Shown here: one piece after another, positions 1-54,466 of the stretch | Position numbering within the stretch: the first letter of the stretch is position 1 | How the letters are laid out: each line of letters starts with the position of its first letter | IMG/VR virus record: IMGVR_UViG_3300031965_000432 | Coordinates: 1-54,466 of that record | DNA from: a virus | Taxonomy: Duplodnaviria > Caudoviricetes | DNA length: 54,466 nt | Strand: one strand, 5' to 3' | Translations under genes and position numbers: made by a program | The notes under the pieces: model-generated | What the model was told of the DNA's origin: nothing | Database searches by the model: none | Seen by the model: only the letters and a program-made list of their open reading frames with translations

Positions 1-637
1 TATTAGGACTACTCGACGATTTAGCGCTAGCCGTGTGGTTTATGGACGACGGCAGTTCATCGGGACCGTCGTCCGCGACGCTGTCGACGTACGCGTTACG
101 GAGCGAGGATGTTGCTCTGCTGGCGGAGCATCTGTCGGACTGCGGATTCTCCTGCAAAAGCACGCAGGGCGGAAAAGGCCCGACAGTGCGCTTTTCAGCA
201 CAAGGCGCGCGCAAACTACTAGAAACAATTTCGCCGTTCATGCACCCGGTGTTTCAATACAAACTAGACAGAAAGCCGCGCCCAAAAACTGCGCGTGTTC
301 CCCGGGTACAGGCGCGCCGACTGGCGCACTGCGCCATTTGCAACGCGCCGTTCCGCCCGTCACGATCTGCCACGACGTGTGGGAAGGAGCGATGCCGAAA
401 GGCGCTCAATGTACGGCTTGTGACGGCGCACAGGCAGCGGCAGCCCGACCAGGTTACCGAGATTATCTGCGTGATTTGTGGCGAGGTCACGGTTACGCGA
501 AGAAGGCCACGCAGCCGCCCGCTAAGTCAGACATGCAGCCGCCAGTGCCGCGCGAAGCTGTCATGGATGACACGGTTTACTGTCTCGACGTAGAGACTAA
601 TCACAACTTCTTTGCTGATGGGGTACTCGTCCATAAC
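1..637 (+). mobile_element. Intein 1 of UvrD helicase, C-terminal part (starts 53852)
   Basis: Block F/G TVYCLDVETNHNFFADGVLVHN followed by +1 Cys (638-640). Confidence 0.92.
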
Positions 638-2581
638 TGCCAAGACCTGAACCCTTTGCAGTGGGCTCTCATCGAACAATGGGCGCAGCACGCAGAACGG
701 CTCGTACTCGCGGGAGATCCGGCGCAAGCCATCTATACCCACGTCGGCGCCAGACCCGATGAACTCCTGACACCGTTGCCGGCCGATCAGAGAGCGCTCC
801 TTGGGAAGGAGCGCTCGTATCGCCTGCCCCGGGCCGTTCACGCATTCGCCGAAGACTATCTCCGGCGTGAGCATAGCCCGGCGATCATGGAGGGCCGCGA
901 CTGGAAACCGCGCGACGCGGACGGCGACGTCCGACGCGTCGGCGGCGCGTGGCAAGACGGAGAGGCTATTGCCGCGCACGCGGTTCATGCCGCGCAAGAT
1001 GGCACGGTAATGGTCTTAGCGACGTGCGCGTATATGCTGGGCCCCACTATCTCGGTCCTCCGGGATAGTGGGGAACCGTTCCATAACCCGTACCGGCGGC
1101 CCAACCCGCAATGGAATCCATTACACCGGTCCCGGAACCGGTACCAGCGCGCCGATGATGCTGATATAGGAACGTCCACGATAGATAGACTCCGCGCGTT
1201 CCTCAGCGAGGAATGGACCTGGGCGCAAGCGTGGCGGTGGCTCGAGATGTTATCCGCTCAAGGTGAACGGGGCATCTGGCAGCGTCGCGGGCTACGGGCT
1301 GACTTCGTGGAGATGGTTGAGCGTGCAGGCCGCGCGCCCATAACGATAGATGATCTCCGCGTGGGGCTTACCGACGCCGCGCTCGAGGCAGTGCGCGGAC
1401 GGGATCTACGCTGGCTGGTGGCTAGCGCCACGCAGCGATACCAGGCGCCGCTCCGCTACGGAGCGGCCGTCGTTCGACGGCACGGACCGCAGGGGCTTAC
1501 GCAGGAGCCGAAGATCATGGTAGGCACGAATCATTGCTCGCCCCCCGACGAACTGATATTGACAAAGCGGGGGCAAGTTCCCATTGCGGAACTGGTCCTA
1601 GGATTTGATCGGGTTGTCGGATACCACCGGCCAACCAACACGATTCTCGGATCTGAGGCACATAAGAGTTCACGGGGATACGACTTTCAACGATCAGAGC
1701 AGCCGTATAGCGGACCGCTGATTGTTCTTACGACGCCGCTAAGCCAAACCAGAGTAACTCCGAATCACCGCGTACTCGTTAAATTTGACGACGACGCGTT
1801 TTGCGGGCGCTGGGTCGTCTACTTAATGCGCAGAAACGACTGGTGGCGTATTGGGATCTGTGTGTCAGCGCACCGCCCGTATCGAGCTGGGGGAGTAGCG
1901 GCTCGCCTGTCGACGGAACAAGGGGACGCCGCGTGGATTCTAGCGGTCTGTGAAAGTCGTCGTGAGGCGCTAATGATGGAAGGCATGCTGCAGGCAAAAT
2001 ACGGCATCCCGGGGCTGACATTTCAGTCAGCCAAGGCGCGCGCACTAAACGACGAGGACTTGCACGTGGTCCATACCGCTAGCGCGTCGTGGGTCGGGGT
2101 GCGTGCGCACGCTGCACTAGCCGACTTGGGAATGTCCCCGAGCTGGCCCTTATACCGGCGAGGCGTTGATGAGTCTGGCAATGGCAAACGGAACATGCGG
2201 GGATGGTTTGAAACAGAGGCCGCTAACCTCGTATGCCTGAGCAACCGCGTGTGCATGGCCGTCTACACGGGAGGGCGCAAAGCAGTTCCCGCCAGAGCGA
2301 GCGTGACATCCGTCCCATATGACGGACCAGTTTTCGGGTTAGAAGTTTCTCCGCATCACCGGTATCTTAGCGGCAATGCCGTGGTTCACAACTCGGTCAA
2401 GGGGGGAGAAGGAATGACAGTGATACAGATACCGGAGATCAGCCGCGCCGCGTACGTCGACGGATTCAAACCCGGAGGTCACGACGCGAACACTAGGACG
2501 CTCTACGTCGGCCTTACGCGGGCACGTGAACGATTGTGGATAACCGGCATGAGCCGCGCTGGGTATTCGGCGGGCGTCTGA
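2..2581 (+). CDS. UvrD/PcrA-like SF1 helicase, 3' part (continues from 53281-54466); contains the end of intein 1 and all of intein 2
   Basis: After removing inteins: (DE)CQDLNPLQW, motif III LAGDPAQAIY, motif IV RSYRLP, motif V TNH|SVKGGE, motif VI LYVGLTRARERL. Frame is open from position 2. Confidence 0.93.
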   Translation: MRTTRRFSASRVVYGRRQFIGTVVRDAVDVRVTERGCCSAGGASVGLRILLQKHAGRKRPDSALFSTRRAQTTRNNFAVHAPGVSIQTRQKAAPKNCACSPGTGAPTGALRHLQRAVPPVTICHDVWEGAMPKGAQCTACDGAQAAAARPGYRDYLRDLWRGHGYAKKATQPPAKSDMQPPVPREAVMDDTVYCLDVETNHNFFADGVLVHNCQDLNPLQWALIEQWAQHAERLVLAGDPAQAIYTHVGARPDELLTPLPADQRALLGKERSYRLPRAVHAFAEDYLRREHSPAIMEGRDWKPRDADGDVRRVGGAWQDGEAIAAHAVHAAQDGTVMVLATCAYMLGPTISVLRDSGEPFHNPYRRPNPQWNPLHRSRNRYQRADDADIGTSTIDRLRAFLSEEWTWAQAWRWLEMLSAQGERGIWQRRGLRADFVEMVERAGRAPITIDDLRVGLTDAALEAVRGRDLRWLVASATQRYQAPLRYGAAVVRRHGPQGLTQEPKIMVGTNHCSPPDELILTKRGQVPIAELVLGFDRVVGYHRPTNTILGSEAHKSSRGYDFQRSEQPYSGPLIVLTTPLSQTRVTPNHRVLVKFDDDAFCGRWVVYLMRRNDWWRIGICVSAHRPYRAGGVAARLSTEQGDAAWILAVCESRREALMMEGMLQAKYGIPGLTFQSAKARALNDEDLHVVHTASASWVGVRAHAALADLGMSPSWPLYRRGVDESGNGKRNMRGWFETEAANLVCLSNRVCMAVYTGGRKAVPARASVTSVPYDGPVFGLEVSPHHRYLSGNAVVHNSVKGGEGMTVIQIPEISRAAYVDGFKPGGHDANTRTLYVGLTRARERLWITGMSRAGYSAGV
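3..593 (+). CDS. LAGLIDADG homing endonuclease with C-terminal Zn-finger repeats, 3' part (starts 54141); overprinted inside intein 1
   Basis: Second LAGLIDADG motif LAVWFMDDG, PFMHPVFQYKL, then two CxxC...C..C clusters. Different frame from the intein. Confidence 0.88.
   Translation, partial: LGLLDDLALAVWFMDDGSSSGPSSATLSTYALRSEDVALLAEHLSDCGFSCKSTQGGKGPTVRFSAQGARKLLETISPFMHPVFQYKLDRKPRPKTARVPRVQARRLAHCAICNAPFRPSRSATTCGKERCRKALNVRLVTAHRQRQPDQVTEIICVICGEVTVTRRRPRSRPLSQTCSRQCRAKLSWMTRFTVST
1535..2392 (+). mobile_element. Intein 2 of UvrD helicase (motif V) with an in-frame GIY-YIG-like central domain
   Basis: Starts CSPPDELILT, block B TPNH, ends VFGLEV...GNAVVHN|S. Removal restores TNHSVKGGE. 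Confidence 0.9.
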
Positions 2582-2847
2582 TGTCTCACACATCCCTCAA
2601 GCGCCGCATCCGCGCCGTGCTAAAGGTGCGCGGCTGCCTGCTATGGGCGAACCCTCAAGGTGGTGGAATCCTTGACTTGTCTATCTTGACGCCGGATGGC
2701 AAGTATTTAGAGGTCGACGTCAAGGTCGGCGCCGATCGGCTGAGCCCGCTGCAGCGGCACAGGATCGTGCAGCTTACGGAACGCGGCGTAGCGGCCGGCG
2801 AGGTTCGCTCGGTGGCGGAGGCGCTGGAGATGGCGGGGCTAGACTAA
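2581..2847 (+). CDS. VRR-NUC domain nuclease
   Basis: GILDL...YLEVDVK...RLSPLQ...VRSVAEA pattern; ATG overlaps the helicase stop. Confidence 0.8.
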   Translation: MSHTSLKRRIRAVLKVRGCLLWANPQGGGILDLSILTPDGKYLEVDVKVGADRLSPLQRHRIVQLTERGVAAGEVRSVAEALEMAGLD

Positions 2848-3176
2848 CGATCTTCCATGTAGAAGACGGGCTTGTCTAGCCCCTTTGCCAGTTCGATCTC
2901 CGCCTTGACTCCAACCGACTCCGCCCAGCCGTCGATCTTGAGGACCCATACTTCATCGCATGCCGCAACCATTCGACGGTCGAACTCTGCCCAGTACGCG
3001 AAGTCACCCGGCAGATCGTGCCGCGTCGCGATCATATGCGAGTGCGCGATAGGCGAGAACACCAAGTAGCCGTCGTGCATGAGCTCCGCGGCCGCGTCGA
3101 CTGCCCGACAGAAACGCCACTTCCGCACGTCAGGATCTTCGTGGCTGTATGGCGATGCTAGGTAGATGAGCTTCAT
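2844..3176 (-). CDS. DUF1937 / nucleoside deoxyribosyltransferase-like protein
   Basis: IYLASPYS...VFSPIAHSH...CDEVWVL..DGWAESVGVKAEI. Confidence 0.85.
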   Translation of the reverse strand: MKLIYLASPYSHEDPDVRKWRFCRAVDAAAELMHDGYLVFSPIAHSHMIATRHDLPGDFAYWAEFDRRMVAACDEVWVLKIDGWAESVGVKAEIELAKGLDKPVFYMEDR

Positions 3177-3304
3177 TTCAGTATCCCCCGCACCGATGCA
3201 TCGAGTTCATCCGGCGTCACGGCTTCGTCATCATCCGGCCACCACAGGAACGCCGTGATCGTGACGACGACCGCGACTATGGCCAGCAAGATCCATAAAC
3301 TCAT
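3173..3304 (-). CDS. small membrane protein (43 aa)
   Basis: Hand-translated MSLWILLAIVAVVVTITAFLWWP...; start and stop overlap both neighbours. Confidence 0.6.
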   Translation of the reverse strand: MSLWILLAIVAVVVTITAFLWWPDDDEAVTPDELDASVRGILK

Positions 3305-3597
3305 CAGGCGGCCCGTGCCTTACGGAGCTCTTCAACCGCGGCCGCTAAATCTTGGATGAGAGCCTCTTTGTGATCGTCGTCAAGGTTGTCGGAACGCGCC
3401 GCTCGCCAGAGCAATTCGTCTAGACTGGTCGGATTTAGTGAGACAAGGCGGAACGTGTGAGGGTGTCCGTTGCCCAGCGGCGTCTCGGCGGCGTGCTCCA
3501 GGTCGTCCAGATAGTTCGCGGCATGCCGAACAGACGACTCAGCGTCGTCAAGCGCATCGCGTACACGATCCAATGTCTCGTCACGGTTCCTAGCCAT
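3304..3597 (-). CDS. hypothetical protein
   Basis: AGGAGG SD before ATG at 3597; helical, charged ORF. Confidence 0.65.
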   Translation of the reverse strand: MARNRDETLDRVRDALDDAESSVRHAANYLDDLEHAAETPLGNGHPHTFRLVSLNPTSLDELLWRAARSDNLDDDHKEALIQDLAAAVEELRKARAA

Positions 3598-3615
3598 CGT
3601 TCCCCTCCTAAACAT

Positions 3616-3661
3616 CCACAGGGCTATGCCCGAAGTCGCCCTCGGGCATAGGTTCTGTGGG
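3616..3661 (-). terminator. intergenic stem-loop
   Basis: ctatgcccga/tcgggcatag stem (3624-3651) extended by ccacag/ctgtgg, directly after the stop at 3664. No clear U tract. Confidence 0.5.
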
Positions 3662-3663
3662 CT

Positions 3664-4434
3664 CTAGGCGGCCTTCTCGACCTCCTCTATGCCTGCGCCG
3701 ATCTCAACGTCGTCGAAATCCTCATCGGGATGCCCAAGTGCAGGGTTGTCCGTGTCACCGTCTTCCCCGAACAGGTCCCACTCAACAGCCGAGCCGAAGT
3801 ATTCCGACACGACCTCGATGTTGATCTCGCCCATGCGGTCAACGTCGATCACGTAAAGCCGAGCCGTCCACCCTTGAGCGAACTGAAAAGCTGGGCTGTA
3901 TGCCGTGTAACCGATCCCACTCGACGGCAGCGCGAACCAATCGATAACCTGCCCGTCAGCGGTGACGCCGCTGATGATGGTGACGTTCTCATAGAGCGCG
4001 TCGCTCGCCTCAACTACGAACCTGAGCCGCTGCCAAGGCGCACACTCTGGGTCCGACGTACCCGCAACCCACTCCTCGAGCGAGCAGTTCGGATCGAACG
4101 CTACGCCCGGAGCAACCACTGGAACCTCAGCTATCACCGGCGTCTCATCGGGCGTCGGTTCGACTGTCGGCTCTTCGGCCGGCTCAGCCGTAGGCTCTTC
4201 CGTCGGCTCCTGCGTCGGTTCTTCCTCTACCTCGCACTCGCCCCAGTAGTCATTGTCGTGCACGAGGATATGACTCCACGCACCGGCAAACGATAGATTC
4301 AACGTCTGCGCGTTCCCGTTGGCGGGAACATGGCAGATCGTGTAATCATTAGTTGCCCCGACAGGCAACGCAAACGCGACTGCAAAGGCCATGAGCGCGA
4401 TTAGCGCCACGCCTCGCGCCTTCCATCTACTCAT
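3664..4434 (-). CDS. secreted protein with signal peptide and EPT(E/A) linker repeats
   Basis: Basic plus hydrophobic N-terminus, small ICH...H..DYWGEC domain, EPTQEPTEEPTAEP repeats. Confidence 0.75.
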   Translation of the reverse strand: MSRWKARGVALIALMAFAVAFALPVGATNDYTICHVPANGNAQTLNLSFAGAWSHILVHDNDYWGECEVEEEPTQEPTEEPTAEPAEEPTVEPTPDETPVIAEVPVVAPGVAFDPNCSLEEWVAGTSDPECAPWQRLRFVVEASDALYENVTIISGVTADGQVIDWFALPSSGIGYTAYSPAFQFAQGWTARLYVIDVDRMGEINIEVVSEYFGSAVEWDLFGEDGDTDNPALGHPDEDFDDVEIGAGIEEVEKAA

Positions 4435-4715
4435 CTACTCGACTCCTCTTGTGACTGCCCGGAAACACTCCGGGCAGGTATCACCGTAGTAAAATCGGCC
4501 AATAGCGCAATCACCGCGTCGGCGGCGCGAAACTCGTCGACATATAGGCGTTCATTGCCCTCGTCGTCTGCGACGATCTCGCCACCTCCTAACATAATCA
4601 CCCGCGCCAACCGATTGCGGAACTCGGCGTTTAGTTCGTAGCTGGCAACCTCACGCAATCGCTCACCCATGCCAGCCGCTTCGACGCGCTTGATCACCAG
4701 CACAACGTCGCTCAC
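4431..4715 (-). CDS. hypothetical protein
   Basis: Coupled ORF in the minus-strand operon. Confidence 0.6.
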   Translation of the reverse strand: MSDVVLVIKRVEAAGMGERLREVASYELNAEFRNRLARVIMLGGGEIVADDEGNERLYVDEFRAADAVIALLADFTTVIPARSVSGQSQEESSR

Positions 4716-5413
4716 GGATTCGCCCTCCTGAATTCAATTCGCCACACCCAGGGATTCGTGTCCCACGCGCCCTTGCCGTGGATGCGCTCCCAGAGCGATG
4801 AAAAGTTGCCTACAGGATCGTTAGCGGCATACTCCACGCCCTCACGTCCCACATCTTCGGCCGTGATCTCCTGCAACCGCTCAGCCCGCACGCTCACGAT
4901 TTCGAGCACCGTGCGGCAAGCCCAGCGCGGCATGAAGATTGGCGGGTTTGCGCCTAGCCAGTAATTACGCTTGCGTGTCGCGCGTTTGCCCTCACCCTCA
5001 AGCGCTCCATAGCGCTCGGCCCACTCAAGGCGGTCGCGTTCCGGTGGATTACGCCAGCCAACATCGCCCGCTTCGAAGTCGTTGCCAGGCTTGCCACTGG
5101 CGTTCGACCAACAAATCAGGTAGGCAGTAGGCGGCTGACTGAAATCCATATCCGCCAGCCACCAGCGCTCGCGAACCCACAATTGATCGGTGGGATCGCC
5201 ATATGGACAGAACACACGCTGTCGCGTCCCGTCGTCGTATGGCACCTTCAAATACTGCGAATCGAACGCAGTGGCGCGCTCCATCGTCCACGTGCTCAGG
5301 TCAGGAGACCATCCCGACCATTTCGGCTTCACGATCCGCCGCGTCACGGTCTTGGTCCCGTTGTGCACCTTCGCCGCTAGATCGGGCGTGAATATGATCG
5401 GTCGCTCCTTCAC
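4712..5413 (-). CDS. ASCH/PUA-like phage protein (MKERPI.F family)
   Basis: KERPIIF...GTKTVTRR...CPYG...LWVRE...IFMPRWACR..LEI..VRAERLQEI...NPWVWRIEF. Confidence 0.85.
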   Translation of the reverse strand: MKERPIIFTPDLAAKVHNGTKTVTRRIVKPKWSGWSPDLSTWTMERATAFDSQYLKVPYDDGTRQRVFCPYGDPTDQLWVRERWWLADMDFSQPPTAYLICWSNASGKPGNDFEAGDVGWRNPPERDRLEWAERYGALEGEGKRATRKRNYWLGANPPIFMPRWACRTVLEIVSVRAERLQEITAEDVGREGVEYAANDPVGNFSSLWERIHGKGAWDTNPWVWRIEFRRANP

Positions 5414-5730
5414 GCGCCACCGTCCTCATGGGCTAGCGCGGCGCGGGCGATGCGCTGGGCTGCGTCTTTGATCTCAACCCGTCTGCCATCTCCATGAATT
5501 GCGGTTGCGCCATCTAGCGCTTCGATAATTTCCAGCGCCGCCTCCAGCCGCTCGATCTCCGCGAGGAGCCAGCGCGAATCCTGTGCGACACGGACGACGT
5601 GCACCGTTGGAAGTTGCAACAGGTAATCGTCGGCAAGCCGTTGCACGACGCTAGCCGTTTGCTCGAAGTCGATCAGCCGCGCCCGAATCGCCTCCAGCCT
5701 CGCCGCGCGGTCGGTTGGTTCAGCGGTCAC
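5410..5730 (-). CDS. hypothetical protein
   Basis: RLEAIRARL...WLLAEIERL motifs common in phage early genes; coupled. Confidence 0.65.
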   Translation of the reverse strand: MTAEPTDRAARLEAIRARLIDFEQTASVVQRLADDYLLQLPTVHVVRVAQDSRWLLAEIERLEAALEIIEALDGATAIHGDGRRVEIKDAAQRIARAALAHEDGGA

Positions 5731-6038
5731 TAGTTGCGCTCCCTTGCAGCGCGGAGCATGGCCTCAACGTACCTCTTCCCGGCTGCGTTCAAACGAAACC
5801 GAGGCTCTTTGGTGTCTTTATCCCAATTCCAGTCCATCAATCCCCGCAGAATGTTGTCGATCATGCTCTGCTGGAGTTTTATTCCCTTTGCATAATCCAA
5901 CAGCGATTGCAGTTCGACTTCGCTGTGTGAGGAAGTTGACAACGCGCTCAGGATTAGCCGCTCCGCTTCGTCGTCGCTTACCGCGCGTCCAAGCTGGTTA
6001 GCCAGTGCCAACAACTCGTCGCCTTTATCGTCAGCCAT
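5730..6038 (-). CDS. hypothetical protein
   Basis: GGAGG SD; coupled. Confidence 0.6.
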   Translation of the reverse strand: MADDKGDELLALANQLGRAVSDDEAERLILSALSTSSHSEVELQSLLDYAKGIKLQQSMIDNILRGLMDWNWDKDTKEPRFRLNAAGKRYVEAMLRAARERN

Positions 6039-6288
6039 CCGTCACCTCCTTGGCCTGTTGCGCGTATAGCGCGTTGAGAATGTAACTTCTGTGCCAATCC
6101 GCTACGTAGGGCCAAACGGCTTTCATAGCCCACTCCGGCCACACCCAACCCGGCTTCGGGCTCCGTTCGTGGCAGGATATGCACGGCGTAAACGATTGGA
6201 GCGCACCGGCCTTGATCGGCGGCTCCTGCCCGTCACCGTGGCACCGATCACACAGCACCAGCTCAATCACGAGCGCGTCACTTCTCAT
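6031..6288 (-). CDS. hypothetical protein with CxxCxGxG Zn-ribbon
   Basis: CDRCHGDG...CISC; GGAGG upstream of ATG 6288. Confidence 0.6.
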   Translation of the reverse strand: MRSDALVIELVLCDRCHGDGQEPPIKAGALQSFTPCISCHERSPKPGWVWPEWAMKAVWPYVADWHRSYILNALYAQQAKEVTDG

Positions 6289-6331
6289 CGCTTCCCTCCT
6301 CGACCGGCTGCCATTGTCACGTCGTCGGGAG

Positions 6332-6724
6332 TCACTTCGCACCGCGAATGCTTCGGAAGTGGTCAACGGTTTTACGCACGATGTTGTCGCCCGGCTCGTG
6401 CGCACTGAGCTTCTGCACCGTGTTATGCGAAATATCAGCCACTTCAGCAGCACTCAACGGCGCAAGGGCAGCACGTCGTGCAGCTTCGGCTCGGAGTGTC
6501 CCGTTGAATTCCCACAGCACTTGAACGTCCTCTGCGGTAAGCGGTCCACTTCTGTCAACGTGGCCGCTTGGCAGGCACGCCGCCAGCGCCTCCGCCCTCA
6601 CAGCCGCGATTAGGGCGTCGAGTTTTGCCTTTACCTCTGCACGCTCAGTCCCTTCGACGAGGCCCGCCAAGATAGCTACATTGGCCAGGAATTCCTCCCT
6701 CAGCCGCTCGACTTCGGTGCTCAT
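6332..6724 (-). CDS. hypothetical protein
   Basis: ATGA overlap with the upstream gene at 6721-6724. Confidence 0.55.
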   Translation of the reverse strand: MSTEVERLREEFLANVAILAGLVEGTERAEVKAKLDALIAAVRAEALAACLPSGHVDRSGPLTAEDVQVLWEFNGTLRAEAARRAALAPLSAAEVADISHNTVQKLSAHEPGDNIVRKTVDHFRSIRGAK

Positions 6725-7011
6725 TTCGCCCCCTGTGCCGCCATCAGCGCGGCTTCGAGGCAAGCGCGGGCGTCGTCACGCCACATTTGGCGTATATGTT
6801 TGTCCATACGCCGCCCATCGTCCCAGTCCTGCGCAGTCCAACCGTGCCGCAAAGCTGCCGCCCGCGCCCCAGCCTCGACCACGTGGTCGGGAAGTTGGCG
6901 GGGATCGAGAACGTCAACTTCCGGCGAAATCACGCCGTCTGTTTCAGTCAGATGGATCTGCCCGTCCGGCCATCGATCGGCCTGCACCCACACCCTCATT
7001 GAGTCGCTCAT
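6721..7011 (-). CDS. hypothetical protein
   Basis: VEAGARA...WRDDARACLEAAL motif; coupled. Confidence 0.6.
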   Translation of the reverse strand: MSDSMRVWVQADRWPDGQIHLTETDGVISPEVDVLDPRQLPDHVVEAGARAAALRHGWTAQDWDDGRRMDKHIRQMWRDDARACLEAALMAAQGAK

Positions 7012-7097
7012 CGCCCCACTCCTGATACCGCCACGAACAGCAGCACCATCGCCAGCGCCATGAGCGACCACGAGGTTACGCTATAGAACCGGGTCAT
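7008..7097 (-). CDS. tiny hydrophobic peptide (29 aa)
   Basis: MTRFYSVTSWSLMALAMVLLFVAVSGVGR; ATGA overlaps on both sides. Confidence 0.5.
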   Translation of the reverse strand: MTRFYSVTSWSLMALAMVLLFVAVSGVGR

Positions 7098-7267
7098 CGT
7101 CGCAACCTTTCTATGTCTGAACGTCGAACCTTCACCCGGCCACGCCGGATGAACCGTCCGTCAATCACCGTCTCCAGCTTGCCTGCGGCGATCAGGTTTC
7201 GAACCGTCTGATGGTGTACACCTAAGAGCCGCGCCGCTTCGGCGACGGTTATTAGGTCGTCGCTCAT
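7094..7267 (-). CDS. excisionase-like helix-turn-helix protein
   Basis: Hand-translated MSDDLITVAEAARLLGVHHQTVRNLIAAGKL...VRRSDIERL; not in the ORF track. Confidence 0.85.
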   Translation of the reverse strand: MSDDLITVAEAARLLGVHHQTVRNLIAAGKLETVIDGRFIRRGRVKVRRSDIERLRR

Positions 7268-7740
7268 ACGTCACTCGCCGTGAACTCTGTGTCCGTTGCC
7301 GATTCCGATGGCCTCGGGAGCACGTTTTGCACCAACGCCTCAGGTGGCACCTCGTGCAAGACCTGCCCGCTGGGCAGCACTAAGTAAGGCAAAAACGTTA
7401 CCGCCATCCCTTCCCACAGCACCCCCTCAAGTATTGCCTTTAGGTGATACACGAGAGCGCGCCATGCCTGCATACGCGCCTTGATGATTAACGATCGATC
7501 CGGATTAGGATCTTGTCGATAGAAGCCTCGCTCCCGAATGGGCAACGGTCGCCGGGTTAGTCGGTAGGTGCGATCTTCAAACTCGAAATAAATCTCGCCC
7601 TCGCCAGTGGCGGATCGTCTCAACCCAACGGACGACGCGCCCCATTTTTCGAGTAGCGCCATGACGGCGTACTGTGACTTCGCCTCATCGACCGACGTGC
7701 CCCAATACGGCGCATCTTGCGCGTAAACGGTTTGGCTCAT
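7264..7740 (-). CDS. conserved phage hypothetical protein
   Basis: TSV...KSQ..V..LLEKWGA...QAWRAL...LKA.LE...FLPYL.LPSGQ pattern. Confidence 0.75.
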   Translation of the reverse strand: MSQTVYAQDAPYWGTSVDEAKSQYAVMALLEKWGASSVGLRRSATGEGEIYFEFEDRTYRLTRRPLPIRERGFYRQDPNPDRSLIIKARMQAWRALVYHLKAILEGVLWEGMAVTFLPYLVLPSGQVLHEVPPEALVQNVLPRPSESATDTEFTASDV

Positions 7741-7901
7741 CGAACCTTCCTCTCTGAGCACACCGGGCACCGTACGTAGTGCCGTCCCTCGGCCGCTACG
7801 GTAGTGATCGGGTTATGCCGCTTGAGCCAAGTGAACTCGCGGTCCGGCGCCCAAATCGTGCCCAGCCCGCCGCACCGCATGCAGTAGTTTCGTCGTGGCA
7901 T
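7737..7901 (-). CDS. small Zn-ribbon protein (54 aa)
   Basis: MPRRNYCMRCGGLG...RCPVCS; GGAGG SD; first gene after the leftward promoter. Confidence 0.65.
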   Translation of the reverse strand: MPRRNYCMRCGGLGTIWAPDREFTWLKRHNPITTVAAEGRHYVRCPVCSERKVR

Positions 7902-7930
7902 CGAACACCCTCCGAACTCGTTACATGCCT

Positions 7931-7959
7931 ACGATAACGCACGTACGCTAGCTGCGCAA
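7931..7959 (-). promoter_or_regulatory. leftward sigma70-type promoter
   Basis: TTGCGC-17-TATCGT on the minus strand. Confidence 0.55.
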
Positions 7960-7982
7960 GTGAATTATTACGGCGAGAATCT

Positions 7983-8027
7983 CGTCAGAACCTCTTGACG
8001 GGGCGCGATTGTCAGAGTATATTGACA
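7983..8027 (+). promoter_or_regulatory. rightward promoter with two palindromic operators
   Basis: TTGACG(7995)-17-TATATT(8018); CGTCA-N8-TGACG (7983-8000) and TGTCA-N8-TGACA (8010-8027). Confidence 0.75.
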
Positions 8028-8056
8028 GTGTGGAGTTGAGAGACGGGAGCAACGAA

Positions 8057-8275
8057 ATGAAGACCGCATTCGTACGACACCAGCCGAGCGGCGAGATTTA
8101 CGCAGTCGAGATAGACAGCACCGGCGACGTTATGCGAGCGGCCGGACCCGTACCATTCAGTCGGCGATTCAGCGACCCAGCCGACTGGATCAGCAACGCG
8201 CCTAACGCGCTAGACGATGGCGAGTGGCTCCGGTACGAGCCGATTAGTTTCTACGACGCCCCCGGCCGCGTCTAG
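8057..8275 (+). CDS. hypothetical protein
   Basis: GGGAG SD, ATG 8057, directly downstream of the promoter. Confidence 0.65.
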   Translation: MKTAFVRHQPSGEIYAVEIDSTGDVMRAAGPVPFSRRFSDPADWISNAPNALDDGEWLRYEPISFYDAPGRV

Positions 8276-8276
8276 G

Positions 8277-8546
8277 ATGGTTGCCCCAACCCTCACCTTC
8301 GACATGTACACGATCCGCGATATCGCGGAGGCGCTCGAGGTCAACGTTGACGCCGTCTATCAGTGGCGGCATCGCGGCCAGATGCCCGAACCTGACGGAC
8401 GGATCGGCGGGACGTGGGTATGGTTCGAGACGACTATCCGCCCGTGGTTGGAGGCTCGATCCACCACGTCACCGACTGCCGACCCCACTGAGCGACGCAC
8501 GTCCAATAATCCCAGTCGCCGCAGAAGCCGAAGCGGTCACGGATAA
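8277..8546 (+). CDS. AlpA/MerR-like HTH transcriptional regulator
   Basis: YTIRDIAEALEVNVDAVYQWRHRGQMPEPD..IGGTWVW....IRPW. Confidence 0.8.
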   Translation: MVAPTLTFDMYTIRDIAEALEVNVDAVYQWRHRGQMPEPDGRIGGTWVWFETTIRPWLEARSTTSPTADPTERRTSNNPSRRRSRSGHG

Positions 8547-8907
8547 TCGCGAATGACAAATCGATGTGCGCGGCATTGCACTCCGGGCAGTAATCGCCCG
8601 CCATCAACTGCACGCCGCGCTCATCACGGCAGGCGAGCTCGTCTACCCAGCGAACGCAAATAGGTGTCCCGCGCGGGTAGATGGTCGTAGCTACGACCAT
8701 CGTCGTGTCCCAGCGAAATGGTTCGGATTGCAACGCGCCCCCGTTGCCTGGTCGCGTGATGTTGCCGGTACAGCAGCGCCCGTAGACCGTTCCGATGCCC
8801 TCAACGTCCGCATGACTCGCCTTCGCGGGCGCGGTCCAACTCGCGAGCAGCCACAGGCCCAGGGCCGCGATCGCTGCCCACGTCACCGCGCGTTTCGTTA
8901 GGGCCAT
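8434..8907 (-). CDS. secreted RlpA/expansin-like double-psi beta-barrel protein
   Basis: Signal peptide (AKA), A....P.GT.I.V, GDYCPEC...HIDLS. Confidence 0.65.
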   Translation of the reverse strand: MALTKRAVTWAAIAALGLWLLASWTAPAKASHADVEGIGTVYGRCCTGNITRPGNGGALQSEPFRWDTTMVVATTIYPRGTPICVRWVDELACRDERGVQLMAGDYCPECNAAHIDLSFAIIRDRFGFCGDWDYWTCVAQWGRQSVTWWIEPPTTGG

Positions 8908-8920
8908 GAGTCCCCCTCAA

Positions 8921-8955
8921 AGCAAAAGCCATCGGGGTTAGCCGATGGCTTCGCT
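8921..8955 (-). terminator. intrinsic terminator after the lysis genes
   Basis: aagccatcgg/ccgatggctt stem ending in TTTT on the minus strand. Confidence 0.6.
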
Positions 8956-9002
8956 ACGTACTCGACGGGGCGATGATAGCAAACCCTAAGCGCCCCGCTG
9001 CG

Positions 9003-9296
9003 TTAGGGACTCGGCTTGTCGGGGTCCGTGCCCGCCACGCGCTGCGTGGGCGGCAGCAACTTCATCGCCTCGTTCGCACCAACTGGCCCGAAGGCGGCCA
9101 CTGCGGACAGCACGATCAAGGCGGGTATATCGGCGCTCATCGCCAGGCCCACGCCAACCGACACACCGAATGCCAGGAATCCCGCGAGCAGCGGACGCCA
9201 CTTGGAGTCGATTGCCTCCCACGGGATGAGCCGGACAATTCCCCAGCCCACAACCGCACCGGACCCAGCCGATCCGCCGATTTCAATTGCGTCCAT
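9003..9296 (-). CDS. putative holin
   Basis: Small, 2-3 hydrophobic segments, immediately after the endolysin. Confidence 0.65.
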   Translation of the reverse strand: MDAIEIGGSAGSGAVVGWGIVRLIPWEAIDSKWRPLLAGFLAFGVSVGVGLAMSADIPALIVLSAVAAFGPVGANEAMKLLPPTQRVAGTDPDKPSP

Positions 9297-10001
9297 CTAT
9301 CCACGTCCTTTGAAGTTCTCTTGGCCTTCCGAGTAGTCTTTCGCCAGATCGTCGGGAAGGATTGGCTGCCCTTTCGGGTCCTTCGGCAGATACCGAAACG
9401 CTAGCTTGACCGCAACCCGTGCGAGCCTCGCTCCGTATCCCAAATCTTGAAGATGCAGGTCGTCAAGGTCTTTGTACCGCTGGCGCTGATCTTCAAGCTG
9501 CTCGGTTAGTTCCTCCGCCGTGGTGGGCATCTTGCGTTCTCCGTACATGTAGGGGCCTGGGTCGATCCATGCCCAGCGCCCGTTCGTCCATTGCTGCAAC
9601 CCAATGTGCGCGTGTTGAATCTTCGAGAAGCCGCTTGTGCCGACCGCCATGATCGGCTGGCCTCTACGCGCCCGTTCGCCCGATCGAAGGCTCGTTACGC
9701 TATCCGGTATCCCGTGAGCGAACAGCACGCGGTAGTCGCCCATCCCCATCCACACGTGGTAGCCATAGCCGTAGGTTTGGTCGTTGACTTCTAGGAGCAC
9801 GCAGTCGATAGGCGCAACGTAATCCTGGGCAAGCAGCGGCCCGTTGAAATTGCGTCGCACCGTGAAGTCACGCGCGAAGTGGAAGTTGCCGGGATATGCG
9901 CCTGGGTTTCTGAGAGCGAAATCCGTCACGCCGTAGCCCTGCGTCTCACCACGCCGGTCGCGGCTGTCATTGATGGAGAGACACGACCCCCAAAAACTCA
10001 C
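9297..10001 (-). CDS. endolysin, M23 family metallopeptidase
   Basis: H..RD, YGYHV, FAH, V/ARRGQPI..VGTSGFS...HAHIG, IDP.PY. Confidence 0.8.
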   Translation of the reverse strand: MSFWGSCLSINDSRDRRGETQGYGVTDFALRNPGAYPGNFHFARDFTVRRNFNGPLLAQDYVAPIDCVLLEVNDQTYGYGYHVWMGMGDYRVLFAHGIPDSVTSLRSGERARRGQPIMAVGTSGFSKIQHAHIGLQQWTNGRWAWIDPGPYMYGERKMPTTAEELTEQLEDQRQRYKDLDDLHLQDLGYGARLARVAVKLAFRYLPKDPKGQPILPDDLAKDYSEGQENFKGRG

Positions 10002-10049
10002 CGCCGCACCGCTCCAATCAGAATCACCAACGCGCTTTCAAGTCCCATG

Positions 10050-10457
10050 TCAGCCTCCTGTCGGCAGAAACCGAATGACGATCTGAACGATGGTTACGAT
10101 CATCGCGATCGTCGCGCCGATGCCCCATATCCGCCCCTCAAGCTTTCGCTGCTCTTGGACGATTTCATTCACTTGTGTAGCGAACGGCGCGAACTCGACC
10201 TTCCGCACGAACTCGGCGTTTTGATCTCTCAGCGACTCGCGGAACTCATTCATGCCTTCCAAACGCCTGTCCACGGCATTCTCCGCCTTGATAACCGCGT
10301 TATTCGACGCTCTGAACCCAGCGTCGGTTTTTGCCTCCAATGCCGTAATCTGCGCTGTCAGGTGCCGCTCGAGGTCGTTTAGTTGTTTATCCATGTGCCG
10401 CGTTCGCTCAGCTAGCAGCGCCTCGATGTGATCAATCAGCGAAACTTCGCCGCTCAT
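10050..10457 (-). CDS. coiled-coil protein with C-terminal TM helix (lysis-associated)
   Basis: KAENAVDRRLEGMNEFR motif, C-terminal hydrophobic helix. Confidence 0.7.
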   Translation of the reverse strand: MSGEVSLIDHIEALLAERTRHMDKQLNDLERHLTAQITALEAKTDAGFRASNNAVIKAENAVDRRLEGMNEFRESLRDQNAEFVRKVEFAPFATQVNEIVQEQRKLEGRIWGIGATIAMIVTIVQIVIRFLPTGG

Positions 10458-11545
10458 GCGAACCGGTCCACTAGCGCATTGAATTCGTCCACGAGGTCGC
10501 GGCCGCGCGTACCAGGCGAGAGCGTCATCAGATGCTCTAGCGCCGTGCTACTCCAGTCAGCGCCGACCTGCCCGCGCCCGATGAACCACGCGGCGAACCA
10601 CAGTCGCGTTCGGCCGGTGGGCGTCGCGAGTCGGTTGACGCCGTAGTCGATGGCCTTCAGCGCCTCTTGCAGCCAGCCGCGGACATAGTTCACCTCCGCA
10701 CCGTAGCCGTCCATGTAGGTCGTGAACTCGTCCACCGCCAGCGGCAGCGACGCGAAGGCCGCGTCAACGACCTGCACCATCTCACGGATCGCCTGCGTGC
10801 CGAACTGGCTGCCGTAGGTCTGCTCGACCACCGAGCGCCTCGGCTCGAGCCGCCCTCCGTTAGCGGACCCACCCGAACCGATTCTCCCAGCCACGTGCAG
10901 ACAGGCGACGTTCACGATACGACGTGCCTTCGCATCGCCCGCAGCCTTGGCGCGCTTGAGCACGGAGTGCAGATAATTCAGGTACGGATGCGCCGTCGCT
11001 GAATAGCGCCAGTTGGAGTCGGTCTCGTTGACGGTCGGGTCGTATGGAGCCACAGCCGGAGAGCCGATCACGGCGTTTGGCAGCGAACCCATGTCGCCTG
11101 CCACGTAACGGATCTTCTCAGCGAAATTATCGAGCGCCGTGCCGCCATTGAGCACGCGCTGTGCCCATGACGCCGGCACCGCGCCCTCGTTGGTGATGTT
11201 CGGCTCGTTCGCGCATATCCACAGGCTAACGTGGTCGCGGAACGGCTGGTAGTTTTTGGCGGCGTCGACCACGCCGTTCAGAAACTGGTTCAGCTCTGTC
11301 ATATCGTTCTCTGCGGGAATCGATCGGTCGCCTCGATAGTGGGCACGTACCGCGATCTTGAGGTTCGGGTACGTAGATTTCAGCGATGTGATCCGCGCTG
11401 ACGTCTGCGATATAGAGTAGCCATCCCACGGATTCACGACTACGAACGGCTCGCATGTCCACATGGCGACGCTAGAGTCTGGCAGCGTCCAGCCAGTGTG
11501 GTGGAATGTGAAGCTGCCCAGTAGCGGCGATTCGCCGTTAGCCAC
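10454..11545 (-). CDS. putative glycoside hydrolase (clan GH-A-like TIM barrel)
   Basis: WICANEPN acid/base motif, ACLH, LAVDEF nucleophile-like motif. Confidence 0.6.
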   Translation of the reverse strand: MANGESPLLGSFTFHHTGWTLPDSSVAMWTCEPFVVVNPWDGYSISQTSARITSLKSTYPNLKIAVRAHYRGDRSIPAENDMTELNQFLNGVVDAAKNYQPFRDHVSLWICANEPNITNEGAVPASWAQRVLNGGTALDNFAEKIRYVAGDMGSLPNAVIGSPAVAPYDPTVNETDSNWRYSATAHPYLNYLHSVLKRAKAAGDAKARRIVNVACLHVAGRIGSGGSANGGRLEPRRSVVEQTYGSQFGTQAIREMVQVVDAAFASLPLAVDEFTTYMDGYGAEVNYVRGWLQEALKAIDYGVNRLATPTGRTRLWFAAWFIGRGQVGADWSSTALEHLMTLSPGTRGRDLVDEFNALVDRFA

Positions 11546-11660
11546 GGCGTCGAGACTCCCTATTGCGCGGAACGTTGTTGATCGTTCGCAGGTATTCTAA
11601 CCTGCACATGATACCTAGACGCCGAACGAATAGCGGCGTGAACCAGGAGGGGACTTTGCG

Positions 11661-11686
11661 TACGGCCCTCTCAGGGAGAGGGCCGT
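11661..11686 (-). terminator. stem-loop after the last tail gene
   Basis: acggccctctc/gagagggccgt 11-bp inverted repeat. Confidence 0.5.
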
Positions 11687-11701
11687 TCTCCGGGAGTTCA
11701 A

Positions 11702-11989
11702 TCATGTCAACACCGCCGTATCCGTACTGAATTTGTACCAGACGGCGCCACCGGCACCGGCGCTAGACCAGTATGCAGGAACTCCCGTCCCCGCACCTAC
11801 GCCCTCGCCCTCCTTACGGCCGTCGGTGACGTAAGTAACCGCGCCATCGAATCCGGTCGGCAGGTCCACGAACGCATAGCGCGGGAACGATCCCGCGACC
11901 TCGGCACGCTCCGTCGTCTCAAGGTGCTGGATGCGCTGGTTATGGTCTTTGATCGCGTGGGCAACACGCGCGTTGAAGTCCTCGTTCAC
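11702..11989 (-). CDS. minor tail protein
   Basis: RIQHLET, YVTDGRKEGEGVGAGTGVPAY motif; end of the tail module. Confidence 0.65.
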   Translation of the reverse strand: MNEDFNARVAHAIKDHNQRIQHLETTERAEVAGSFPRYAFVDLPTGFDGAVTYVTDGRKEGEGVGAGTGVPAYWSSAGAGGAVWYKFSTDTAVLT

Positions 11990-13182
11990 GGTGCATCCTG
12001 CACATCAACGGAGATCGTCTCGACGTTGCCTTGTCCTGGGCTGCCGTTCACCGCGCCTCGCACACCTATGATCTCCAGGTTTCTATCCGCCCCTCGGTAG
12101 CGTACCGTGACCTCATCCCCGAGCCGGTAGTCACGCCCGTAGATCGTCGCTGGCGTTTGTAATACGTCGAACTCAAATCGTTCCATTGCGCGGAATTCCT
12201 CGAGCAATGATTCACCGCGCGCCTGTAGGTCGCCCGACGCATCGGTATCACGCGCATCGCGCACGACCTCGCTGTCGTTCCAAGGTGACTCTGCCGCCGC
12301 GGCAGAGTCACTAAGCACCTCAACAGTTCGATCATCACCCTGACCTTGCCCAAGCACCAGCGCGACAGTCGCCTCGTTGGAAGCGTCGAGTCCGTAGCTA
12401 GGCGCCTGCAGGTTGCCGCGATCGAGGCTAAAGATCACCGGCGCATTCCCCGCAGCGTTCATACCCGTCGTTACGTTGAGTCCGTCCGTCGAACGGTCCT
12501 CGCCGTACGGCGCCGCGCGAGCCTGAACCACAAACGACGGGATCGACGCGCCGCCTTCGACGCGGAACCGCGTCACCGTAGCGAGCCCAATCTCCTGGAG
12601 CACCTCGAGCAGATTGCGCCGCGCCCGCTGGCCACTCCACGCTCCACCCGAACCGGTGTCCGCCGCCGTCGTGACGTTCGGCAGTATGTGGTCGCGGTCC
12701 CTACCGGCAGCGGCCAGCGCGCTCGCGCCAACGTTTTGCAATGCGTAGGTCTTGATAACAGTCTCACCGGGTCCGGATAACTGTGTTTGTGGCAGGCCAG
12801 CCGCCCACGCAATCGCCGCGCGTCGCAGGATATCCGTGTACTCCACCGCCGAAATGGTTGCAATAGCATCGCCGTCCGCCGTCACCAAGCGCGATCCCGC
12901 ACGCGCGAGGAACAATCCTTCGACGTACGGCACGAGCGGCTTGGCTGGGTCGGTCGTTAGATCGTAGCGACGCAGCTCAATGATCTGGTCGCGAATGATC
13001 TGATCGGAGGCGTCGAAGAATAGGCTCGTCTTTGTCTGGTCGGCTGGGTTATCACCTATCTCTAGGTCCAGTCCGCCAATCGCCGAGACGCGCACCCACC
13101 AGCGCAGGTCGCGCCAGTCGTTATAGATCGCTAGCAGCGTGCCGGATGTGTTGTGGAGCCGGACTTCAAGCCGAGCGGCCAT
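11986..13182 (-). CDS. siphovirus minor tail/hub protein (ReqiPepy6 gp37-like)
   Basis: GQGQGDDR, E..RDARD, YGRDYRLGDEVTV. Confidence 0.8.
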   Translation of the reverse strand: MAARLEVRLHNTSGTLLAIYNDWRDLRWWVRVSAIGGLDLEIGDNPADQTKTSLFFDASDQIIRDQIIELRRYDLTTDPAKPLVPYVEGLFLARAGSRLVTADGDAIATISAVEYTDILRRAAIAWAAGLPQTQLSGPGETVIKTYALQNVGASALAAAGRDRDHILPNVTTAADTGSGGAWSGQRARRNLLEVLQEIGLATVTRFRVEGGASIPSFVVQARAAPYGEDRSTDGLNVTTGMNAAGNAPVIFSLDRGNLQAPSYGLDASNEATVALVLGQGQGDDRTVEVLSDSAAAAESPWNDSEVVRDARDTDASGDLQARGESLLEEFRAMERFEFDVLQTPATIYGRDYRLGDEVTVRYRGADRNLEIIGVRGAVNGSPGQGNVETISVDVQDAP

Positions 13183-13188
13183 TAGCCA

Positions 13189-13458
13189 CTAGTTTAGATC
13201 CAGCGCCTTGGCCAGTACGGCCAGCTTTTCCGCGTCGGTACTGGCCGCGGCAAACTCACCCCTAAGCGCTACTTTCGGGTCGGCGGGCACCGGATCGGGA
13301 TTCGCCGCTAGCCACTCATCAATATCCACGACCTGCCAAGTCTGGTTCTTCAAGCGCTCGGGCACGTTACGATCTGTGTACGCCGCCGCACCTAGCTCCC
13401 ACTCGTCAGCGCGATGCTCGCGAACGCCGCTCTCAAATATCCGAACCATGCGACCCAT
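13189..13458 (-). CDS. hypothetical protein (possible tail fibre chaperone)
   Basis: Position after the fibre-like gene; start overlaps its stop. Confidence 0.55.
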   Translation of the reverse strand: MGRMVRIFESGVREHRADEWELGAAAYTDRNVPERLKNQTWQVVDIDEWLAANPDPVPADPKVALRGEFAAASTDAEKLAVLAKALDLN

Positions 13459-14378
13459 TACTGATCTCCAAACGCAACGACGTGGAACGGCGTGTCAAAA
13501 ACATTCGGATCTGAATCGGATGTTCGTATCTTGAATGATCCTACTGCTATATCCGACACGGAAACGTAGCGGAAAGAGCCCCCGCCCACTTCGGCTAAAG
13601 CCGCGACTACGTAGTCCGTATTCGAAAAGTCATCATCTAGTGTGATCGTATAGACGCCGGTCGAATCCTTCGCGGCAGAGGTGATGTTGTAGGAGTTCGA
13701 TTGCAGCGTGCCGTCGCTTGCCACCGTGCAATACGCCTTCGCCGCGCCCGGAATAAACCGGGCCAAGTCGGGCGGGATGTACTTGTCAACATCAGACTCG
13801 GCCTCGATCTCGGCCTGCGACGCTTGATCGGGAACGGCGTCCGGCGTAGACCACTCCAACGCCGTACCGCCCGCGTTTGTCCGAAGCACCTGCAGCGCAG
13901 TACCGAAGCCGGGAATGCGCAGGAGAAAATCACGATCGTCCGTGACCGTAATCGCCGCTAGTGTCGTAATCGATACCTGCGCAAGCGGGATGTCCCACGT
14001 AGTACCGTCAACCTGCGTTAGGCTAGGCGCGCCGCCGCCCTCCGTGCCTGCGACACGCGTAATCCGAACTGTCTGAGCAGCCCACGACTTTCGCAATACG
14101 ATGCGATCGATGCGCGTCGCGCCTGCAGGCGTTGGAATCGCGACAGTGACCGCCGCGTCGTTGCCGTACCATGTCCCGTGATTGAGCGCGTAACCGGTAT
14201 CTATGCTGACCGGGCTGACGACGCCAGTGACTTCTAGCTCGTTGAGCAGTCCGTCGAAGACACCATCGTCCGAGCCGGTCTGTAGCATCGTGCGCCACAC
14301 TTCGGCCCAATGGTCGAAGGTGTACGGACCGGCATCTCCGAGAATTTGTCCCGTCCAGGGACGGCTCGTCTCAGCCAC
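13458..14378 (-). CDS. minor tail/baseplate-fibre protein
   Basis: RIDRIVLR...P.LTQ..G.TWDIPLAQV...DDR; C-terminal TGVYTIT...YVV domain. Confidence 0.75.
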   Translation of the reverse strand: MAETSRPWTGQILGDAGPYTFDHWAEVWRTMLQTGSDDGVFDGLLNELEVTGVVSPVSIDTGYALNHGTWYGNDAAVTVAIPTPAGATRIDRIVLRKSWAAQTVRITRVAGTEGGGAPSLTQVDGTTWDIPLAQVSITTLAAITVTDDRDFLLRIPGFGTALQVLRTNAGGTALEWSTPDAVPDQASQAEIEAESDVDKYIPPDLARFIPGAAKAYCTVASDGTLQSNSYNITSAAKDSTGVYTITLDDDFSNTDYVVAALAEVGGGSFRYVSVSDIAVGSFKIRTSDSDPNVFDTPFHVVAFGDQ

Positions 14379-14379
14379 G

Positions 14380-15336
14380 CTAGCCTCCCAAACCGATGTA
14401 TCGGGTGAAGTATGCCAGACTCACCGCCGTATTAGCATCGGCGTCCGATCCGGTGACTTGGATATCGTTCACGCCGCCAGGTGCACGCGGATCGACCTCT
14501 AGCCGCCACGTCCCCAGCTCGCTCCCGCTGTCCACCGTGCCGATCAGGTTCGTGCCCAAGTTGTTGACGACCGTCTTGCGCCCGTACTCAAGGTCGATCG
14601 TCACCGTCTCGCCGAGCGGTATGTCGTAGGCGAGCGTGATTTCTTCCCCGATAGTCACATTCGTAATCGATGGCCCATTCAGCGGCCCTTGCAGCGTAAT
14701 CACGGGGAACGATGGCCACGATCCGGCGTAGGTGATGTTCTGCGACACGCTCAAGATGCCCGTCCCAAACGTGATTGGAAACGTGATCGGGAACACGAGC
14801 TGGCTCTGCGTCGCCAGCGTGAACACGACATCAACTTCGGTCGGGCTGAACCATGTGGGGTCGGGCGCGAACAGCCGGATAGGCTCCTCGAATGCGAACT
14901 CATCCCACCCGGCCGGTGCCGTAGGAGTCGTGAACCGCAGGCCATCGTCCACGAACACTTCCAGGTCGCGCTTCGTGCCGTCCGGCAGGATCTTCCGCAG
15001 TCGCGCGGGCATGATCGCCCCGTTCGTAGATCGGTTCGGACGCAGTCGGTCCAGGGCTAAAGCCCTGGCATCCCAGTACTGCTGCCGCGTGCAACGACCG
15101 TCGCGCAATACCAACTCCACGGTGCGTGGCTCTAGGAAGAAGTCGGTGACTGTTACGCCATCCTGGAACGGCCCGCGCTGTGCGAGGTAGCGGATCGGCG
15201 GCATCCCGTCGCCGCTCAGGTTGATTACCCATCGGCCCGAGAAATTCTCTAGCCTATAGCGCAGCCCGTCCGCGGTGATGATTTCCCACCACTCGGTTTT
15301 GCGCTGCCGTTCGACCATGAAAACGGGATTGATCAT
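14380..15336 (-). CDS. distal tail (Dit)-like protein
   Basis: G.GMPP...PFQDG...PR.V.L, APDP.W, FPITFPITF, GP..GP.ITN; follows the TMP. Confidence 0.8.
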   Translation of the reverse strand: MINPVFMVERQRKTEWWEIITADGLRYRLENFSGRWVINLSGDGMPPIRYLAQRGPFQDGVTVTDFFLEPRTVELVLRDGRCTRQQYWDARALALDRLRPNRSTNGAIMPARLRKILPDGTKRDLEVFVDDGLRFTTPTAPAGWDEFAFEEPIRLFAPDPTWFSPTEVDVVFTLATQSQLVFPITFPITFGTGILSVSQNITYAGSWPSFPVITLQGPLNGPSITNVTIGEEITLAYDIPLGETVTIDLEYGRKTVVNNLGTNLIGTVDSGSELGTWRLEVDPRAPGGVNDIQVTGSDADANTAVSLAYFTRYIGLGG

Positions 15337-18300
15337 CGTACGCCCAGCAATACGAATCGCACGTCGGCGCTCACGCTGGACGGGCTCTGCGACCGCTGAT
15401 ACGTCGCGTTCACGGTGACGTTTGCACCCTCACGGGTATTGATCGGGACGGGGATCATGCGCGAGCCGCCGACCAATGGCATCGCCGCCGCCGGCATAGC
15501 AGGCGCAACCAGTCGCCCTGCCGCGCGCGACAGTCCGGATATCATCGCGCCCAGTCCTTGCTGCTGTGTTCGGTTCAGAATCAACTCTCCAGCGTGCACC
15601 ACCGCTGCAATCGCCTGGCCAGCGGCGCCGGGCACGAATCCACCCTCCGCGAACTGGGGCGGATTGTACGGCAGCCCCGTATCGAATCCCGCTGGCGTCG
15701 ATTGAATCGCCGCTGCCGTGCGCAGCGCCTCGACGTAGCGCCGCGCTGTCTCTAGGTTCACATTGAGCGTAGCGCCCTGCGTTGCCAGCACCGCTGCGAT
15801 CGCTTCCTCGATCTCCCTGCGCGCGTCGGCCGCCTCGGCGGCATCTTCCTCAGCCTCGACCTGGTCGCGCAGGTTCTCTAGCTCATCGTCTAGCTTGGCG
15901 AATATCGCGTCCCGCGCAATCGTGGCGGCGTCGAACTCCGCCTGGATGGCGGCCACACGCGCGCCGTGAACCTCTTGCGCCTTGATCAGCTCGGCCTCCA
16001 GCGCGGTTATCTGTGTAGTCGCCTGTCGGTTCAGGATGTCCAATTGATCGCTACGAAGCTCGACCTGTTCCTGTAGGAATCCGATCTCGTTACGATGCCG
16101 TTCGTCGATCTCGGCCAGCGATTCGGCCTGCTGCTCAAGTAGCAGCGCCTTCTCTTCTTCGCTGGCAGCCGCCGCGATACGTTCGCGGAACTGCGTGCGG
16201 ATATGGAACTGTTCTTGGTTGATCTGTTCGTTTAGGAGCTTTAGCTCTAGCTGAGCGCCTGACAATTCCTCAGACTGGATGCTGTCCGCAACCTGTTTGC
16301 GCACGCCCGCGATGGCCTTCTCAAGTCGCTCAATCTCCGACGTAGCGGCAACCGCATCGTCTAGCCGGCGTTTGATGCCATCCAGCACGCGGCCCGAATC
16401 CTCGCGCGTGCGTGCAATCTCACGCTCTTTGTCTGCTATCCGCGTGTCGACGACGATCAGCCGCTCCGCCGCGCTCAGAGCACGCTCTAGCTGAGTAGCG
16501 GCTGCCTCCGCCGCCCTAGCCGCGTCATCAGCGGGCGATGATCCGCCGCCGCCTCCACCCCCGCCGCCGCCAGTTGCCCGCGGGGGCGGTTTGCCCTTCA
16601 TCGTGCCGCCGCCCAGCAGACTCAGAGCGTTAGTAACCTCATTGGCTGCGCGTGCCGTTGCGATAGCTTGCCCCTCAAGCACAGCCAATCCAGCGGCCGC
16701 CAGCCGCATTGCTTGGTCAACGGCGGGGCCTTCAAGTCCCGCGGCGCGTAGCTGCAATTCAAGAATCTCGAGCGAGTCTGCCGCAGGCACGACGCCGCTA
16801 TGCTGCAGAATGCCTAGGATCGTTGCCACCTGGTCGGACTCAAGCCCAGCTGCGATCATCGCCTTCTCGACGTCGTTGACAACGCCTGTAATTGCCTTGA
16901 GCTCGTCGGCGGCGTCCGTTACTGCGTCGGTGGTCTCTTCGATCGCATCCGTTAGAAGCTGAGATGTTTCGTACAGTGCTTCGTCTTGCGCCTCAAGCGC
17001 GTCCGCGGCCAGGAGCGCTTCCCCTTGCGCAGTGGCCAGGTCTAGCCACGCTTGGCGCGCAAGGATCGTGGCTTCCATCTCCTTGAGCTTCTGCAGCGTC
17101 AGGTTGTTGCTTATCTGTGTCAGGAAAAACGAGTTATTCGCTAGCTCTTCCTGAGCCGCGATCAGTTCACGCAGATGTGGCAGTTGCGCGACGGTCATCT
17201 TGTCGACGCCCGCTATCGATGTGCCTAGCGCGTCGAACGTTGTGCCAAGCTGTTGCAGCCCGCTCAGGAAGTCACGGAGAATCGGAAGGGTCTGCGTGCC
17301 TAGCTGGGCCGCGAAGTTACCGACTTGATTCTTTAGCCGTTCCATCTTGGCGGCGGTCGTCTCCGCGAACTTCCCAGATTCCTCTATGAGCGCGTTTCCG
17401 GTCTCCATCTCCCGGTTACCGGTTTCGAATGCGCGCTCGACCTCGTTCACCGCCGACGCCGTGCCTAGCAATGCGCGCTGCAATCGCACGTCACTAAGGC
17501 CCAGGTCTTCTAGGACAACGAACAGGTTCTGCCCGGACTCTTCGGCAGTCTTCAACCCACGAACAAATGCCAGCAGCGCCTCCGCCGGCGAGCTGGCCAC
17601 AAGATTTCGGAACTCGTCGGCAGTCATACCCGTGACAGCAGCTAGGTCCTCAAGGTCCTGACCGCCAAGCGCCGCGCGCTTAGATATCTCAGACATGACG
17701 CGCGAGAACGCCGTGCCGCCAGCCTCAGCCTCGATACCTATCTGTCGCAATGCCGCGCCCAGGCCTAGGATCTCGCCTTCGGTAAGCCCGAACTGACGAC
17801 CGGCGCCCGCCAGACGTAGCGCCATGTCCAGGATTTCAGACTCAGTGGCGGCAAACGTATTACCGAGCCCTACCAGCGCCGAGCCTAGATTCGCCACGTC
17901 GTTTTCCGACGTCCCTAGGATCGTCGATAGCCGCGCCAGCCCAGTGATCGCTTCTTCAGCGCCAAGGTTAGTGCTAAACCCTAAGCGCGCCGCGGTCTCT
18001 GCAAATAGATCGAGGTTCTCAGAACTAACGCCTAGCTGCCCGGCCGTTTGCGCGAGTCCTAGTAGCGCCTCTGCGCTAATGGGCAGTTCCTCGCTTAGCC
18101 CGCGCATCCGCTCGCCGAGTGCCGCGAGTTCGGAGGTGCTTAGGTTGGTGGTCTTAGCGACCCCAACGAGCGCCGACTCCCAGCGGATCGCACCGCCTAT
18201 GACGGCATCGAGTCCCTTGCCTATAGCCTGCGTGCCGATGTACGCCGCGGCCATGCCGGCCGCGAACGCTAAGGCTCGTTTACCAGCAGAGTCGAATGCT

Positions 18301-18443
18301 CCGCCTAGCCCGGTGGCGGTCTTCGCGGCCGTGGTCGTTGACCCCGCGACTTTGTCCGTGGCCTGCTGTGCTTGCGTGAGGTTGGACTTATAGGGTCCTA
18401 GACCCTCGACCACCATCCGAACGCCAAGCGGCTCGAGCGCCAA
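15333..18443 (-). CDS. tape measure protein (TP901-like core)
   Basis: WESAL.GVAKT, LGN.FAATE.EI, GIEAEAGGTAFS, C-terminal FAEGGFVPG...VHAGE.IL; AGGAGG SD before TTG. Confidence 0.92.
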   Translation of the reverse strand: MALEPLGVRMVVEGLGPYKSNLTQAQQATDKVAGSTTTAAKTATGLGGAFDSAGKRALAFAAGMAAAYIGTQAIGKGLDAVIGGAIRWESALVGVAKTTNLSTSELAALGERMRGLSEELPISAEALLGLAQTAGQLGVSSENLDLFAETAARLGFSTNLGAEEAITGLARLSTILGTSENDVANLGSALVGLGNTFAATESEILDMALRLAGAGRQFGLTEGEILGLGAALRQIGIEAEAGGTAFSRVMSEISKRAALGGQDLEDLAAVTGMTADEFRNLVASSPAEALLAFVRGLKTAEESGQNLFVVLEDLGLSDVRLQRALLGTASAVNEVERAFETGNREMETGNALIEESGKFAETTAAKMERLKNQVGNFAAQLGTQTLPILRDFLSGLQQLGTTFDALGTSIAGVDKMTVAQLPHLRELIAAQEELANNSFFLTQISNNLTLQKLKEMEATILARQAWLDLATAQGEALLAADALEAQDEALYETSQLLTDAIEETTDAVTDAADELKAITGVVNDVEKAMIAAGLESDQVATILGILQHSGVVPAADSLEILELQLRAAGLEGPAVDQAMRLAAAGLAVLEGQAIATARAANEVTNALSLLGGGTMKGKPPPRATGGGGGGGGGGSSPADDAARAAEAAATQLERALSAAERLIVVDTRIADKEREIARTREDSGRVLDGIKRRLDDAVAATSEIERLEKAIAGVRKQVADSIQSEELSGAQLELKLLNEQINQEQFHIRTQFRERIAAAASEEEKALLLEQQAESLAEIDERHRNEIGFLQEQVELRSDQLDILNRQATTQITALEAELIKAQEVHGARVAAIQAEFDAATIARDAIFAKLDDELENLRDQVEAEEDAAEAADARREIEEAIAAVLATQGATLNVNLETARRYVEALRTAAAIQSTPAGFDTGLPYNPPQFAEGGFVPGAAGQAIAAVVHAGELILNRTQQQGLGAMISGLSRAAGRLVAPAMPAAAMPLVGGSRMIPVPINTREGANVTVNATYQRSQSPSSVSADVRFVLLGVR

Positions 18444-18492
18444 CGGGTGCCTCCTGTATGCACGGAGACACCCCTCCGCCTGTCAGTGTACG

Positions 18493-19020
18493 CTAGGTCG
18501 TTTCTTCGTCCATTGGCCGGATGTTGCTGAGGATGCCCACAGTGCGTATAACGCTCGCACCGTCGGCGGCGTCCGCGCACGCGGTCGTTAGGAACCACTC
18601 GCGATACCGTGAGCGACGATCATCGCTCACGCTAAGCCCGATCGATTCCAACGTTTTTACCCACTCATCTCCGTCCGGGCCTTCCATCCCCTTCGGCAAG
18701 CTCGCGACCTCAGTACCCAGAATTACGAACGCTTTATTGATCTGGCCTAGAAGCGCCATATTCCGCTCGTCTAGGTCGCTCAGATACTCGGGATCGTCTG
18801 GGTTAGGCTCTGCCCGCTCGGTGTCAGGATTGATGCGCGTAGGCACCTCGGGGATTGGTCGCTGCTCGTATATCCGCGAGAGGATCAATCCGCTCACGGC
18901 CTTGCACCGGATCACAACGCCCGTGCTTAGCGTGACGTCACGATACACCGGCGTCGTTCCGTTCAATGGCGGCACGTCGGCCGGGGCCTCGACCGTCGCA
19001 AGGCTTCGCCGCCTGGCCAT
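18493..19020 (-). CDS. tail assembly chaperone-like protein (paralogue of the upstream gene)
   Basis: LSTGV..C..V, EPNPDDPEY; directly upstream of the TMP. Confidence 0.7.
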   Translation of the reverse strand: MARRRSLATVEAPADVPPLNGTTPVYRDVTLSTGVVIRCKAVSGLILSRIYEQRPIPEVPTRINPDTERAEPNPDDPEYLSDLDERNMALLGQINKAFVILGTEVASLPKGMEGPDGDEWVKTLESIGLSVSDDRRSRYREWFLTTACADAADGASVIRTVGILSNIRPMDEETT

Positions 19021-19774
19021 CTATCGCCGCCTTCCCTGCTGAGTACGCCTCATTACGCGTCGCTCGCGCTGCTGCATCGCATCATGGCTATGCAAGTCTA
19101 CTAGCCGCGCGTACCGAGACTGCGCCACGCACTGCGCGCGGTCCCATGCCGGGAGCAACCGCCACTCGGATGGCGCCAACCGCCACTCGCGCGCCGTCTC
19201 TAGTTCCTCGTACGGCGGAACCGCACCATCGATCCATCGCCCGTACGCTACCCCGGATCGGATCTCGGTAGCTACCGGATGCGTTTCGATAGGCTCGCCG
19301 TTGCGTTCGATGGCGAAACATGGCCGCTGCCGCGGCCACGTCCTCCTCGAGCGTGACCGTTTCGCGTATTACTGCACGATGAAGCAACGCCATGTCATCG
19401 TCCGTTTGGCATGCGACCAATCGCAGCCATTCGGCGTCCCAGTTAGGCCCTACACGCACGCCCGCAAGTTTGAGCTCCGCACGCCACTGGTCGCTCGCCG
19501 GAGCGTCAACGTTATCAGGAACATAATCGACCACAATGCCATGACGCCACAGCGCATCGGAGAACGCGTCGGTACGACGGGACTCCCACGCGGCGTGCGC
19601 GTCTCGGTACTTCTTAGACGATCGGTTAGGCTCTTGGTGCCCGGCGTCCGTCAGGATCATTGGCGGCTGCGGTGGCGGACCCACGGATTGAATCGCCTCG
19701 CTAAGCAGTTGCCAGTCAACGGGCACGCAGTACACCTGAACGCCAGTGCTCAGCTTCCTCCGGGTTACCGCCAT
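19021..19774 (-). CDS. tail assembly chaperone with predicted +1 frameshift at 19318-19313
   Basis: Zero frame ends at 19088. The +1 frame from ATG-TTT-CGC is open for 98 sense codons to TAG at 19021-19023, abutting the next ATG. Confidence 0.7.
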
Positions 19775-19779
19775 ACTGC

Positions 19780-21318
19780 TTACGTTCCGACCGGTCCGCT
19801 AGCCTTGACCGCGATACCGTCCGTCGAGCTGTCCGCGAGGCCGCCCGCGATAAACTCGTTGGCCCGGATATTCGGTACGGTCCCAAAGGGGATCGCCACT
19901 GAGTTGATGCGGTCGTTCGCCGGGATCGATCCGACGCCCTCGGGCAGGAGGTACCAGGAGTAGCCCCCGTCGATCGTTCGGAAAATCCGGCCAGCGGGCG
20001 TCGCGGTGTCGTGAGCGAAGTACCCGACCGTCGGCGTCGCGAACACAACGTCTCGCGCTACCCCGGCGCCCGAACCTGAGAACGATTTCTCAGTCCACGA
20101 GACGCCCTGGTCAACGCTCCACCACAACTCTCCACCGTTGGTCGCAACCCATAATTCGCTTTCGCTGCGAGCGAACACACGGTTGAGGTTGACACCGACT
20201 ACCGGACCCGTCAACGCGCCCCAGATATCGCCACCATCCGTCGATAGGACCGCGGCGTTGTTCTCACCAACGGCCACAATGATGTTCGTGCCCGCGCCGT
20301 GCACGGAGGTCAGATTCTCAGTTGTCGCTACCCCGGCATCGACCACCGTAACTCCCGCTGTCGGGTCCTCAGTCTGGTAGATATAGCCACCGGCGCCGAC
20401 GATAAACACCGTGCGCGAATCCGCTGCGTAAATGCCCCGCGGTTCGCCGCCTACCTCGAATCCGGTCGTGACCTCGCTCCATGTTTCGGTACCGGCCAGA
20501 ATGTCAACGATCGGCGCCCAGTGCAGGCTGCCCGAGTCCTCGCTAAGAACGACCAGGTTTCCTGCAACGCAGGCCGCATCGCTTGGTTCCTCGCCGGTCG
20601 CCATCGTATCGATGATCGTGTCCGCCCACGTCGATCCGCCGTCCTGTGTGTAAGCAACCTCGGCCTTGAGTCCGGGCGAGCCACCTGAGGACTTCTGAAT
20701 TAGGAACGCAATCTCATCGCCATCGGATGGATTGATGCACTCGCCACACGAAACGGCGTCGCAATACAGCGCCTTGATAACCTCGTTCTGGAGCTGCGTG
20801 GTCGCGCGCTGCGCAAAGGTCAGCGGCACGATCCCATACGACTCCAGCGCCGATATCGGCGTCTCCTGCATGACAATGTTCTGGTCGCTCGGCTCCAGCG
20901 CGCCGGTTTCATCCTCATTGAACGCGGTGATGTCCGCGCCCTCCATCACTCGGATGAAGTCGAATCCACCGTTGAAATCCTTCGGGTCTTCACACAAGCC
21001 GTAGTGCAGTTGCAGGTCAAGCGGGCAGCCGATATCGCCTAGCTTCTCCATGAGTGAGACTTGGTGCTGCGCATAGGCAGTGAGACTCAGGGTCGGATTG
21101 CCGCGCTCACCCCTGATATTCACAAATGGGACGAACTGGTTGTACGCGCTGGAGCTAGGCAGGTAGCGCGGCGTCGTGTCACCATATGGCTTGGAGTGCG
21201 CGCCGCCGCGCATGTGGCCCACATAGAGCGGCGAGTTCGCGGGTCCTGCTTGCCGCGGAATAACGAACGTACGCGCCTCGCCTCGCAGGAGCGCGAGATC
21301 AGGCTTCTGTGCTGGCAT
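19780..21318 (-). CDS. probable major tail protein with BNR/beta-propeller C-terminal domain
   Basis: Asp-box repeats TQDGGSTW, STDGGDIW, SVDQGVSW, TIDGGYSW; lies before the chaperones and TMP. Confidence 0.6.
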   Translation of the reverse strand: MPAQKPDLALLRGEARTFVIPRQAGPANSPLYVGHMRGGAHSKPYGDTTPRYLPSSSAYNQFVPFVNIRGERGNPTLSLTAYAQHQVSLMEKLGDIGCPLDLQLHYGLCEDPKDFNGGFDFIRVMEGADITAFNEDETGALEPSDQNIVMQETPISALESYGIVPLTFAQRATTQLQNEVIKALYCDAVSCGECINPSDGDEIAFLIQKSSGGSPGLKAEVAYTQDGGSTWADTIIDTMATGEEPSDAACVAGNLVVLSEDSGSLHWAPIVDILAGTETWSEVTTGFEVGGEPRGIYAADSRTVFIVGAGGYIYQTEDPTAGVTVVDAGVATTENLTSVHGAGTNIIVAVGENNAAVLSTDGGDIWGALTGPVVGVNLNRVFARSESELWVATNGGELWWSVDQGVSWTEKSFSGSGAGVARDVVFATPTVGYFAHDTATPAGRIFRTIDGGYSWYLLPEGVGSIPANDRINSVAIPFGTVPNIRANEFIAGGLADSSTDGIAVKASGPVGT

Positions 21319-21625
21319 CCGGTTCCCCCTCGCCGCGCTCGACGCGGACATATGCTGCGACGATCTTGCCAGCGTCCACGCGGAGCGCTGCTTGCAAGGC
21401 GCCAACGACTTCCGAGGTCCTCCGGCGCACGTCGGCTGCGGTAAACAACCGGCGGCGTGCTAGTTCATTATGCAATCTAATCGCAACCGCGTCCGGTAAT
21501 CCTAGATCCGATGTATCTGGCGGTCCTACCGGAACGCCAAGCGGCGCCATCGATTCGGGCGCTTCGTCTGGAATCGACGTAACCCAAATGCGGCCCGTCT
21601 CATCTTTGTAAGTGGCCCGTTTCAA
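21299..21625 (-). CDS. hypothetical virion morphogenesis protein
   Basis: GVPVGPPD...LHNEL..R.LFT; coupled within the structural operon. Confidence 0.6.
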   Translation of the reverse strand: MKRATYKDETGRIWVTSIPDEAPESMAPLGVPVGPPDTSDLGLPDAVAIRLHNELARRRLFTAADVRRRTSEVVGALQAALRVDAGKIVAAYVRVERGEGEPDASTEA

Positions 21626-22908
21626 TACACGACCGCCTCACCAATGGGCAGCGTGCGCTGCTGCAATCGACGCCACGCCTCCACGGCGCCGCGCTGTAAT
21701 CCCCATGGCGAATCGAGTGTGCGGATGCCGAGCTGCCTATTCTGTGAGTCTGTGATTAGTCCCAAGTCCTCTCGCCAGTAGTTTAGAAGCCCTTGGATAT
21801 TCTTACACCCACAAATGTCGCGACTCATATACGTGACCGCGAGACGAGCCACAACCCACTCATAAAACGGGTCCATGCGCGTGATCGGCGAGTATCCCGA
21901 CTGCGCGCCCTCTTTCCATTCCCACCCCGAAAAGTACCAGACACGGACCCAATCCGGATCACGACACGCGCTCAGCGTCGCTGCGGTCCATGCCGCCGTG
22001 TCCGCGTCGTACGTGGCCGGATGGAGTGACGCGAAACCATCGCGCGGATCGTTGACCGGAACCACACATGCGCTCTGGTATCCGACCAGACATATTTCGC
22101 AATCTCCGCAGCTACATGGCCACGGTTCGCCTTGCCACTCCAGGCGCGCGGACTCAGTCGGATCGTTATAGACCCGATACACGTCAACCTCGTCAAGGAA
22201 GTTCGCGTCCGTGAGTCCGTTAACGCCACTATGGATATCTTCGCCGCTGCCCGCGGGCGTAAGCGTTTCGAGGTTGATTCGCTCCAGTAATTCAGGGATA
22301 ACGGCTTGCTCGCGCCGAAATGTTATCGTCGCCGTTCCACCCGAGATCGTCACCGTAATCGGACGAATCTCCCACGACGGCACGCCACCCTCGCCAGGGT
22401 AGAAGATACGAATCTCGCCAATGTCCGTAACCGTTGTGACTACGCTAACCGTTGCGGTCTCGAAGTATGTGTCATTGTCAAGATCGCTATAGGTAATCCC
22501 CGACGCCAGTTCGATTGCGCTAATAGCGCGTTGCCCACCGGTGCGAACGTATTTCCATGTGAGCGGCGTCGTGACGCCCTGCCCGCGCGGTCCTAGGAAC
22601 CAACGCCGGTACAGTTCCGGTCGGAGCGGTCGCGGCGTCGCGTGTCGTTCGTCTGCGATCCACGTAGGCGCCGGCCAGTAACCCAGCGTCTCCGCCACCG
22701 TGCGCTCGGCCTGTGCGATTGAGTCGGCGATCTCCTCGCGGCTAGTTCGGCCCGCCGTCTGCCAGGGATATTGAAATATCGGCGTCGCGCACGTCTCAGA
22801 TGTATTGAGCCCGTTGACCACGACGCCCATGAGGTGCAGCGGATCGATGCCGAATAACTGCCCCCATCGATACACGGGCAGCAGCGTCGGCGTGTCCTGA
22901 ACGGGCAT
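21622..22908 (-). CDS. putative head-tail adaptor/neck protein
   Basis: R.EIA..I..AE....LGY.P.P.W; position between head and tail genes. Confidence 0.55.
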   Translation of the reverse strand: MPVQDTPTLLPVYRWGQLFGIDPLHLMGVVVNGLNTSETCATPIFQYPWQTAGRTSREEIADSIAQAERTVAETLGYWPAPTWIADERHATPRPLRPELYRRWFLGPRGQGVTTPLTWKYVRTGGQRAISAIELASGITYSDLDNDTYFETATVSVVTTVTDIGEIRIFYPGEGGVPSWEIRPITVTISGGTATITFRREQAVIPELLERINLETLTPAGSGEDIHSGVNGLTDANFLDEVDVYRVYNDPTESARLEWQGEPWPCSCGDCEICLVGYQSACVVPVNDPRDGFASLHPATYDADTAAWTAATLSACRDPDWVRVWYFSGWEWKEGAQSGYSPITRMDPFYEWVVARLAVTYMSRDICGCKNIQGLLNYWREDLGLITDSQNRQLGIRTLDSPWGLQRGAVEAWRRLQQRTLPIGEAVVY

Positions 22909-23247
22909 CTACGAACGCTCCGCGTGAATCACATGCATGATCGTTGATTCAATCAGGCAGCTAGCTCCGCTTAGCGCCATAACTGCCACCACAATCGGGA
23001 TGTACACCACGCAGAGTATCACCAGCGGTGCAATCCAGACCGATAAGCACCACGGGCACGCCGCTAGGCTAGCGATCCAATTCCGACCATACGCGGGCGT
23101 TCCGTCGGCGTTATGAACCACGCCTATGCGCTCGCGCGTCCAGCGGAATATGTCCTCTTGGCTGAGGATACTCGTCACGCGCCACGTCGCTAATGCAAGC
23201 GTTATCACGAGCAACGCATCGCCGCCAGGTAACGACGGCCCGATCAC
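22909..23247 (-). CDS. DUF1360-like membrane protein
   Basis: LATWRVT.IL..E.IF...R, L.ACPWCLSVW. Confidence 0.75.
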   Translation of the reverse strand: MIGPSLPGGDALLVITLALATWRVTSILSQEDIFRWTRERIGVVHNADGTPAYGRNWIASLAACPWCLSVWIAPLVILCVVYIPIVVAVMALSGASCLIESTIMHVIHAERS

Positions 23248-26156
23248 TTCGCGCCTTGCGCCGCCGTCTCCGATGCGATCGCAGTCTCGAGCAGCCGCAG
23301 CACGGTCGCTCGCGCCTTGCCCTTCGTCTCCATATCAAGCCAGACCGTTAGCTGCCGCGCGCCCATGGTCGGCGCCTGGTCGCGGATCTGCTGAACTGTC
23401 AGCTCGCCAAGGTCACCGAAGTCTCCAGTTGACGCCTGCAGGTTCGGCAACGGTTCGATCGGGATCTCGCCTGGAGTAGCAGACTTCATTTGCGTACGTA
23501 GCGACGCCGACGCCAGTACCACCGGAGCACCCGCCTCAGGCGTCGGCCCCATCGGCGGCGCCGTTACGATCTGCGCCTGCCGGAAACCCTGGATCTTGAT
23601 TAGGTGCTCCGCGTCCTGCGGGTCAACGTATTTCTGCTGGTGCGGTGGCCCGGCCGAGAATACGTACTCGGTCCGTGTAACGCGGCCCTTGACGCGGAAC
23701 TTACCACGCTGGCCGCCGACATATTCCACCAGCACTGCCTCGCCGGATTGCGCTAGCCGCGCGCCGTTCGTTTGCGCCTGCGCGCCCATTGGAGCCGGTC
23801 CTGAATTGATTCGCCCGCCACATCCTCGGCATGCCATGAAGTCGTTCCTTTCTGCGAGGTTGCCCCACTTCGCATGTATCGCCGCCAGTCGCTCAGTGCG
23901 GTTCGCATAGGCGTCCTCGCGCCGTACACCTGTCCCTAAACGATACGTGAGCAACGGCTCGGGCAGACGCGCCATACACCAGCCCTTCGATCGTAACGCT
24001 ATCGCTAAGTCCCAATCCTCCCATGCAACCGCTGAGTCGAATCCGCCTACCTCGCGCACAGCGTCCGTAGGGTATAGCGCCGTGACGACGTGCTGCGCCT
24101 TCCCGCGCACTGCGTCGGTATCCTCGCTGAGTACGTTCTGGCGCTCTAGCGTGCCGTCGGCTTTCTGCTGGTACCAATCCCAGACGATCACGTTGTCAGG
24201 ACATTGCTCATGCGCGTCTAGTGCGAGACGCAGGCAGTCCGGCTGTAGGAAGTCGTCAGCATCTAGGAAGATCAACGCCGGCGCCTTCGCCGCGGCGATG
24301 CCCAGATTCCGAGCAACCGCTACGCCTTCACGCCCCCTCGTTCGAATCACTTTCGCCCACGGCGCGCCCTGCGTTGCGAGTGGCTCGCCGCCAGTATCGT
24401 CGACAACGATTGCTTCCCAGTCCGGCTCGCCCTGCGCCAGCAGCGAGTCCAGAGCATCCTGCAGGATCGCGCCATGCCCAGGCCCGACCGGAATGATTAT
24501 TGATACTTTCGGCGTGTCGAACGATCGTACGGGCCAGCTCGGTTGCGACTGGATCGGAACGCCGGTCGCTGTAAATGGAACGGCGCGAATATCACGCGCC
24601 CATCCGAACCATTGCGGCCATGACGGCGTGGCCCGCGCGTTGCTTGCCGAGTCTGAGTGGTCGTGTTTGAGTAGCGTCGACGCCTGGGTGACTCGCCGCG
24701 CCTTGAATCCAAACGAGGTCGCGCGAGTCCATAGATCGGCATCCTCCGCCGGCGCCGAATGCGCGCGATGCCCGCCGACTCGCTCCCATGCCTCACGCCG
24801 GACCATCGCGCTGTAACACACCTGGTTACGGCCCATGAGCTGCTGCCGCCAATCGAACTCCGGCGGCCATCCGCTCTTGAATCGCGTGCCCTGCTCGGTG
24901 AGAACTTCCATCGCGCCGTAGGCGATAGCCGTGGTCGGGTCTTTGTCTAGCGCGTCGGCAAACCATTCCACCGCGCGCGGATGCAGTTCATCGTCCGCGT
25001 CAAGCTGGATGTAGTACCGGCCACGCGACGCGCCGATGCCAGCGTTCGATGCACCTGCCAGACCACGATTCGCAGCGTTCGTTACCACGCGTACGCGGGC
25101 ATCATCCCGCGCCAACTGCGCGGCGACCTGTGGCGTCTGGTCCGTACTAGCGTCGTCAACGATCACGACCTCGAAGTCTTTGTGCGTCTGTGCCAGCGCC
25201 GAGCGAACCGCGCGATCCAGCGTTGCGCCGTAGTTGTAGCAGCGGATCACGATGGAGACCTGTGGCCCCACGGGTCGCGGCTCCGCCGCTCGCTTGAACG
25301 CGTCTACATATTGAGCGATCGCGTCAGGCCACGTGAACCGCCCCGCAACCTCGCGCGCTGCATCGCCCAGCCGGTCGCGATGCTGCTGGCAGTACGCTAA
25401 GCCCTCTACCAAGTCGTCTATGTCGCCCGGCGTCGCAAGGTACCCGGCCTCTAAGTGCGGCACGTATTCCACCTGGGCGCCATGCCGCCATGCGAGGACC
25501 GGAACTCCGGACGCCATCGCCTCTAGCGTGCCGATACCGAACGTCTCACGCGCCGTGCATAGATAGACGCCCGCATTGCGCACGAGCTCGCGCATTTCCT
25601 CAGGCGGAACGCGGTCCGTGAGCGTGACGTTCGGGCCCGTTGCGCCGAACGTCGAGACAAACTTCGTCCCCGGCGATCGCACCGCAAGCGCGTTCATGTC
25701 GGACGGATCGCAGGCCGGATCGATCCGGAACTTATTCCAGAGCACGTACCCTTGCGATTCGCCCGGTGTCCATTCGTCGATATCGATGCCGTGCGGGATC
25801 ACGACCGGATCGATCAGGCTGCCACGTCGCACCGCGTGCGCAACCCATTCGCTCGGCACGGTGACGACCTTAGCCGCGAGCATGGAATCGATGACCTGCT
25901 GATTCATGGTCCATGCCCAATTGGGCCAGGATTCTTCTGCCGTCCAGTACAAGCCGTGAATCGACGCGCACATAGGTATGCCGCTTGTTCGCGTCGTACC
26001 GGCGTGCGCGTTGATGACGTCGGCGCCTACGGGCGTGTCGATAACCTCGACGCCGAAGTCTGGTAGGTACTTGCGCTGAGCTTCGACCACGCGGCGAATT
26101 CCGCCGCCGCTGCCATCGTCGGCGCCTCGATACTTCGGGGTGATGTGAACCTTCAT
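23244..26156 (-). CDS. multidomain glycosyltransferase (GT4 + two GT2) with unrelated C-terminal domain
   Basis: ETFGIGTLEAMASGVPV (GT4); VSIVI.CYN..VDDASTD..QLDADD (GT2); VSIIIPV..VDD..FLDADD..WEDW (GT2). Confidence 0.9.
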   Translation of the reverse strand: MKVHITPKYRGADDGSGGGIRRVVEAQRKYLPDFGVEVIDTPVGADVINAHAGTTRTSGIPMCASIHGLYWTAEESWPNWAWTMNQQVIDSMLAAKVVTVPSEWVAHAVRRGSLIDPVVIPHGIDIDEWTPGESQGYVLWNKFRIDPACDPSDMNALAVRSPGTKFVSTFGATGPNVTLTDRVPPEEMRELVRNAGVYLCTARETFGIGTLEAMASGVPVLAWRHGAQVEYVPHLEAGYLATPGDIDDLVEGLAYCQQHRDRLGDAAREVAGRFTWPDAIAQYVDAFKRAAEPRPVGPQVSIVIRCYNYGATLDRAVRSALAQTHKDFEVVIVDDASTDQTPQVAAQLARDDARVRVVTNAANRGLAGASNAGIGASRGRYYIQLDADDELHPRAVEWFADALDKDPTTAIAYGAMEVLTEQGTRFKSGWPPEFDWRQQLMGRNQVCYSAMVRREAWERVGGHRAHSAPAEDADLWTRATSFGFKARRVTQASTLLKHDHSDSASNARATPSWPQWFGWARDIRAVPFTATGVPIQSQPSWPVRSFDTPKVSIIIPVGPGHGAILQDALDSLLAQGEPDWEAIVVDDTGGEPLATQGAPWAKVIRTRGREGVAVARNLGIAAAKAPALIFLDADDFLQPDCLRLALDAHEQCPDNVIVWDWYQQKADGTLERQNVLSEDTDAVRGKAQHVVTALYPTDAVREVGGFDSAVAWEDWDLAIALRSKGWCMARLPEPLLTYRLGTGVRREDAYANRTERLAAIHAKWGNLAERNDFMACRGCGGRINSGPAPMGAQAQTNGARLAQSGEAVLVEYVGGQRGKFRVKGRVTRTEYVFSAGPPHQQKYVDPQDAEHLIKIQGFRQAQIVTAPPMGPTPEAGAPVVLASASLRTQMKSATPGEIPIEPLPNLQASTGDFGDLGELTVQQIRDQAPTMGARQLTVWLDMETKGKARATVLRLLETAIASETAAQGAK

Positions 26157-26323
26157 TTGATGACCACCAAAGCGGGCGCGCACCAAATGCTTAGAACGGA
26201 CAGCACAATAATGGCTACCGAAAAGATAAGGACTATCACCAAGTGAATAATATTGTCACGAAGATTAGCCGCGTCTCTGCGCCGTAGATCCTCCCGCAGT
26301 TGCACCAGATAATGGTCGTTCAT
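26153..26323 (-). CDS. small membrane protein
   Basis: Hydrophobic C-terminal half; overlaps both neighbours. Confidence 0.55.
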   Translation of the reverse strand: MNDHYLVQLREDLRRRDAANLRDNIIHLVIVLIFSVAIIVLSVLSIWCAPALVVIK

Positions 26324-27018
26324 GCTTCGCTCTTGACTCCGCCGAAGTGCAACCATGGCCCGCTAAACGACGGCGCATGGTATGTGAGGTGTACCGGCCA
26401 CGCGACGCCGGTTCGGGCCTCGGGTCGGAAGCTCACGGCAATTTCCGTCTCCCCAGCCCGTTTCCCGGTGTCCCAGAGTCCTACGTTCCTTGCCCAGGCC
26501 GTCGTCTCTAGTCGCGGGTGCCCGCTGAATACGTGCAGCTCCTCGGAGGCCGGATCGAACAGGATGTACGCGCGATCGCCGATCGTGAAAAATTCGCCTT
26601 TGTACGGCTGCAACCAGCCGACGTAGCCCATGCGAATGCACCCGATCCGATCGTCTGTAAGCAGGTCGTTCGCCATCGAGTCGATATTCAGTCCCTCACG
26701 TAACTCCCAGTCATCCTCGAGCGGCAACACTAGCGGCACGTTGTGGCAATAGTGCGTTGCCAGGTTGTAGTTGCGCCCGTATCCGCCGCGCTCGGAATTG
26801 GTCATGGTTACGTCTTTGACGTGATCGTACTCTCGCGCCGCGGACTTGAGCCTGTCGCGATGTTCCTGCGAGCTGCCATCGTCGGCGATGTGTACGAGTG
26901 TGTCACCCGAATACGTGAGTCGCTCTAGCGTCGCGCGAAGGGTCTTCTCCGCGTAGGACTCGCGCCCCGGCGCCGCGTAGGTCAGAAGCATGATGTACAG
27001 CGCGGGAAGATCAGGCAC
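26320..27018 (-). CDS. GT2/GT-A glycosyltransferase
   Basis: LLTY, IADDGS, GYG.NYN, LEDDW. Confidence 0.8.
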   Translation of the reverse strand: MPDLPALYIMLLTYAAPGRESYAEKTLRATLERLTYSGDTLVHIADDGSSQEHRDRLKSAAREYDHVKDVTMTNSERGGYGRNYNLATHYCHNVPLVLPLEDDWELREGLNIDSMANDLLTDDRIGCIRMGYVGWLQPYKGEFFTIGDRAYILFDPASEELHVFSGHPRLETTAWARNVGLWDTGKRAGETEIAVSFRPEARTGVAWPVHLTYHAPSFSGPWLHFGGVKSEA

Positions 27019-27961
27019 GACGGGATACCTTCCACGTCGTTCGAACGGCATCGCGCCCCGCTACCGGTATGGATACCAGCGGTTCAACGCTTGCCGCGAT
27101 CACGCCCAACAGGTCGGCTACGTCGTTTTCATCTCGTAGAAACTCAGGCCCCGGACCGTCGCCTGATAGCTGCGTCTCGAAGTACAACACATTGACAGTC
27201 TGAACCATTCGCGCCAGCCAATCGGTCGCCGCTTCGCGCCCCCGCTCGCGCACAAGATAGGGCCATACGCTTAGGCAGAGCGCAGCGTCCTGCTGAATCT
27301 CTACGTCCCATAGGGAGGCTAACCGAAATCCGACGTTGGGCCATTGCCGCGTGCCATCTGCGACAGAATCCGGCTCCCAATCGATACCCAGTGTAGTCGC
27401 GCCTTCCGCTGCGGCCATCGCAAGCATCTCGCCGGTATTACAACCGAGGTCGACCAATCGGCACCCTTCGATTGACTCCCAGCTCATGCTCTCCCGTATT
27501 GCAATCCAGCGCCGCATATGCCGTGCCGTGTCGATGCCCTTAGATGCCATGGCCGGCCACAAGTGCGCGGCGTCGGGCTCCGGGCGCTTGGTAGAACCGC
27601 CATCTAGCGACGCCTCAGTCCAGTCCACCGCGTACGCCGTGTTATTCCGAACGATCAGATTGAAATGCGTCAGGTCACCATGTTTGATTCCGAGCTCGCG
27701 CATTCGCTCTAGCAGACGAACTCCGCTACGACGGAACGCTGCCTCATCCCGGACCGGCTCGCCGTTACCCAAATCTTCCTCGAGCAGCCATTCGCCAGCA
27801 GGGTCCGCGCGAATAATCCGCGGGGCATAGTGGCCGTCCATACGTTCGAGCGCCTTGCGTTCGTTCGCAATCTCAGCGATGCCAGCCTCATTCGCCGCGA
27901 TCTTCCGAACGCCCTGCATGGTCAGTTCGGTCGTCACGTTGCCGCGCTCGGAGAGGATCAT
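27011..27961 (-). CDS. kinase-like + SAM-dependent methyltransferase fusion
   Basis: NE..AL, HGDL...N, AVDW (APH/Kdo kinase-like); VDLGCNTG..GID (class I MTase). Confidence 0.8.
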   Translation of the reverse strand: MILSERGNVTTELTMQGVRKIAANEAGIAEIANERKALERMDGHYAPRIIRADPAGEWLLEEDLGNGEPVRDEAAFRRSGVRLLERMRELGIKHGDLTHFNLIVRNNTAYAVDWTEASLDGGSTKRPEPDAAHLWPAMASKGIDTARHMRRWIAIRESMSWESIEGCRLVDLGCNTGEMLAMAAAEGATTLGIDWEPDSVADGTRQWPNVGFRLASLWDVEIQQDAALCLSVWPYLVRERGREAATDWLARMVQTVNVLYFETQLSGDGPGPEFLRDENDVADLLGVIAASVEPLVSIPVAGRDAVRTTWKVSRRA

Positions 27962-28584
27962 TGTTCGACCCACCGGAGCACCTCAAACGCTTCGGCATAC
28001 GGCATCCCGCACGCAGCGCCGCGCAAGGCCGCATGGGCCCGGATCATATCGGGCGAACGGAACGATCGAACCTGCGACGCCATCGCCGCGTACATGGCTA
28101 GCTTCTTGTCGATATCGAGCGACCGGTAGTACGTCGGCTGGAACCGTCGCTCGGGGTAGACGTCCCACTGCGCTACGTGGATCTGCTCATAGGCGAATAC
28201 GCGCGGCACGAACCAGTTCACATCGTGCGGCCGGAGCGCCACCATCGCGGCCCGGAATACCGCCTGGTGGTCCTGGTTGTAGGACGGCCAGGGGATATAA
28301 ACTTCGGTGGGCTTGTAGTGATTGATAATCCGCTCAAATGGGCCTATTACCTCTGGCGACGTGAGTGCGTTTACGCGAAACCCCACAAGCTCGATGAAAT
28401 CGTACCCCCCTAGGTCAGATGCTTTGTCTGCCTCCCGTTCACGCACTTCCGCCGGCACGCGGCCCAATCCTGGCTCGACCGATGATTCATCCGTTGCGCA
28501 GTACAACACCTTCGCCTCAGCATCCAGGACCGACGCACATCCCAGCACGTCATCGTCGATGTGCGGGGCCAAGACTAATCGCAT
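27958..28584 (-). CDS. PIG-L/LmbE family N-deacetylase
   Basis: APHIDDDVLGC, R..E, NQDH, SQ, AEAF. Confidence 0.88.
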   Translation of the reverse strand: MRLVLAPHIDDDVLGCASVLDAEAKVLYCATDESSVEPGLGRVPAEVREREADKASDLGGYDFIELVGFRVNALTSPEVIGPFERIINHYKPTEVYIPWPSYNQDHQAVFRAAMVALRPHDVNWFVPRVFAYEQIHVAQWDVYPERRFQPTYYRSLDIDKKLAMYAAMASQVRSFRSPDMIRAHAALRGAACGMPYAEAFEVLRWVEQ

Positions 28585-29249
28585 GCTTCGGCCTCCCGGA
28601 TCACGAGCCGTCGCCCGTCGATCGTTCGAATGAACGCCGGCGGGTAGCCCTCGCCGTTGAGCGCACGAATCTTATTCGCCAACGGTTCAGCTTCCCCGCT
28701 ATGCCACTCCCGCAGCGTGATCTCGCTCATGTCCGGCGTGCGTCGGTAGAACAGCGTCGGCTCTCCGTACTGCGGATAAGTCGCGACCACCCCCGTATCG
28801 AGCCACTCCTGCGAAATCGAAACAATATGATCGGCAGCGATCTTGCTCATGCGCTCAAAGATTTCAGCCAGCGATCCTTTGAGCGATAGCCCAGACGTGC
28901 GTGCGATCGGCCCAGCGTCGAGTTCGGACGTCATTCGAAACGTCGTCACTGCTGAATCCTCGACGCCTGACATGATCTGGTGCTGTAGCGGCGATCCGCC
29001 CCGATACTGCGGGAGCGCGGACGGGTGCACACAGAAGCAGGGCGCGGCGTTGATAACCTCGGGCGGCTCGACGCGATGCCACCCGACGAAGAACGCCAGC
29101 GTGTCAGGCGGCCATGCGAGGGGAATGCTTTGCTCGGTGTAGACGGAGATCTTTTCAGCCATCACCACGGCTAGCAGACCATCTCTGGCGAGGCGAGCTG
29201 ACTCCATCGCCCACGGTGCCCCCGTAAGTATTCGCACGCCCGCGCTCAT
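28575..29249 (-). CDS. formyltransferase (Fmt-like, probably sugar N-formyltransferase)
   Basis: HPSALPQYRGGSP, SAVT.F.M...LDAGPI, IRAL..GYP.AF. Confidence 0.88.
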   Translation of the reverse strand: MSAGVRILTGAPWAMESARLARDGLLAVVMAEKISVYTEQSIPLAWPPDTLAFFVGWHRVEPPEVINAAPCFCVHPSALPQYRGGSPLQHQIMSGVEDSAVTTFRMTSELDAGPIARTSGLSLKGSLAEIFERMSKIAADHIVSISQEWLDTGVVATYPQYGEPTLFYRRTPDMSEITLREWHSGEAEPLANKIRALNGEGYPPAFIRTIDGRRLVIREAEACD

Positions 29250-29923
29250 TCGTTCGGCTTCCACGTCTTAGTGAGAATGTCCCGCGTCTCGTTGATCACA
29301 CCCCACCACGGCCCGCGGCTCAGAGTGTGCGAGTCCGGATGCCGGCGCATGTTCGCGAGCGGCGTCCCTTCGGCGACGCGGTAGATCGTGCCAGCGTCCG
29401 GATTACCCATGAGGATCGATAGCACGGCGGCGTCCATTGCCCCGCTGCCGGACTCCGGCGGGAATCCGCCCAGCCGACGCCAGCCGTCTCGATGCACCAT
29501 GGCGTAGTTGCAGGGGATCGTCTGAACTTCCTGATTGTTCATATATCGGACGGTCACGGCGTAGTAGCCGCGCGGGTCCTTGCGGCGCTCCCATTCCTCA
29601 AGACACGCCTCTAAGCATCCGGACTCGAGCGTATCGTCGGAGGCCATCATGAAGCAGAGGTCATAGGGGGACGATCCGATACCCTGGTTCCATCCCGCGC
29701 CCGGACCGAGCGTCCAATGCCCATCAATCCACGTTGTCACGCGGTCAATCTCATGATGCTCGCGAAGCGCTGCATATAGATCCCGCCACGAGCCGCCATC
29801 ATTGACGACGATCAAGCAGTCTGGCGGTCTAGTCTGCGCCGCGATGCTCGCCAGCGCCTCCGGCAGCCACCGCCGATGATGCGGCTTGGGGCCAACGGGC
29901 ATTACTACAGATATCACGGACAC
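29246..29923 (-). CDS. GT2 glycosyltransferase
   Basis: ISVVMPV, VVNDGGS, MASDD, LGGF. Confidence 0.85.
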   Translation of the reverse strand: MSVISVVMPVGPKPHHRRWLPEALASIAAQTRPPDCLIVVNDGGSWRDLYAALREHHEIDRVTTWIDGHWTLGPGAGWNQGIGSSPYDLCFMMASDDTLESGCLEACLEEWERRKDPRGYYAVTVRYMNNQEVQTIPCNYAMVHRDGWRRLGGFPPESGSGAMDAAVLSILMGNPDAGTIYRVAEGTPLANMRRHPDSHTLSRGPWWGVINETRDILTKTWKPNE

Positions 29924-29939
29924 CCTCCGATCGGCGCGC

Positions 29940-30761
29940 CTATTCGCGCGTCGCTGCCATTGTACGCCAACAGTCCTCTATCACATCGGGCATCATCTCG
30001 TCCCACGTTGGAAGCTTGATTCCTAGCCCGCTCCAGCGCACCGATCCGAGCCCCCTGTAAATGACCGGGGTATCGACGCGCCGCACTGTCACCGGCAGCC
30101 CGCATTCGAACGCGATCCGGTCCAGTAGATCGGCCTTCGTGACCAATTCGCCCGGTACGTGCACAGTTCCGAATAGTCCACTTCGCGCCCATTTCGCTAG
30201 CTCGACCAAGACTCGCGCATATGCGCGAACGTAGAGGCCGCTGTAGTGCGCGTTCGTCCAGCCATCGATGACGCCCTCTTGCTGTCTCAGCCACGCCAGC
30301 ATCCCGGACTGCCACGAGACGAACGACCCGCGTACGTTCAGCACGTGGTCCGCCTGGACCTCGCCGACTAACTTCGAACGGCCGTATAGGTCGAGAGGGT
30401 CAGGAGTAGTGTCCTCGTAACGTGGACCCGGATCGCGACCGTTGAATACGCAATCGGTTGAGACGTGAACGATGGGGCAGCCGGTTTGCATCGCCAAGAC
30501 ATGCGGACCATACGCATTCGATCTAACTACATCGCCAGCCTCCTCGGGCGTGAGCGCCGTTCCATGCGTGACAGGCTCGCCCGCGCAGTTGATTACTACG
30601 TCATCCGAAGCGACTTGGCTGCCTAGCCATTTCGCGTGCTGCCTATTCGTAATGTCAATCCGTTGACGTCGGTACCCTTCAACGTCCACGCCAAGCGCCG
30701 TTGCCGCCTCTATCACCGCCCGTCCAAGCACGCCGCCGCCGCCGGTGACATGGATCCTCAT
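29940..30761 (-). CDS. RmlD-like dTDP-4-dehydrorhamnose reductase family SDR
   Basis: VTGGGGVLG, VINCAG, HVSTDCVF.G, YGRSKL.GE. Confidence 0.88.
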   Translation of the reverse strand: MRIHVTGGGGVLGRAVIEAATALGVDVEGYRRQRIDITNRQHAKWLGSQVASDDVVINCAGEPVTHGTALTPEEAGDVVRSNAYGPHVLAMQTGCPIVHVSTDCVFNGRDPGPRYEDTTPDPLDLYGRSKLVGEVQADHVLNVRGSFVSWQSGMLAWLRQQEGVIDGWTNAHYSGLYVRAYARVLVELAKWARSGLFGTVHVPGELVTKADLLDRIAFECGLPVTVRRVDTPVIYRGLGSVRWSGLGIKLPTWDEMMPDVIEDCWRTMAATRE

Positions 30762-30892
30762 GGAAGCGTCCCGTATGGCCCAAACGCCCACGTAAGCAAT
30801 GCGACGCCTCCCCAGACGACAGCGCATAACAGGACCGCTACTGCCAGGTAGGATGCGCCTAAAACAAAGCAGCCTAGAGGCGTCTGGATCAT
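30758..30892 (-). CDS. small membrane protein (44 aa)
   Basis: Hand-translated MIQTPLGCFVLGASYLAVAVLLCAVVWGG...; ATGA overlaps on both sides. Confidence 0.55.
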   Translation of the reverse strand: MIQTPLGCFVLGASYLAVAVLLCAVVWGGVALLTWAFGPYGTLP

Positions 30893-31833
30893 ATCGTTCT
30901 CCCTAGTGCTACCATCGCGCGGAATTGCTCCGGCGTGATCCAGCCGCTCGGCTTGTCGCTGGCGTACGCCTTCAATGGCTCGGCGCGTACGGGCGGCTCA
31001 ACCATCGAGTGCAGTAGGTAGTGCCCGTCGAACGATTCCGCCCAGTAGGATTCTTGCTCTTGTAGCAGGTCCTCATGGACCTTCTCGCCGGGACGCATTC
31101 CAATGATCGTTACCTCGGCGTCGGGATATAACGCGCGAGCCATCTTGCCTACGCTCATGGCAGGCATCCGCGGAATATAGATCAGACCCTTCGATAGCGT
31201 CGATGCCGCGAGCACGATATCAACCGCCGAATTCGCATCGATCCAGAATCGCGTGATGCCCGGATTAGTCACCGTCAATGGCTCGCCGCGCGCCGCCTGC
31301 GCATCCCATATCGGAATCACGCTGCCCGTCGATCCGACCACGTTGCCGTATCGCGCAAGAGCGAACTCTGTCACGGCCGTTTGGCGTGCTGCCTCCTGAA
31401 ATATCCGCTCGAGAAGTGCCTTCGTCAGTCCGTAGGTATTCACCGCTCGTGCCGCTTTGTCGGTGGATATCCCCACGACCTTACGTACGCCCATACGCAC
31501 TGCCGCGCGCGCGACGTTCCGTGTACCGTCAACGTTCACCGCTAGGCATTCGGATACGTCCCACTCAGCCTGGGGGATGTGTTTCAAAGCCGCTAGATGC
31601 AATACGGTGTCGTGTCCGGCGATTACGCGCTCGACGCTCGCATAGTCGCGCACGTCGCCGAGCTGCAGGCTCAGAACGAGATCGGGGAATTGCCGGCGGA
31701 GCGCCGCCTGTTTCATAGGGTCGCGGCTTAGGATCGTGAATCGCGCGGGCCATTTTTCGAGGGATGCTCTGCGCAGAATCGCGCGGCCCAGGAAGCCCGA
31801 GCCTCCGGTGATACAGATCGATCCGCTAAGCAT
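30889..31833 (-). CDS. UDP-GlcNAc 4,6-dehydratase (PseB/CapD-like)
   Basis: ITGGSGFLG, GDVRD, HLAALKHIP, ISTDKA, YGLTK, RYGNVVGSTGSVIP, RPGEKVHE. Confidence 0.92.
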   Translation of the reverse strand: MLSGSICITGGSGFLGRAILRRASLEKWPARFTILSRDPMKQAALRRQFPDLVLSLQLGDVRDYASVERVIAGHDTVLHLAALKHIPQAEWDVSECLAVNVDGTRNVARAAVRMGVRKVVGISTDKAARAVNTYGLTKALLERIFQEAARQTAVTEFALARYGNVVGSTGSVIPIWDAQAARGEPLTVTNPGITRFWIDANSAVDIVLAASTLSKGLIYIPRMPAMSVGKMARALYPDAEVTIIGMRPGEKVHEDLLQEQESYWAESFDGHYLLHSMVEPPVRAEPLKAYASDKPSGWITPEQFRAMVALGRTI

Positions 31834-31836
31834 ACT

Positions 31837-31958
31837 CACCCTCCGATGATGGCCGGCGCGCGCTCGGAGGGTGTTCCCCACGCGCGCCGGCCATACTCAT
31901 GCTACACGATGGGCGCGCCGGGTCCCGGAGGAAGCCAGCACACACGGCGCGCCCAATC
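31837..31958 (-). promoter_or_regulatory. structured leader with anti-SD pseudoknot candidate
   Basis: 14-bp stem 31849-31862/31881-31894; loop segment 31864-31873 complementary to 31837-31846, which covers the SD; second 10-bp stem 31911-31920/31945-31954. Confidence 0.6.
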
Positions 31959-31970
31959 GAATCGTATCAG

Positions 31971-32192
31971 TTAGCTGGGGCAGCCGAGTCCGCGCATCTT
32001 TACCGCCGTGATATTGGCGTAATAGTCCGCAGTCTCATTGCCAATATCCTCGAATCCCGCCTTGACGTCGCGCAACCCGCGGCATTCCTCGAGGATTGCC
32101 TCTACGCCTGCGATGTGCTCGCTAGCGCTGGGCTCCGTCGTGCAGGCGCCTAGGGCAGCCACAAATACTAAACCGACTATGAATCGTTTCAT
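31971..32192 (-). CDS. small lipoprotein
   Basis: MKRFIVGLVFVAALGAC lipobox; GGAGG SD. Confidence 0.7.
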   Translation of the reverse strand: MKRFIVGLVFVAALGACTTEPSASEHIAGVEAILEECRGLRDVKAGFEDIGNETADYYANITAVKMRGLGCPS

Positions 32193-32208
32193 TGCACCCT
32201 CCGAATTA

Positions 32209-32895
32209 TTACGTCGAACTATCTTTATGGACTGTAGCACGGACATGTCCGCGTTTGATTGATTCGATCTGCTGCCGTCTGCGATCTGGCGTTAGCGAGG
32301 CCCACCATTGGCGGCGTGCCTCTGCCATGTTTTTTCGGGCCTGAGCGCTATGCCTACTTCTACCAGCGCGCACCTTATCGCCGTTGTTGTCTGCAGGCGT
32401 CCCGGCCCGTAAGTGCCCCGGGTTGCAGCAGGGTGGATTGTGACATGAATGCATCACAACAAGGTCAGACGGGACCGACGTTCCTGTGAGCATCAGAGCA
32501 ACGCGATGCGCCTTAGCGTCGAGTCCGTTATTCCACTTGGCTGCGATGCCGTATCCGTCCCGGTCCCGCTTCCCGGTCCACGGCCAACAAGCTTCTAGGC
32601 CAGCGGATACATCAACCTTGGCCCAGAATCGTTCTTCACGCGGCGGACCGCCGATGGGAATCGCGTCCATCGCGCTACCCGTTCGGTACCAGCGCGCATG
32701 GTGCGATCGGCACATGCCCCGACTCCAGGCCAGGCGGTCACACGTATCGATGCTACAGGGAGCACCAGGGTTACGGGGTTGAACCAGGCGCGTATCCCAA
32801 TCAGGACATCCGGCTCTCTTGCGCTTGTAGTGCGTAGAACAAAGTTCCGCGCGACGCACCACACGTCCACAATCTGCCACACTGCATATCGGCAT
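32209..32895 (-). CDS. free-standing HNH homing endonuclease
   Basis: Two C....C......C..H fingers, RFWAKVD..CWPWTG..GYG, AHRVA, HSCHNPPCCNPGHL..GT..DN. Confidence 0.9.
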   Translation of the reverse strand: MPICSVADCGRVVRRAELCSTHYKRKRAGCPDWDTRLVQPRNPGAPCSIDTCDRLAWSRGMCRSHHARWYRTGSAMDAIPIGGPPREERFWAKVDVSAGLEACWPWTGKRDRDGYGIAAKWNNGLDAKAHRVALMLTGTSVPSDLVVMHSCHNPPCCNPGHLRAGTPADNNGDKVRAGRSRHSAQARKNMAEARRQWWASLTPDRRRQQIESIKRGHVRATVHKDSST

Positions 32896-32920
32896 GGGGA
32901 ACCATTCCTTCCTTGTGCCT

Positions 32921-32951
32921 GAGGCCGGGGAGCACCTAACTCCCCGGCCTC
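32921..32951 (-). terminator. stem-loop downstream of the major capsid gene
   Basis: gaggccggggag/ctccccggcctc 12-bp perfect stem. Confidence 0.6.
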
Positions 32952-32961
32952 TAAGTTTACC

Positions 32962-34470
32962 TTACGCGCTAAGCCAGCCACCCGAGTAGTAGCTCGGGGC
33001 CGACCGACTCGTAGCGCCACCGTCAACGAAGTATGGGTCGCCGGGGTTAGCGTCGCGTACGTGCTGCAATGGCGAGTAGCACACATTTTGTATGCGCCCT
33101 GCGAGCTGCGGGGTGAGCAACCGGATACGCGGCTCGATCTTCGCGAGCCATTGCACGCACCAGTTATTAGGCGGCTTGTTGTGCCAGAGGAACCTTCCGC
33201 CGTCCGTGGTGAAGTAGTACGAACTCAAATTACCCTGGCTAATCTGGCTCATCGCGCCGTTCTCGCCGTCGTAGTTGAGGTACTCCCAGTACAGCGCAGG
33301 CATCCCACCGAGGATCGTCAACGGAACCAAGTAGATGTCACTGGCAAAGCTGCCGGCGTCGACTTGACCCTGGTTGACGTTCGTCTCCTCAGGAATCCAC
33401 GTGTCCTGGATAACCTCGATGCGCATGCCGTCGATCAGCAGGTACGAACCGTTGCGCATGTTGTCGCGCATAGAGATTGCGTCTCCTGCGTCGACCACGA
33501 CGCGCTCGCCTGAGTCGCTGGTAACCATGCAGCGATCAGTGAGGTACGCGCACGCCCAGATTGCCGTCAGCTCGTAGAACAGGTCCGGGCGCATTACAAA
33601 GGCCCACGTCACCGGCTCGAGCCCCGTCTGCCGCGAGATCCACTTGAGGTACTTGACCAGGTTGCGAATCACGACAACCAGATTGGCGTTCGTGGCTGCG
33701 TCGGCGCCGACGCACGCGTAGTTGAAGTCCTTGATATCCGAATCAAGGCTCGGGCATGCCGTGTTCGTAAGAACGTCAACGTGGCCCGTGCTGATCAGGA
33801 TATCGATGCCCGCAAACTCTTTGGTACCACCACCCGCGCTGTTGTTGGCCGGGTTGCCGGTGTAGGTCTCGACGCCCAGCTTGCGCTGGAAGTACAAGGC
33901 CATCGGCATCCAGGCCATGATCACGTCGCGAAGGATCTCTTCGCTGCGTCCGCCTGGAGTTGACGGCGTGATCGGCGCGAGCTGCTCCATAAGGAACGAG
34001 TTGACCAATCGAAGGTCGTTGAACTCGCCGCGGTTGATCCGCTGTCCGAGCCGGTCGACCTCCAGTACCTTCGACTGCACCGACGTACGCCCGAATTGCG
34101 TAGTACCGATGCAGTTCTTGACGAGCCCAGCTTCCTGAGGATCGTCACAAACACCGTCCGCCACGTTCCCAGTAGCATCTTGCACGCCAGTGATATACGC
34201 GGTGAGCGGGTCCGTGAACATCGACCCAAACGCGGGGAGCCGGTTCGCAAGCCCGAATCCCTGGATCATGGTGTGGATCACACCAGCATCCAGGCCCGCC
34301 ACGCCGAAGATTCCGCCAGGCCCCGTCATATAGTTCGTAGTCGGCGTATCGCTGGGCAGATCGCGGCGCCCGCTCACCTGCCCAGGTTCATCGCCCCCGA
34401 GCACCTGAATGGCCCGGCCCAGGTCGGCCAGTGCGCGCTGTGTACGTTCGTCCAACATCGTCGCGGGCAT
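32962..34470 (-). CDS. major capsid protein
   Basis: Size and position after protease/scaffold, AGGAGG SD, downstream hairpin, G....EF.GID.L and FVMRP motifs. Confidence 0.75.
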   Translation of the reverse strand: MPATMLDERTQRALADLGRAIQVLGGDEPGQVSGRRDLPSDTPTTNYMTGPGGIFGVAGLDAGVIHTMIQGFGLANRLPAFGSMFTDPLTAYITGVQDATGNVADGVCDDPQEAGLVKNCIGTTQFGRTSVQSKVLEVDRLGQRINRGEFNDLRLVNSFLMEQLAPITPSTPGGRSEEILRDVIMAWMPMALYFQRKLGVETYTGNPANNSAGGGTKEFAGIDILISTGHVDVLTNTACPSLDSDIKDFNYACVGADAATNANLVVVIRNLVKYLKWISRQTGLEPVTWAFVMRPDLFYELTAIWACAYLTDRCMVTSDSGERVVVDAGDAISMRDNMRNGSYLLIDGMRIEVIQDTWIPEETNVNQGQVDAGSFASDIYLVPLTILGGMPALYWEYLNYDGENGAMSQISQGNLSSYYFTTDGGRFLWHNKPPNNWCVQWLAKIEPRIRLLTPQLAGRIQNVCYSPLQHVRDANPGDPYFVDGGATSRSAPSYYSGGWLSA

Positions 34471-34500
34471 GTGTGCGCCCTCCTGTGGCCGGTCCCGGCC

Positions 34501-36084
34501 CTAGTTCGAGAGACCCGCGAGCGGGCCAAGGACTGAGTTACGAATCGCTTTCACCAACGGACGATCTTCTTCGTCCATAGGATCGGACTTCACACCCAGC
34601 CCGTTCTCCGAACGACGCCCGTCGACTACCGTATCCTTCGAGGTCGATGCTTCAAATGCACCGGCCCACGCGCTCGATGCGGCTCGCGGTCGAATCTCGT
34701 CGGCCACGCGCTCATCCGCGCTGCGCTTGAGGTCTCGCTGCCCGGCCTCGATCTGATCGATCCGAGCAAGGAGCGCGTCCTGCTTAGCGCGAGTATCAGT
34801 TACAAACTCCGCGAGCCGATCGCGTAGGTCGTCAAGGCCGAGCAGTCCTCGAATCGCCGCTACCTCACGCTCGCCGATCGCGGCCTCCCCAGGCGATTCG
34901 GTTGCGGGCGCTGACTCAGGCTCATCGGCAGAGGCTTCCGCAACGGGCGCCTCTGCGTCCGTAGCGACGACTTCCGCCTCTGCTTCCTCACGTTTTTCAA
35001 TCTTGGCGTCGGCCATGTCGCCGGCCGTCGCGGCAAGCTGAGACTCTACCGCGTCGACCATTCCAGATCCGAACAACTTGTCCATAAGATCGCGCTTAGC
35101 GGGCTCAATCGGCATATTCCGTTCCTCCTGTTGGCTGACGCCGAACGCCGTCCATGGGTTCGACGCCGCTTCACGGGGTAGCGGCCCCCGCTCTAATACT
35201 ACAAAATCCTCAAACAAGTTAGGATCAGTCTCATTTGGAATCGCAACGAATTGGTGGCTCATTGCCATACGCGCGTCGGCAAGCTTCGGCGCCGCGTCGG
35301 CCCATTCCGGTTTGATCTTGCCCCACTCAACGAGGAACGCCGCATCGCCCTCTTCGGCTAGCGCGCATCCCTCACACGTCGCGAAGCTCGTGAACGGGGT
35401 ATGCCAGAACCAAACATCGCCTGCCGGAAGTCCAGTATCACGGGCCTGTACGTATCGCTTGATGGCTTCGCGGCCAAACCAAGTCTCGTGCGAATCTTTG
35501 CCGTTGTTGGAGGTGACGCCGATCCACCACCAAGCGCCTTCTGCGTCCTGGAATGTTCGGAACCCGCTGACCAGCTCGCGCGGCGCCGGCTTGTCACCGA
35601 ATATCCCGCGAACCTTGGAGATCGCGGCTCGGACCACCTTGGCCACTGCGCGCTCGCCTACAACTTCGACTTCCAATGGTTCAGGTTCATACGTTGGAAT
35701 CGCTTCGAATCGATCGGAGTGACCGCTGGGCAAGATTGGATCGGGCCAACTCTCCACAACCGCGCAGTTCGATCCTTCGAACCACCGACAGCGCAGACAA
35801 CTTTCCGCGCCGCCGTTCGCCACGCCTCCGAACGGCGTGTAGTTGGCATCCTCCTGTGGAACGCGACTCGCCATCGATGCGGGCATTGCAACATCTGCGC
35901 CGTAGTAATCCCGCTGCCCCTTGGCAACGCCGTTCGCTACGCGCATCGCCTTGCCTTCACAATCGTCGCCCTCGCAGTCGGCCATGGTTTCGTTGAATGC
36001 CGAGACCCATTGGCGACGCTTCGCGATGGATAGTTCCTTGACGTGATCCGGTAACTTCGGGTCACTCGCTCCGCTATAGGGCAT
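34501..36084 (-). CDS. ChaB-domain / prohead protease-scaffold-like protein
   Basis: N-terminal MPY....LP..VK....RQW..AFN (ChaB), central D...E/T.F...WH region, acidic coiled-coil C-terminus; precedes the MCP. Confidence 0.6.
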   Translation of the reverse strand: MPYSGASDPKLPDHVKELSIAKRRQWVSAFNETMADCEGDDCEGKAMRVANGVAKGQRDYYGADVAMPASMASRVPQEDANYTPFGGVANGGAESCLRCRWFEGSNCAVVESWPDPILPSGHSDRFEAIPTYEPEPLEVEVVGERAVAKVVRAAISKVRGIFGDKPAPRELVSGFRTFQDAEGAWWWIGVTSNNGKDSHETWFGREAIKRYVQARDTGLPAGDVWFWHTPFTSFATCEGCALAEEGDAAFLVEWGKIKPEWADAAPKLADARMAMSHQFVAIPNETDPNLFEDFVVLERGPLPREAASNPWTAFGVSQQEERNMPIEPAKRDLMDKLFGSGMVDAVESQLAATAGDMADAKIEKREEAEAEVVATDAEAPVAEASADEPESAPATESPGEAAIGEREVAAIRGLLGLDDLRDRLAEFVTDTRAKQDALLARIDQIEAGQRDLKRSADERVADEIRPRAASSAWAGAFEASTSKDTVVDGRRSENGLGVKSDPMDEEDRPLVKAIRNSVLGPLAGLSN

Positions 36085-36119
36085 ATGGTGCAGCCTCGAC
36101 GCGCATTGGCGCTAGCGTA

Positions 36120-36617
36120 TCACGCTCGCGAATGCAAGGACTTCAAGAACGCAGCCCGCAGCAACGTCCGCATATTGCGCTCGCGGCGTTTCTCAATGGT
36201 CTTGGCAAAGTTCCGCGCCGCCGTGCCGGGATGATGTACGACCCTCGCTGTCACGAACGGCCCACTCGATCCGCCCGCGCTACTGCTAATGATCCCCGGG
36301 CGTGTCTTGGCGCGGTGACTACCACGGAAGCGCAACACACGAGCACGTCTCGGGCGAATGATGTGCGGACGCGTGCCCTGATCAACGTAGCCGTAAATCG
36401 TATCCCGCGTGGTAACCGCGCCGACTAGCGCGGCACCTGTACTATGCGCCCGATCGATCTTGAATGCGACATTGTGCCGCCACGTCGCCGTGGTCTTTTG
36501 GAAGTCGTCATTGATGATATTCAGCCCGTGATTGACCGCGCCCTTTAGCTCACGATCGAGCATCGGCAGGTCGACGAGCTTGCCCTTAGGCACAATCGCA
36601 ACAAGTCGAATGTTCAT
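36120..36617 (-). CDS. HK97 gp10-like neck/tail-completion protein
   Basis: YVDQGTRPHIIRP....L.F, VHHPGT.ARNF. Confidence 0.8.
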   Translation of the reverse strand: MNIRLVAIVPKGKLVDLPMLDRELKGAVNHGLNIINDDFQKTTATWRHNVAFKIDRAHSTGAALVGAVTTRDTIYGYVDQGTRPHIIRPRRARVLRFRGSHRAKTRPGIISSSAGGSSGPFVTARVVHHPGTAARNFAKTIEKRRERNMRTLLRAAFLKSLHSRA

Positions 36618-36991
36618 TCGAAGAAGCTCGACCATTCACCGGTCTGGTCGTTCCAGTGTTGCAACTCGCACCTACAGTTAGAGTGGCATTGGTCGCTACC
36701 ATCACCCGGCAGGCCGCCGCATATAGCAAGCATCGTATCCCAGTCAGTATAGATTCCCGCTTTCGGCGGGCACGTCTCGCAGTGCGCAGCGCCGTCGTCT
36801 AGCACGCGCCGTACACGGTTATCGATCGGGCGATCGTTGACGCGCGCCGCCTGCGTCTCAGCATCGAGCGTTGCGCCCATGCCCTCCCAAATCAACGACC
36901 AGAACGCCCCGCTATAGAGCGACGCACGGCTAGCGATAGCGTCTGCCGCATCCGCGAATACGATCTCAATCGTTACGCCAACGCCGGGCAT
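36614..36991 (-). CDS. MuF (SPP1 gp7)-like minor head protein, C-terminal domain only
   Basis: HCETC...LPG....CHSNCRCEL. Confidence 0.65.
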   Translation of the reverse strand: MPGVGVTIEIVFADAADAIASRASLYSGAFWSLIWEGMGATLDAETQAARVNDRPIDNRVRRVLDDGAAHCETCPPKAGIYTDWDTMLAICGGLPGDGSDQCHSNCRCELQHWNDQTGEWSSFFE

Positions 36992-36993
36992 CG

Positions 36994-38988
36994 CTAAACG
37001 TCCATCAGTTCAAGCGCCTCAAGCACGGCCTCGTCGTCCGGAATCACCACGTCCTCCAGCCAGCGTAACCCGCTCGCGCTCATCTCGCTCCGTGCACCGA
37101 GCGCGGCGCCAGACGCTATGCGCGGGATAACCGTAGGCGTGACCCTGGCCGGCCGCGGCAGCCGCGTTACAAGATGCGCCTCGCCATAGACGATGTGGGG
37201 CACCGGCTCAGGCTCTGGTACCTCCGGCTCCTGGAATGGCTCCGGCGCTCGGATTGGCTGCCGTGCGGGTGGTTTTGTCTCCCACGGGAGCGGCCACAAC
37301 GTCGGTCGACGCCGGCGCCAGAATCCGACCCCACCCTCGCTCGGTGGCGGCGTCGGTGGCGTCGGTGGCGTCGGTCCTGGAATGTGCGCGGTCAGGGTGG
37401 TATTCGAACTGAGCGCAGCCGCGCCAAATACCGTGACTGCGCCAGTTGCATTGAAGTCCGCGGTTACTTCTAGCGACGCCGACGCTTGCTCAGTTACATC
37501 TCCGACGCCGGTTAGCGTGGTCGTTGCGCTTAGCGATGCGGCGCCGGTAACAGTGCCCTCTACGTCGCCCGTAGCCTCGAGCGTCGTTGTAGAACTGAGC
37601 GCCGCATCGGCGAGGACTTCAATTTCGGCAGTGGCGGCGAGGCTGGCGCTTGCGCTTAGTGCGGCCGCGGATTCTGGATTTACCGAAGCGGAGGCGTCTA
37701 GGTCTGCCGCAGCACTTAGCGACGCAGCAACTTCGGTGGTTATGGACGCAGTGGCGTCTAGGTCAGCAGTGGCGGTAAGTGTGGCGGCAGATTGCTCGTG
37801 GACGATGGCGGCTGCATCGAGGTCCGACGTCACGGATAGCGATGCCGCCCCTGTAACTATGCCCGCATCGGATGCCGTAGCCGTTAGCACGGACGTACTA
37901 CTTAGCGCGGCCGCGCCCTCAATCGCGACTTCCGCAGTAGCGTCTAGGTCGGCCGTTGCGGAGAGTTGCGCTTCGGCAGCGGTCGCTAGGTGTGCCGTGG
38001 CATCCAGGTCGCCCGTTGCCGATAGCGCCGCCGCGCCTGTAACCGTAGGCGATCCAGTCGCCGTCAGGGTGGATGCAGCCGTGAACGCAGCCGCTCCCTC
38101 AATGGTCAACTCACCTGTTGCATCGAGGTCCGACGTCGCGCTAAGTGCGGCAACCGCGGGAATCGTTAGCTCTGCCACCGCGTCTAGGTCTGCCGTCGCA
38201 CTGAGCGCGGCTATCGCCTGTTGCTCGACAAGCGCAGTGGAGTCCAGGTCCGCCGTAACGGTTAGTGCGGAAGCGCCTTCAACAACGGCGCCCCCGGACG
38301 CGGGGCGTAGCGCCAGGATGTGCCAGTTGCCGTTGTCGCCCCCTAGCGCAGTTTGGCGGTTCGTGACAGCGCCAGAGCCGCCCGCACTCGCAACCTCTAG
38401 GTAACCAGCCGAGATAGACGAGTCGGTGCCAGTCTGGTTACGCCATTGCGTCTCGCCGCTCGGGTTAGCCCATACGGCAGTCTGTATCGCCCACTGGTTG
38501 TCGTCCTTGGTCGCCCAGAACGCGATCACCATCGCGCCATCGGTCTGCGTCGTGATCTCTGGGATGGTGATGTCGAACGGGCCGGGGTTGCCGGGCGCCG
38601 TAAAGTTCGCGCTCGCCTCCGCAACGTCGATCGCGGTTGCGGCGTCCACGCCACGGAAGACAAGCATCACGCCGTTGATGTTGCTCGCGCCGCCACTGGA
38701 AATCGTGAACACCGGGTCGGCATCCCACGTGCCGTTGAACCGACATCGCAGGATTTGAGTCAGCGTATTAGCGCCGTTACCGCGCTGGGCATCCGCTTCC
38801 CACGTCTGCCCGCCCGTGGTCGATGCGCTAAACGTGAGCGCGCCGCTCGTGGTGGAATACCGACAAATCACGACCACGTAGTCGTCCGCCAGCATGGACG
38901 CGGGCGGTGTGAGCACTACATCGGGACCGCCGAGCGAGCCTTCGTCAGCCGGGTTCGCGGTGCGACCGAAATAGGCGATGGCCATCAT
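36994..38988 (-). CDS. repeat-rich putative virion fibre/decoration protein
   Basis: N-terminal beta-rich domain, then ~20-aa A.LSATADLDA.A repeats and a Pro-rich linker. Confidence 0.65.
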   Translation of the reverse strand: MMAIAYFGRTANPADEGSLGGPDVVLTPPASMLADDYVVVICRYSTTSGALTFSASTTGGQTWEADAQRGNGANTLTQILRCRFNGTWDADPVFTISSGGASNINGVMLVFRGVDAATAIDVAEASANFTAPGNPGPFDITIPEITTQTDGAMVIAFWATKDDNQWAIQTAVWANPSGETQWRNQTGTDSSISAGYLEVASAGGSGAVTNRQTALGGDNGNWHILALRPASGGAVVEGASALTVTADLDSTALVEQQAIAALSATADLDAVAELTIPAVAALSATSDLDATGELTIEGAAAFTAASTLTATGSPTVTGAAALSATGDLDATAHLATAAEAQLSATADLDATAEVAIEGAAALSSTSVLTATASDAGIVTGAASLSVTSDLDAAAIVHEQSAATLTATADLDATASITTEVAASLSAAADLDASASVNPESAAALSASASLAATAEIEVLADAALSSTTTLEATGDVEGTVTGAASLSATTTLTGVGDVTEQASASLEVTADFNATGAVTVFGAAALSSNTTLTAHIPGPTPPTPPTPPPSEGGVGFWRRRRPTLWPLPWETKPPARQPIRAPEPFQEPEVPEPEPVPHIVYGEAHLVTRLPRPARVTPTVIPRIASGAALGARSEMSASGLRWLEDVVIPDDEAVLEALELMDV
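37385..38280 (-). repeat. ~15 degenerate ~20-aa (60-nt) tandem repeats
   Basis: e.g. QAIAALSATADLDAVAELTI / PAVAALSATSDLDATGELTI; boundaries approximate. Confidence 0.75.
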
Positions 38989-39004
38989 TCCGGCCTCAAA
39001 CTAC

Positions 39005-39385
39005 TCAGGAAAAAGTGTCGTCAAGGTCGCCCGTCGGCACGACGAACGAATCCCCGGCGTTGACGATCTTCGCCGACGTCAGCGCGCCGCCCTTGAGGAA
39101 CGTGCCGTCCGTGTTCGCCGTCCACACACCCACATGAGTCACGCCCGATCCGCCGACGGCGGGCATGTCCGCAAACGTGATATCGGCGTCGCTGGTAATA
39201 GCGCCCGTCGCGGCTGCAGCCATGCTTATCGCCTGGCGGATATAACTACCGCCAGCGATTTCGTTTGCGCCGGTCGTGCCCGGATCGCCGTCGTGCAACG
39301 ACAAAAACGGCGTTGCGACGGAGTACGCGTCGGCGTTGTATATCGCATCCAACAGTTCGTTAGCTAAGGTCTGACTGACGCCCAT
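39005..39385 (-). CDS. small virion structural protein
   Basis: LANELLD, LSLH.GDPG..GANE..GGSY.RQ, TH.G.W....G.FL..G.L...K.V..GD motif. Confidence 0.75.
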   Translation of the reverse strand: MGVSQTLANELLDAIYNADAYSVATPFLSLHDGDPGTTGANEIAGGSYIRQAISMAAAATGAITSDADITFADMPAVGGSGVTHVGVWTANTDGTFLKGGALTSAKIVNAGDSFVVPTGDLDDTFS

Positions 39386-42323
39386 TGCTCTCCGGCTCCT
39401 TTGGCTCGAACGACTCCACGATCTCCGAAATTAGACCACGCTCGTCTCGTACGACCCTGCGTACTCGCTGAATCCGTGCGCGATCCTGCGCCGGCGCCAT
39501 GCCCGCCGCTGCATCCGCCTCGTCGAACGCCTCCATGATCCGCTGTCGCGCATAAGGCACAAGGCTCTCGCGTACGTACGTAGCGTTCCGCGCCGTCGCC
39601 TGCCGTATACGCTGCTGGTCAAGGTCCGATAACATTCGCCCCGGCGCCGCGAGCCGGTACGCCTTCGGTAGTTCGCGATCACCGAGCGCAAGCAGTTCGG
39701 CCTCGAAGTCTTGTATCAGCGGTGGCAACCGGCGTGAGCGTTCTTCGGGCGCAAGGTCGAGTAGCTCACGCGCCGCGCGATCGATGAACCGCTGCGCCGA
39801 TGCTACGAGCTTGTCCTGGTACGCGTTGGTCGCACGTCCCATGCGCTCATGCGCGTCGCGGCCTTTGAGTGCTCGAGCGCCGCCCGTGGCCTGCGTACCG
39901 GATACGTCTTCGTCGACCATCTCGCCCTCAGTACGACCTTGCTCATTCGCCTGCGTATCGTCGTTGACGGCAGCGTTGGGCAGTTTGTCTTCTTCGGTCA
40001 TTAGGTCCAACGCCTCTTGTGGAATATCGCCATCCTGCTGGAGCAACTGACGCGCCACCGCCGGCGTGAGCACGCCCGTGGTTGTGTAGATCTGAAATCG
40101 TTCGGCACGAAGCTTTCTGGCCTGCTCCTCACGCTGCTCGAAATCCGGATCGGACTCATCCCATCGAAACGTCACGCTGCGAGGCAGTACGCCGTAGAAG
40201 TTCAGCAGATGGGCAAGCTTCTTTATGAACAGGCCCTGCCCCTTGCCCCGTGATTTCATCGCAAGGGTCTCGGCCTCGGCACCGGTACCAATCCCACGCC
40301 CCGGCAGCGGTGCAAAATCCTGGTAATCGCGCCCGAACGCCATCGCCACCTGTGCGATGTACCACTTGTTCCAGACCTCGTAGTCGAAGCCCTCGGGCAG
40401 GCTAGCGAGGTTGATCTGCGTTGTGTTGAGATTGAGGCTCGGATCAATTCCACCCATTAGCACTGGTGGCATGAACCGGACCGATCCACGGTTGTCCGCG
40501 TTCTCTTTGGCCTGTCGAATCGCATCCGTTATCTGCTTGGTCTGTACGCCGGATACTAGCCATATGCTCGTTGGGTCCCGCCCGGATATCTTTTCGTCCT
40601 GGTACTGCTGGACCGATCGCATGATCTGCGCCGCTTTGAGCACGCGGGTAAGCGCGCAGTTGTGAACCACCACGCCAGCCGTGATGAAGTTGTGATTTCC
40701 TTCGACATCGATGCAATACACGGTCTGTGCTGATGGCGGTCCATCCCGACTGACGACCGCGCGATCAATGAATCGTTCGGCCGTTCCAAGGTTCCACCGG
40801 CCCATATCAAACGGTTCAGATTCGGGCGGTAGCTTATAGCGCATGGAGGGCGGAACAAGGGGCGCGATGTACGCGAATAGGGCTGCGCTGCCTTTGACGC
40901 TGAACCCCAGGTGATAACCGTCGATGTCCTTACCGGCTCTATAGAGACGGCAATCGAACCCCGCCGCCGTGAGGATGTCGGCTGCGCCCTGAACATCTTC
41001 ATCGGGATACCCACATGTTCCGATTCGGGCCGTCGGACGGCGGTTGTGGTCATCGCTGAGGCGCTTGTAAATAGTGCCGTCGTCTAGGTACCACGCGGCC
41101 AATAGCTCAGGTGACAGGTGGCGCTTCAGAAGGTCCAGAGGAATGCGCTTCTCACCGTTCCGATAGAACGTCGAGCGCAATCCCACGAAAGCCGCCTGTG
41201 CTTTCGTCATGGAGTGCGACATGCCCCGCACTTCGTCGTGCCACTGAGTCCATCCGAATTCGGAGAGAGCCGCATGCTTGAGTTCTAGCCAGTCAGCATT
41301 GCGTGTTAGGTGCGAAACGGAGAGAGATGCGCGATCGCCAGTGCGCCGCATACTGGCATCGCCCAGCATGGTTCCAATGACGAGTCGTATCTGACGGCTG
41401 TTCGGAGACGGCGCCTCGGTCACGATGGGGTCGCCCGGTTGCAACCGCCCGGCGTTCACCCACCCACTCGGCGTCAGAATTGGATGGTCCTCGGTAACCC
41501 AAGAATTACGACTCTTGTCACCGCGCGTGAGTTGAGACAACGCTCCTCGCACGTTGACCCAAGAGCGACCGTTTCGCTGGTTTTCATACCAAGCCGTAAT
41601 TGGGCGTGGCTCCAACTCACCGCGCTCATTGACCGACAGCACAAGGCGATTTGATTTTTCACGTACTAGTGTGCGAATGCGTTCCGACGTTCCATCGGCC
41701 ATGCGTACCTGCGAATCGCCAGCTAGGCAATACTGGATCCCTCGATCCCACTCACTCGCGCTGGGAAGTTCGGCCACGATGATTACCTGGTGCCGCTTGA
41801 GCTCGTGGCGTTTACCCTCACGATCCCAGTAGACCACCGGTCGGAACGGATCACCCGTCCGCAGACATCGCCGCGCGTCTAGCGTCTTGATGCCCACTAC
41901 AGCATCGGTCTCGCTGGGGCCACGACGCACGATCTCGATGAATGCGCCATTGTCCTGGCTATACAGATCGAGGCTTAGCTGGGTGATGAATCCCGTCCAG
42001 CCATCGCCCCAGTTAGCCTCGTGGAGCATGTCCTGAGCGGCACGGACGGTATTCGGTGGGCCTTCAAGCTCCCACGTCAGAGACGCATTCTGGGCAGCGA
42101 CGGTGTAGACCGCGCTCGATAGCACGGTCTCTTGTGAGATGAACTGACGTAGCTTCTTGTCGCGCTCGCGGTGCGTCGACCATCCCCACGGCGGCGTATC
42201 GTCGGCGGCGCTCGCCAGCCACAGAACACCCTCGCTGCCGAACATGCCGCCGAAGCCCTGGCTCGGGTCGAATGGGTCCTCAACGGATCGGCGGATCGCC
42301 TGCGTCGAACGATCTTCTGCCAT
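39360..42323 (-). CDS. portal protein with intein and C-terminal extension
   Basis: Follows TerL; DNGAFIE, IA.AFG.D..DF, G..T....R; intein at 40659-41729. Confidence 0.8.
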   Translation of the reverse strand: MAEDRSTQAIRRSVEDPFDPSQGFGGMFGSEGVLWLASAADDTPPWGWSTHRERDKKLRQFISQETVLSSAVYTVAAQNASLTWELEGPPNTVRAAQDMLHEANWGDGWTGFITQLSLDLYSQDNGAFIEIVRRGPSETDAVVGIKTLDARRCLRTGDPFRPVVYWDREGKRHELKRHQVIIVAELPSASEWDRGIQYCLAGDSQVRMADGTSERIRTLVREKSNRLVLSVNERGELEPRPITAWYENQRNGRSWVNVRGALSQLTRGDKSRNSWVTEDHPILTPSGWVNAGRLQPGDPIVTEAPSPNSRQIRLVIGTMLGDASMRRTGDRASLSVSHLTRNADWLELKHAALSEFGWTQWHDEVRGMSHSMTKAQAAFVGLRSTFYRNGEKRIPLDLLKRHLSPELLAAWYLDDGTIYKRLSDDHNRRPTARIGTCGYPDEDVQGAADILTAAGFDCRLYRAGKDIDGYHLGFSVKGSAALFAYIAPLVPPSMRYKLPPESEPFDMGRWNLGTAERFIDRAVVSRDGPPSAQTVYCIDVEGNHNFITAGVVVHNCALTRVLKAAQIMRSVQQYQDEKISGRDPTSIWLVSGVQTKQITDAIRQAKENADNRGSVRFMPPVLMGGIDPSLNLNTTQINLASLPEGFDYEVWNKWYIAQVAMAFGRDYQDFAPLPGRGIGTGAEAETLAMKSRGKGQGLFIKKLAHLLNFYGVLPRSVTFRWDESDPDFEQREEQARKLRAERFQIYTTTGVLTPAVARQLLQQDGDIPQEALDLMTEEDKLPNAAVNDDTQANEQGRTEGEMVDEDVSGTQATGGARALKGRDAHERMGRATNAYQDKLVASAQRFIDRAARELLDLAPEERSRRLPPLIQDFEAELLALGDRELPKAYRLAAPGRMLSDLDQQRIRQATARNATYVRESLVPYARQRIMEAFDEADAAAGMAPAQDRARIQRVRRVVRDERGLISEIVESFEPKEPESNGRQSDLS
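40659..41729 (-). mobile_element. Portal intein with in-frame LAGLIDADG endonuclease
   Basis: CLAGDSQV, TEDHP, GTMLGDAS, AWYLDDG, VYCIDVEGNHNFITAGVVVHN|C. Confidence 0.93.
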
Positions 42324-42381
42324 TAGTCCCGCATTGGGTCTGTATTACCCCTGCATCGGTCTTACGTAGTGTACGTGTTTC

Positions 42382-44862
42382 TTACGCCTGGTATCGACGG
42401 GTCCATAGCCCGTAGCGAGTGCAGTCACAATTCGAAACAAGTATGCCGTTTGCTATGTACTCGTGCGCGCCCTCAACCGTTAGATTGAAAACGTCCGCGC
42501 GCTCCCCGAGATCGTCTACGTGTTCCACATAGTCGGGAGCAGAACCTAGCTCGATCGTATCGATTCGACGTGAAGAGCTGCCCACAAAGCTCGCATGGCT
42601 TGGTGACATTATCGAGCCCTTGAGCACGACGCCATGCGCTTTTACACCGGTTTGAACAAAACCGGGTGCCCTTGGCGTCGGCATTCCGAGATCGGTAACC
42701 CGCGCCGCACTGGTCACACTGGTAGTCCCGAAACGGGGCATTCGCCCAAATCCGTGCGCCGTGCAAGCGATGCCACGCTCTCCCCTCCGGCGACCGGTGC
42801 CAATGCACCGCTGCCCTTTGCGCCTTTGCCAATCCCTCCGGATTACCCGGATGCTCGTGAAGTCGTTGATGCGCAGTGCCCTCAATCGACTCAAGGTTTG
42901 AGAGGTTGTTGTTGAGCGGGTTTCCGTCCCGATGATGAACGTGCCATCCACGCGGGATCGTTCCATGCGCGGCTTTCCAGACGGCCCGGTGTAAGTACGT
43001 TTCACATCCACGCGTGTGTGTTCGCCGGTAGTAGGTTCGGAGAGAAATCTTTGGGCTGTTTGGGTAACGCCGATACTCGACGCCACCAAACACGATTCGG
43101 TCGACTGCCATACCAACATCCTATCACCGTATCGCAATCCATTCAACGGAACCCAGCCGCGCCCGTCGATCCAGACCGGGTGATTGGGCGTTCCCCGAAG
43201 TGCTCGGCCGTCACTGGTTGTGAGTGTCACCACGGGAACCAGTGATCCTGTCTGCGCCTGTCTAGTAACTAACCGCCACCCATACCGCGTCCACGCCCGG
43301 TCTCCAACGACCACCGATTCAATAGGGATATCGCCGCGTGCGGTAGTTACGAGCGTCCCGGCAGCGAAGCAACCATGGTCGTCAATCTTCACCGGCTTGG
43401 GCTGTCCGGTACCCTGCCGTGCCGTAGCCGCGTCGCCTTCCGCATAGTGTAGCGATTGCATCTCACGGATCAGGTTCCGGCAACGAGGATGCACGCGTAG
43501 TAATGCGCGGTCGTTGCCGTCACGCACGAACGAGCGTGTGACCTTGACGCCCTCCTCGACACTATGCGTCGCGCCGAAGGTCTGGATGCCCAGCTCCCAG
43601 ATGCGCGCCTTGAGTTCGACTGCGCTGGAATCCACGTAGGCGATCTCCGGCGCCGGCCACGGCCACGATGCACCTACGCTTAGGCCAGGTAGCTTTGCGC
43701 CTGCATCATGGCGGTCGTCGTCCTTGAGGTTCGGCCAGCGATCCAAGGCTTCGACCCGTACGCCTAGACAATCGGCCACGGTGCGCTCCGCTAGCGCCTG
43801 GGTCTGGTAGCACTCCCCGATAACGTTCACGCCGCCATCGGATCGTTCCTGTGCGAACAGTACGACGCGCGGATGGTAGCTAGCCGAGCCTGGTCCGCCG
43901 CCATGCGCGTAGCCATCATCGACCCACCATTCGATAGATCTCGCAGGGTCATACTCTGCGAGGTCATCCACGTTGTCGGTTGTCCAGTTGTCAAACACCA
44001 GCCCCTCGAGCCCGACGAACCGGCCTTCTAGCTCCTGCTCGGCCATCAGACCCACGTAGATGGCCTTGAGGCTGGCGTAGTACGCGGGGTCGAGGTTGTC
44101 GGCGTTCTGATCAATCGATCCGTGGAACGTCTCGATTAGCTGCTGGTCGCCGAGCGCCGCGCGAAGCGCCATGAGCACGCGCTCGGATTCCTCGGGGTCG
44201 TCGCTGAACTGCTGACGGTGCAGAACGTTATAGAGCCAGTGCCCAATGCCGCGCGGCGTGGTAGTGATCCACATCTGTGGGCTAGGTCCGACGCGTACAG
44301 TAGCCAGCAGCACGTCGAACGCGCCGCGGTCCATTTTCCGGGCCGCCTCATCGAACCAGACCCAATTGAGGTTCGGGCCTCGCCACGCGTCGGGATCTTC
44401 GATGCCGCCGTACCAGACGTTAGCGCCGGTGCTGAACGTTAGCCGTTTGTGCTGCTTGTTGTGGTTGGTGACGAGGTTCCAGGGTATCCAACGCTCCGCC
44501 TCGGGCCATGTGGATAGTGAGAAGTGCGGAACGTTCGGTCCCACTATGGCGCCGTCGAGCCCTCGCCATATGCGCGGCGCGCCTTTCTGGATGCCGGCGG
44601 CCGTCTTCCCCGAACCACGGCCACCGACGAATGCGGCCACGCGTGCCGTACTAGCTAGGAACGCGCGCTGCCCGTCGCCTAGCGGTTCGTAGGTAGTGCC
44701 GTCGGCCTTGGTAAATCGAAGCTCGTCGTCTGGTCTGGTGATACGGTTCGCAACGAGTCGCTTCTTAGCTTCGACACGCGCGACGGCAATCGCGAACGCT
44801 TCGCGTACGTGCGACGCGATCGGCTTAGATTCTGGACTGCTACGCGCCGGGCTTTGTAGCAT
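42382..44862 (-). CDS. terL: terminase large subunit with intein
   Basis: GGRGSGKT, WFDEAA, TTTPRG, nuclease motif DHG|CD; start could also be 44889. Confidence 0.93.
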   Translation of the reverse strand: MLQSPARSSPESKPIASHVREAFAIAVARVEAKKRLVANRITRPDDELRFTKADGTTYEPLGDGQRAFLASTARVAAFVGGRGSGKTAAGIQKGAPRIWRGLDGAIVGPNVPHFSLSTWPEAERWIPWNLVTNHNKQHKRLTFSTGANVWYGGIEDPDAWRGPNLNWVWFDEAARKMDRGAFDVLLATVRVGPSPQMWITTTPRGIGHWLYNVLHRQQFSDDPEESERVLMALRAALGDQQLIETFHGSIDQNADNLDPAYYASLKAIYVGLMAEQELEGRFVGLEGLVFDNWTTDNVDDLAEYDPARSIEWWVDDGYAHGGGPGSASYHPRVVLFAQERSDGGVNVIGECYQTQALAERTVADCLGVRVEALDRWPNLKDDDRHDAGAKLPGLSVGASWPWPAPEIAYVDSSAVELKARIWELGIQTFGATHSVEEGVKVTRSFVRDGNDRALLRVHPRCRNLIREMQSLHYAEGDAATARQGTGQPKPVKIDDHGCFAAGTLVTTARGDIPIESVVVGDRAWTRYGWRLVTRQAQTGSLVPVVTLTTSDGRALRGTPNHPVWIDGRGWVPLNGLRYGDRMLVWQSTESCLVASSIGVTQTAQRFLSEPTTGEHTRVDVKRTYTGPSGKPRMERSRVDGTFIIGTETRSTTTSQTLSRLRALRINDFTSIRVIRRDWQRRKGQRCIGTGRRRGERGIACTAHGFGRMPRFGTTSVTSAARVTDLGMPTPRAPGFVQTGVKAHGVVLKGSIMSPSHASFVGSSSRRIDTIELGSAPDYVEHVDDLGERADVFNLTVEGAHEYIANGILVSNCDCTRYGLWTRRYQA
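42473..43111 (-). CDS. HNH endonuclease with Zn fingers, overprinted in the TerL intein
   Basis: LHRAVW...VHHRDGNPLNNNLSNLE....H...H; CDQCG..FCSNRC, CELCG..FCSRLC. Confidence 0.9.
   Translation of the reverse strand: MAVDRIVFGGVEYRRYPNSPKISLRTYYRRTHTRGCETYLHRAVWKAAHGTIPRGWHVHHRDGNPLNNNLSNLESIEGTAHQRLHEHPGNPEGLAKAQRAAVHWHRSPEGRAWHRLHGARIWANAPFRDYQCDQCGAGYRSRNADAKGTRFCSNRCKSAWRRAQGLDNVTKPCELCGQLFTSNRYDRARFCSRLCGTRRRSRGARGRFQSNG
43118..43146 (-). promoter_or_regulatory. internal promoter for the nested HNH gene (leaderless)
   Basis: TTGAAT-17-TAGGAT with extended TG; 6 nt before ATG 43111. Confidence 0.7.
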
Positions 44863-45310
44863 CGGCCAGGATGCGCTCGGCTTCGGCAACGGCGGCGCGG
44901 CGATCCTCGTCGCTCAATGCGTACTGCTCAGACAACTTCTGTAGCTCTCCCTGCATATCGATCTTGATGGGCGCGTCGAGTCCTAGGTACTTAGCCCGGC
45001 GATCCATGACACGAAGGATTCGATCCGTTACCGCGTGATCCAGTCCCTCGGATGCTTTGGCACGCTTCCAAAGGAACTTTAGGAGCTCATCAAGCCGCTG
45101 CAACTCTAATTGCCGGATCGTATCGGCTGGTTCTCGTCCGCGCTCCTCTAACTCCATTTCGATGAACTGCGCAGCGCGTTGATAGCTCACGCCCAACTCA
45201 CTACCGATCTGGTGGAGCGTCTTTCCTTCGACTCGCATTTGGAGCGCGCGCACGGCTTTTATCCGGGTGTTCGCACGCATGACGGAGTGTGCGGTCGTTC
45301 TACGCTGCAT
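44840..45310 (-). CDS. terS: terminase small subunit
   Basis: HTH (GKTLHQIG.ELGVS), LELQRLD, RRAKYLGLDAP; upstream of TerL; TAGGCT-6 nt-ATG upstream. Confidence 0.8.
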   Translation of the reverse strand: MQRRTTAHSVMRANTRIKAVRALQMRVEGKTLHQIGSELGVSYQRAAQFIEMELEERGREPADTIRQLELQRLDELLKFLWKRAKASEGLDHAVTDRILRVMDRRAKYLGLDAPIKIDMQGELQKLSEQYALSDEDRRAAVAEAERILADATKPGA

Positions 45311-45319
45311 GGTTCAAGC

Positions 45320-45466
45320 CTACCGCAACCCGTACGGCGATGATGGTCGCAACGAGTCAATGATCCCTGCCCACCAAGCAACGATCACGGCCAGGAGCCC
45401 GAAGATCAGAACCCCGACGCCGGTCCACGTCAATGCTTTGGCCATTGATATTAGGTCCTGGACCAT
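45320..45466 (-). CDS. small membrane protein
   Basis: Single TM segment; GGAG SD. Confidence 0.5.
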   Translation of the reverse strand: MVQDLISMAKALTWTGVGVLIFGLLAVIVAWWAGIIDSLRPSSPYGLR

Positions 45467-45779
45467 TCTCCACCCTCCAGGATCGGCTGGCCGTTGTCGT
45501 GCCAACCAAGTAAACGATACTCCACTTTACCGAGTCGGGATGCGATTTTGCGTTCGGCGGCGATACCCTTGGAATCGTCCCATCCCTCCATGGTGGCATC
45601 GATCAGCAGCGCGTCGCAGGAGCCGAGGAATCGCTCGTCGAACGCTTGCCAGTACTCCCAGTCGGTCGGGCCTCCTGACCGAACAGCAAGTGGGTGCGAG
45701 TGCACAATCGGAGCGAACACCGGCCATGAGCCGCGTCGTAGCGGCGTTCGCGAACGCCAGAGTCGGAGAGTAGCTTCAT
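45451..45779 (-). pseudogene. degenerate second DUF1937 gene (5' deletions, frameshift)
   Basis: ATG 45779 (MKL.SDSGVRERRY) is 59 nt from, and out of frame with, VFAPIVHSH...CDALL..EGWDDSKG; the IYLASPY motif is missing. Confidence 0.65.
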
Positions 45780-46711
45780 CGTTTCACCTCGAATACGTGT
45801 TGGATCATCGGGGCACCGGACGGTCCTTTGAGATACGGCGCGATCCAGATCGTTCGATGTCGATCAAGCGACGGGTACCATTGAGATCGATAGTGACCTG
45901 ATACCCACCACTGATGCCGGTATTCACGGTCTGCCGCGTCGAAGTCTCGCTGGGCATTTGAGGCTTCGCGACGCAGGGTTACAACGTGGAGAAGCGTCTC
46001 TGTTGACATGTGCGCGTCGCGCAAAGACTTGCGAATTGGTCGTGAAAGATGCAGGAGACTCGAACTGACATATGGAGAATTTATAAAGGCAATAAGCTTT
46101 GTCAGAATAGCCCACTCACTCGCTTCCACCTCTTGATTAGACGCGTCATTGCCGCCCAACCGTTGCCCATAATGACCCGTACGCCCCACGACCCCCAATC
46201 TGTCCTTTGCAATTCTACCCCCCATATACAGGAGAAGATTGCCCCGCTCGGGATTGTCTACAACAACGGTCCAGCCCCAGTCGAGTTCCTTCGCGTGATC
46301 TTGATCGCGTAATACCAGCTCGCCTTGCCAGAGAATGCTCATGCTAGGGTGTGGGAGGTCTACGTTGAGTGTGTAATCTGGCAGCGGCGCCGCTAGTGCT
46401 ATCTCTAAAATCCGTCTTGTTATAAAGTATGTGGGTGAATCGTGCAGGGTAAGCGCTAGTAGTACCAATCCACGGAAATCTCCATCAAAAGGAGCGGCGC
46501 CCAGTGCGGGATCGACGTCGCCGACAAGGACAAGCCCCGCGACCATGAACTGATACCCAATCGCCTCTACCGGTCCGGCGGGCCCCCAACGGTCCTCAGG
46601 TCCCGCCACCTCCATAGCATGTCGCGCGAGCGGATGATTCCACCAGGCGCGTGCAAGCGCCTGTCGCTTTTCCTCACTGCGTACAAGTTCAGCAATTTCC
46701 GAGGCGTTCAC
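45776..46711 (-). CDS. hypothetical protein with conserved phage C-terminal motif
   Basis: W.VSGH.RSQWYPS...H..IWIAPY.KGP; visibly more AT-rich interior. Confidence 0.7.
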   Translation of the reverse strand: MNASEIAELVRSEEKRQALARAWWNHPLARHAMEVAGPEDRWGPAGPVEAIGYQFMVAGLVLVGDVDPALGAAPFDGDFRGLVLLALTLHDSPTYFITRRILEIALAAPLPDYTLNVDLPHPSMSILWQGELVLRDQDHAKELDWGWTVVVDNPERGNLLLYMGGRIAKDRLGVVGRTGHYGQRLGGNDASNQEVEASEWAILTKLIAFINSPYVSSSLLHLSRPIRKSLRDAHMSTETLLHVVTLRREASNAQRDFDAADREYRHQWWVSGHYRSQWYPSLDRHRTIWIAPYLKGPSGAPMIQHVFEVKR

Positions 46712-49071
46712 CGCAACCCTCCGATCACTGAATGAACCACGTTCTCACGCTTCTCAAGCGCTCGGTATATAGCCCCGTCAATCGTCCCCTGCGCCACGAG
46801 GTGTACGTACGTCACGTTTCGCCCCTGGCCGGGCCGCAAGACGCGTGCCCTCGCCTGGTCATACTCCGCCAAACTATGCGATAACGAATAGAAAACACAG
46901 TACCGCGCCTGTACGAGTGAGATACCAAGTCCGCCGGCTTGGATCTGTACCGCGATCAATGGCGCCGTGCCGTGCGACTCGCCATTGCGTCTACCCCAAT
47001 CCGCGTACTGATTCATGCGCCCAGATATCTCCAGGTAGGGACGGTGAGCCATTTGGCTCACCGCGCGAATCGCATCCAGGTCCGCATGGAATCGTCCGAA
47101 CACCGCCACCGGTTCAGTAGGGTCGATGTCTTCCAATAAATCCGCCAGCGCGCGAGCCTTGGCGTGTGACACGCGACGTTCGACGCCATCGTCGTCAGTC
47201 ACCACGCCGCCGGTAGTCTGCTGCAATCGCAGGATTCGAACCAGCGCATTGGCCGCCGTGACCGTACCGTCAGCGATGTCCGCGATCAGGTCGCGCTCCA
47301 GCTTCCGGTAAAACCGCCGCGCCTCCGGCTCGAGCTCGCACACACGTTGCAGGTCCACGTGGTCCGGTAGGTCGATAACGTCGGCAGTCTCGACGCGGGT
47401 GGCTATCGACCACATTCGCGCCTTGAGATCATCGAGATTGTGCCAGGCCCACGGCTGTAGTATGCCCGCACGCATTGACGTTACGCCGTCGTGTGAGCCC
47501 CAGCGCGCGGGTCGTGTGTATCGCGCCTTGAACGAGGTGAACGTCCACGGCACGCCGCCCGTGCTGTACACCCGCGGCTCTATCGCTCGATACTGCGCAT
47601 AGATGCCGAGCGGTCCGTCGGCGCCGCTGATAGGCGTACCGGTTAGCTCTAGACGATGCGGAATGCCCGATGCGATCTTGGCGACCATGCGCGACTGCTT
47701 ACCGGCGGGGGCTTTCATGCGGTGGCAGTTGTGGACCAGTAGTCCGCCCGCGAAGTAGTTTCCCGTTTCAGTCTCTAGGTTGTAGACCGTACGGCGTCTA
47801 GGACCGTGTTCGCCACTGCGTCCAGGTCGCTCATCACTTCGGGATTCTTGAACCTCAGCACGCGCCAGCCATGATCTCGGAGCCAGGAATCCTTCCGCGC
47901 ATCCGCGGCCCGCACCCGCGAGGTTTCGTGAGATTGCCCGTCCACCTCGATTGCGATCTTTAACACCGGGTCCGCGATATCGATCTTGTAGTGAGGCGGC
48001 TTGCCCTTGGTGCGCGTACCTGTCCTCACCACGACCTCGGTGGCCCACCCCAGCCGCGCTGCTAATAGTCGCTGCGGAACTGAAAGCGGCTTCCCGTTTC
48101 CCCCATTGAGGTGCGCGTATCCCCGCTCGCGTAATGCGATCTGAGACTTCCGCTGAACCCGCGGATCGTTGAATGGATTGGTCGGACCCGATAAATGCCG
48201 CGCGAGCTTGGCTTGTACCTCGGGGCGCGAACGTATCTGATTCATTGCCACGCGCGCCTTCGCCACTAAGTCGGGGCGATTCCGCATACGCCAGCGTCCT
48301 GAACACCTCTTGCCGCAAAACTCCGCACTTGCCCTCCGGCCCATAAAGGAGCGACCGCACTCCTTGCAAAGCCCCGGAAATCGAAGCGGGTTCTTGTATG
48401 GCACACGGGGATTTTATCACAGTGAGGCCCGCTGCGTCTAGTGCCTTTACGTACCCAACCTCTTGTGTCCACACCGGATGTTCCGGCGTCATCGCCACCC
48501 CATTGACTTGCACGAGGTCGCCGACAAAGGCGCGGCTGAATGTAGACCGCACACGAGTTGGCACTACAATCCCGTCCCGCTCGCCCCACACCGCATCGCC
48601 TTCACGGAGCGCCTCGATCGGTACGGTCCCAGCAGGCGTGTCAACCGCGGTGCCAGCCGGAAAACACTCATCGCAGATAAGCGCATCCCATTCCGTGGCT
48701 GCCAGCATCTCGCCGAACTTATTGCCAAGCGGGATAGCCTCGTAATTCACGATCGCGGTTACCGGGTGGTTCCACGTCAATGCTTTCTTGATTTGCGCCA
48801 TGCGCTCTTTGACGGGCCCGGATGCTAGTTCGGTAACGATCGGATCGAACGTTGCAAACTGCTCGAGCTGGCCAGCCCAAACGCCGCTCGCGACCGACTT
48901 AGGTGCAAGGATCAGCGTCCGTCGTGGTCGGGTCTCGTTCAGGCACTCAATAGCCGTCCGGCTCTTGCCGGCACCCATGTCGCTAAAGTTGGCCGCGCCT
49001 CGGCCTTGCGCCCAGAGTGCTAGATGGTGGTCGCGGTGGGCGATCTGGTGGGGCCAGGGAGCGCTCATCAC
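46708..49071 (-). CDS. SNF2-family SF2 helicase with intein
   Basis: DMGAGKS, LAP, NYE, ICDE|CH, LTGTP, GGLGISL, QARARVLRPGQ. Confidence 0.93.
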   Translation of the reverse strand: MMSAPWPHQIAHRDHHLALWAQGRGAANFSDMGAGKSRTAIECLNETRPRRTLILAPKSVASGVWAGQLEQFATFDPIVTELASGPVKERMAQIKKALTWNHPVTAIVNYEAIPLGNKFGEMLAATEWDALICDECFPAGTAVDTPAGTVPIEALREGDAVWGERDGIVVPTRVRSTFSRAFVGDLVQVNGVAMTPEHPVWTQEVGYVKALDAAGLTVIKSPCAIQEPASISGALQGVRSLLYGPEGKCGVLRQEVFRTLAYAESPRLSGEGARGNESDTFAPRGTSQARAAFIGSDQSIQRSAGSAEVSDRITRAGIRAPQWGKREAAFSSAATISSAAGVGHRGRGEDRYAHQGQAASLQDRYRGPGVKDRNRGGRAISRNLAGAGRGCAEGFLAPRSWLARAEVQESRSDERPGRSGEHGPRRRTVYNLETETGNYFAGGLLVHNCHRMKAPAGKQSRMVAKIASGIPHRLELTGTPISGADGPLGIYAQYRAIEPRVYSTGGVPWTFTSFKARYTRPARWGSHDGVTSMRAGILQPWAWHNLDDLKARMWSIATRVETADVIDLPDHVDLQRVCELEPEARRFYRKLERDLIADIADGTVTAANALVRILRLQQTTGGVVTDDDGVERRVSHAKARALADLLEDIDPTEPVAVFGRFHADLDAIRAVSQMAHRPYLEISGRMNQYADWGRRNGESHGTAPLIAVQIQAGGLGISLVQARYCVFYSLSHSLAEYDQARARVLRPGQGRNVTYVHLVAQGTIDGAIYRALEKRENVVHSVIGGLR
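47775..48404 (-). CDS. DUF559/Vsr-like PD-(D/E)XK endonuclease with N-terminal Zn finger, overprinted in the SNF2 intein
   Basis: CKECG..FCGKRC; YKIDIA...IAIEVDGQSH....D..KD.WL...GWRVLRF.N. Confidence 0.9.
   Translation of the reverse strand: MPYKNPLRFPGLCKECGRSFMGRRASAEFCGKRCSGRWRMRNRPDLVAKARVAMNQIRSRPEVQAKLARHLSGPTNPFNDPRVQRKSQIALRERGYAHLNGGNGKPLSVPQRLLAARLGWATEVVVRTGTRTKGKPPHYKIDIADPVLKIAIEVDGQSHETSRVRAADARKDSWLRDHGWRVLRFKNPEVMSDLDAVANTVLDAVRSTT
48411..48440 (-). promoter_or_regulatory. internal promoter for the nested DUF559 gene (leaderless)
   Basis: TAGACG-18-TAAAAT with extended TG; 6 nt before GTG 48404. Confidence 0.7.
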
Positions 49072-49589
49072 TTCACCCCCAACGGAGCGCGCCCTAGAAT
49101 ATGTATTGCCTCAAGCTCTAGTAGTTCGTCAATCCGAAGAATCACCTCGTTGCGAGTCAGGTCTTCGCCTAAATATCTAGCTGCGTAGTGTCCGGCCACG
49201 TAGGGACGGAACCACTCAGAATGAGTAAACATCCACGGGCGATCCATCTTGACTTTACCTTGAATCGTTAGGTGGCAGCGCTGGCAGAGCGCCACGAGAT
49301 TCCACCAGCGGCAGTCTGACTTATCCCCGTTCAGATGGTGCACTGTGAGGATGCGCCATTGCGCCTCGAATCCAACCAGCCCGACCGGCCTCGTCGGTCC
49401 GTCGTGGAGGCAGTGGTCGTCACAGCGAGTCCATTCGCCCGACCCCATGGCGCCGACTCGATACGGATGCTGGCACCGCACGCAGCGATGATGTGCCCGT
49501 GTACGCACGCAGTCGCCAATTGAATCCCAAACGGTTGGGTAGCCGTCCCGGCGGAGTTCGTTGGCGGTGTAGCGCCTGAATATGGTCAT
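49068..49589 (-). CDS. HNH endonuclease-domain protein
   Basis: RCVRC...LTVHHLNGDKSDC...NLVALCQRCH. Confidence 0.85.
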   Translation of the reverse strand: MTIFRRYTANELRRDGYPTVWDSIGDCVRTRAHHRCVRCQHPYRVGAMGSGEWTRCDDHCLHDGPTRPVGLVGFEAQWRILTVHHLNGDKSDCRWWNLVALCQRCHLTIQGKVKMDRPWMFTHSEWFRPYVAGHYAARYLGEDLTRNEVILRIDELLELEAIHILGRAPLGVK

Positions 49590-51082
49590 CCTTCCCTCCA
49601 TGCGCCGACGCTAGTACGTCCGCTGGTTGTCGATCCTTCTACCATTAGTGATCCTCGTCTCCATCCGGCCTGCGTCAGTCGTTTGTATACGTCACTGATA
49701 TCTAGCTTCCGGTACCCGTTGTGAAATAGCCGACCGTGTAATTGCTGAGGGCGAAGCCATAGCCGCCCATTGATACGGACGATGCTCTGATTCAATGCGC
49801 TACGCAGTTCGTCAGGCTCGGGCTCGTCTATCACTGGCTGAATTTCTGTCCAGTGTGAGAGCCAATCCTCCACGATCTCTCGAGCGTCGGTCGGTTCGAA
49901 CTGCTCGATCCTTACAAGCGACCGCATCGCGGCCGCCCAGCGAAGCCACTCGGGCGCCTTAACTGGCTTGAGGATCAGCGGCCCGCCGTCTAGGAGGCGA
50001 TGCCGGATAGTGGTTTGATCGCCGATTCTCGGACCCAGTGAAACCGAACGGCCGTCCCGAAACCGGAGTGTGTATTCCGGGTTTGCGCCTTGCGATAGCG
50101 ACCAGTCCGCCACGGATGGCACGTCTAATACCGCCATGGCCAGTAGTGCGTCTACATGGTCGATGCGGTCCTTCGGGGTAAGGCTTTTTATATCCGCGTC
50201 GGGGATTGCCAGGCGGAGCGCTCGTGTCCGTCGCTGCTCGCTTCGTAGATGCGTCCGGTGAACAGATTCCGCGATACCTCGCACTTCCTTATCCGACAGC
50301 TTCGGATCGCAAAGACGTGCGTTCACTCCATGTAGTTGCTGCAGCACCGATTCGAGCGCCTCGCCCTTGCCGTAAAAGTGTCCGGCGATCTGGGTCAGTG
50401 CAAGGTTGCGAAGACCCGATGGGATAGACATCAGCATTACCCGCTGGATGTCGAACGGCTCGTCGTCTACTACATAGATCGACGAACTCAGCGCAGATAC
50501 GACCTGGAAGCTTTGAATGATGTGCGCGGGGCATGGCGGAATTGTCGTATCCCACGGTTCCGCCGACGCCTCCCACGTGTACGGTCTCCCAGATGCGTGC
50601 ATGGACGGTGGCGCCACGACGTATCCTCGGGCTGCCTTGATGTCGATGCCTGGTAGTATTGGGCGACTACGCAAGTCCAGTTCCGAGGGCCACTGGTAGT
50701 AGTAGTGCTGACCACCGCTACCGGTGATGCACACCGGTCCGTCCGGCAGCGCGCCGTGCTTTTCGATAAGTTCCTCTAGCGACGCCTCGCCGCCATGACG
50801 CGGATCGATATCAAGAACGACTAGACCGGCCAGCTTCCCCGTAAGCACGCCTATGTTCGCGTCCGGCCAGCGTTGCCACCAAGCGGACACCGCTTCGCGT
50901 GTTGGGTGGGCATCCCACAGCGGCGCCAGCTCACCCTCCGCTAGCCGCGGATGCTTACCAGGATGCCCACAGGTCGCGTCACCGCAACTACACCGGCCAT
51001 CCGTCGGCGTATGCAACGGAACGACGCCCCAGCCAAGGGCGACTAGTCGCAGGGGATCTTCCGCTCCGCGCGTCACCTGCAT
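49586..51082 (-). CDS. bifunctional DNA primase/polymerase (Prim-Pol + PriCT-1)
   Basis: CSCG...C..PGKHP, NIGVLTG, VLDID, TGSGGQHYY, GIDIK...GYVVAPPS.H, G.RN..L. Confidence 0.93.
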   Translation of the reverse strand: MQVTRGAEDPLRLVALGWGVVPLHTPTDGRCSCGDATCGHPGKHPRLAEGELAPLWDAHPTREAVSAWWQRWPDANIGVLTGKLAGLVVLDIDPRHGGEASLEELIEKHGALPDGPVCITGSGGQHYYYQWPSELDLRSRPILPGIDIKAARGYVVAPPSMHASGRPYTWEASAEPWDTTIPPCPAHIIQSFQVVSALSSSIYVVDDEPFDIQRVMLMSIPSGLRNLALTQIAGHFYGKGEALESVLQQLHGVNARLCDPKLSDKEVRGIAESVHRTHLRSEQRRTRALRLAIPDADIKSLTPKDRIDHVDALLAMAVLDVPSVADWSLSQGANPEYTLRFRDGRSVSLGPRIGDQTTIRHRLLDGGPLILKPVKAPEWLRWAAAMRSLVRIEQFEPTDAREIVEDWLSHWTEIQPVIDEPEPDELRSALNQSIVRINGRLWLRPQQLHGRLFHNGYRKLDISDVYKRLTQAGWRRGSLMVEGSTTSGRTSVGAWREG

Positions 51083-51255
51083 ACGCCTGCATACGCCGTG
51101 AATACGCGCCTAATGGGGCTCTCTAACAGAAGTGAATACGCTGAATAGCGTATTCTGGCAAAAAAGTGGAGGGCCGCTTTTTTTCTTAAAAGGGCATATT
51201 CGGCGTATTCATACCTGTTAGCTAGGCGTATTCTGCGCGTATTCAGCGCGTATTC
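51080..51255. repeat. iteron-like GAATACGC cluster, putative replication origin
   Basis: GAATACGC at 51100 and 51134; GCGTATTC at 51148, 51203, 51226, 51237 and 51248; CATACGC at 51080 and 51090; A/T tracts at 51160-51191. Confidence 0.7.
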
Positions 51256-51302
51256 CTGTCGGCGCAAGAAAAGGAACGGCCTTCGCAGATGCCCAGAGGG
51301 AG

Positions 51303-51453
51303 GCTGCCAAGCAACCCAAAGGAATTGGTGCGAAGGCCGTTGTCGCCATGATACCTACCTTCTGACTTGAGCACCCCAACTCCTTTTGTTGCTTGGCAGC
51401 AAGACAAACGTACATGCGCGCCGTGGCGATGTCAAATGCCACGGCGCGCATGT
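51303..51453 (-). other. structured non-coding segment (two hairpins)
   Basis: 13-bp gctgccaagcaac/gttgcttggcagc (51303-51315/51388-51400) plus inner pairing; 16-bp perfect stem 51412-51453. Confidence 0.65.
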
Positions 51454-51455
51454 CA

Positions 51456-52154
51456 CTACGCCGCGTCCGCTTGCGCGACGGGGATGCCCTTCAGCGCAGG
51501 CACGAGCCGAGCTGCATACACGCGGATCGCGTCGGACTCCTCGGCGGCGAGTGGCTCGCCCCGCCGGAACACCGGCCGGGAGTACCCGACGCCGCCCTTG
51601 CTCTGGGTCTTCTCGAGCGTAATCACCGTCTCGACGCCGAACGGATCCGTATTGGTATCGAACAGCGCGAGATTGTAGACGTACGCCGCTCGGAACGCCG
51701 ACGGCGGCGCCGGGAAGTACAGCGGCAGCCGGTGGCCGGGCTGCAGCAGAAAAACCCGCGTGATATGCCTGCAAGCCTGCGCGTTGCCGCCATCCGGCTT
51801 GCTGCCCCATTGCGACAGCGGGCAGGTTAGGCAGTCTCCACCCGGATCGCCGTGGCCAGTCACCGCATCCTGTGACGAACAATCGGGTGGCTGCCCGCCG
51901 CCCGTATCCTCAATCGAACCCGCCCAATACGCGCGCACCGGCTGCCGCAGGATCATTACCCCGCGAAGCTCTTTCGTGGCGTCGCCCGATGGCAACTCAA
52001 AATTGAGCCCGCCGCCGGCGGGAACTTTGACGGTCGGCAGTACCGTCACATCGATCGCGCCGCCGCCAGCCGCCATCTCCGCGAACTGGCGGGCGACGTC
52101 ATCATTGATCGTGAGCGCGTACGACTCGCGCGTTGCAAGTGAATCCTTACCCAT
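51456..52154 (-). CDS. putative ssDNA-binding/recombination protein
   Basis: KVPAGGG..F, RAYW..PPDCSS.D, C..CP.SQWGS, AC; position in the replication module. Confidence 0.6.
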   Translation of the reverse strand: MGKDSLATRESYALTINDDVARQFAEMAAGGGAIDVTVLPTVKVPAGGGLNFELPSGDATKELRGVMILRQPVRAYWAGSIEDTGGGQPPDCSSQDAVTGHGDPGGDCLTCPLSQWGSKPDGGNAQACRHITRVFLLQPGHRLPLYFPAPPSAFRAAYVYNLALFDTNTDPFGVETVITLEKTQSKGGVGYSRPVFRRGEPLAAEESDAIRVYAARLVPALKGIPVAQADAA

Positions 52155-52196
52155 TGAGCATTGCTCCTTGAAATATGAACTTTGGTCCGTGTGCGG

Positions 52197-52589
52197 TTAC
52201 GAGCCGCGAACGCGTAGCCCCGTCCGTTTCTCGACCTTGAGCGCGCCACGGATTGACTCAGGGATGGTGGCTAGCGTTCCCTCTCGTTCATGCTCTTGGT
52301 ACCACGCCCGTAACTTCGGATGCGAAATCGTTACGAGCTCAAGCAATCCGTTATCACTGAACAGCGAGTGCAGTAGCGCCGTATCGCCGCCGACCAGCGT
52401 TGACGTGTGTGAGTAGACCGTTTGGCCTGCGTCTGTCTTGACGGACGTTACGCGCTCGGCTAGGAACTCCTCGAGCAGCGCCGCCTCGACGGCAACTAAC
52501 TCGTCCTTGGCCTCTCGAAGCTCGGCCTCGAGCGCGCGTTTGCGCTCCGTGGCGTCCGTGAACCGGTCGACTAAGTGCGGTGTGGGCAT
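52197..52589 (-). CDS. conserved phage replication-module hypothetical protein
   Basis: N-terminal coiled coil, V.SVKT..G.T, H..LRAW..E; first gene after the leftward promoter. Confidence 0.65.
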   Translation of the reverse strand: MPTPHLVDRFTDATERKRALEAELREAKDELVAVEAALLEEFLAERVTSVKTDAGQTVYSHTSTLVGGDTALLHSLFSDNGLLELVTISHPKLRAWYQEHEREGTLATIPESIRGALKVEKRTGLRVRGS

Positions 52590-52626
52590 TGATCGTTCCT
52601 CCATGCGCTACGTCACCCGTAGCAGG

Positions 52627-52659
52627 TGCTAGAATAGCGCGTACATGCGTTCACGTCAA
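52627..52659. promoter_or_regulatory. overlapping divergent promoters
   Basis: Minus: TTGACG-17-TATTCT (52659-52631). Plus: extended -10 TGcTAGAAT (52627-52635). Confidence 0.65.
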
Positions 52660-52673
52660 ACGAAGGGGCGTTT

Positions 52674-52886
52674 ATGGCTATAACGCCATTGACCGAAAAA
52701 ACGGCGCGTCGTTGCGCCTGTGGGTGCGGAGAGACGTTTATTCCGCGGCGCCGGAATCATCGCTACGTTTCCCCCGCGCATCGCATGGCGTACCATCGCC
52801 GTTCGACGCCGGCCATCCGACTCACTGAGCCGCGCATCCGGCGCATGATGGAAGCCGCGTTAGCCGCCGCGATGGAGTCGGAATGA
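52674..52886 (+). CDS. small Zn-finger protein
   Basis: CACGCGETF...Y.S..HR; AAGGGG SD; ATGA coupling to the HNH gene. Confidence 0.6.
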   Translation: MAITPLTEKTARRCACGCGETFIPRRRNHRYVSPAHRMAYHRRSTPAIRLTEPRIRRMMEAALAAAMESE

Positions 52887-53284
52887 CGCGGCGAGGTCGT
52901 CCACGCGCGCGGAACCTTCTAGAGACTCGAACGTGTGAAACGTGCCTCCAGCCGTACCATCCGTTAAAGGAAAAGCCGTTTCAGAAATACTGTTCGCGGC
53001 CGTGTGCAAACGCAGGCACGGCAAGACGGACAGCGGCGGCGAGAGCGGAAAGGCAACGCGGTCGCGGCGACGGCAAGGCGTACCGCAAGCTCAATGGTCG
53101 CCACATGCACCGCGTTATTGCGGAGGCTACTATCGGGCGCGCCCTTTTACCGAAGGAAGTAGTGCACCACATCAACGGGAACATCCTCGACAACCGTCCC
53201 GAAAACCTTGCCGTACTGCCGTCTCAGGGAGAACACGCGCGGATTCATGCGCGTGCTCGTAGAAAGGAGGTTGCCAAACAATGA
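52883..53284 (+). CDS. free-standing HNH endonuclease
   Basis: CETC..YCSRPC; HRVIAE..IGR.L...EVVHHINGN..DNRPENL....H..IH. Confidence 0.9.
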   Translation: MTRRGRPRARNLLETRTCETCLQPYHPLKEKPFQKYCSRPCANAGTARRTAAARAERQRGRGDGKAYRKLNGRHMHRVIAEATIGRALLPKEVVHHINGNILDNRPENLAVLPSQGEHARIHARARRKEVAKQ

Positions 53285-54466
53285 GCTTGCGTCGTCTCCG
53301 AATAGTCGGGCCGCCGGGCTCGGGTTGACAAAACCTCAACAATTAAGTCGATGTGCGAGCGCTGGGTCGACTCCGGCGAATACGAACCATCTGACTTCGT
53401 CCTAACGAGCTTCACCAAGGCCGCCGCCGTCGAGCTCGCTGGCCGTATCGACGTGCCCGAAGGGCACGCAACAACGATCCATGCGCTTTGCTACCAGGCG
53501 CTAGGCCGCCCGCCGATCGCCGAGAAAGGCGCATTGCTCAAGGAATGGAATGAGTCGTGTAAGCGCGACGACTGGAAGATCCCCGTTACGGGCGCAGGCC
53601 TTGACGACGGCGTGAGCGCGCAAGACGGTGCCGTAGGCGATGCGCTCAGCATGTATAGCCTAGGGCGCGCTCTCCTACATCCGCTAGATCACGTCTGGTA
53701 CGACCAAGGCTGGGAGCTTCGGGACTTTATCAAGACGTGGGAGGGATTCAAGCGAGACACGGATAGCATCGACTTCACAGACATGCTCACGATGGGCCTA
53801 GAGTCGGTGCCGAATCTTCCACAAACGCCGCGCGTACTACTTGTCGACGAGTGCCTGCCATACAGCTCACGGGTCACACTGGCCGACGGGTCAACACTGC
53901 CCATCGGGGAAGTTGTTCACCGCAAACTAGAGGCATCTGTTTTAGCCTTCGATGAAGCGAGCGGTCAGGTAGTTGCGCGAAGAATAGTTGGTTGGCGCGC
54001 GGTCCCCCGGCGGGAACGAAAAATTGTGGAGTACGGCGGACTGCGCGCGACGGAAGACCACCCGATATTTGTCGGCAACGGCATGTACATGCCGTTGCAC
54101 CGGGTTAGTATGTTGCACCGCGCTGTGCTATGCTTAGACCATGAAGCGATACAACGCGAGCGACGCTCTAACCCCTACGGAGCGATCGATTGTTCTCGGG
54201 TCGCTGCTTGGCGACGCTTCGATCTCCCGAAATCCCGGACCGGGCGGGAACGCCCGCGTGAAGTTTGTGCAGGGAGTGGCGCAGCACGACTACCTAACGT
54301 GGAAAATGCGGTCTCTCCAGCGCTGGGTGCGATCCCCGATTCAAGGACCACAAATCAGCGGCTTCGGGGGAATCGTCTACCAATTCTCCACAACATCACA
54401 CCCTGTCTTTACCGACCTGCATACATTGATCTACGCGGACAAGTGTCGGCAGAAGCGCATCAGTCT
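53281..54466 (+). CDS. UvrD-like helicase, 5' part; Walker A interrupted by 4 extra nt
   Basis: AAGGAGG SD, MSLRRLRIVGPPGSG-[TGAC]-KT, SFTKAAA.EL, TIHALC, DF.DML, LLVDE|C; frame from 53330 is open to the window end. Confidence 0.88.
54126..54134 (+). promoter_or_regulatory. internal extended -10 promoter for the nested LAGLIDADG gene (leaderless)
   Basis: TGcTATGCT, then 6 nt, then ATG 54141. Confidence 0.65.
54141..54466 (+). CDS. LAGLIDADG endonuclease, 5' part (continues at 1-593), overprinted in intein 1
   Basis: Hand-translated MKRYNASDALTPTERSIVLGSLLGDAS...QHDYLTWK...STTSHPVF..L...Y...KRI. Confidence 0.88.
   Translation, partial: MKRYNASDALTPTERSIVLGSLLGDASISRNPGPGGNARVKFVQGVAQHDYLTWKMRSLQRWVRSPIQGPQISGFGGIVYQFSTTSHPVFTDLHTLIYADKCRQKRIS

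Follow-up and report, generated by a model that had tools for sequence, protein, structure and literature searches.

The 54,466-nucleotide DNA analyzed here (the window), a 54-kb soil phage genome, raises the question of how three inteins, located in the genes for the large terminase (TerL), an SNF2-type helicase, and a UvrD-type helicase (UvrD-1), relate to the nuclease reading frames that lie within them. In all three, the intein frame is unbroken, and a complete nuclease open reading frame (ORF) of a different family is present on the same strand in another frame, between splicing blocks B and F. Relative to the intein, the nested ORFs are in frame +2 (HNH_3, in TerL), +1 (DUF559, in SNF2), and +1 (LAGLIDADG_2, in UvrD-1); they start 260, 262, and 289 nucleotides (nt) after the codon for the first cysteine (Cys1) and stop 43, 47, and 44 nt before the intein end, respectively. 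We consider, with a probability of roughly 0.8, that these are three non-canonical inteins in each of which a nested homing endonuclease gene of the free-standing type fills the endonuclease-insertion loop of the Hint domain. A preliminary description of this DNA had proposed a single layout common to three unrelated nuclease families; on reexamination of the ORFs and Pfam matches its coordinates and frames held for all three inteins, and profile searches placed each nested ORF above the cut-off of its own nuclease family. Each intein also begins with Cys, has a TxxH motif in block B, and ends in Asn, with Cys as the next residue of the host protein.

The TerL intein (314 amino acids [aa]; positions 42430 to 43371, minus strand) interrupts an ORF at 42382 to 44889 (minus strand; the longest ORF, with an approximate start codon) that matches Terminase_3 (E value, 1.1e-7) and Terminase_6N (2.3e-7). 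It is inserted in the nuclease domain of the terminase, between DDHG and CDCTRYGLW, and has Cys1, block B TPNHP, and a C-terminal VSN followed by Cys; that Ser rather than His precedes the final Asn counts against our reading. The intein scored 36.8 bits against Intein_splicing when searched with its neighbors (cut-off, 35.8) and 31.8 bits against Hint_2 (cut-off, 28.4), and residues C1, T61, H64, and N314 are invariant across eight TerL-type inteins. The nested gene (42473 to 43111, minus strand) encodes 212 aa with two zinc ribbons and matches HNH_3 (PF13392) at 5e-14 and 52.1 bits (cut-off, 24.8). Its H-N-H core is intact, with H57, H59, H60, N68, N72, H81, and H85 invariant in 10 HNH sequences (columns WHVHHRD, N, and H). 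TerL was the sole intein for which a structure was modeled. In the model, residues 1 to 90 and 277 to 314 form predicted N and C lobes of a Hint fold, being rich in beta structure with a high pLDDT of approximately 80 to 95, while residues 91 to 276 have a pLDDT below 50 and almost no secondary structure; the earlier characterization of the intein-frame reading as motif-less filler thus agrees with the predicted disorder. The protein encoded in the nested frame by the same DNA as this filler was modeled with a mean pLDDT of 84.5.

The SNF2 intein (313 aa; 47728 to 48666, minus strand) lies in helicase motif II (DE/CH) of an ORF at 46708 to 49071 (minus strand) that matches SNF2-rel_dom (5.8e-12) and Helicase_C (1.1e-6). 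It shows the motif series C, TPEHP, and VHN followed by Cys, and matches Hint_2 at 30.7 bits. Within it, a gene of 209 aa with a GTG start (47775 to 48404, minus strand) encodes an N-terminal zinc ribbon and a Vsr-like domain matching DUF559 (PF04480) at 3.7e-13 and 49.7 bits (cut-off, 20.6). The nested gene shares 50% identity with that of the metagenomic relative L025, and its acidic core, YKID...IAIE.DG..H, is common to the corresponding genes of phages CP-T1 and K391; we take the residues of this core to be catalytic.

The UvrD-type helicase gene spans the ends of the window on the plus strand, from 53351 to 54466 and from 2 to 2581, the second part (UvrD-helicase, 9.5e-8) including the end of the UvrD-1 intein and the whole of a second intein, UvrD-2. 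The join had to be corrected: both the intein and the nuclease frame are continuous only if base 54466 is the same as base 1, that is, with a 1-nt overlap. Across this junction the nested protein aligned to six relatives with no residues missing. The UvrD-1 intein comprises 417 aa in total (53852 to 54466 and 2 to 637, plus strand), lies in motif II (DE/CQD), and shows C, TEDHP, and VHN followed by Cys, its C-terminal end being VLVHN. Since only its C-terminal block was detected by the profile, at 26.1 bits and under the cut-off, its assignment relies on these motifs and on its relatives, among them L030 (47.2 bits). The nested gene (54141 to 54466 and 2 to 593, plus strand; 305 aa when joined) matches LAGLIDADG_2 (PF03161; cut-off, 25 bits) in two halves: the first, with motif LLGDA, covers profile positions 1 to 91 (6.9e-15; 55.8 bits), and the second, with motif FMDDG, covers positions 98 to 167 (7.3e-10; 39.5 bits) and is followed by two zinc ribbons. 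Two further inteins in the window served as comparators. The portal intein (40659 to 41681, minus strand, the limits being those of the Pfam match to residues 215 to 555 of the portal ORF) carries LAGLIDADG_2 in frame and is canonical, as had been suggested. The middle part of the UvrD-2 intein (286 aa; 1541 to 2398, plus strand) is in frame; the profile search gave no family match to it, and it has no nested ORF.

The nested layout is not a product of chance. In the long ORFs of the genome outside these inteins, stop codons occur in the alternative frames at a density of 0.038 per codon, and none of 7,022 windows of 200 codons was free of stops in frame +1, nor any of 7,022 in frame +2. When the codons of each nuclease ORF were shuffled synonymously (2,000 shuffles) and the intein frame was scored as open or closed, it stayed open in 0.0% of shuffles for SNF2, 0.2% for UvrD-1, and 22% for TerL; because of the latter value, the case for TerL is supported by the base rate and by its relatives rather than by shuffling. 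Including relatives, the shuffle P value was at most 0.005 in 13 of 25 cases and was nonsignificant for several HNH relatives (0.16 to 0.51). The preliminary description had pointed to the filler frame of homologues as a place where stops might appear; the intein frame contained none in any of the 25 cases, compared with 3 to 33 in the third frame. Alternative frames were closed in all three free-standing HNH relatives considered (L013, L023, and L024). Mean pairwise identity was 37 to 50% in the nuclease frame, 39 to 47% in the splicing lobes, and 19 to 24% in the filler frame. Together, the identities and shuffles indicate that the nuclease frame is under purifying selection, with stop avoidance alone in the intein frame.

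The search for close relatives of the window found none. The layout, with an unchanged relative frame within each nuclease family, was identified at 16 IMG/VR loci (L014 to L022, L025 to L030, and L055, with L019 identical to L020) and in six cultured-phage records (TJE1, Highwayman, phiCDHM19, LS06-2018-MD07, CP-T1, and K391). Nested genes in these relatives start 242 to 292 nt past Cys1, and the nuclease stop lies 11 to 55 nt short of the intein end in the 21 cases with a resolved end, which include rederived ends for L026, L027, and L029 and exclude that of TJE1. All six cultured phages propagate and so presumably have a functional TerL or helicase, which suggests that inteins of this layout splice. 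Among relatives, the distribution of the intein and of the HNH gene is sporadic. The intein is absent from all 11 of the nearest TerL relatives (446 to 473 aa), in which the insertion site is uninterrupted. In Acinetobacter phages, TerL of BP10 has DNA matches in 60 records, whereas its HNH gene was matched only in BP10 and Highwayman, full-length in one record and as a short partial match in the other.

Paired compensating indels from sequencing or assembly could in principle mask endonuclease domains that are truly in frame, and the window derives from one metagenome assembly, the sole sequencing run located for it being probably the one from which it was built. A contig from a second assembler (54,443 nt; depth, 15) showed no differences and no gaps across positions 42000 to 54445, although it was probably built from the same reads and does not constitute independent data. 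Also against such errors are the recurrence of the same relative frames in metagenomic loci and cultured phages from unrelated projects, and a nuclease-frame stop one to three codons ahead of the nested start in all three window genes. The layout is not an artefact, the chance of such errors being negligible; the possibility, raised in the preliminary description, is contradicted by the identical second assembly and the recurring frames. The same upstream stops, together with an ATG or GTG start of its own, agree with the earlier view that each nuclease is probably a gene in its own right. It was also considered whether ribosomes leave the intein frame by programmed frameshifting and thereby fuse the nuclease to the intein N lobe, with no separate initiation. 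One mRNA carries both frames and ribosome-binding signals are weak: in the upstream sequences inspected, a clear Shine-Dalgarno sequence was absent ahead of two of the three nested starts, only that in TerL having an AGGA, 7 nt upstream. However, in 15 of 18 cases the conserved ATG or GTG is preceded, within a few codons, by a nuclease-frame stop, so that a shift would have one to nine codons in which to occur; no slippery heptamer was seen when the three window start contexts were read by eye; and a single genome would need shifts in two directions, +1 and -1. We therefore regard frameshifting as very improbable. The scarcity of Shine-Dalgarno sequences and the GTG start of the nested SNF2 gene do, however, count against our main reading.

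It is slightly less improbable, though still quite doubtful, that the nested genes are relics that are no longer translated, leaving mini-inteins with a junk loop. The unrecognizable ribosome-binding sites before two of the starts would fit such a reading, and the homing-cycle model predicts decay after fixation. Against it stand nuclease frames that are open and better conserved than the frame they overlap, HNH, LAGLIDADG, and DUF559 core motifs that are intact, the confident nuclease model, and the sporadic presence of the intein among relatives. For TerL, an unlikely alternative, to which we give somewhat more weight than to relics, is that the nested HNH protein is a terminase-associated packaging nuclease and not a homing enzyme, its location in or beside terL being functional. 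Free-standing relatives do adjoin terminase genes, that of L013 lying between TerL and portal and that of BP10 just upstream of terS, while those in PAE1, CL2, and Shemara are approximately 2 kb from the record end; zinc-ribbon HNH genes next to cos and terminase genes are described in PMC3592412, and the same idea is raised in PMC4422536. However, the HNH gene is found in two of the 60 phage records sharing the BP10 TerL, the site holds no intein in the nearest relatives of the window TerL, and DUF559 and LAGLIDADG genes show the same layout in helicases, where a packaging role is inapplicable.

The preliminary description had also suggested a distinct, possibly undescribed class of element; this does not stand, as out-of-frame intein nucleases appear in a 2015 report on brucellaphage TerL and in preprints of 2025 and 2026. 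A close parallel is offered by the actinobacteriophage inteins of Gosselin, Arsenault and Gogarten (bioRxiv 10.1101/2025.01.02.630785), in which the endonuclease occupies a separate reading frame between the splicing blocks, the in-frame reading lacks recognizable structure, TerL is among the hosts, and the proposed origin is that a free-standing endonuclease gene invaded an intein. Their examples comprise an endonuclease VII-like gene in frame 3, antisense LAGLIDADG and VSR-like genes, and an HNH in frame, whereas the HNH_3, DUF559, and LAGLIDADG_2 genes of the window are all on the sense strand, although that collection may include further forms. In brucellaphages (Tb, Pr, and others), a zinc-ribbon HNH gene likewise overlaps the middle of the large terminase gene out of frame and is attributed to an intein by the authors (PMC4422536). 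The window HNH matched 24 records at an E value of 1e-3 or lower, none of them from a Brucella phage, and by this absence the brucellaphage gene probably belongs to another lineage.

For the LAGLIDADG form, Phillips, DeSimone and Gogarten (bioRxiv 10.64898/2026.09.14.751524) describe a LAGLIDADG gene lying out of frame in the dnaX intein of cyanobacteria, a case first noted by Gorbalenya in 1998, as cited there and in 10.1101/2025.01.02.630785. Its overlapping frame, a nuclease frame under purifying selection, and an intein frame under only relaxed constraint resemble what was found here, and its authors propose that a mini-intein was invaded secondarily; it differs in having a bacterial chromosomal host gene and a reported frame of +2, rather than a phage UvrD helicase and +1. 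In the "fractured genes" of Dassa et al. (2009; PMC2677866), a free-standing endonuclease gene, Vsr-like or GIY-YIG, lies between the two halves of a split intein. A free-standing Vsr-like gene thus sits at the intein endonuclease site there also, and its 3' end overlaps the C part of the intein by 6 to 69 bp, the counterpart in the window being a nuclease stop that falls inside the C-terminal splicing blocks. There, however, the intein frame is broken and two polypeptides trans-splice, whereas in the window the frame is open and would yield a single precursor. The ShiLan domain (Arsenault et al. 2025; PMC11855218) is an out-of-frame HNH gene overprinted within a phage methylase gene whose frame stays open, with the in-frame reading proposed to form a loop and a ribosome-binding site that is undetectable, resembling the window; it differs in lacking a splicing domain, so that the loop is retained in the mature protein. 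The novelty of the present case is modest, and lies in three nuclease families within one 54-kb genome and in the same-strand DUF559 form.

From these sequences, we infer the following course of events. Translation of each host gene would yield a precursor in which the nuclease gene, read in the wrong frame, supplies a passive, disordered linker of approximately 190 to 290 aa between the two Hint lobes. The Hint domain would fold and splice regardless, and the catalytic motifs interrupted in TerL and in the SNF2 and UvrD helicases would become continuous again. Separate initiation at the internal ATG or GTG, 260 to 289 nt into the intein, would produce the nuclease, with its catalytic domain and zinc ribbons. 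The nuclease may then cleave intein-less alleles of coinfecting relatives, and repair would copy the intein and nuclease gene jointly. Selection would thereby maintain the nuclease frame for protein function and act on the intein frame against stop codons only.

Reading of the open reading frames (ORFs) together with Pfam matches bore out the coordinates and frames that the preliminary description had assigned to the nested layout, with nuclease frames of +2, +1 and +1 in the TerL, SNF2 and UvrD-1 inteins, respectively. The TerL ORF (42382-44889, minus strand) contains an intein at 42430-43371 that begins with CFAAGT, carries TPNHP as block B and ends in ILVSN followed by Cys; nested within it is a complete ORF of 212 amino acids (aa) on the same strand (42473-43111, minus strand) that matches HNH_3 (5e-14). 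The SNF2 ORF (46708-49071, minus strand) contains an intein at 47728-48666, and the complete same-strand ORF nested in it (47775-48404, minus strand; 209 aa) matches DUF559 (3.7e-13). The third nested ORF, in the UvrD-1 intein, is likewise complete and on the same strand, encodes 305 aa from 54141 via the junction of the window ends to 593 (plus strand), and matches LAGLIDADG_2 once in each half (6.9e-15 for profile positions 1 to 91 and 7.3e-10 for 98 to 167). In the order TerL, SNF2 and UvrD-1, the nucleases start 260, 262 and 289 nt after the first Cys and their stop codons are followed by 43, 47 and 44 nt of remaining intein, in agreement with the figures first given. The middle of each intein is a low-complexity filler, here meaning the intein-frame reading of DNA that encodes the nuclease in the other frame, and the intein frame is unbroken. 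At its end (42430-42435, minus strand), the TerL intein has VSN where HN usually precedes the +1 Cys; a Ser before the final Asn is common to this intein, the relative loci L015 and L016 (SSN), and phages phiCDHM19 and LS06-2018-MD07.

The TerL intein lies in the nuclease domain at the DDHG / CDCTRYGLW junction. None of the 11 nearest TerL relatives (446 to 473 aa) has the intein, and the equivalent D..D..RYGL motif is uninterrupted in seven of them. The SNF2 intein splits helicase motif II between DE and CH, and the same site is occupied in Vibrio phages CP-T1 and K391 and in the IMG/VR locus L025; the UvrD-1 intein is inserted within DECQD, between DE and CQD. The 54-kb genome has five inteins, two of them in UvrD and one each in TerL, the portal protein and SNF2. 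Three carry an out-of-frame nuclease, one an in-frame LAGLIDADG_2 and one an in-frame middle of no known family. The in-frame domain belongs to the portal intein (40659-41681), where Pfam identified LAGLIDADG_2, in line with the in-frame endonuclease originally claimed. The UvrD-2 intein (1541-2398, plus strand; 286 aa) has no long ORF in another frame, and its in-frame middle of approximately 170 aa gave no Pfam match even at E values up to 10; this middle may represent an undescribed or decayed endonuclease domain.

Relatives of the nested nucleases were found with the same layout. In nine of the 12 IMG/VR loci related to the HNH gene, an intein holds the gene at +2 (L014 to L022, with L019 and L020 identical), and seven of the nine host ORFs (six of eight distinct) match terminase families in Pfam; the L018 host ORF was read as TerL by eye, and those of L015 and L017 gave Hint or intein matches only. 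The other three loci (L013, L023 and L024) carry free-standing HNH genes with the other frames closed. DUF559 has one IMG/VR relative, L025, in which the gene is nested at +1 within a ResIII/DEAD helicase intein. Among 66 classified LAGLIDADG loci, the six closest (30 to 45% identity) are nested at +1, within ORFs with UvrD-helicase Pfam matches in L026, L027, L029 and L030, an ORF matching no family in L028 and an ORF with only a weak terminase match in L055, while the remaining loci comprise 28 domains in frame within long ORFs and 32 short ORFs. The intein ends of L026, L027 and L029 were re-derived from tblastn coordinates.

Cultured phages carry the arrangement as well. In Tetrasphaera phage TJE1, Acinetobacter phage Highwayman, Clostridium phage phiCDHM19 and Rhodobacteraceae phage LS06-2018-MD07, the annotated terL covers an HNH gene nested at +2. 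In Vibrio phages CP-T1 and K391, the two inspected from a search in which 37 of 42 matching records were Vibrio phages, the annotated helicase covers a DUF559 gene nested at +1. Both the nested nuclease and the intein are unannotated in all six records (L093, TJE1; L094, Highwayman; L095, phiCDHM19; L099, LS06-2018-MD07; L097, CP-T1; L098, K391), and no literature linking TJE1 or CP-T1 to an intein was found. On a practical level, gene callers overlook the nested nucleases, and their hosts enter the records as oversized terminases or helicases.

In the 25 ORFs of this genome with 250 codons or more, sampled with the three nested inteins excluded, none of 7022 windows of 200 codons was free of stops in frame +1 and none of 7022 in frame +2, the stop density being 0.038 per codon. 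In a stricter test, each nuclease ORF was shuffled 2000 times among synonymous codons. The proportion of shuffles with an open intein frame was 0.0% (SNF2), 0.2% (UvrD-1) and 22% (window TerL), so that the TerL case is not significant on the shuffle test alone; P was 0.001 or less for the AT-richer phages. The unbroken intein frame held across homologues, as none of the 25 inteins tested (24 distinct) has a stop in it, and the third frame has 3 to 33 stops. Mean pairwise identity was 38% (HNH), 50% (DUF559) and 37% (LAGLIDADG) for the nuclease proteins, 24%, 24% and 19% for the filler from the same DNA, and 39 to 47% for the splicing lobes; invariant filler columns are few and are located opposite the HNH core motif. 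A decayed relic was rejected as an explanation, since the nuclease frame is conserved well above the filler frame. Paired indel errors were rejected also. A Logan contig (54,443 nt, depth 15) of run X1, a metagenome run, has 0 differences and 0 gaps against window positions 42000-54445, although this run is probably the source of the window, so that the contig counts as a reassembly and not as independent data; relatives with the same layout provide the stronger ground. The out-of-frame layout is a real, selected and widespread feature.

AlphaFold models of the TerL intein and its HNH protein were built on small alignments (8 and 10 rows, respectively). The N and C lobes of the intein (residues 1 to 90 and 277 to 314) were modeled with confidence, whereas residues 91 to 276 were almost devoid of secondary structure, with pLDDT values under 50. 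In the HNH protein model (mean pLDDT 84.5), a beta-beta-alpha core is accompanied by a helical linker and two ribbon-like units. Of 18 nested genes compared, 15 have a nuclease-frame stop 1 to 9 codons upstream of a conserved ATG or GTG (at 242 to 292 nt), for which reason a frameshift fusion was rejected and the nuclease is probably made by separate initiation at the internal start codon. Ribosome-binding signals are weak, with AGGA at a suitable distance only in the TerL case; the hidden HNH of PMC11855218 is described in the same terms, and its authors suggest initiation without a Shine-Dalgarno sequence.

It is improbable that the HNH protein nested in TerL is a terminase-associated packaging helper rather than a homing enzyme. 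Free-standing relatives do adjoin terminase genes, as known terminase-associated HNH proteins do (PMC3592412, PMC4422536): one lies immediately downstream of an intein-less terL in L013 (435-2598), and another precedes terS beside intein-less terminase genes in Acinetobacter phage BP10 (L096, 2495-4954). Such a gene fits either a homing gene parked by its target or a packaging helper. However, BP10 terL DNA matches 60 Acinetobacter phage records, and the only full match to the BP10 HNH gene is BP10 itself; among Acinetobacter phages the window HNH matched BP10 and Highwayman and no others. Because this distribution is sporadic, a selfish element would fit better than a required cofactor.

The window record (54,466 bases) is classed as 'linear' in IMG/VR with a CheckV completeness estimate of 73%, a flag that contrasts with ends (54466 and 1) that join two overlapping genes. 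The UvrD gene starts at 53351, runs past the window end and resumes in frame 2 at base 2, and the intein and nuclease frames both cross the ends only if base 54466 is the same as base 1 (a one-base overlap). The LAGLIDADG protein joined in this way aligns to six relatives over the junction with 0 residues missing; a complete genome, circular or circularly permuted, is therefore the best reading of the record. The Logan contig terminates within approximately 20 nt of the same place. GC content is approximately 0.60 along the whole length, and a soil metagenome was the only sequencing run found to contain the window. The nearest named phages are distant in the large terminase (24 to 28% identity; Micromonospora, Streptomyces and haloarchaeal viruses), and at the DNA level terL matched none of 50,697 phage records.

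The suggestion that these inteins form a distinct, undescribed class of element did not stand, as out-of-frame intein nucleases are already published; the nested inteins belong to that kind, and the window adds new members. Gosselin, Arsenault and Gogarten (bioRxiv 10.1101/2025.01.02.630785) report inteins whose endonuclease occupies a reading frame of its own; their forms are an endonuclease VII-like gene in frame 3 and, on the antisense strand, LAGLIDADG and VSR-like genes. They propose that the inteins were invaded by free-standing genes. Phillips et al. (bioRxiv 10.64898/2026.09.14.751524) describe a dnaX intein with an overlapping-frame LAGLIDADG gene and the selection pattern seen in the window inteins; both preprints credit Gorbalenya 1998 (PMC147447). 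According to PMC4422536, the brucellaphage large terminase gene contains an HNH gene that is intein-encoded and out of frame, and in the split-intein version of Dassa et al. 2009 (PMC2677866) Vsr-like genes overlap the intein C part by 6 to 69 bp. In the texts examined, no continuous intein with a same-strand DUF559 or HNH_3 (PF13392) gene was described, and no genome with three out-of-frame-nuclease inteins. As the conceptual point is already published, the gain is one of breadth: new nuclease and frame combinations, three in a single genome, and quantitative figures for stop avoidance.

A quick LAGLIDADG tree (SH-aLRT only, midpoint root; 11 of 66 rows removed, 5 as duplicates and 6 for a length under 150 aa) clustered the window protein with L026 to L030 (support 89), with a short ORF as sister (89), and placed L055 among short ORFs (81). 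As no nested LAGLIDADG clusters with in-frame intein domains, the tree weakly favors a free-standing gene having invaded a mini-intein, as opposed to an in-frame domain having shifted frame. Zinc-ribbon units of the form CxxCG...F...FC(S/G)xxC occur in all three unrelated nucleases (42476-42739 and 48225-48404, minus strand; 300-593, plus strand). No zinc-ribbon family of Pfam matched above its cut-off (zf-FCS fell below it, E 0.04), and in BLASTP the HNH unit matched those of DUF559 (3e-6) and LAGLIDADG (0.003). These matches across unrelated nucleases suggest that homing endonuclease genes share a DNA-binding module and have exchanged it with one another. More tentatively, with a probability of roughly 0.3, the layout may be a stable, recurrent end state and not a brief step to an in-frame fusion or split intein: a guild of free-standing endonuclease genes with interchangeable heads (HNH, Vsr-like and LAGLIDADG) on a common FCS-like zinc-ribbon DNA-binding module, harbored in dispensable mini-intein loops of essential genes. 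Such partnerships would outlast deep divergence (nuclease identity down to 30 to 45% with the frame offset unchanged; hosts from Actinobacteria to Vibrio and Clostridium), and one phage may gather three independently. The case supports the view of intein mobility in which the splicing domain came first and the endonuclease later, and in it the same phage DNA codes twice under two kinds of selection, for protein function in one frame and for the absence of stops in the other.

Follow-up and report, generated by a model that had tools for sequence, protein, structure and literature searches.

Promoter-like boxes precede nuclease genes hidden out of frame in three inteins of a tailed virus

Nuclease genes nested in self-splicing elements of phage genes are known from the intron endonucleases of phage T4, whose own promoter inside the host transcription unit uncouples their expression from that of the host gene; the T4 mRNA is led by a Shine-Dalgarno (SD) sequence with a regulatory hairpin. 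For inteins, an actinophage survey (bioRxiv 10.1101/2025.01.02.630785) and a study of a cyanobacterial dnaX intein (bioRxiv 10.64898/2026.09.14.751524) describe, in the accessible parts of both texts, homing endonucleases in another frame or antisense (endonuclease VII-like in frame 3, antisense LAGLIDADG and VSR-like, +2-frame LAGLIDADG), which in the reading of both papers came from a free-standing endonuclease gene that invaded secondarily. The word 'promoter' occurs in neither text, and putative SD motifs are all that is mentioned in the dnaX paper. Methylases of mycobacteriophages are described as hiding an HNH gene out of frame in their ShiLan domain, which is not an intein; the gene is flanked by zinc fingers and starts with GTG (PMC11855218). 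The available portion of that paper reports no detectable ribosome-binding site, suggests leaderless initiation in Mycobacterium and has the gene translated 'from the larger transcript', with no occurrence of 'promoter'. In fractured genes, as presented in the excerpt available, the intein is split, a free-standing endonuclease gene stands between its halves, and host gene and intein form two ORFs (PMC2677866). For leaderless genes of Mycobacterium tuberculosis and other Actinomycetota, the relevant sections of PMC3898074 place a TANNNT centred 7-12 bp ahead of the transcription start site (TSS); there is no conserved -35, the TSS falls on the A or G of ATG/GTG, toxin-antitoxin-type genes are over-represented, and the promoters are mostly intergenic, with TGn before only 7%.

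Here, we analysed a 54,466-nucleotide stretch of viral DNA (the window), in which genes for the terminase large subunit (TerL), an SNF2-family helicase and a UvrD-like helicase each contain an intein with a nested nuclease ORF. As with the T4 intron endonucleases, a self-splicing element in a phage gene houses a nuclease gene, and uncoupled expression from an own promoter is predicted. Unlike in T4, the element is an intein spliced at the protein level and not an RNA intron, the putative promoter would lie in translated coding sequence, and the mRNA is predicted to be leaderless. A group I intron host of the T4 type was rejected, as the host ORFs run without interruption and encode Hint domains; the two systems would be functional analogues only. 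Local alignment of each putative promoter region with the rejoined extein junction found no operator resembling the homing site (scores 8-9 against a null of 7.1-7.3; 0.14-0.38 of shuffles scored at least as high).

The inteins resemble those of the two preprints, as far as their accessible parts go, in that the nuclease ORF occupies the endonuclease region in a non-splicing frame while the intein frame stays open and unstructured; they differ in carrying same-strand HNH_3, DUF559 and LAGLIDADG_2 nucleases in TerL, SNF2 and UvrD. With the excerpted fractured genes they share an independent endonuclease gene (VSR-like types included) at the endonuclease position of the intein, but here a single ORF reads through in the other frame. 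Compared with ShiLan, a -10 box at a fixed distance offers a concrete, predicted route to a truly leaderless mRNA. Unlike in the leaderless genes of PMC3898074, the box lies inside a translated intein, and TGn stands directly 5' of TAnnnT in all three copies, as in an extended -10 element. Out-of-frame intein nucleases were described in 2025-26, and T4 intron nucleases are known to have internal promoters; new here would be the embedded -10 box yielding a leaderless nuclease mRNA.

As inteins we accepted elements with an N-terminal Cys/Ser, block B TxxH, a C-terminal Asn followed by Cys/Ser/Thr at +1 and a Hint/intein profile match. All three elements carry these features (TerL: C507, TPNH, VSN/C, with Ser replacing His before the terminal Asn; SNF2: C136, TPEH, VHN/C; UvrD: C168, TEDH, VHN/C) and are predicted to splice. 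Their Pfam Intein_splicing and Hint_2 matches reach E 1e-5 to 2e-8; the SNF2 Hint_2 match clears the gathering score (30.6 vs 28.4), while those of TerL (33.5 vs 35.8 for Intein_splicing, 26.1 vs 28.4 for Hint_2) and of the UvrD C-part (34.7 vs 35.8) fall just under it. The nested ORFs all retain catalytic motifs and score above the gathering cut-offs (HNH_3 52.1 vs 24.8, DUF559 49.7 vs 20.6, LAGLIDADG_2 55.8 vs 25). They occupy a frame other than that of their inteins, which corrects the initial annotation, and by these sequence features they are out-of-frame intein-nested homing endonucleases. The TerL intein frame is open throughout the nuclease ORF; as off-frame stop density in other window genes is 2-6% per codon, some 210 stop-free codons are unexpected by chance. 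At the UvrD-like locus, which is split across the record ends, the C-half of the nuclease at the window start has the same frame offset to the host gene as the N-half at the record end. The nesting recurs elsewhere, in 43/60 loci related to the TerL-intein HNH ORF and, inside helicase ORFs, in 11/11 loci (6 distinct) related to the DUF559 ORF.

Table 1 Positions of the intein-bearing genes, nested nuclease ORFs and promoter-like boxes in the window
Feature	Position	Strand	Details
Terminase large subunit gene with intein	42382..44889	-	Pfam Terminase_3, Terminase_6N, Intein_splicing, Hint_2
TerL intein, 314 aa	42430..43371	-	Cys1 in CFAAGT, block B TPNH, C-terminal VSN then Cys+1
Nested HNH endonuclease ORF, 212 aa	42473..43111	-	HNH_3 5e-14; -1 frame vs TerL and intein
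Extended -10-like box TGaTAGGAT	43118..43126	-	6 nt before ATG 43111; intein frame G-D-R-M
-35-like TTGAAT	43141..43146	-	17 nt upstream of -10 box
SNF2-family helicase gene with intein	46708..49071	-	SNF2-rel_dom, Helicase_C, Hint_2
SNF2 intein, 313 aa	47728..48666	-	CFPAGT, block B TPEH, VHN then Cys+1
Nested DUF559 (Vsr-like) nuclease ORF, 209 aa, GTG start	47775..48404	-	DUF559 3.7e-13; +1 frame vs intein
Extended -10-like box TGaTAAAAT	48411..48419	-	6 nt before GTG 48404; intein frame V-I-K-S
-35-like TAGACG	48435..48440	-	18 nt upstream of -10 box; promoter scan
UvrD-like helicase N-extein and intein N-part	53351..54466	+	Cys1 at 53852, block B TEDH; runs off record end
Extended -10-like box TGcTATGCT	54126..54134	+	6 nt before ATG 54141; intein frame V-L-C-L
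Nested LAGLIDADG nuclease ORF, N-half	54141..54466	+	LAGLIDADG_2 6.9e-15; +1 frame vs intein; cut by record end
UvrD intein C-part	1..637	+	VHN then Cys+1 at 637; Intein_splicing
Nested LAGLIDADG nuclease, C-half	3..593	+	Second LAGLIDADG motif and CxxC zinc-ribbon repeats
UvrD C-extein	to 2581	+	Continues after intein C-part; UvrD-helicase, UvrD_C_2
Internal control: 987-aa gene, intein with in-frame LAGLIDADG domain	39360..42323	-	

The three motif strings that had drawn attention to these loci are all present with their 6-nt spacing. The minus strand reads TGATAGGAT (43126..43118), gttggt and ATG at 43111 in TerL, and TGATAAAAT (48419..48411), ccccgt and GTG at 48404 in SNF2; the plus strand reads TGCTATGCT (54126..54134), tagacc and ATG at 54141 in UvrD. 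The -35-like hexamers of TerL (TTGAAT, minus strand, 43146..43141) and SNF2 (TAGACG) each match TTGACA at 4/6 positions, and a promoter scan flags TAGACG-18-TAAAAT with TG at the SNF2 site; no convincing -35 was found at the UvrD site. On both strands of the whole 54,466-base record, TGNTANNNT-N6-RTG has exactly three matches, namely these sites. Shuffled sequence yields a mean of 1.15 and at least three in 10/100 shuffles, and the bare count by itself is not significant. What exceeds chance is the placement: each of the three copies stands at the first start codon, counted from the preceding stop, of an ORF with a Pfam nuclease match (P = 1.6e-5 even at the raised empirical rate of 2.5% for TANNNT at -12, TG not counted). 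At two of the three sites the TA belongs to a stop codon in the nuclease frame (TAG, TAA), a point overlooked before that weakens the naive chance estimate. Bare TGNTANNNT is depleted in the window (23 found, 38.8 expected; 100/100 shuffles had at least 23). In the window's 117 closed ORFs with 100 aa or more, -12 is the offset that most often has TANNNT (six ORFs); each other offset from -20 to -6 has it in 0 to 2 ORFs. Neither TANNNT-N6-RTG nor TGNTANNNT was found at the gene whose intein carries its LAGLIDADG domain in frame.

We suggest the following reading. Each intein would be a splicing domain in which a separate nuclease gene, read in another frame, has come to occupy the usual endonuclease region; the intein frame would pass through this region as stop-free filler. 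The final codons of the N-terminal splicing subdomain would double as a group-1-sigma -10 element (TGnTAnnnT) at -15 to -7 of the nuclease start codon, and therefore the first nucleotide transcribed would be the A or G of ATG/GTG, as the spacing predicts at all three sites. The 6-nt spacer, purine at +1, pyrimidine at -1 and T at +2 correspond to the mycobacterial TSS geometry in the available part of PMC3898074. The product would be a leaderless nuclease mRNA, translated without an SD and independently of ribosomes on the host gene; such a scheme would fit an actinobacterial or otherwise leaderless-prone host and independently timed expression, perhaps with a nuclease made early from within a late gene, as the initial annotation proposed. 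The hidden nuclease genes are probably transcribed independently from these promoter-like boxes; that transcription begins at the start codon itself, driven by a -10 box in intein coding sequence, we hold to be reasonably likely.

But does the box recur where such genes recur? A motif search upstream of homologous nested ORFs, the check proposed in the initial annotation, supported the pattern: among 51 out-of-frame nested loci from other contigs (54 sites with those of the window), TANNNT stands at exactly -12 in 11/51, against 2.5% in 1,297 control ORFs and a background of 0.46% per position in the same loci. These 11 belong to two of three nuclease families (9/39 HNH, 2/6 LAGLIDADG, 0/6 DUF559), and the binomial P(≥11 of 51) of 4.5e-8 is too small since the homologues are mutually related. 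TGn precedes the box in only 2/11; the LAGLIDADG homologue L079 reads TGcTACAAT-6-GTG. The box is absent at -12 from 40/54 nested sites, including all six metagenomic DUF559 homologues, two of which (L063, L069) have TGNTANNNT 25-35 nt upstream together with an SD (3 matches in 2/6 loci, 0.07 expected). With the window counted, 11/14 box-bearing sites lack an SD core, while 20/40 boxless sites have one and the other 20 have neither box nor SD; the tendency of the two to avoid each other falls short of significance (Fisher p = 0.11).

The nested nucleases might also need no separate promoter. Ribosomes would then initiate internally on the mRNA of the host gene, and TGnTAnnnT would be a by-product of ORF-delimiting stops, of residues conserved in the intein and of selection that keeps the start region A/T-rich and unstructured. 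Several observations speak for this reading, which we nevertheless judge unlikely. TGA-TAG in TerL and TGA-TAA in SNF2 are tandem stops in the nuclease frame, and TANNNT is raised at in-frame offsets of control ORFs (2.5% at -12, 2.2% at -18, 2.1% at -6) because the TA of the box can be an in-frame stop codon. The TerL box, lying over intein residues G-D-R-M, overlaps the conserved G-D-x-hydrophobic, which accounts for some of the pattern, and the AGGA within it, 6 nt ahead of the ATG, could serve as an SD; the claim that none of the sites has a strong SD thus holds for SNF2 and UvrD, where no SD was found at the nuclease start, but not for TerL. Against internal initiation stand these two sites and the shape of the enrichment. 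In 36 HNH loci the peak is confined to -12 (8/36), nearly all other offsets having single counts, and 5/8 of the hexamers begin with TAT or TAC and thus not with a stop codon. The -12 hexamers vary by locus (TACTCT, TATGGT, TATGCT, TAGACT, TAGCCT, TAATCT, TACCGT and others) with only T1, A2 and T6 constant and different intein residues beneath, and their central NNN is often G/C-rich, which argues against mere A/T richness.

Cultured phages bear on both readings. A box followed by 6 nt and ATG without an SD occurs in 2/2 phages of actinobacterial hosts (TJE1, Tetrasphaera host, TACATT-6-ATG; phi673, Corynebacterium glutamicum host, TAAGGT-6-ATG) and in 0/7 phages that infect proteobacteria or clostridia (Acinetobacter, Clostridioides, Rhodobacteraceae, Vibrio (3) and Pseudomonas). 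All of these seven have an SD-like core and none a box at -12; three also have a -10 hexamer farther upstream. In the phages of proteobacteria a GAGG SD is supplied by the codons for D-E-V (gac gag gtt) of the intein, so that internal initiation is clearly one solution within the family. Translation leaves unexplained, however, the TerL intein of phiCDHM19, in which a perfect TTGACA-17-TATAAT lies 21 nt before the nested GTG of an HNH gene; only three such sites occur in its 54,295 bases, the other two in divergent regulatory intergenic regions. TerL and the nested nucleases of the window, at 24-43% identity, point only weakly to actinobacterial phages. The earlier proposal that a -10 box in intein coding sequence is placed to start transcription at the nuclease start codon gains support from the homologue enrichment, the actinobacterial-host pattern and the phiCDHM19 consensus; its leaderless part is a prediction from the spacing.

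The boxes could also be real internal promoters that mainly serve genes downstream of the intein, such as the gene after TerL, which bears a fourth intein, their coincidence with nuclease starts being secondary. With no terminator-like site after the nested ORFs, nested transcripts would continue into downstream genes, and promoters of essential genes inside endonuclease genes have a T4 precedent (PMC2988022, in its available part); but the fixed 6-nt distance in three unrelated inteins and 11 homologues, as well as the absence of the box from the in-frame intein, would go unexplained, making this reading improbable. Still less probable is chance, in which case the nested ORFs would be passengers in decay and the common string would have no function: the raw motif count and the many boxless sites are compatible with chance, but the intact catalytic motifs and Pfam scores, the exclusive placement, the enrichment in homologues and a pattern that tracks host group speak against it. 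Programmed frameshifting from the intein frame into a fused nuclease is barely credible, for although the frames overlap by ~630 nt on the same strand, nuclease-frame stops lie 2-4 codons before each start codon, TerL would need a shift of -1 and both SNF2 and UvrD one of +1, no slippery heptamer was seen in the few available codons, and in every ORF a start codon of its own comes first after the stop.

In favour of the promoter reading, the intein-frame codons within the boxes are minor ones: AGG accounts for 4% of Arg, ATA for 14% of Ile, AAA for 25% of Lys and TTA for 4% of Leu codons.

Upstream of three nuclease ORFs nested out of frame in inteins of the window, the initial annotation had described the same extended -10-like box, TGNTANNNT (TGnTAnnnT), 6 nt before the ATG or GTG, and had proposed it as a promoter giving rise to leaderless nuclease mRNAs. 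All three strings were found as written. On both strands of the window, TGNTANNNT-N6-RTG matches three times, and these matches are the three nested start codons, each copy lying at the first start codon that follows a stop in the frame of a nested nuclease ORF. The count itself is unremarkable (shuffle mean 1.15; three reached in 10 of 100 shuffles); it is the placement that carries weight. In a set of 117 closed ORFs (100 aa or longer), the core hexamer TANNNT peaks at offset -12, which corresponds to the 6-nt spacer: six ORFs have it there, compared to 0-2 for every other offset between -20 and -6. Spacers of 5, 7 and 8 nt yielded 0, 1 and 1 ORFs of this length with the motif at the first start. 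The fourth intein, which carries its endonuclease domain in frame and served as negative control, is without a TGNTANNNT box. Across the window, TGNTANNNT is under-represented (23 copies compared to 38.8 expected; at least 23 in 100 of 100 shuffles), and four of the other copies lie in short intergenic gaps, correctly oriented upstream of genes. Taken together, depletion and intergenic copies fit a use of the motif as a real promoter signal in the phage.

Features of the window discussed in the text, with coordinates and strand
Feature	Coordinates	Strand	Remarks
TerL gene	42382..44889	-	intein-bearing terminase large subunit
TerL intein	43371..42430	-	
Nested HNH_3 ORF	42473..43111	same as TerL gene	E 5e-14
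SNF2-family helicase gene	46708..49071	-	intein-bearing
SNF2 intein	48666..47728	-	
Nested DUF559/Vsr-like ORF	47775..48404	same as SNF2 gene	3.7e-13
UvrD-like helicase gene	53351 to record end	+	intein-bearing
UvrD intein	53852..54466, continued at 1..637	+	
Nested LAGLIDADG_2 ORF	54141 to end	same as UvrD gene	6.9e-15
Fourth intein, 987-aa gene adjoining TerL	39360..42323	-	in-frame LAGLIDADG_2, 3.1e-17
Intergenic TGNTANNNT copies	8973..8981, 31961..31969, 36114..36122	-	upstream of genes
Intergenic TGNTANNNT copy	52627..52635	+	upstream of gene
Helix-turn-helix protein, 156 aa	44840..45310	-	just upstream of TerL
Free-standing HNH_3 gene	49068..49601	-	GGAGG SD before second ATG at 49589
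Free-standing HNH_3 gene	52883..53284	+	GGAG before 52883

Across the nested ORFs the intein frame is stop-free and encodes an Arg/Gly/Ser-rich filler. Elsewhere in the window genes off-frame stops occur at 2-6% per codon, a density which indicates that both frames are kept open. Read in the intein frame, the boxes give G-D-R-M (TerL), V-I-K-S (SNF2) and V-L-C-L (UvrD), in part with minor codons (AGG, 4% of Arg; ATA, 14% of Ile; AAA, 25% of Lys; TTA, 4% of Leu). The TerL box is partly 'free', since G-D-x-hydrophobic is a conserved intein motif.

But could the boxes be a mere by-product of stop codons that delimit the nuclease frame? Four codons before the start, that frame has two consecutive stops at TerL (TGA-TAG) and at SNF2 (TGA-TAA), and the UvrD site has a TAG two codons before its start. 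Stops in frame make TANNNT more likely at offsets that are multiples of three, and the control rate among 1,297 ORFs of the fetched homologue loci was 2.5% at -12, 2.2% at -18 and 2.1% at -6, compared to about 1% elsewhere. As the sole selected feature, stop codons were rejected, as five of the eight boxes found at -12 among 36 HNH loci start with TAT or TAC. A frameshift fusion of intein and nuclease was rejected on account of the stops just upstream, the opposite shift directions required and the ORFs' own start codons. An autorepression operator of the I-TevI type was dismissed, as no promoter region had significant similarity to the rejoined homing site.

The box is most likely a functional extended -10 element. 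Its TG would offset a weak or absent -35 element, which the coding sequence allows, and +1 would fall on the A or G of the nested start codon. With the start codon at the 5' terminus, initiation would proceed without a Shine-Dalgarno (SD) sequence and would not compete with ribosomes translating the intein frame. The claim that none of the three sites has a strong SD held for SNF2 and UvrD; at TerL, AGGA lies inside the box, 6 nt before the ATG. In mapped mycobacterial promoters, TANNNT is located 7-12 bp upstream of the transcription start site without a -35 element, +1 is a purine and -1 a pyrimidine, and leaderless genes use both ATG and GTG (PMC3898074). The boxes in the window agree with the geometry described there, and -1 is a pyrimidine at all three sites. 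Promoter activity, transcription start position and expression timing are what we infer from these features.

Homologous inteins bore out the expected conservation of the box in part: pooled, TANNNT was present at -12 in 11 of 51 homologues compared to the conservative control rate of 2.5% (P = 4.5e-8, a value that is too small as the homologues are related), but in none of the six distinct DUF559 homologues. Relatives of the HNH nuclease were nested alike at 43 of 60 loci in viral contigs (36 distinct), within host ORFs spanning 410-1131 aa, measured as open frames, a part of which are truncated where the contig stops. All five HNH-family host ORFs scanned had Hint or intein domains; three were terminases (loci L015, L019 and L020), while L075 and L006 gave Hint/intein matches only. 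At these 36 loci, with start codons picked by alignment to the query and not by motif, TANNNT occurred eight times at -12, the remaining 15 matches being spread over 14 other offsets with at most two each. Genome contigs contributed three further nested HNH loci, the closest of which, in a MAG labelled Thermoleophilaceae, reads TGaTATGGT-6-ATG. For the LAGLIDADG nuclease, six of 67 loci were nested, in UvrD-type host ORFs, and two of the six have the box at -12, one as TGcTACAAT-6-GTG. DUF559 relatives were nested at all 11 loci (six distinct), in helicase ORFs, and the two scanned (L063, L069) were of the SNF2/DEAD type. In two of the six distinct DUF559 loci, TGNTANNNT is located 25-35 nt upstream and followed by an SD (three matches compared to 0.07 expected). 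The hexamers vary by locus and lie over different intein residues, with only T1, A2 and T6 constant. With the window included, an SD core was absent from 11 of 14 box sites and present at 20 of 40 boxless sites; mutual exclusion of box and SD is thus a trend only (Fisher p = 0.11, window and homologues).

Cultured phages with known hosts carry unannotated nested HNH ORFs in terminase genes (Tetrasphaera phage TJE1, Acinetobacter phage Highwayman, Clostridium phage phiCDHM19, Rhodobacteraceae phage MD07) and nested DUF559 ORFs in helicase genes (Corynebacterium phage phi673, Vibrio phages CP-T1, 1.088.O and 159E36-1, Pseudomonas phage MR14). Unannotated nested nuclease ORFs were also seen in many Vibrio phages. 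TJE1 and phi673, whose hosts are actinobacteria, read TACATT-6-ATG and TAAGGT-6-ATG, respectively, both without SD, whereas the seven others lack the box at -12 and each carry an SD-like core (2/2 compared to 0/7; hypergeometric probability 1 in 36). In three Vibrio phages and a Pseudomonas phage (L152-L155), the SD in front of the nested DUF559 gene is a GAGG supplied by gac-gag-gtt, the codons of the conserved intein residues D-E-V, a case of intein sequence recruited as ribosome-binding site. In phiCDHM19 (L147, 2006..2058), a perfect TTGACA-17-TATAAT precedes the nested GTG by 21 nt, and AAAGGAG lies between the two. This promoter string occurs three times in the 54,295 bases of the phage, the other two copies being in divergent intergenic regions, one of them adjoining a repressor gene. 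Following these patterns, promoters embedded in this way appear to recur among nested nuclease genes, and the leaderless form appears to track actinobacterial hosts.

We tentatively suggest, as a reading that has about as much against it as for it, if not slightly more, that out-of-frame intein-nested homing endonuclease genes generally bring their own host-tuned expression module, located in the last codons of the N-terminal splicing subdomain. For Actinomycetota-type hosts, this module would be a -10 box 6 nt before the start, giving a leaderless mRNA; for Proteobacteria and Firmicutes, a -10 element (sometimes with a -35 element) located 20-40 nt upstream, together with an SD to which the codons of the conserved D-E-V or G-D-x contribute. 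If true, the intein would offer a free-standing endonuclease gene a safe harbour with transcription of its own, and the nuclease could be produced at another time and level than the essential host protein.

The T4 introns are the textbook case of self-splicing elements whose endonuclease genes have a promoter of their own (PMC2988022), and the proposed intein case resembles them. Two papers of 2025-26 described inteins with endonuclease genes that are out of frame or antisense (bioRxiv 10.1101/2025.01.02.630785; 10.64898/2026.09.14.751524) and left their mode of expression open. For the hidden HNH gene of a methylase, the ShiLan paper suggested leaderless initiation (PMC11855218) and spoke of the larger transcript, naming no promoter, whereas the genes in the window have a candidate -10 box. 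The word 'promoter' does not occur in these three texts, and the literature searched yielded no description of a nuclease nested in an intein and driven by a promoter embedded there. Judged from sequence, such a promoter appears well supported. Homing of these inteins would be impossible without nuclease expression. A -10 box in intein codons offers a concrete and testable answer to the expression question: it predicts exact transcript 5' ends, synonymous mutations that silence the nuclease and leave the intein untouched, and a host-dependent switch between leaderless and SD-led initiation. One DNA stretch would thereby hold three layers of information, namely the intein protein, the nuclease ORF boundary and the promoter. 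A nuclease gene missing from the annotation is concealed in many phage genes labelled 'terminase' or 'helicase', those of TJE1, phiCDHM19, CP-T1 and phi673 among them. With the help of the box, gene callers could find such nested starts, and its presence might point to a leaderless-prone host.

The window, a complete IMG/VR virus record of 54,466 bases (GC approximately 0.61), is circularly permuted, with both ends in the UvrD intein and in the LAGLIDADG gene nested there. Bases 1..637 encode the C-terminal part of the intein, frame 3 (3..593) contains the second LAGLIDADG motif of the nuclease, and the frame offset between host gene and nuclease agrees on the two sides of the break. Since the record ends without overlap, a short piece is missing; the completeness estimate of 73% may understate the genome. 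At 53282..53360, the UvrD-like helicase has an apparent frameshift at the Walker A motif: a short ORF ends in GPPGSG-stop and K-T-S-T comes next, shifted to +1, which resembles an insertion of about 4 nt. The inserted bases give rise to a TTGACA. Possible causes are a genuine frameshift, a pseudogene or an assembly error. CxxC...(F)CSxxC zinc-ribbon-like repeats are common to the three nested nucleases (window proteins P0002 and P0004, and 3..593) despite three catalytic families, which suggests a common DNA-binding module.

No close relative was found among deposited phages: the TerL region had no megablast match to phages, and the window protein P0006 had no relative in viral contigs and no match at 1e-6 in cultured phages. 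The best cultured matches of TerL and both nested nucleases are to Actinomycetota phages (24-43% identity), weak pointers to a possible actinobacterial host and no firm assignment.

Unlike the nested genes, the two free-standing HNH_3 genes have a good SD. The one at 49601 was rejected as leaderless: TAGCGT-6-ATG precedes it, but the second ATG 12 nt downstream is the one with the SD. The helix-turn-helix protein upstream of TerL is probably the small terminase subunit; its start reads TAGGCT-6-ATG without SD after a gap of about 465 nt without a confident gene, making it a candidate leaderless start of the packaging operon. The ORF 6721..7071 has a like pattern (TAGCGT-6-GTG). Auxiliary genes unusual among structural genes were also seen on the minus strand, a family 2 glycosyltransferase-like gene (26320..27051) and a Polysacc_synt_2 dehydratase/epimerase gene (30889..31881; 1.6e-72).

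Follow-up and report, generated by a model that had tools for sequence, protein, structure and literature searches.

Near one end of the window (the whole stretch of viral DNA that we analyzed, 54,466 nt), a free-standing gene for an HNH_3 homing endonuclease is directly followed by a gene for a UvrD-like helicase, with four extra nucleotides within its Walker A codons. The helicase gene is open to the end of the record and appears to be taken up again at its beginning, and it contains two inteins. The features, in the order in which the helicase is read, are as follows.

52883..53284, + strand: free-standing HNH_3 homing-endonuclease gene (Pfam PF13392, E = 3.1e-12); its stop codon, TGA at 53282-84, overlaps the helicase ATG
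53264..53270, + strand: Shine-Dalgarno sequence AAGGAGG, read from the sequence, 10 nt 5' of the helicase ATG
53281..53325, + strand: 5' segment of the helicase, M1-G15 (MSLRRLRIVGPPGSG), aligned to the N termini of homologues P0004-P0010
53326..53329, + strand: the insert, TGA plus C (equally, TTGA at 53325-28 placed into an ancestral GGC); the same in the Logan contig of run X1
53330..53851, + strand, +1 frame relative to the start: remainder of the N-extein (KTSTIKSMCERW ... LLVDE); Pfam UvrD-helicase, 41-49% identity to full-length helicases
53852..54466, + strand: N-terminal part of intein 1 (CLPYSSRV..., TEDHP block), in the host frame and open to the record end
54141..54466, + strand, +1 relative to the intein/helicase frame: first part of a LAGLIDADG_2 ORF (PF03161, E = 6.9e-15, profile positions 1-91)
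3..593, + strand: second part of the LAGLIDADG_2 ORF (PF03161, E = 7.3e-10, profile positions 98-167), with C-terminal Cys-rich motifs and TAA at 591-593
2..637, + strand: C-terminal part of intein 1, ending in VYCLDVETNHNFFADGVLVHN; host frame open from base 2; Pfam Intein_splicing
638..1534, + strand: middle extein (CQDLNPLQW ... MVGTNH); Pfam UvrD-helicase, E = 6.7e-8; 47 homologues
1535..2392, + strand: intein 2 (CSPPDELILT ... AVVHN), in frame; P0031 and P0035 have this intein in the corresponding position
2393..2581, + strand: C-extein (SVKGGEG ...) and stop codon, from the sequence and homologue comparison

The insert at the window site

Both parts of the helicase resemble UvrD/PcrA-like SF1 helicases: the Pfam match has E = 8.4e-5 in the N-terminal part (22.8 bits, at a cutoff of 23) and 6.7e-8 in the middle extein. 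A search with the middle extein found 47 homologues. Apart from the window's own protein there are 46, and their E values go down to 6.6e-61. Within the N-extein (53464-53821), 23 of the 27 listed strain differences fall, by our count, at third codon positions. The helicase start is coupled to the HNH stop by the overlap ATGA at 53281-84 and is preceded by the strong Shine-Dalgarno sequence, as an earlier reading of this DNA from its sequence alone had noted.

Translation from the ATG at 53281 gives MSLRRLRIVGPPGSG and then reaches TGA at 53326-53328, immediately after GGT (53323-53325), which is presumably the take-off codon. The +1 frame, starting at 53327, reads D-KTSTIKSMCERW and is open through the N-extein to the record end. 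The frame is open again from base 2 to 2581, and it probably runs continuously across the two record ends. Thus, the site reads GGT-TGA-C-AAA-ACC (53323-53335), with 4 extra nucleotides between GPPGSG and KT, and deleting either TGAC (53326-29) or TTGA (53325-28) regains GPPGSGKT. The sequence-only reading had described this split, and it is confirmed by the register of Walker A in homologues, such as MNEYRVIGPPGAGKTTWVKHQVEKW in P0004.

That reading had also allowed for an assembly error, and we now consider the chance of a sequencing or assembly error to be close to negligible. Run X1 is represented in Logan by a contig of 54443 nt (word depth 15) that matches positions 51500-54445 with 0 differences and 0 gaps, so two assemblers agree on these bases, and unrelated public records have this insert as well. 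The support is at the level of contigs, which conceal minority variants, and X1 probably represents the source sample itself.

Close relatives of this phage could not be read at the site: runs X2 and X3 contain only short diverged pieces that leave 53282-53380 uncovered. A nucleotide search of phage records with 52600-54466 gave no match, and a protein-pattern search of viral contigs for near relatives of the window's N-extein found none. When we searched metagenome contigs for close relatives with a variable-gap pattern, the 76 matches all proved to be unrelated AAA+ genes; the P-loop is intact in 75, and the remaining one has a chance gap of 4 nt.

We also considered whether the hexamer TTGACA (53325-30) might belong to a promoter, and dropped this idea: there is no usable -10 element at 17 nt, and the versions of the insert with TAG do not contain the hexamer.

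Short Walker A inserts beside HNH_3 genes

The sequence-only reading had pointed to the G/KT boundary of related helicases as the place to look for similar interruptions. Our scans for UvrD-like helicases found no other one interrupted there, but many HNH-adjacent helicases are interrupted within Walker A. Specifically, the window's +4 insert at G^K is a singleton within the UvrD-like family: none of 20 matches to a 4-nt TGA pattern in viral contigs, and none of 11 matches to a TGAC pattern in genome contigs, was a helicase. A +6 pattern at G^K gave 0 helicases in 14 matches. When the 4 nt at G^K were left free (context GPPGxG), there were at least 115 matches, and none was helicase-like among the matches listed. 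The sets of 20, 14, and 11 matches serve as position controls: TGA patterns at PP^G of the UvrD-type motif, in contrast, hit helicases in 15 of 16 matches. This Pro-type +6 insert is followed by a full-length ORF in 15 of 16 loci, and an HNH gene related to the window's is found at 3 of the 16, but at none of the 80 loci whose P-loop is intact. The scan covered the TGA version; one case with TAA (L473) was met by chance. Reading of TGA as a sense codon was ruled out, as the neighboring genes in the Pro-type +6 loci are open under table 11.

To examine the HNH-adjacent loci, we fetched 80 viral loci via homologues of the upstream HNH_3 gene. SNF2-type analogues were found only by this route, and the UvrD-specific patterns missed them. 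By our classification, Walker A of the directly downstream helicase is interrupted in 47 of the 80 loci by an insert of 2-17 nt, removal of which restores G-K-T; many of the 80 loci are near-duplicates, and therefore these counts overstate the number of independent events. The inserts are +2 (2 loci), +4 (12), +5 (3), +6 (14), +7 (8), +8 (1), +9 (4), +10 (2), and 17 nt (1). A stop codon lies right behind the last in-frame codon in 44 of the 47, as it does in the window; it is missing in L423 (the 17-nt insert), L439, and L452. In L403, an alternative open frame gives APEGAGKT. The window's HNH matches those upstream of interrupted helicases with E = 2e-22 to 7e-20 and 55-62% identity in the HNH core.

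The window's own design, GGT-T(GA/AG)-C-AAR-ACN, is shared by 12 loci (5 lineages) and GenBank record PV036441. The 13 nucleotides GGT TGA C AAA ACC lie beside a homologous HNH gene in L479, the same 12 nt are in L425 and PV036441, and GGT TGA C AAA AC is also in L487; the TAG version is in L414-420, L430, L432, and L455. The HNH proteins of these +4 lineages are mutually only 40-53% identical, yet none of the 7 lineages deviates from GGT, the stop codon, and the C. In all 11 of the +4 loci that were measured, the helicase ATG lies at or overlaps the HNH stop, as in the window, and an ORF of 416-427 amino acids follows the insert. The same design recurs beside homologous HNH genes in unrelated helicase families.

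The longer inserts have a different regularity. Where the take-off codon of a +5 to +10 insert is followed by a stop, it is nearly always synonymous with the landing codon; L429 and L463 are the exceptions. Examples include GGT-stop-GGN, CTT TAG CTT, CTT TGA CTA, GGT TGA GGC, and CCN TGA CCN/CTN, and in the five cases with a CTN landing codon, the third base is always kept.

It had been suggested that the insert might be a recent null mutation or a repair scar. A lone frameshift of this kind, confined to this genome and not part of any programmed or recurrent element, would fit with the lack of a close relative that is readable at the site and with the insert being a singleton among UvrD-like helicases. 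The recurrence of the 12- or 13-nt motif beside homologous HNH genes makes this very unlikely, and by simple arithmetic, a random 4-nt insert has a chance of only about 0.4% of placing TGA-C exactly after a Gly codon. Rather, an insert of the same kind beside the same mobile nuclease in many phages points to a cassette of selfish DNA and not to a random defect.

Another pattern may hint at immunity. Among the 25 HNH-adjacent loci with SNF2-like genes that are not interrupted, 20 have GKS, while all 47 interrupted loci have GKT; 5 HNH-adjacent helicases keep an uninterrupted GKT.

A literature search, mostly outside the subscription journals, found no description of an HNH-linked insert in Walker A.

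Possible ribosome hopping or a broken helicase

Two comparisons of related phages show that the HNH gene and the insert behave as a unit. First, L414 and L416 are 96.6% identical in the HNH protein and 99.1% in the N terminus of the helicase, and their flanks are about 90% identical; the change falls at the insert. In this group, the HNH gene, the 5' end of the helicase gene, and the insert have diverged as one unit that is younger than its flanks. Second, the isolate Bacillus phage Carmen17 has an HNH gene (gp4) and a 10-nt insert (GGT TGA CGTA GGC AAA), and its sister phage Wes44 has neither the HNH gene nor an interruption of Walker A, so in this pair of genomes, HNH and insert are present or absent together. 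According to the available text of PMC6430321, both phages infect B. thuringiensis. Streptococcus phage Javan630, whose annotation looked split, turned out to have an intact Walker A.

We consider it probable that the window carries a mobile HNH cassette whose insert destroys the cassette's own target and is skipped by ribosome hopping, like a miniature of T4 mobA/gene 60. The HNH_3 gene would travel with the 5' end of the helicase gene, whose Walker A codons would contain a short insert with a stop; GGT-TGA-C-AAA of the window would have arisen when TTGA entered GGC. In naive phages, whose Walker A DNA has no interruption (GGN AAR ACN), the HNH enzyme would cut that DNA and copy itself in, and the insert would make its carrier immune by destroying the cut site. 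During translation, the ribosome might pause at UGA-C, a poor terminator, in its A site while peptidyl-tRNA-Gly is on GGU; it might then slide 4 nt and resume at AAA, so that a helicase with GPPGSGKT is produced after all. The longer relatives (+5 to +10), with their synonymous landing codon, would have the classical stop-hop arrangement. The predicted peptides at the junction are ...GSG-KT... (VGPPGSGKTSTIK) for the window helicase and ...MGLG-KT... (LDMGLGKTISTL) for Carmen17 gp3. The comparison strongly supports the earlier idea of a minimal bypass or immunity element linked to the HNH gene; self-immunity, HNH cleavage, and hopping by ribosomes are what we infer from it. As for the wider claim, that widespread HNH_3 cassettes plant stop-bearing inserts of 2-10 nt in Walker A and that short-range hopping keeps the helicases working, we think the chances are about even.

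In the window, the landing triplet after GGT is GAC, which is not matched to the take-off codon as it is in bypassing of the gene 60 type. Neither GAC nor AGC (in the TAG version) is a cognate landing codon for tRNA-Gly, and because only two G:C pairs are kept, hopping at the +4 form may be inefficient. We found no significant RNA structure at 53296-53365 (z = -0.71; 44 of 200 shuffles were at least as stable), and a scan of the window found no tRNA genes, hence no encoded helper tRNA.

To our knowledge, the evidence for programmed translational bypassing is almost wholly from T4 gene 60, a single phage case, and from yeast mitochondria. The system of T4 mobA and gene 60 has an HNH homing endonuclease and a 50-nt coding gap that is bypassed in translation, as described in the available text of PMC5009743 and of bioRxiv 10.1101/2022.08.31.505936. 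As far as those texts go, it resembles our loci in three ways: the gene immediately behind a free-standing HNH gene is an essential one of DNA metabolism; the take-off codon is for Gly, and the noncoding insert that directly follows it opens with a stop codon; and this insert is believed to give protection from the nuclease, with an element that is mobile and inserts repeatedly. However, our inserts are 2-10 nt (4 in the window) instead of 50, the window has no detectable take-off stem-loop and a noncognate landing triplet, the target is Walker A of a helicase instead of a topoisomerase, and the cassette has an HNH_3 nuclease.

Synthetic "stop-hops" in E. coli, in which matched codons flank a stop (Weiss et al. 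1987, as cited in PMC5009743), have exactly the layout of our relatives with CTT TAG CTT, CTT TGA CTA, GGT TGA GGC, or CCN TGA CCN. Those were engineered, and a hop in the window would be +4 and out of frame. In the available text of the 2016 review (PMC5009743), no natural in-frame stop hop was known. Two other cases, a short bypass that was proposed for the Streptomyces phage Hau3 terminase and the "byp" elements of Magnusiomyces mitochondria, concern other genes and other hosts; they have no link to a neighboring HNH gene and do not center on Walker A.

The UGA-C context is shared with prfB (RF2), and the +1 frame is open from GAC, so we also considered a prfB-like +1 frameshift at GGU-UGA-C, which would give GSG-D-KT. 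This is hardly credible. As had been noted, it would spoil the motif by placing Asp between the invariant G and K, and G-K-[ST] is kept in all 80 of the relatives examined. The prfB frameshift requires a slippery CUU U and an upstream Shine-Dalgarno sequence, and the shift is +1. In the window, GUU does not allow re-pairing of tRNA-Gly, an SD-like element at 3 nt upstream is absent, and a shift of +4 is needed to restore the motif; the relatives would require shifts of +2 to +10.

The main alternative to hopping is a selfish knock-out: the HNH-linked cassette is real, and the insert inactivates the helicase or leaves a trace of activity, with a homing drive that outweighs the cost. Carriers would be viable since they can do without this helicase or have another helicase, or the host, to stand in for it, and fresh invasions would take the place of broken lineages. 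We regard this as possible but rather doubtful. A driving selfish element could persist despite damage to the host gene, and the youth of the cassette in the L414 group, the absence of a matched landing codon in the +4 form, and the odd inserts that lack a stop after the take-off codon all fit with a knock-out. The alternative frame in L403 implies that hopping is not the sole route to a product. Also, GenBank annotators called truncated helicases (a 30-aa ORF and an N-terminally cut helicase). On the other hand, in-frame sense inserts or silent changes would immunize at no cost, yet nearly all of the inserts have a stop exactly after the take-off codon. A knock-out also leaves unexplained why the take-off amino acid is encoded again at the landing site in nearly all of the stop-bearing +5 to +10 inserts, why the downstream ORFs are full length (in every measured +4 locus and all but one of the Pro-type +6 loci), and why the +4 design is invariant beside such diverged HNHs. 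The helicase of cassette-free relatives is under purifying selection, which argues against dispensability. The dN/dS of the helicase is 0.05-0.13, but as the cassette in the L414 group is younger than its flanks, these low values may pre-date the insert and are no proof of later function.

If ribosomes do hop these inserts, they would be the first natural stop-hops, and there would be dozens of them, including a +4 out-of-frame landing at GGU-UGA-C-AAA without a cognate codon. They would be spread over at least 2 helicase superfamilies and would include culturable Bacillus and Paenibacillus phages. The inserts would form a graded natural series (+2, +4, +5, +6, +7, +8, +9, and +10) with varied stop and landing codons, and with a culturable pair with and without the cassette (Carmen17 and Wes44), the rules for take-off, sliding, and landing would be directly testable. 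It would also show that a homing endonuclease can target the DNA of the most conserved part of a P-loop gene and move between unrelated helicase families. More broadly, gene callers split or truncate such helicases, and therefore functional genes would be recorded as fragments.

Intein 1 and its endonuclease

The sequence-only reading had taken both inteins to be intact. The helicase frame is indeed open through both, but the LAGLIDADG endonuclease of intein 1 is not in that frame: the splicing blocks are in the host frame, and the endonuclease is a separate overlapping ORF with its own ATG (54141), just after TAG at 54135-37. Both ends of the record lie inside this ORF, and therefore the genome is circular or permuted. 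From the 54480-nt contig that is listed for window protein P0003, about 14 nt are probably missing between the record ends.

We ruled out that intein 1 is a split intein or part of a "fractured gene." The host frame has 0 stops over the 254-369 codons across the endonuclease ORF in all five related loci. The background, by comparison, has 0.037 stops per codon, and its longest open run is 215 codons.

Inteins whose endonuclease is in another frame or on the opposite strand are reported by Gosselin, Arsenault & Gogarten (bioRxiv 10.1101/2025.01.02.630785). The available text lists LAGLIDADG and VSR-like endonucleases in antisense orientation and EndoVII-like ones in frame 3; the actinophage genes concerned are those for polymerase, capsid, terminase, and thymidylate synthase. 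Intein 1 shares with these the splicing blocks in the host frame and the endonuclease in a separate overlapping ORF; a same-strand, +1 LAGLIDADG in a helicase intein, as in the window, is absent from the survey's list as given there. The insertion site of intein 1, DE|CQD, is common to L003, L004, L006, and L007, and the closest relatives of its LAGLIDADG endonuclease are free-standing ORFs that begin at the same place.

Interrupted Walker A motif of the UvrD-like helicase

The sequence-only reading had held that four extra nucleotides split the Walker A motif of the UvrD-like helicase gene, which lies directly downstream of the following gene:

52883-53284, + strand: HNH_3 ORF (Pfam E = 3.1e-12)

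The helicase ATG at 53281 is preceded by AAGGAGG and overlaps the TGA of the HNH_3 ORF. It starts MSLRRLRIVGPPGSG, and a TGA (53326-28) comes next. Past this stop, the +1 frame reads D-KTSTIKSMCERW and runs on as a UvrD-like helicase; a prfB-like +1 shift, which would join the two pieces through this D, is very improbable. Full-length homologues, such as P0004 (MNEYRVIGPPGAGKTTWVKHQVEKW across Walker A), set the register, so exactly 4 nt lie between the G and the K of the motif. This bears out the reading of the extra nucleotides as TGAC or TTGA; the TTGA would lie within an ancestral GGC. In all 80 related viral helicase loci, GxxGxGK[ST] is unbroken.

At the contig level, a Logan contig from sequencing run X1 (54,443 nt, word depth 15) equals positions 51500-54445 of the window, with no differences and no gaps. 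Because the run is probably that of the source sample, the match rules out an artefact of the assembler but would not reveal a minority variant, and we give an assembly error very little weight. A related strain is present in X1 and in a second run, X2: there are 27 listed differences (53464-53821), from relatives that do not reach the insert site. By our count, 23 of the 27 affect the third base of a codon in the downstream frame, so the N-extein (the helicase part before the first intein) evolved under purifying selection.

A 70-aa ORF (52674-52886) overlaps the HNH start by ATGA and has no Pfam match. Its CxCGCG...H motif resembles the N-terminal Cys motif of longer HNHs at two other loci (L152 and L162), and it could represent an N-terminal domain that has separated from the HNH.

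Recurrence of the insert beside mobile HNH_3 genes

The same +4 design at the G/K boundary recurs in helicases downstream of HNH homologues: GGT TGA C AAA AC(T/C) in two SNF2-like helicases (L425 and L479) and GGT TAG C AAR ACN in loci L414-420, L430, L432, and L455. GenBank PV036441 (Ruminococcus phage NatCom_29429) has GGT TGA C AAA ACT and is annotated with a 30-aa ORF and a truncated helicase. As in the window, the helicase ATG is at or overlaps the HNH stop in the 11 +4 loci that we measured; in these loci, the N-terminal piece has 31-33 aa, and 416-427 codons run from the insert to the stop. The HNHs of the +4 lineages are just 40-53% identical to each other; compared with the window's HNH, their identity across the HNH core is 55-62%. 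Despite this divergence, 7/7 +4 lineages keep GGT, the stop, and the C after it unchanged.

The helicase P-loop of another viral locus, L003, is also broken (TTT GGC CCT CCT TGA CCA GGA ACA GGC AAA). A scan with the pattern GPP-TGA-x-GxGKT matched 16 viral contigs, and 15 of the matches are N-termini of the UvrD-like helicase family (FGPP*[P/L]G[T/S]GKTT). Past the stop, 460-962 codons are open in frame in 15 of the 16 loci; the remaining locus runs off its contig. TGA patterns at other positions of the same motif gave chance matches only (0/20, 0/14, and 0/11 were helicases). In these Pro-type loci, the codon after the TGA is CCN or CTN. All five CTN codons share their third base with the Pro codon before the stop, which is what re-pairing of peptidyl-tRNA-Pro 6 nt further on would predict. 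Identity among Pro-type lineages goes down to 30-42%, and they are intermixed with intact lineages. The loci with CCN TGA C[CT]N inside GPP^G (L150-L165), a set that crosses clades and has full-length ORFs downstream, are candidate natural +6 stop-hops (a ribosome hopping over a stop between matched codons). One TAA case of the Pro-type insert, L473, was also seen.

A homologue of the window's HNH lies directly upstream of the helicase in 3 of the 16 Pro-type loci and in none of 80 intact loci. We therefore searched with an alignment of four HNHs and read the downstream gene in all 80 loci found.

Genes downstream of HNH_3 homologues. Classes are our own; counts are loci, not independent events, with many near-duplicates.
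Helicase, Walker A interrupted: 47 loci
SNF2-like helicase, Walker A intact: 25 loci
DEAD-like helicase, intact: 2 loci
Other P-loop gene, intact: 4 loci
Nothing recognisable: 2 loci
Insert size in nt (47 interrupted loci): +2, 2; +4, 12; +5, 3; +6, 14; +7, 8; +8, 1; +9, 4; +10, 2; 17 nt, 1

A stop directly follows the last in-frame codon (the take-off codon) in 44 of the 47 interrupted loci. In nearly all inserts of +5 to +10 with such a stop, the landing triplet, which directly precedes the codon where Walker A resumes, encodes the same amino acid as the take-off codon; L429 and L463 are exceptions. Matched sets include GGT TAA GGA, GGT TGA GGC, GGT TAG GGC, CTT TAG CTT, and CTT TGA CTA, or, with spacer nucleotides, GGT TAA G GGC, GGT TGA AG GGC, and GGT TGA AAA GGC. 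Intact SNF2-like genes adjoining an HNH have GKS in 20 of 25 cases; interrupted genes have GKT in 47 of 47.

Cultured phages include both states. Bacillus phage Carmen17 (NC_048698) has an HNH (gp4) and ATG GGG TTA GGT TGA CGTA GGC AAA ACT, while its sister Wes44 (NC_048725) is without the HNH and has ATG GGA CTT GGG AAA ACG. They are 86.8% identical over their shared parts and differ by the HNH gene and the 10-nt Walker A insert. PMC6430321 gives B. thuringiensis DSM-350 as a host of both. In the Carmen17 record, the annotated start of the helicase lies past Walker A. Among other named phages, Paenibacillus phage Pd_22F contains an insert of +5 and Bacillus phage S4-5 one of +9 (CTT TAA ATC CTT); in Corynebacterium phage StAB, the HNH occurs beside an intact GMGKT.

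Two of the +4 loci, L414 and L416, are ~90% identical in their flanks, 96.6% in the HNH, and 99.1% in the part of the helicase 5' end that precedes the insert. Counted from the Lys codon, mismatches number 19 in -650..-500, 13 in -500..0 (with the final 104 nt free of them), and 7 in +14..+50. Thus, the segment made up of the HNH, the helicase 5' end, and the insert has a more recent common history than the sequence around it, and on the right this younger segment ends at the insert.

The insert is real, recurrent, and tied to a mobile HNH_3 gene. The suspected link to the neighbouring HNH thus holds, both from the recurrence and from Carmen17 and Wes44, and a lone mutation is a most unlikely explanation.

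At L403 (~2944-3010), the 10-nt insert GGC ACC TGA A interrupts a UvrD-like helicase gene that follows an HNH. Its +1 frame is open from a GTG just past the HNH stop and would yield an alternative P-loop, APEGAGKT, so reading the entire N-terminus in the other frame may be another way out. Homologous HNH_3 genes also lie directly upstream of AAA-type ATPase genes with intact Walker A (L402, L404, L405, and L412), which suggests that the nuclease family may target P-loop genes generally.

Putative immunity and ribosome hopping

We infer that the HNH would cut uninterrupted Walker A DNA and that the insert would give immunity: the presence and absence in Carmen17 and Wes44, the cassette boundary, and the association with GKS or GKT all point this way. 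Ribosome hopping over the insert would then rescue the helicase. Hopping is supported by the stop that regularly follows the take-off codon, by landing codons that match it in the longer inserts, by the intact downstream ORFs, and by the viability of Carmen17. Alternatively, a driving selfish element might persist while crippling the helicase gene. We consider this rather unlikely. The case for hopping has weak points: the low dN/dS of helicases of the L414 group (0.05-0.13) may pre-date the cassette, and in the +4 form tRNA-Gly would land on GAC (or AGC), keeping two G:C pairs of the three. In addition, no RNA structure stood out at the insert site, and there are no tRNA genes within the window.

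For hopping, the layout of the insert is like that of synthetic stop-hops; a 2016 review (PMC5009743) knew of no natural in-frame stop hop. The overall logic, a cassette of homing endonuclease and bypass, resembles T4 mobA/gene 60, as outlined in that review and in bioRxiv 10.1101/2022.08.31.505936. HNH-linked Walker A inserts and natural stop-hops in phage helicases were undescribed in the literature searched, which covered few subscription journals.

Inteins and the ends of the record

The helicase contains two inteins:

1535-2392, + strand: intein 2, in frame, with close relatives at the same site
53852 to 637 (53852-54466 + 2-637), + strand: intein 1, spanning the record ends
54141-54466 + 3-593, + strand: LAGLIDADG_2 endonuclease ORF of intein 1 (Pfam profile positions 1-91 and 98-167)

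The claim that both inteins look intact stands for intein 2 but only partly for intein 1, whose endonuclease is out of frame (+1, with its own ATG at 54141 and stop at 591-593) though the host frame is open. The helicase frame is open throughout, the 4 nt excepted. The five closest endonuclease relatives (L003-L007) are also free-standing ORFs that start at the same M/V-K-x-Y, each in the +1 frame within a helicase or terminase intein. Across them, the host frame has no stops over 254-369 codons; by comparison, the corresponding frame in 25 long ORFs of the window has 0.037 stops per codon and is never open for >215 codons. A recent preprint (bioRxiv 10.1101/2025.01.02.630785) reports actinophage inteins whose endonuclease is encoded in a different frame or on the other strand; the types it lists do not include a +1 LAGLIDADG on the same strand within a helicase intein.

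The window is a complete IMG/VR virus record (54,466 b). Both record ends lie inside the one LAGLIDADG_2 ORF, and a second assembler's break is within 21 nt of them. This makes the genome circular or permuted, presumably lacking ~14 nt; if the junction lacks 14 nt, the endonuclease and host frames would both be continuous. The window's own C-terminal protein is also listed on a contig of 54,480 b.

The middle domain of intein 2 (WVVYLMRR..WWRIG..) is non-LAGLIDADG and is found again in helicase inteins at two insertion sites (P0031, P0035, and P0044).
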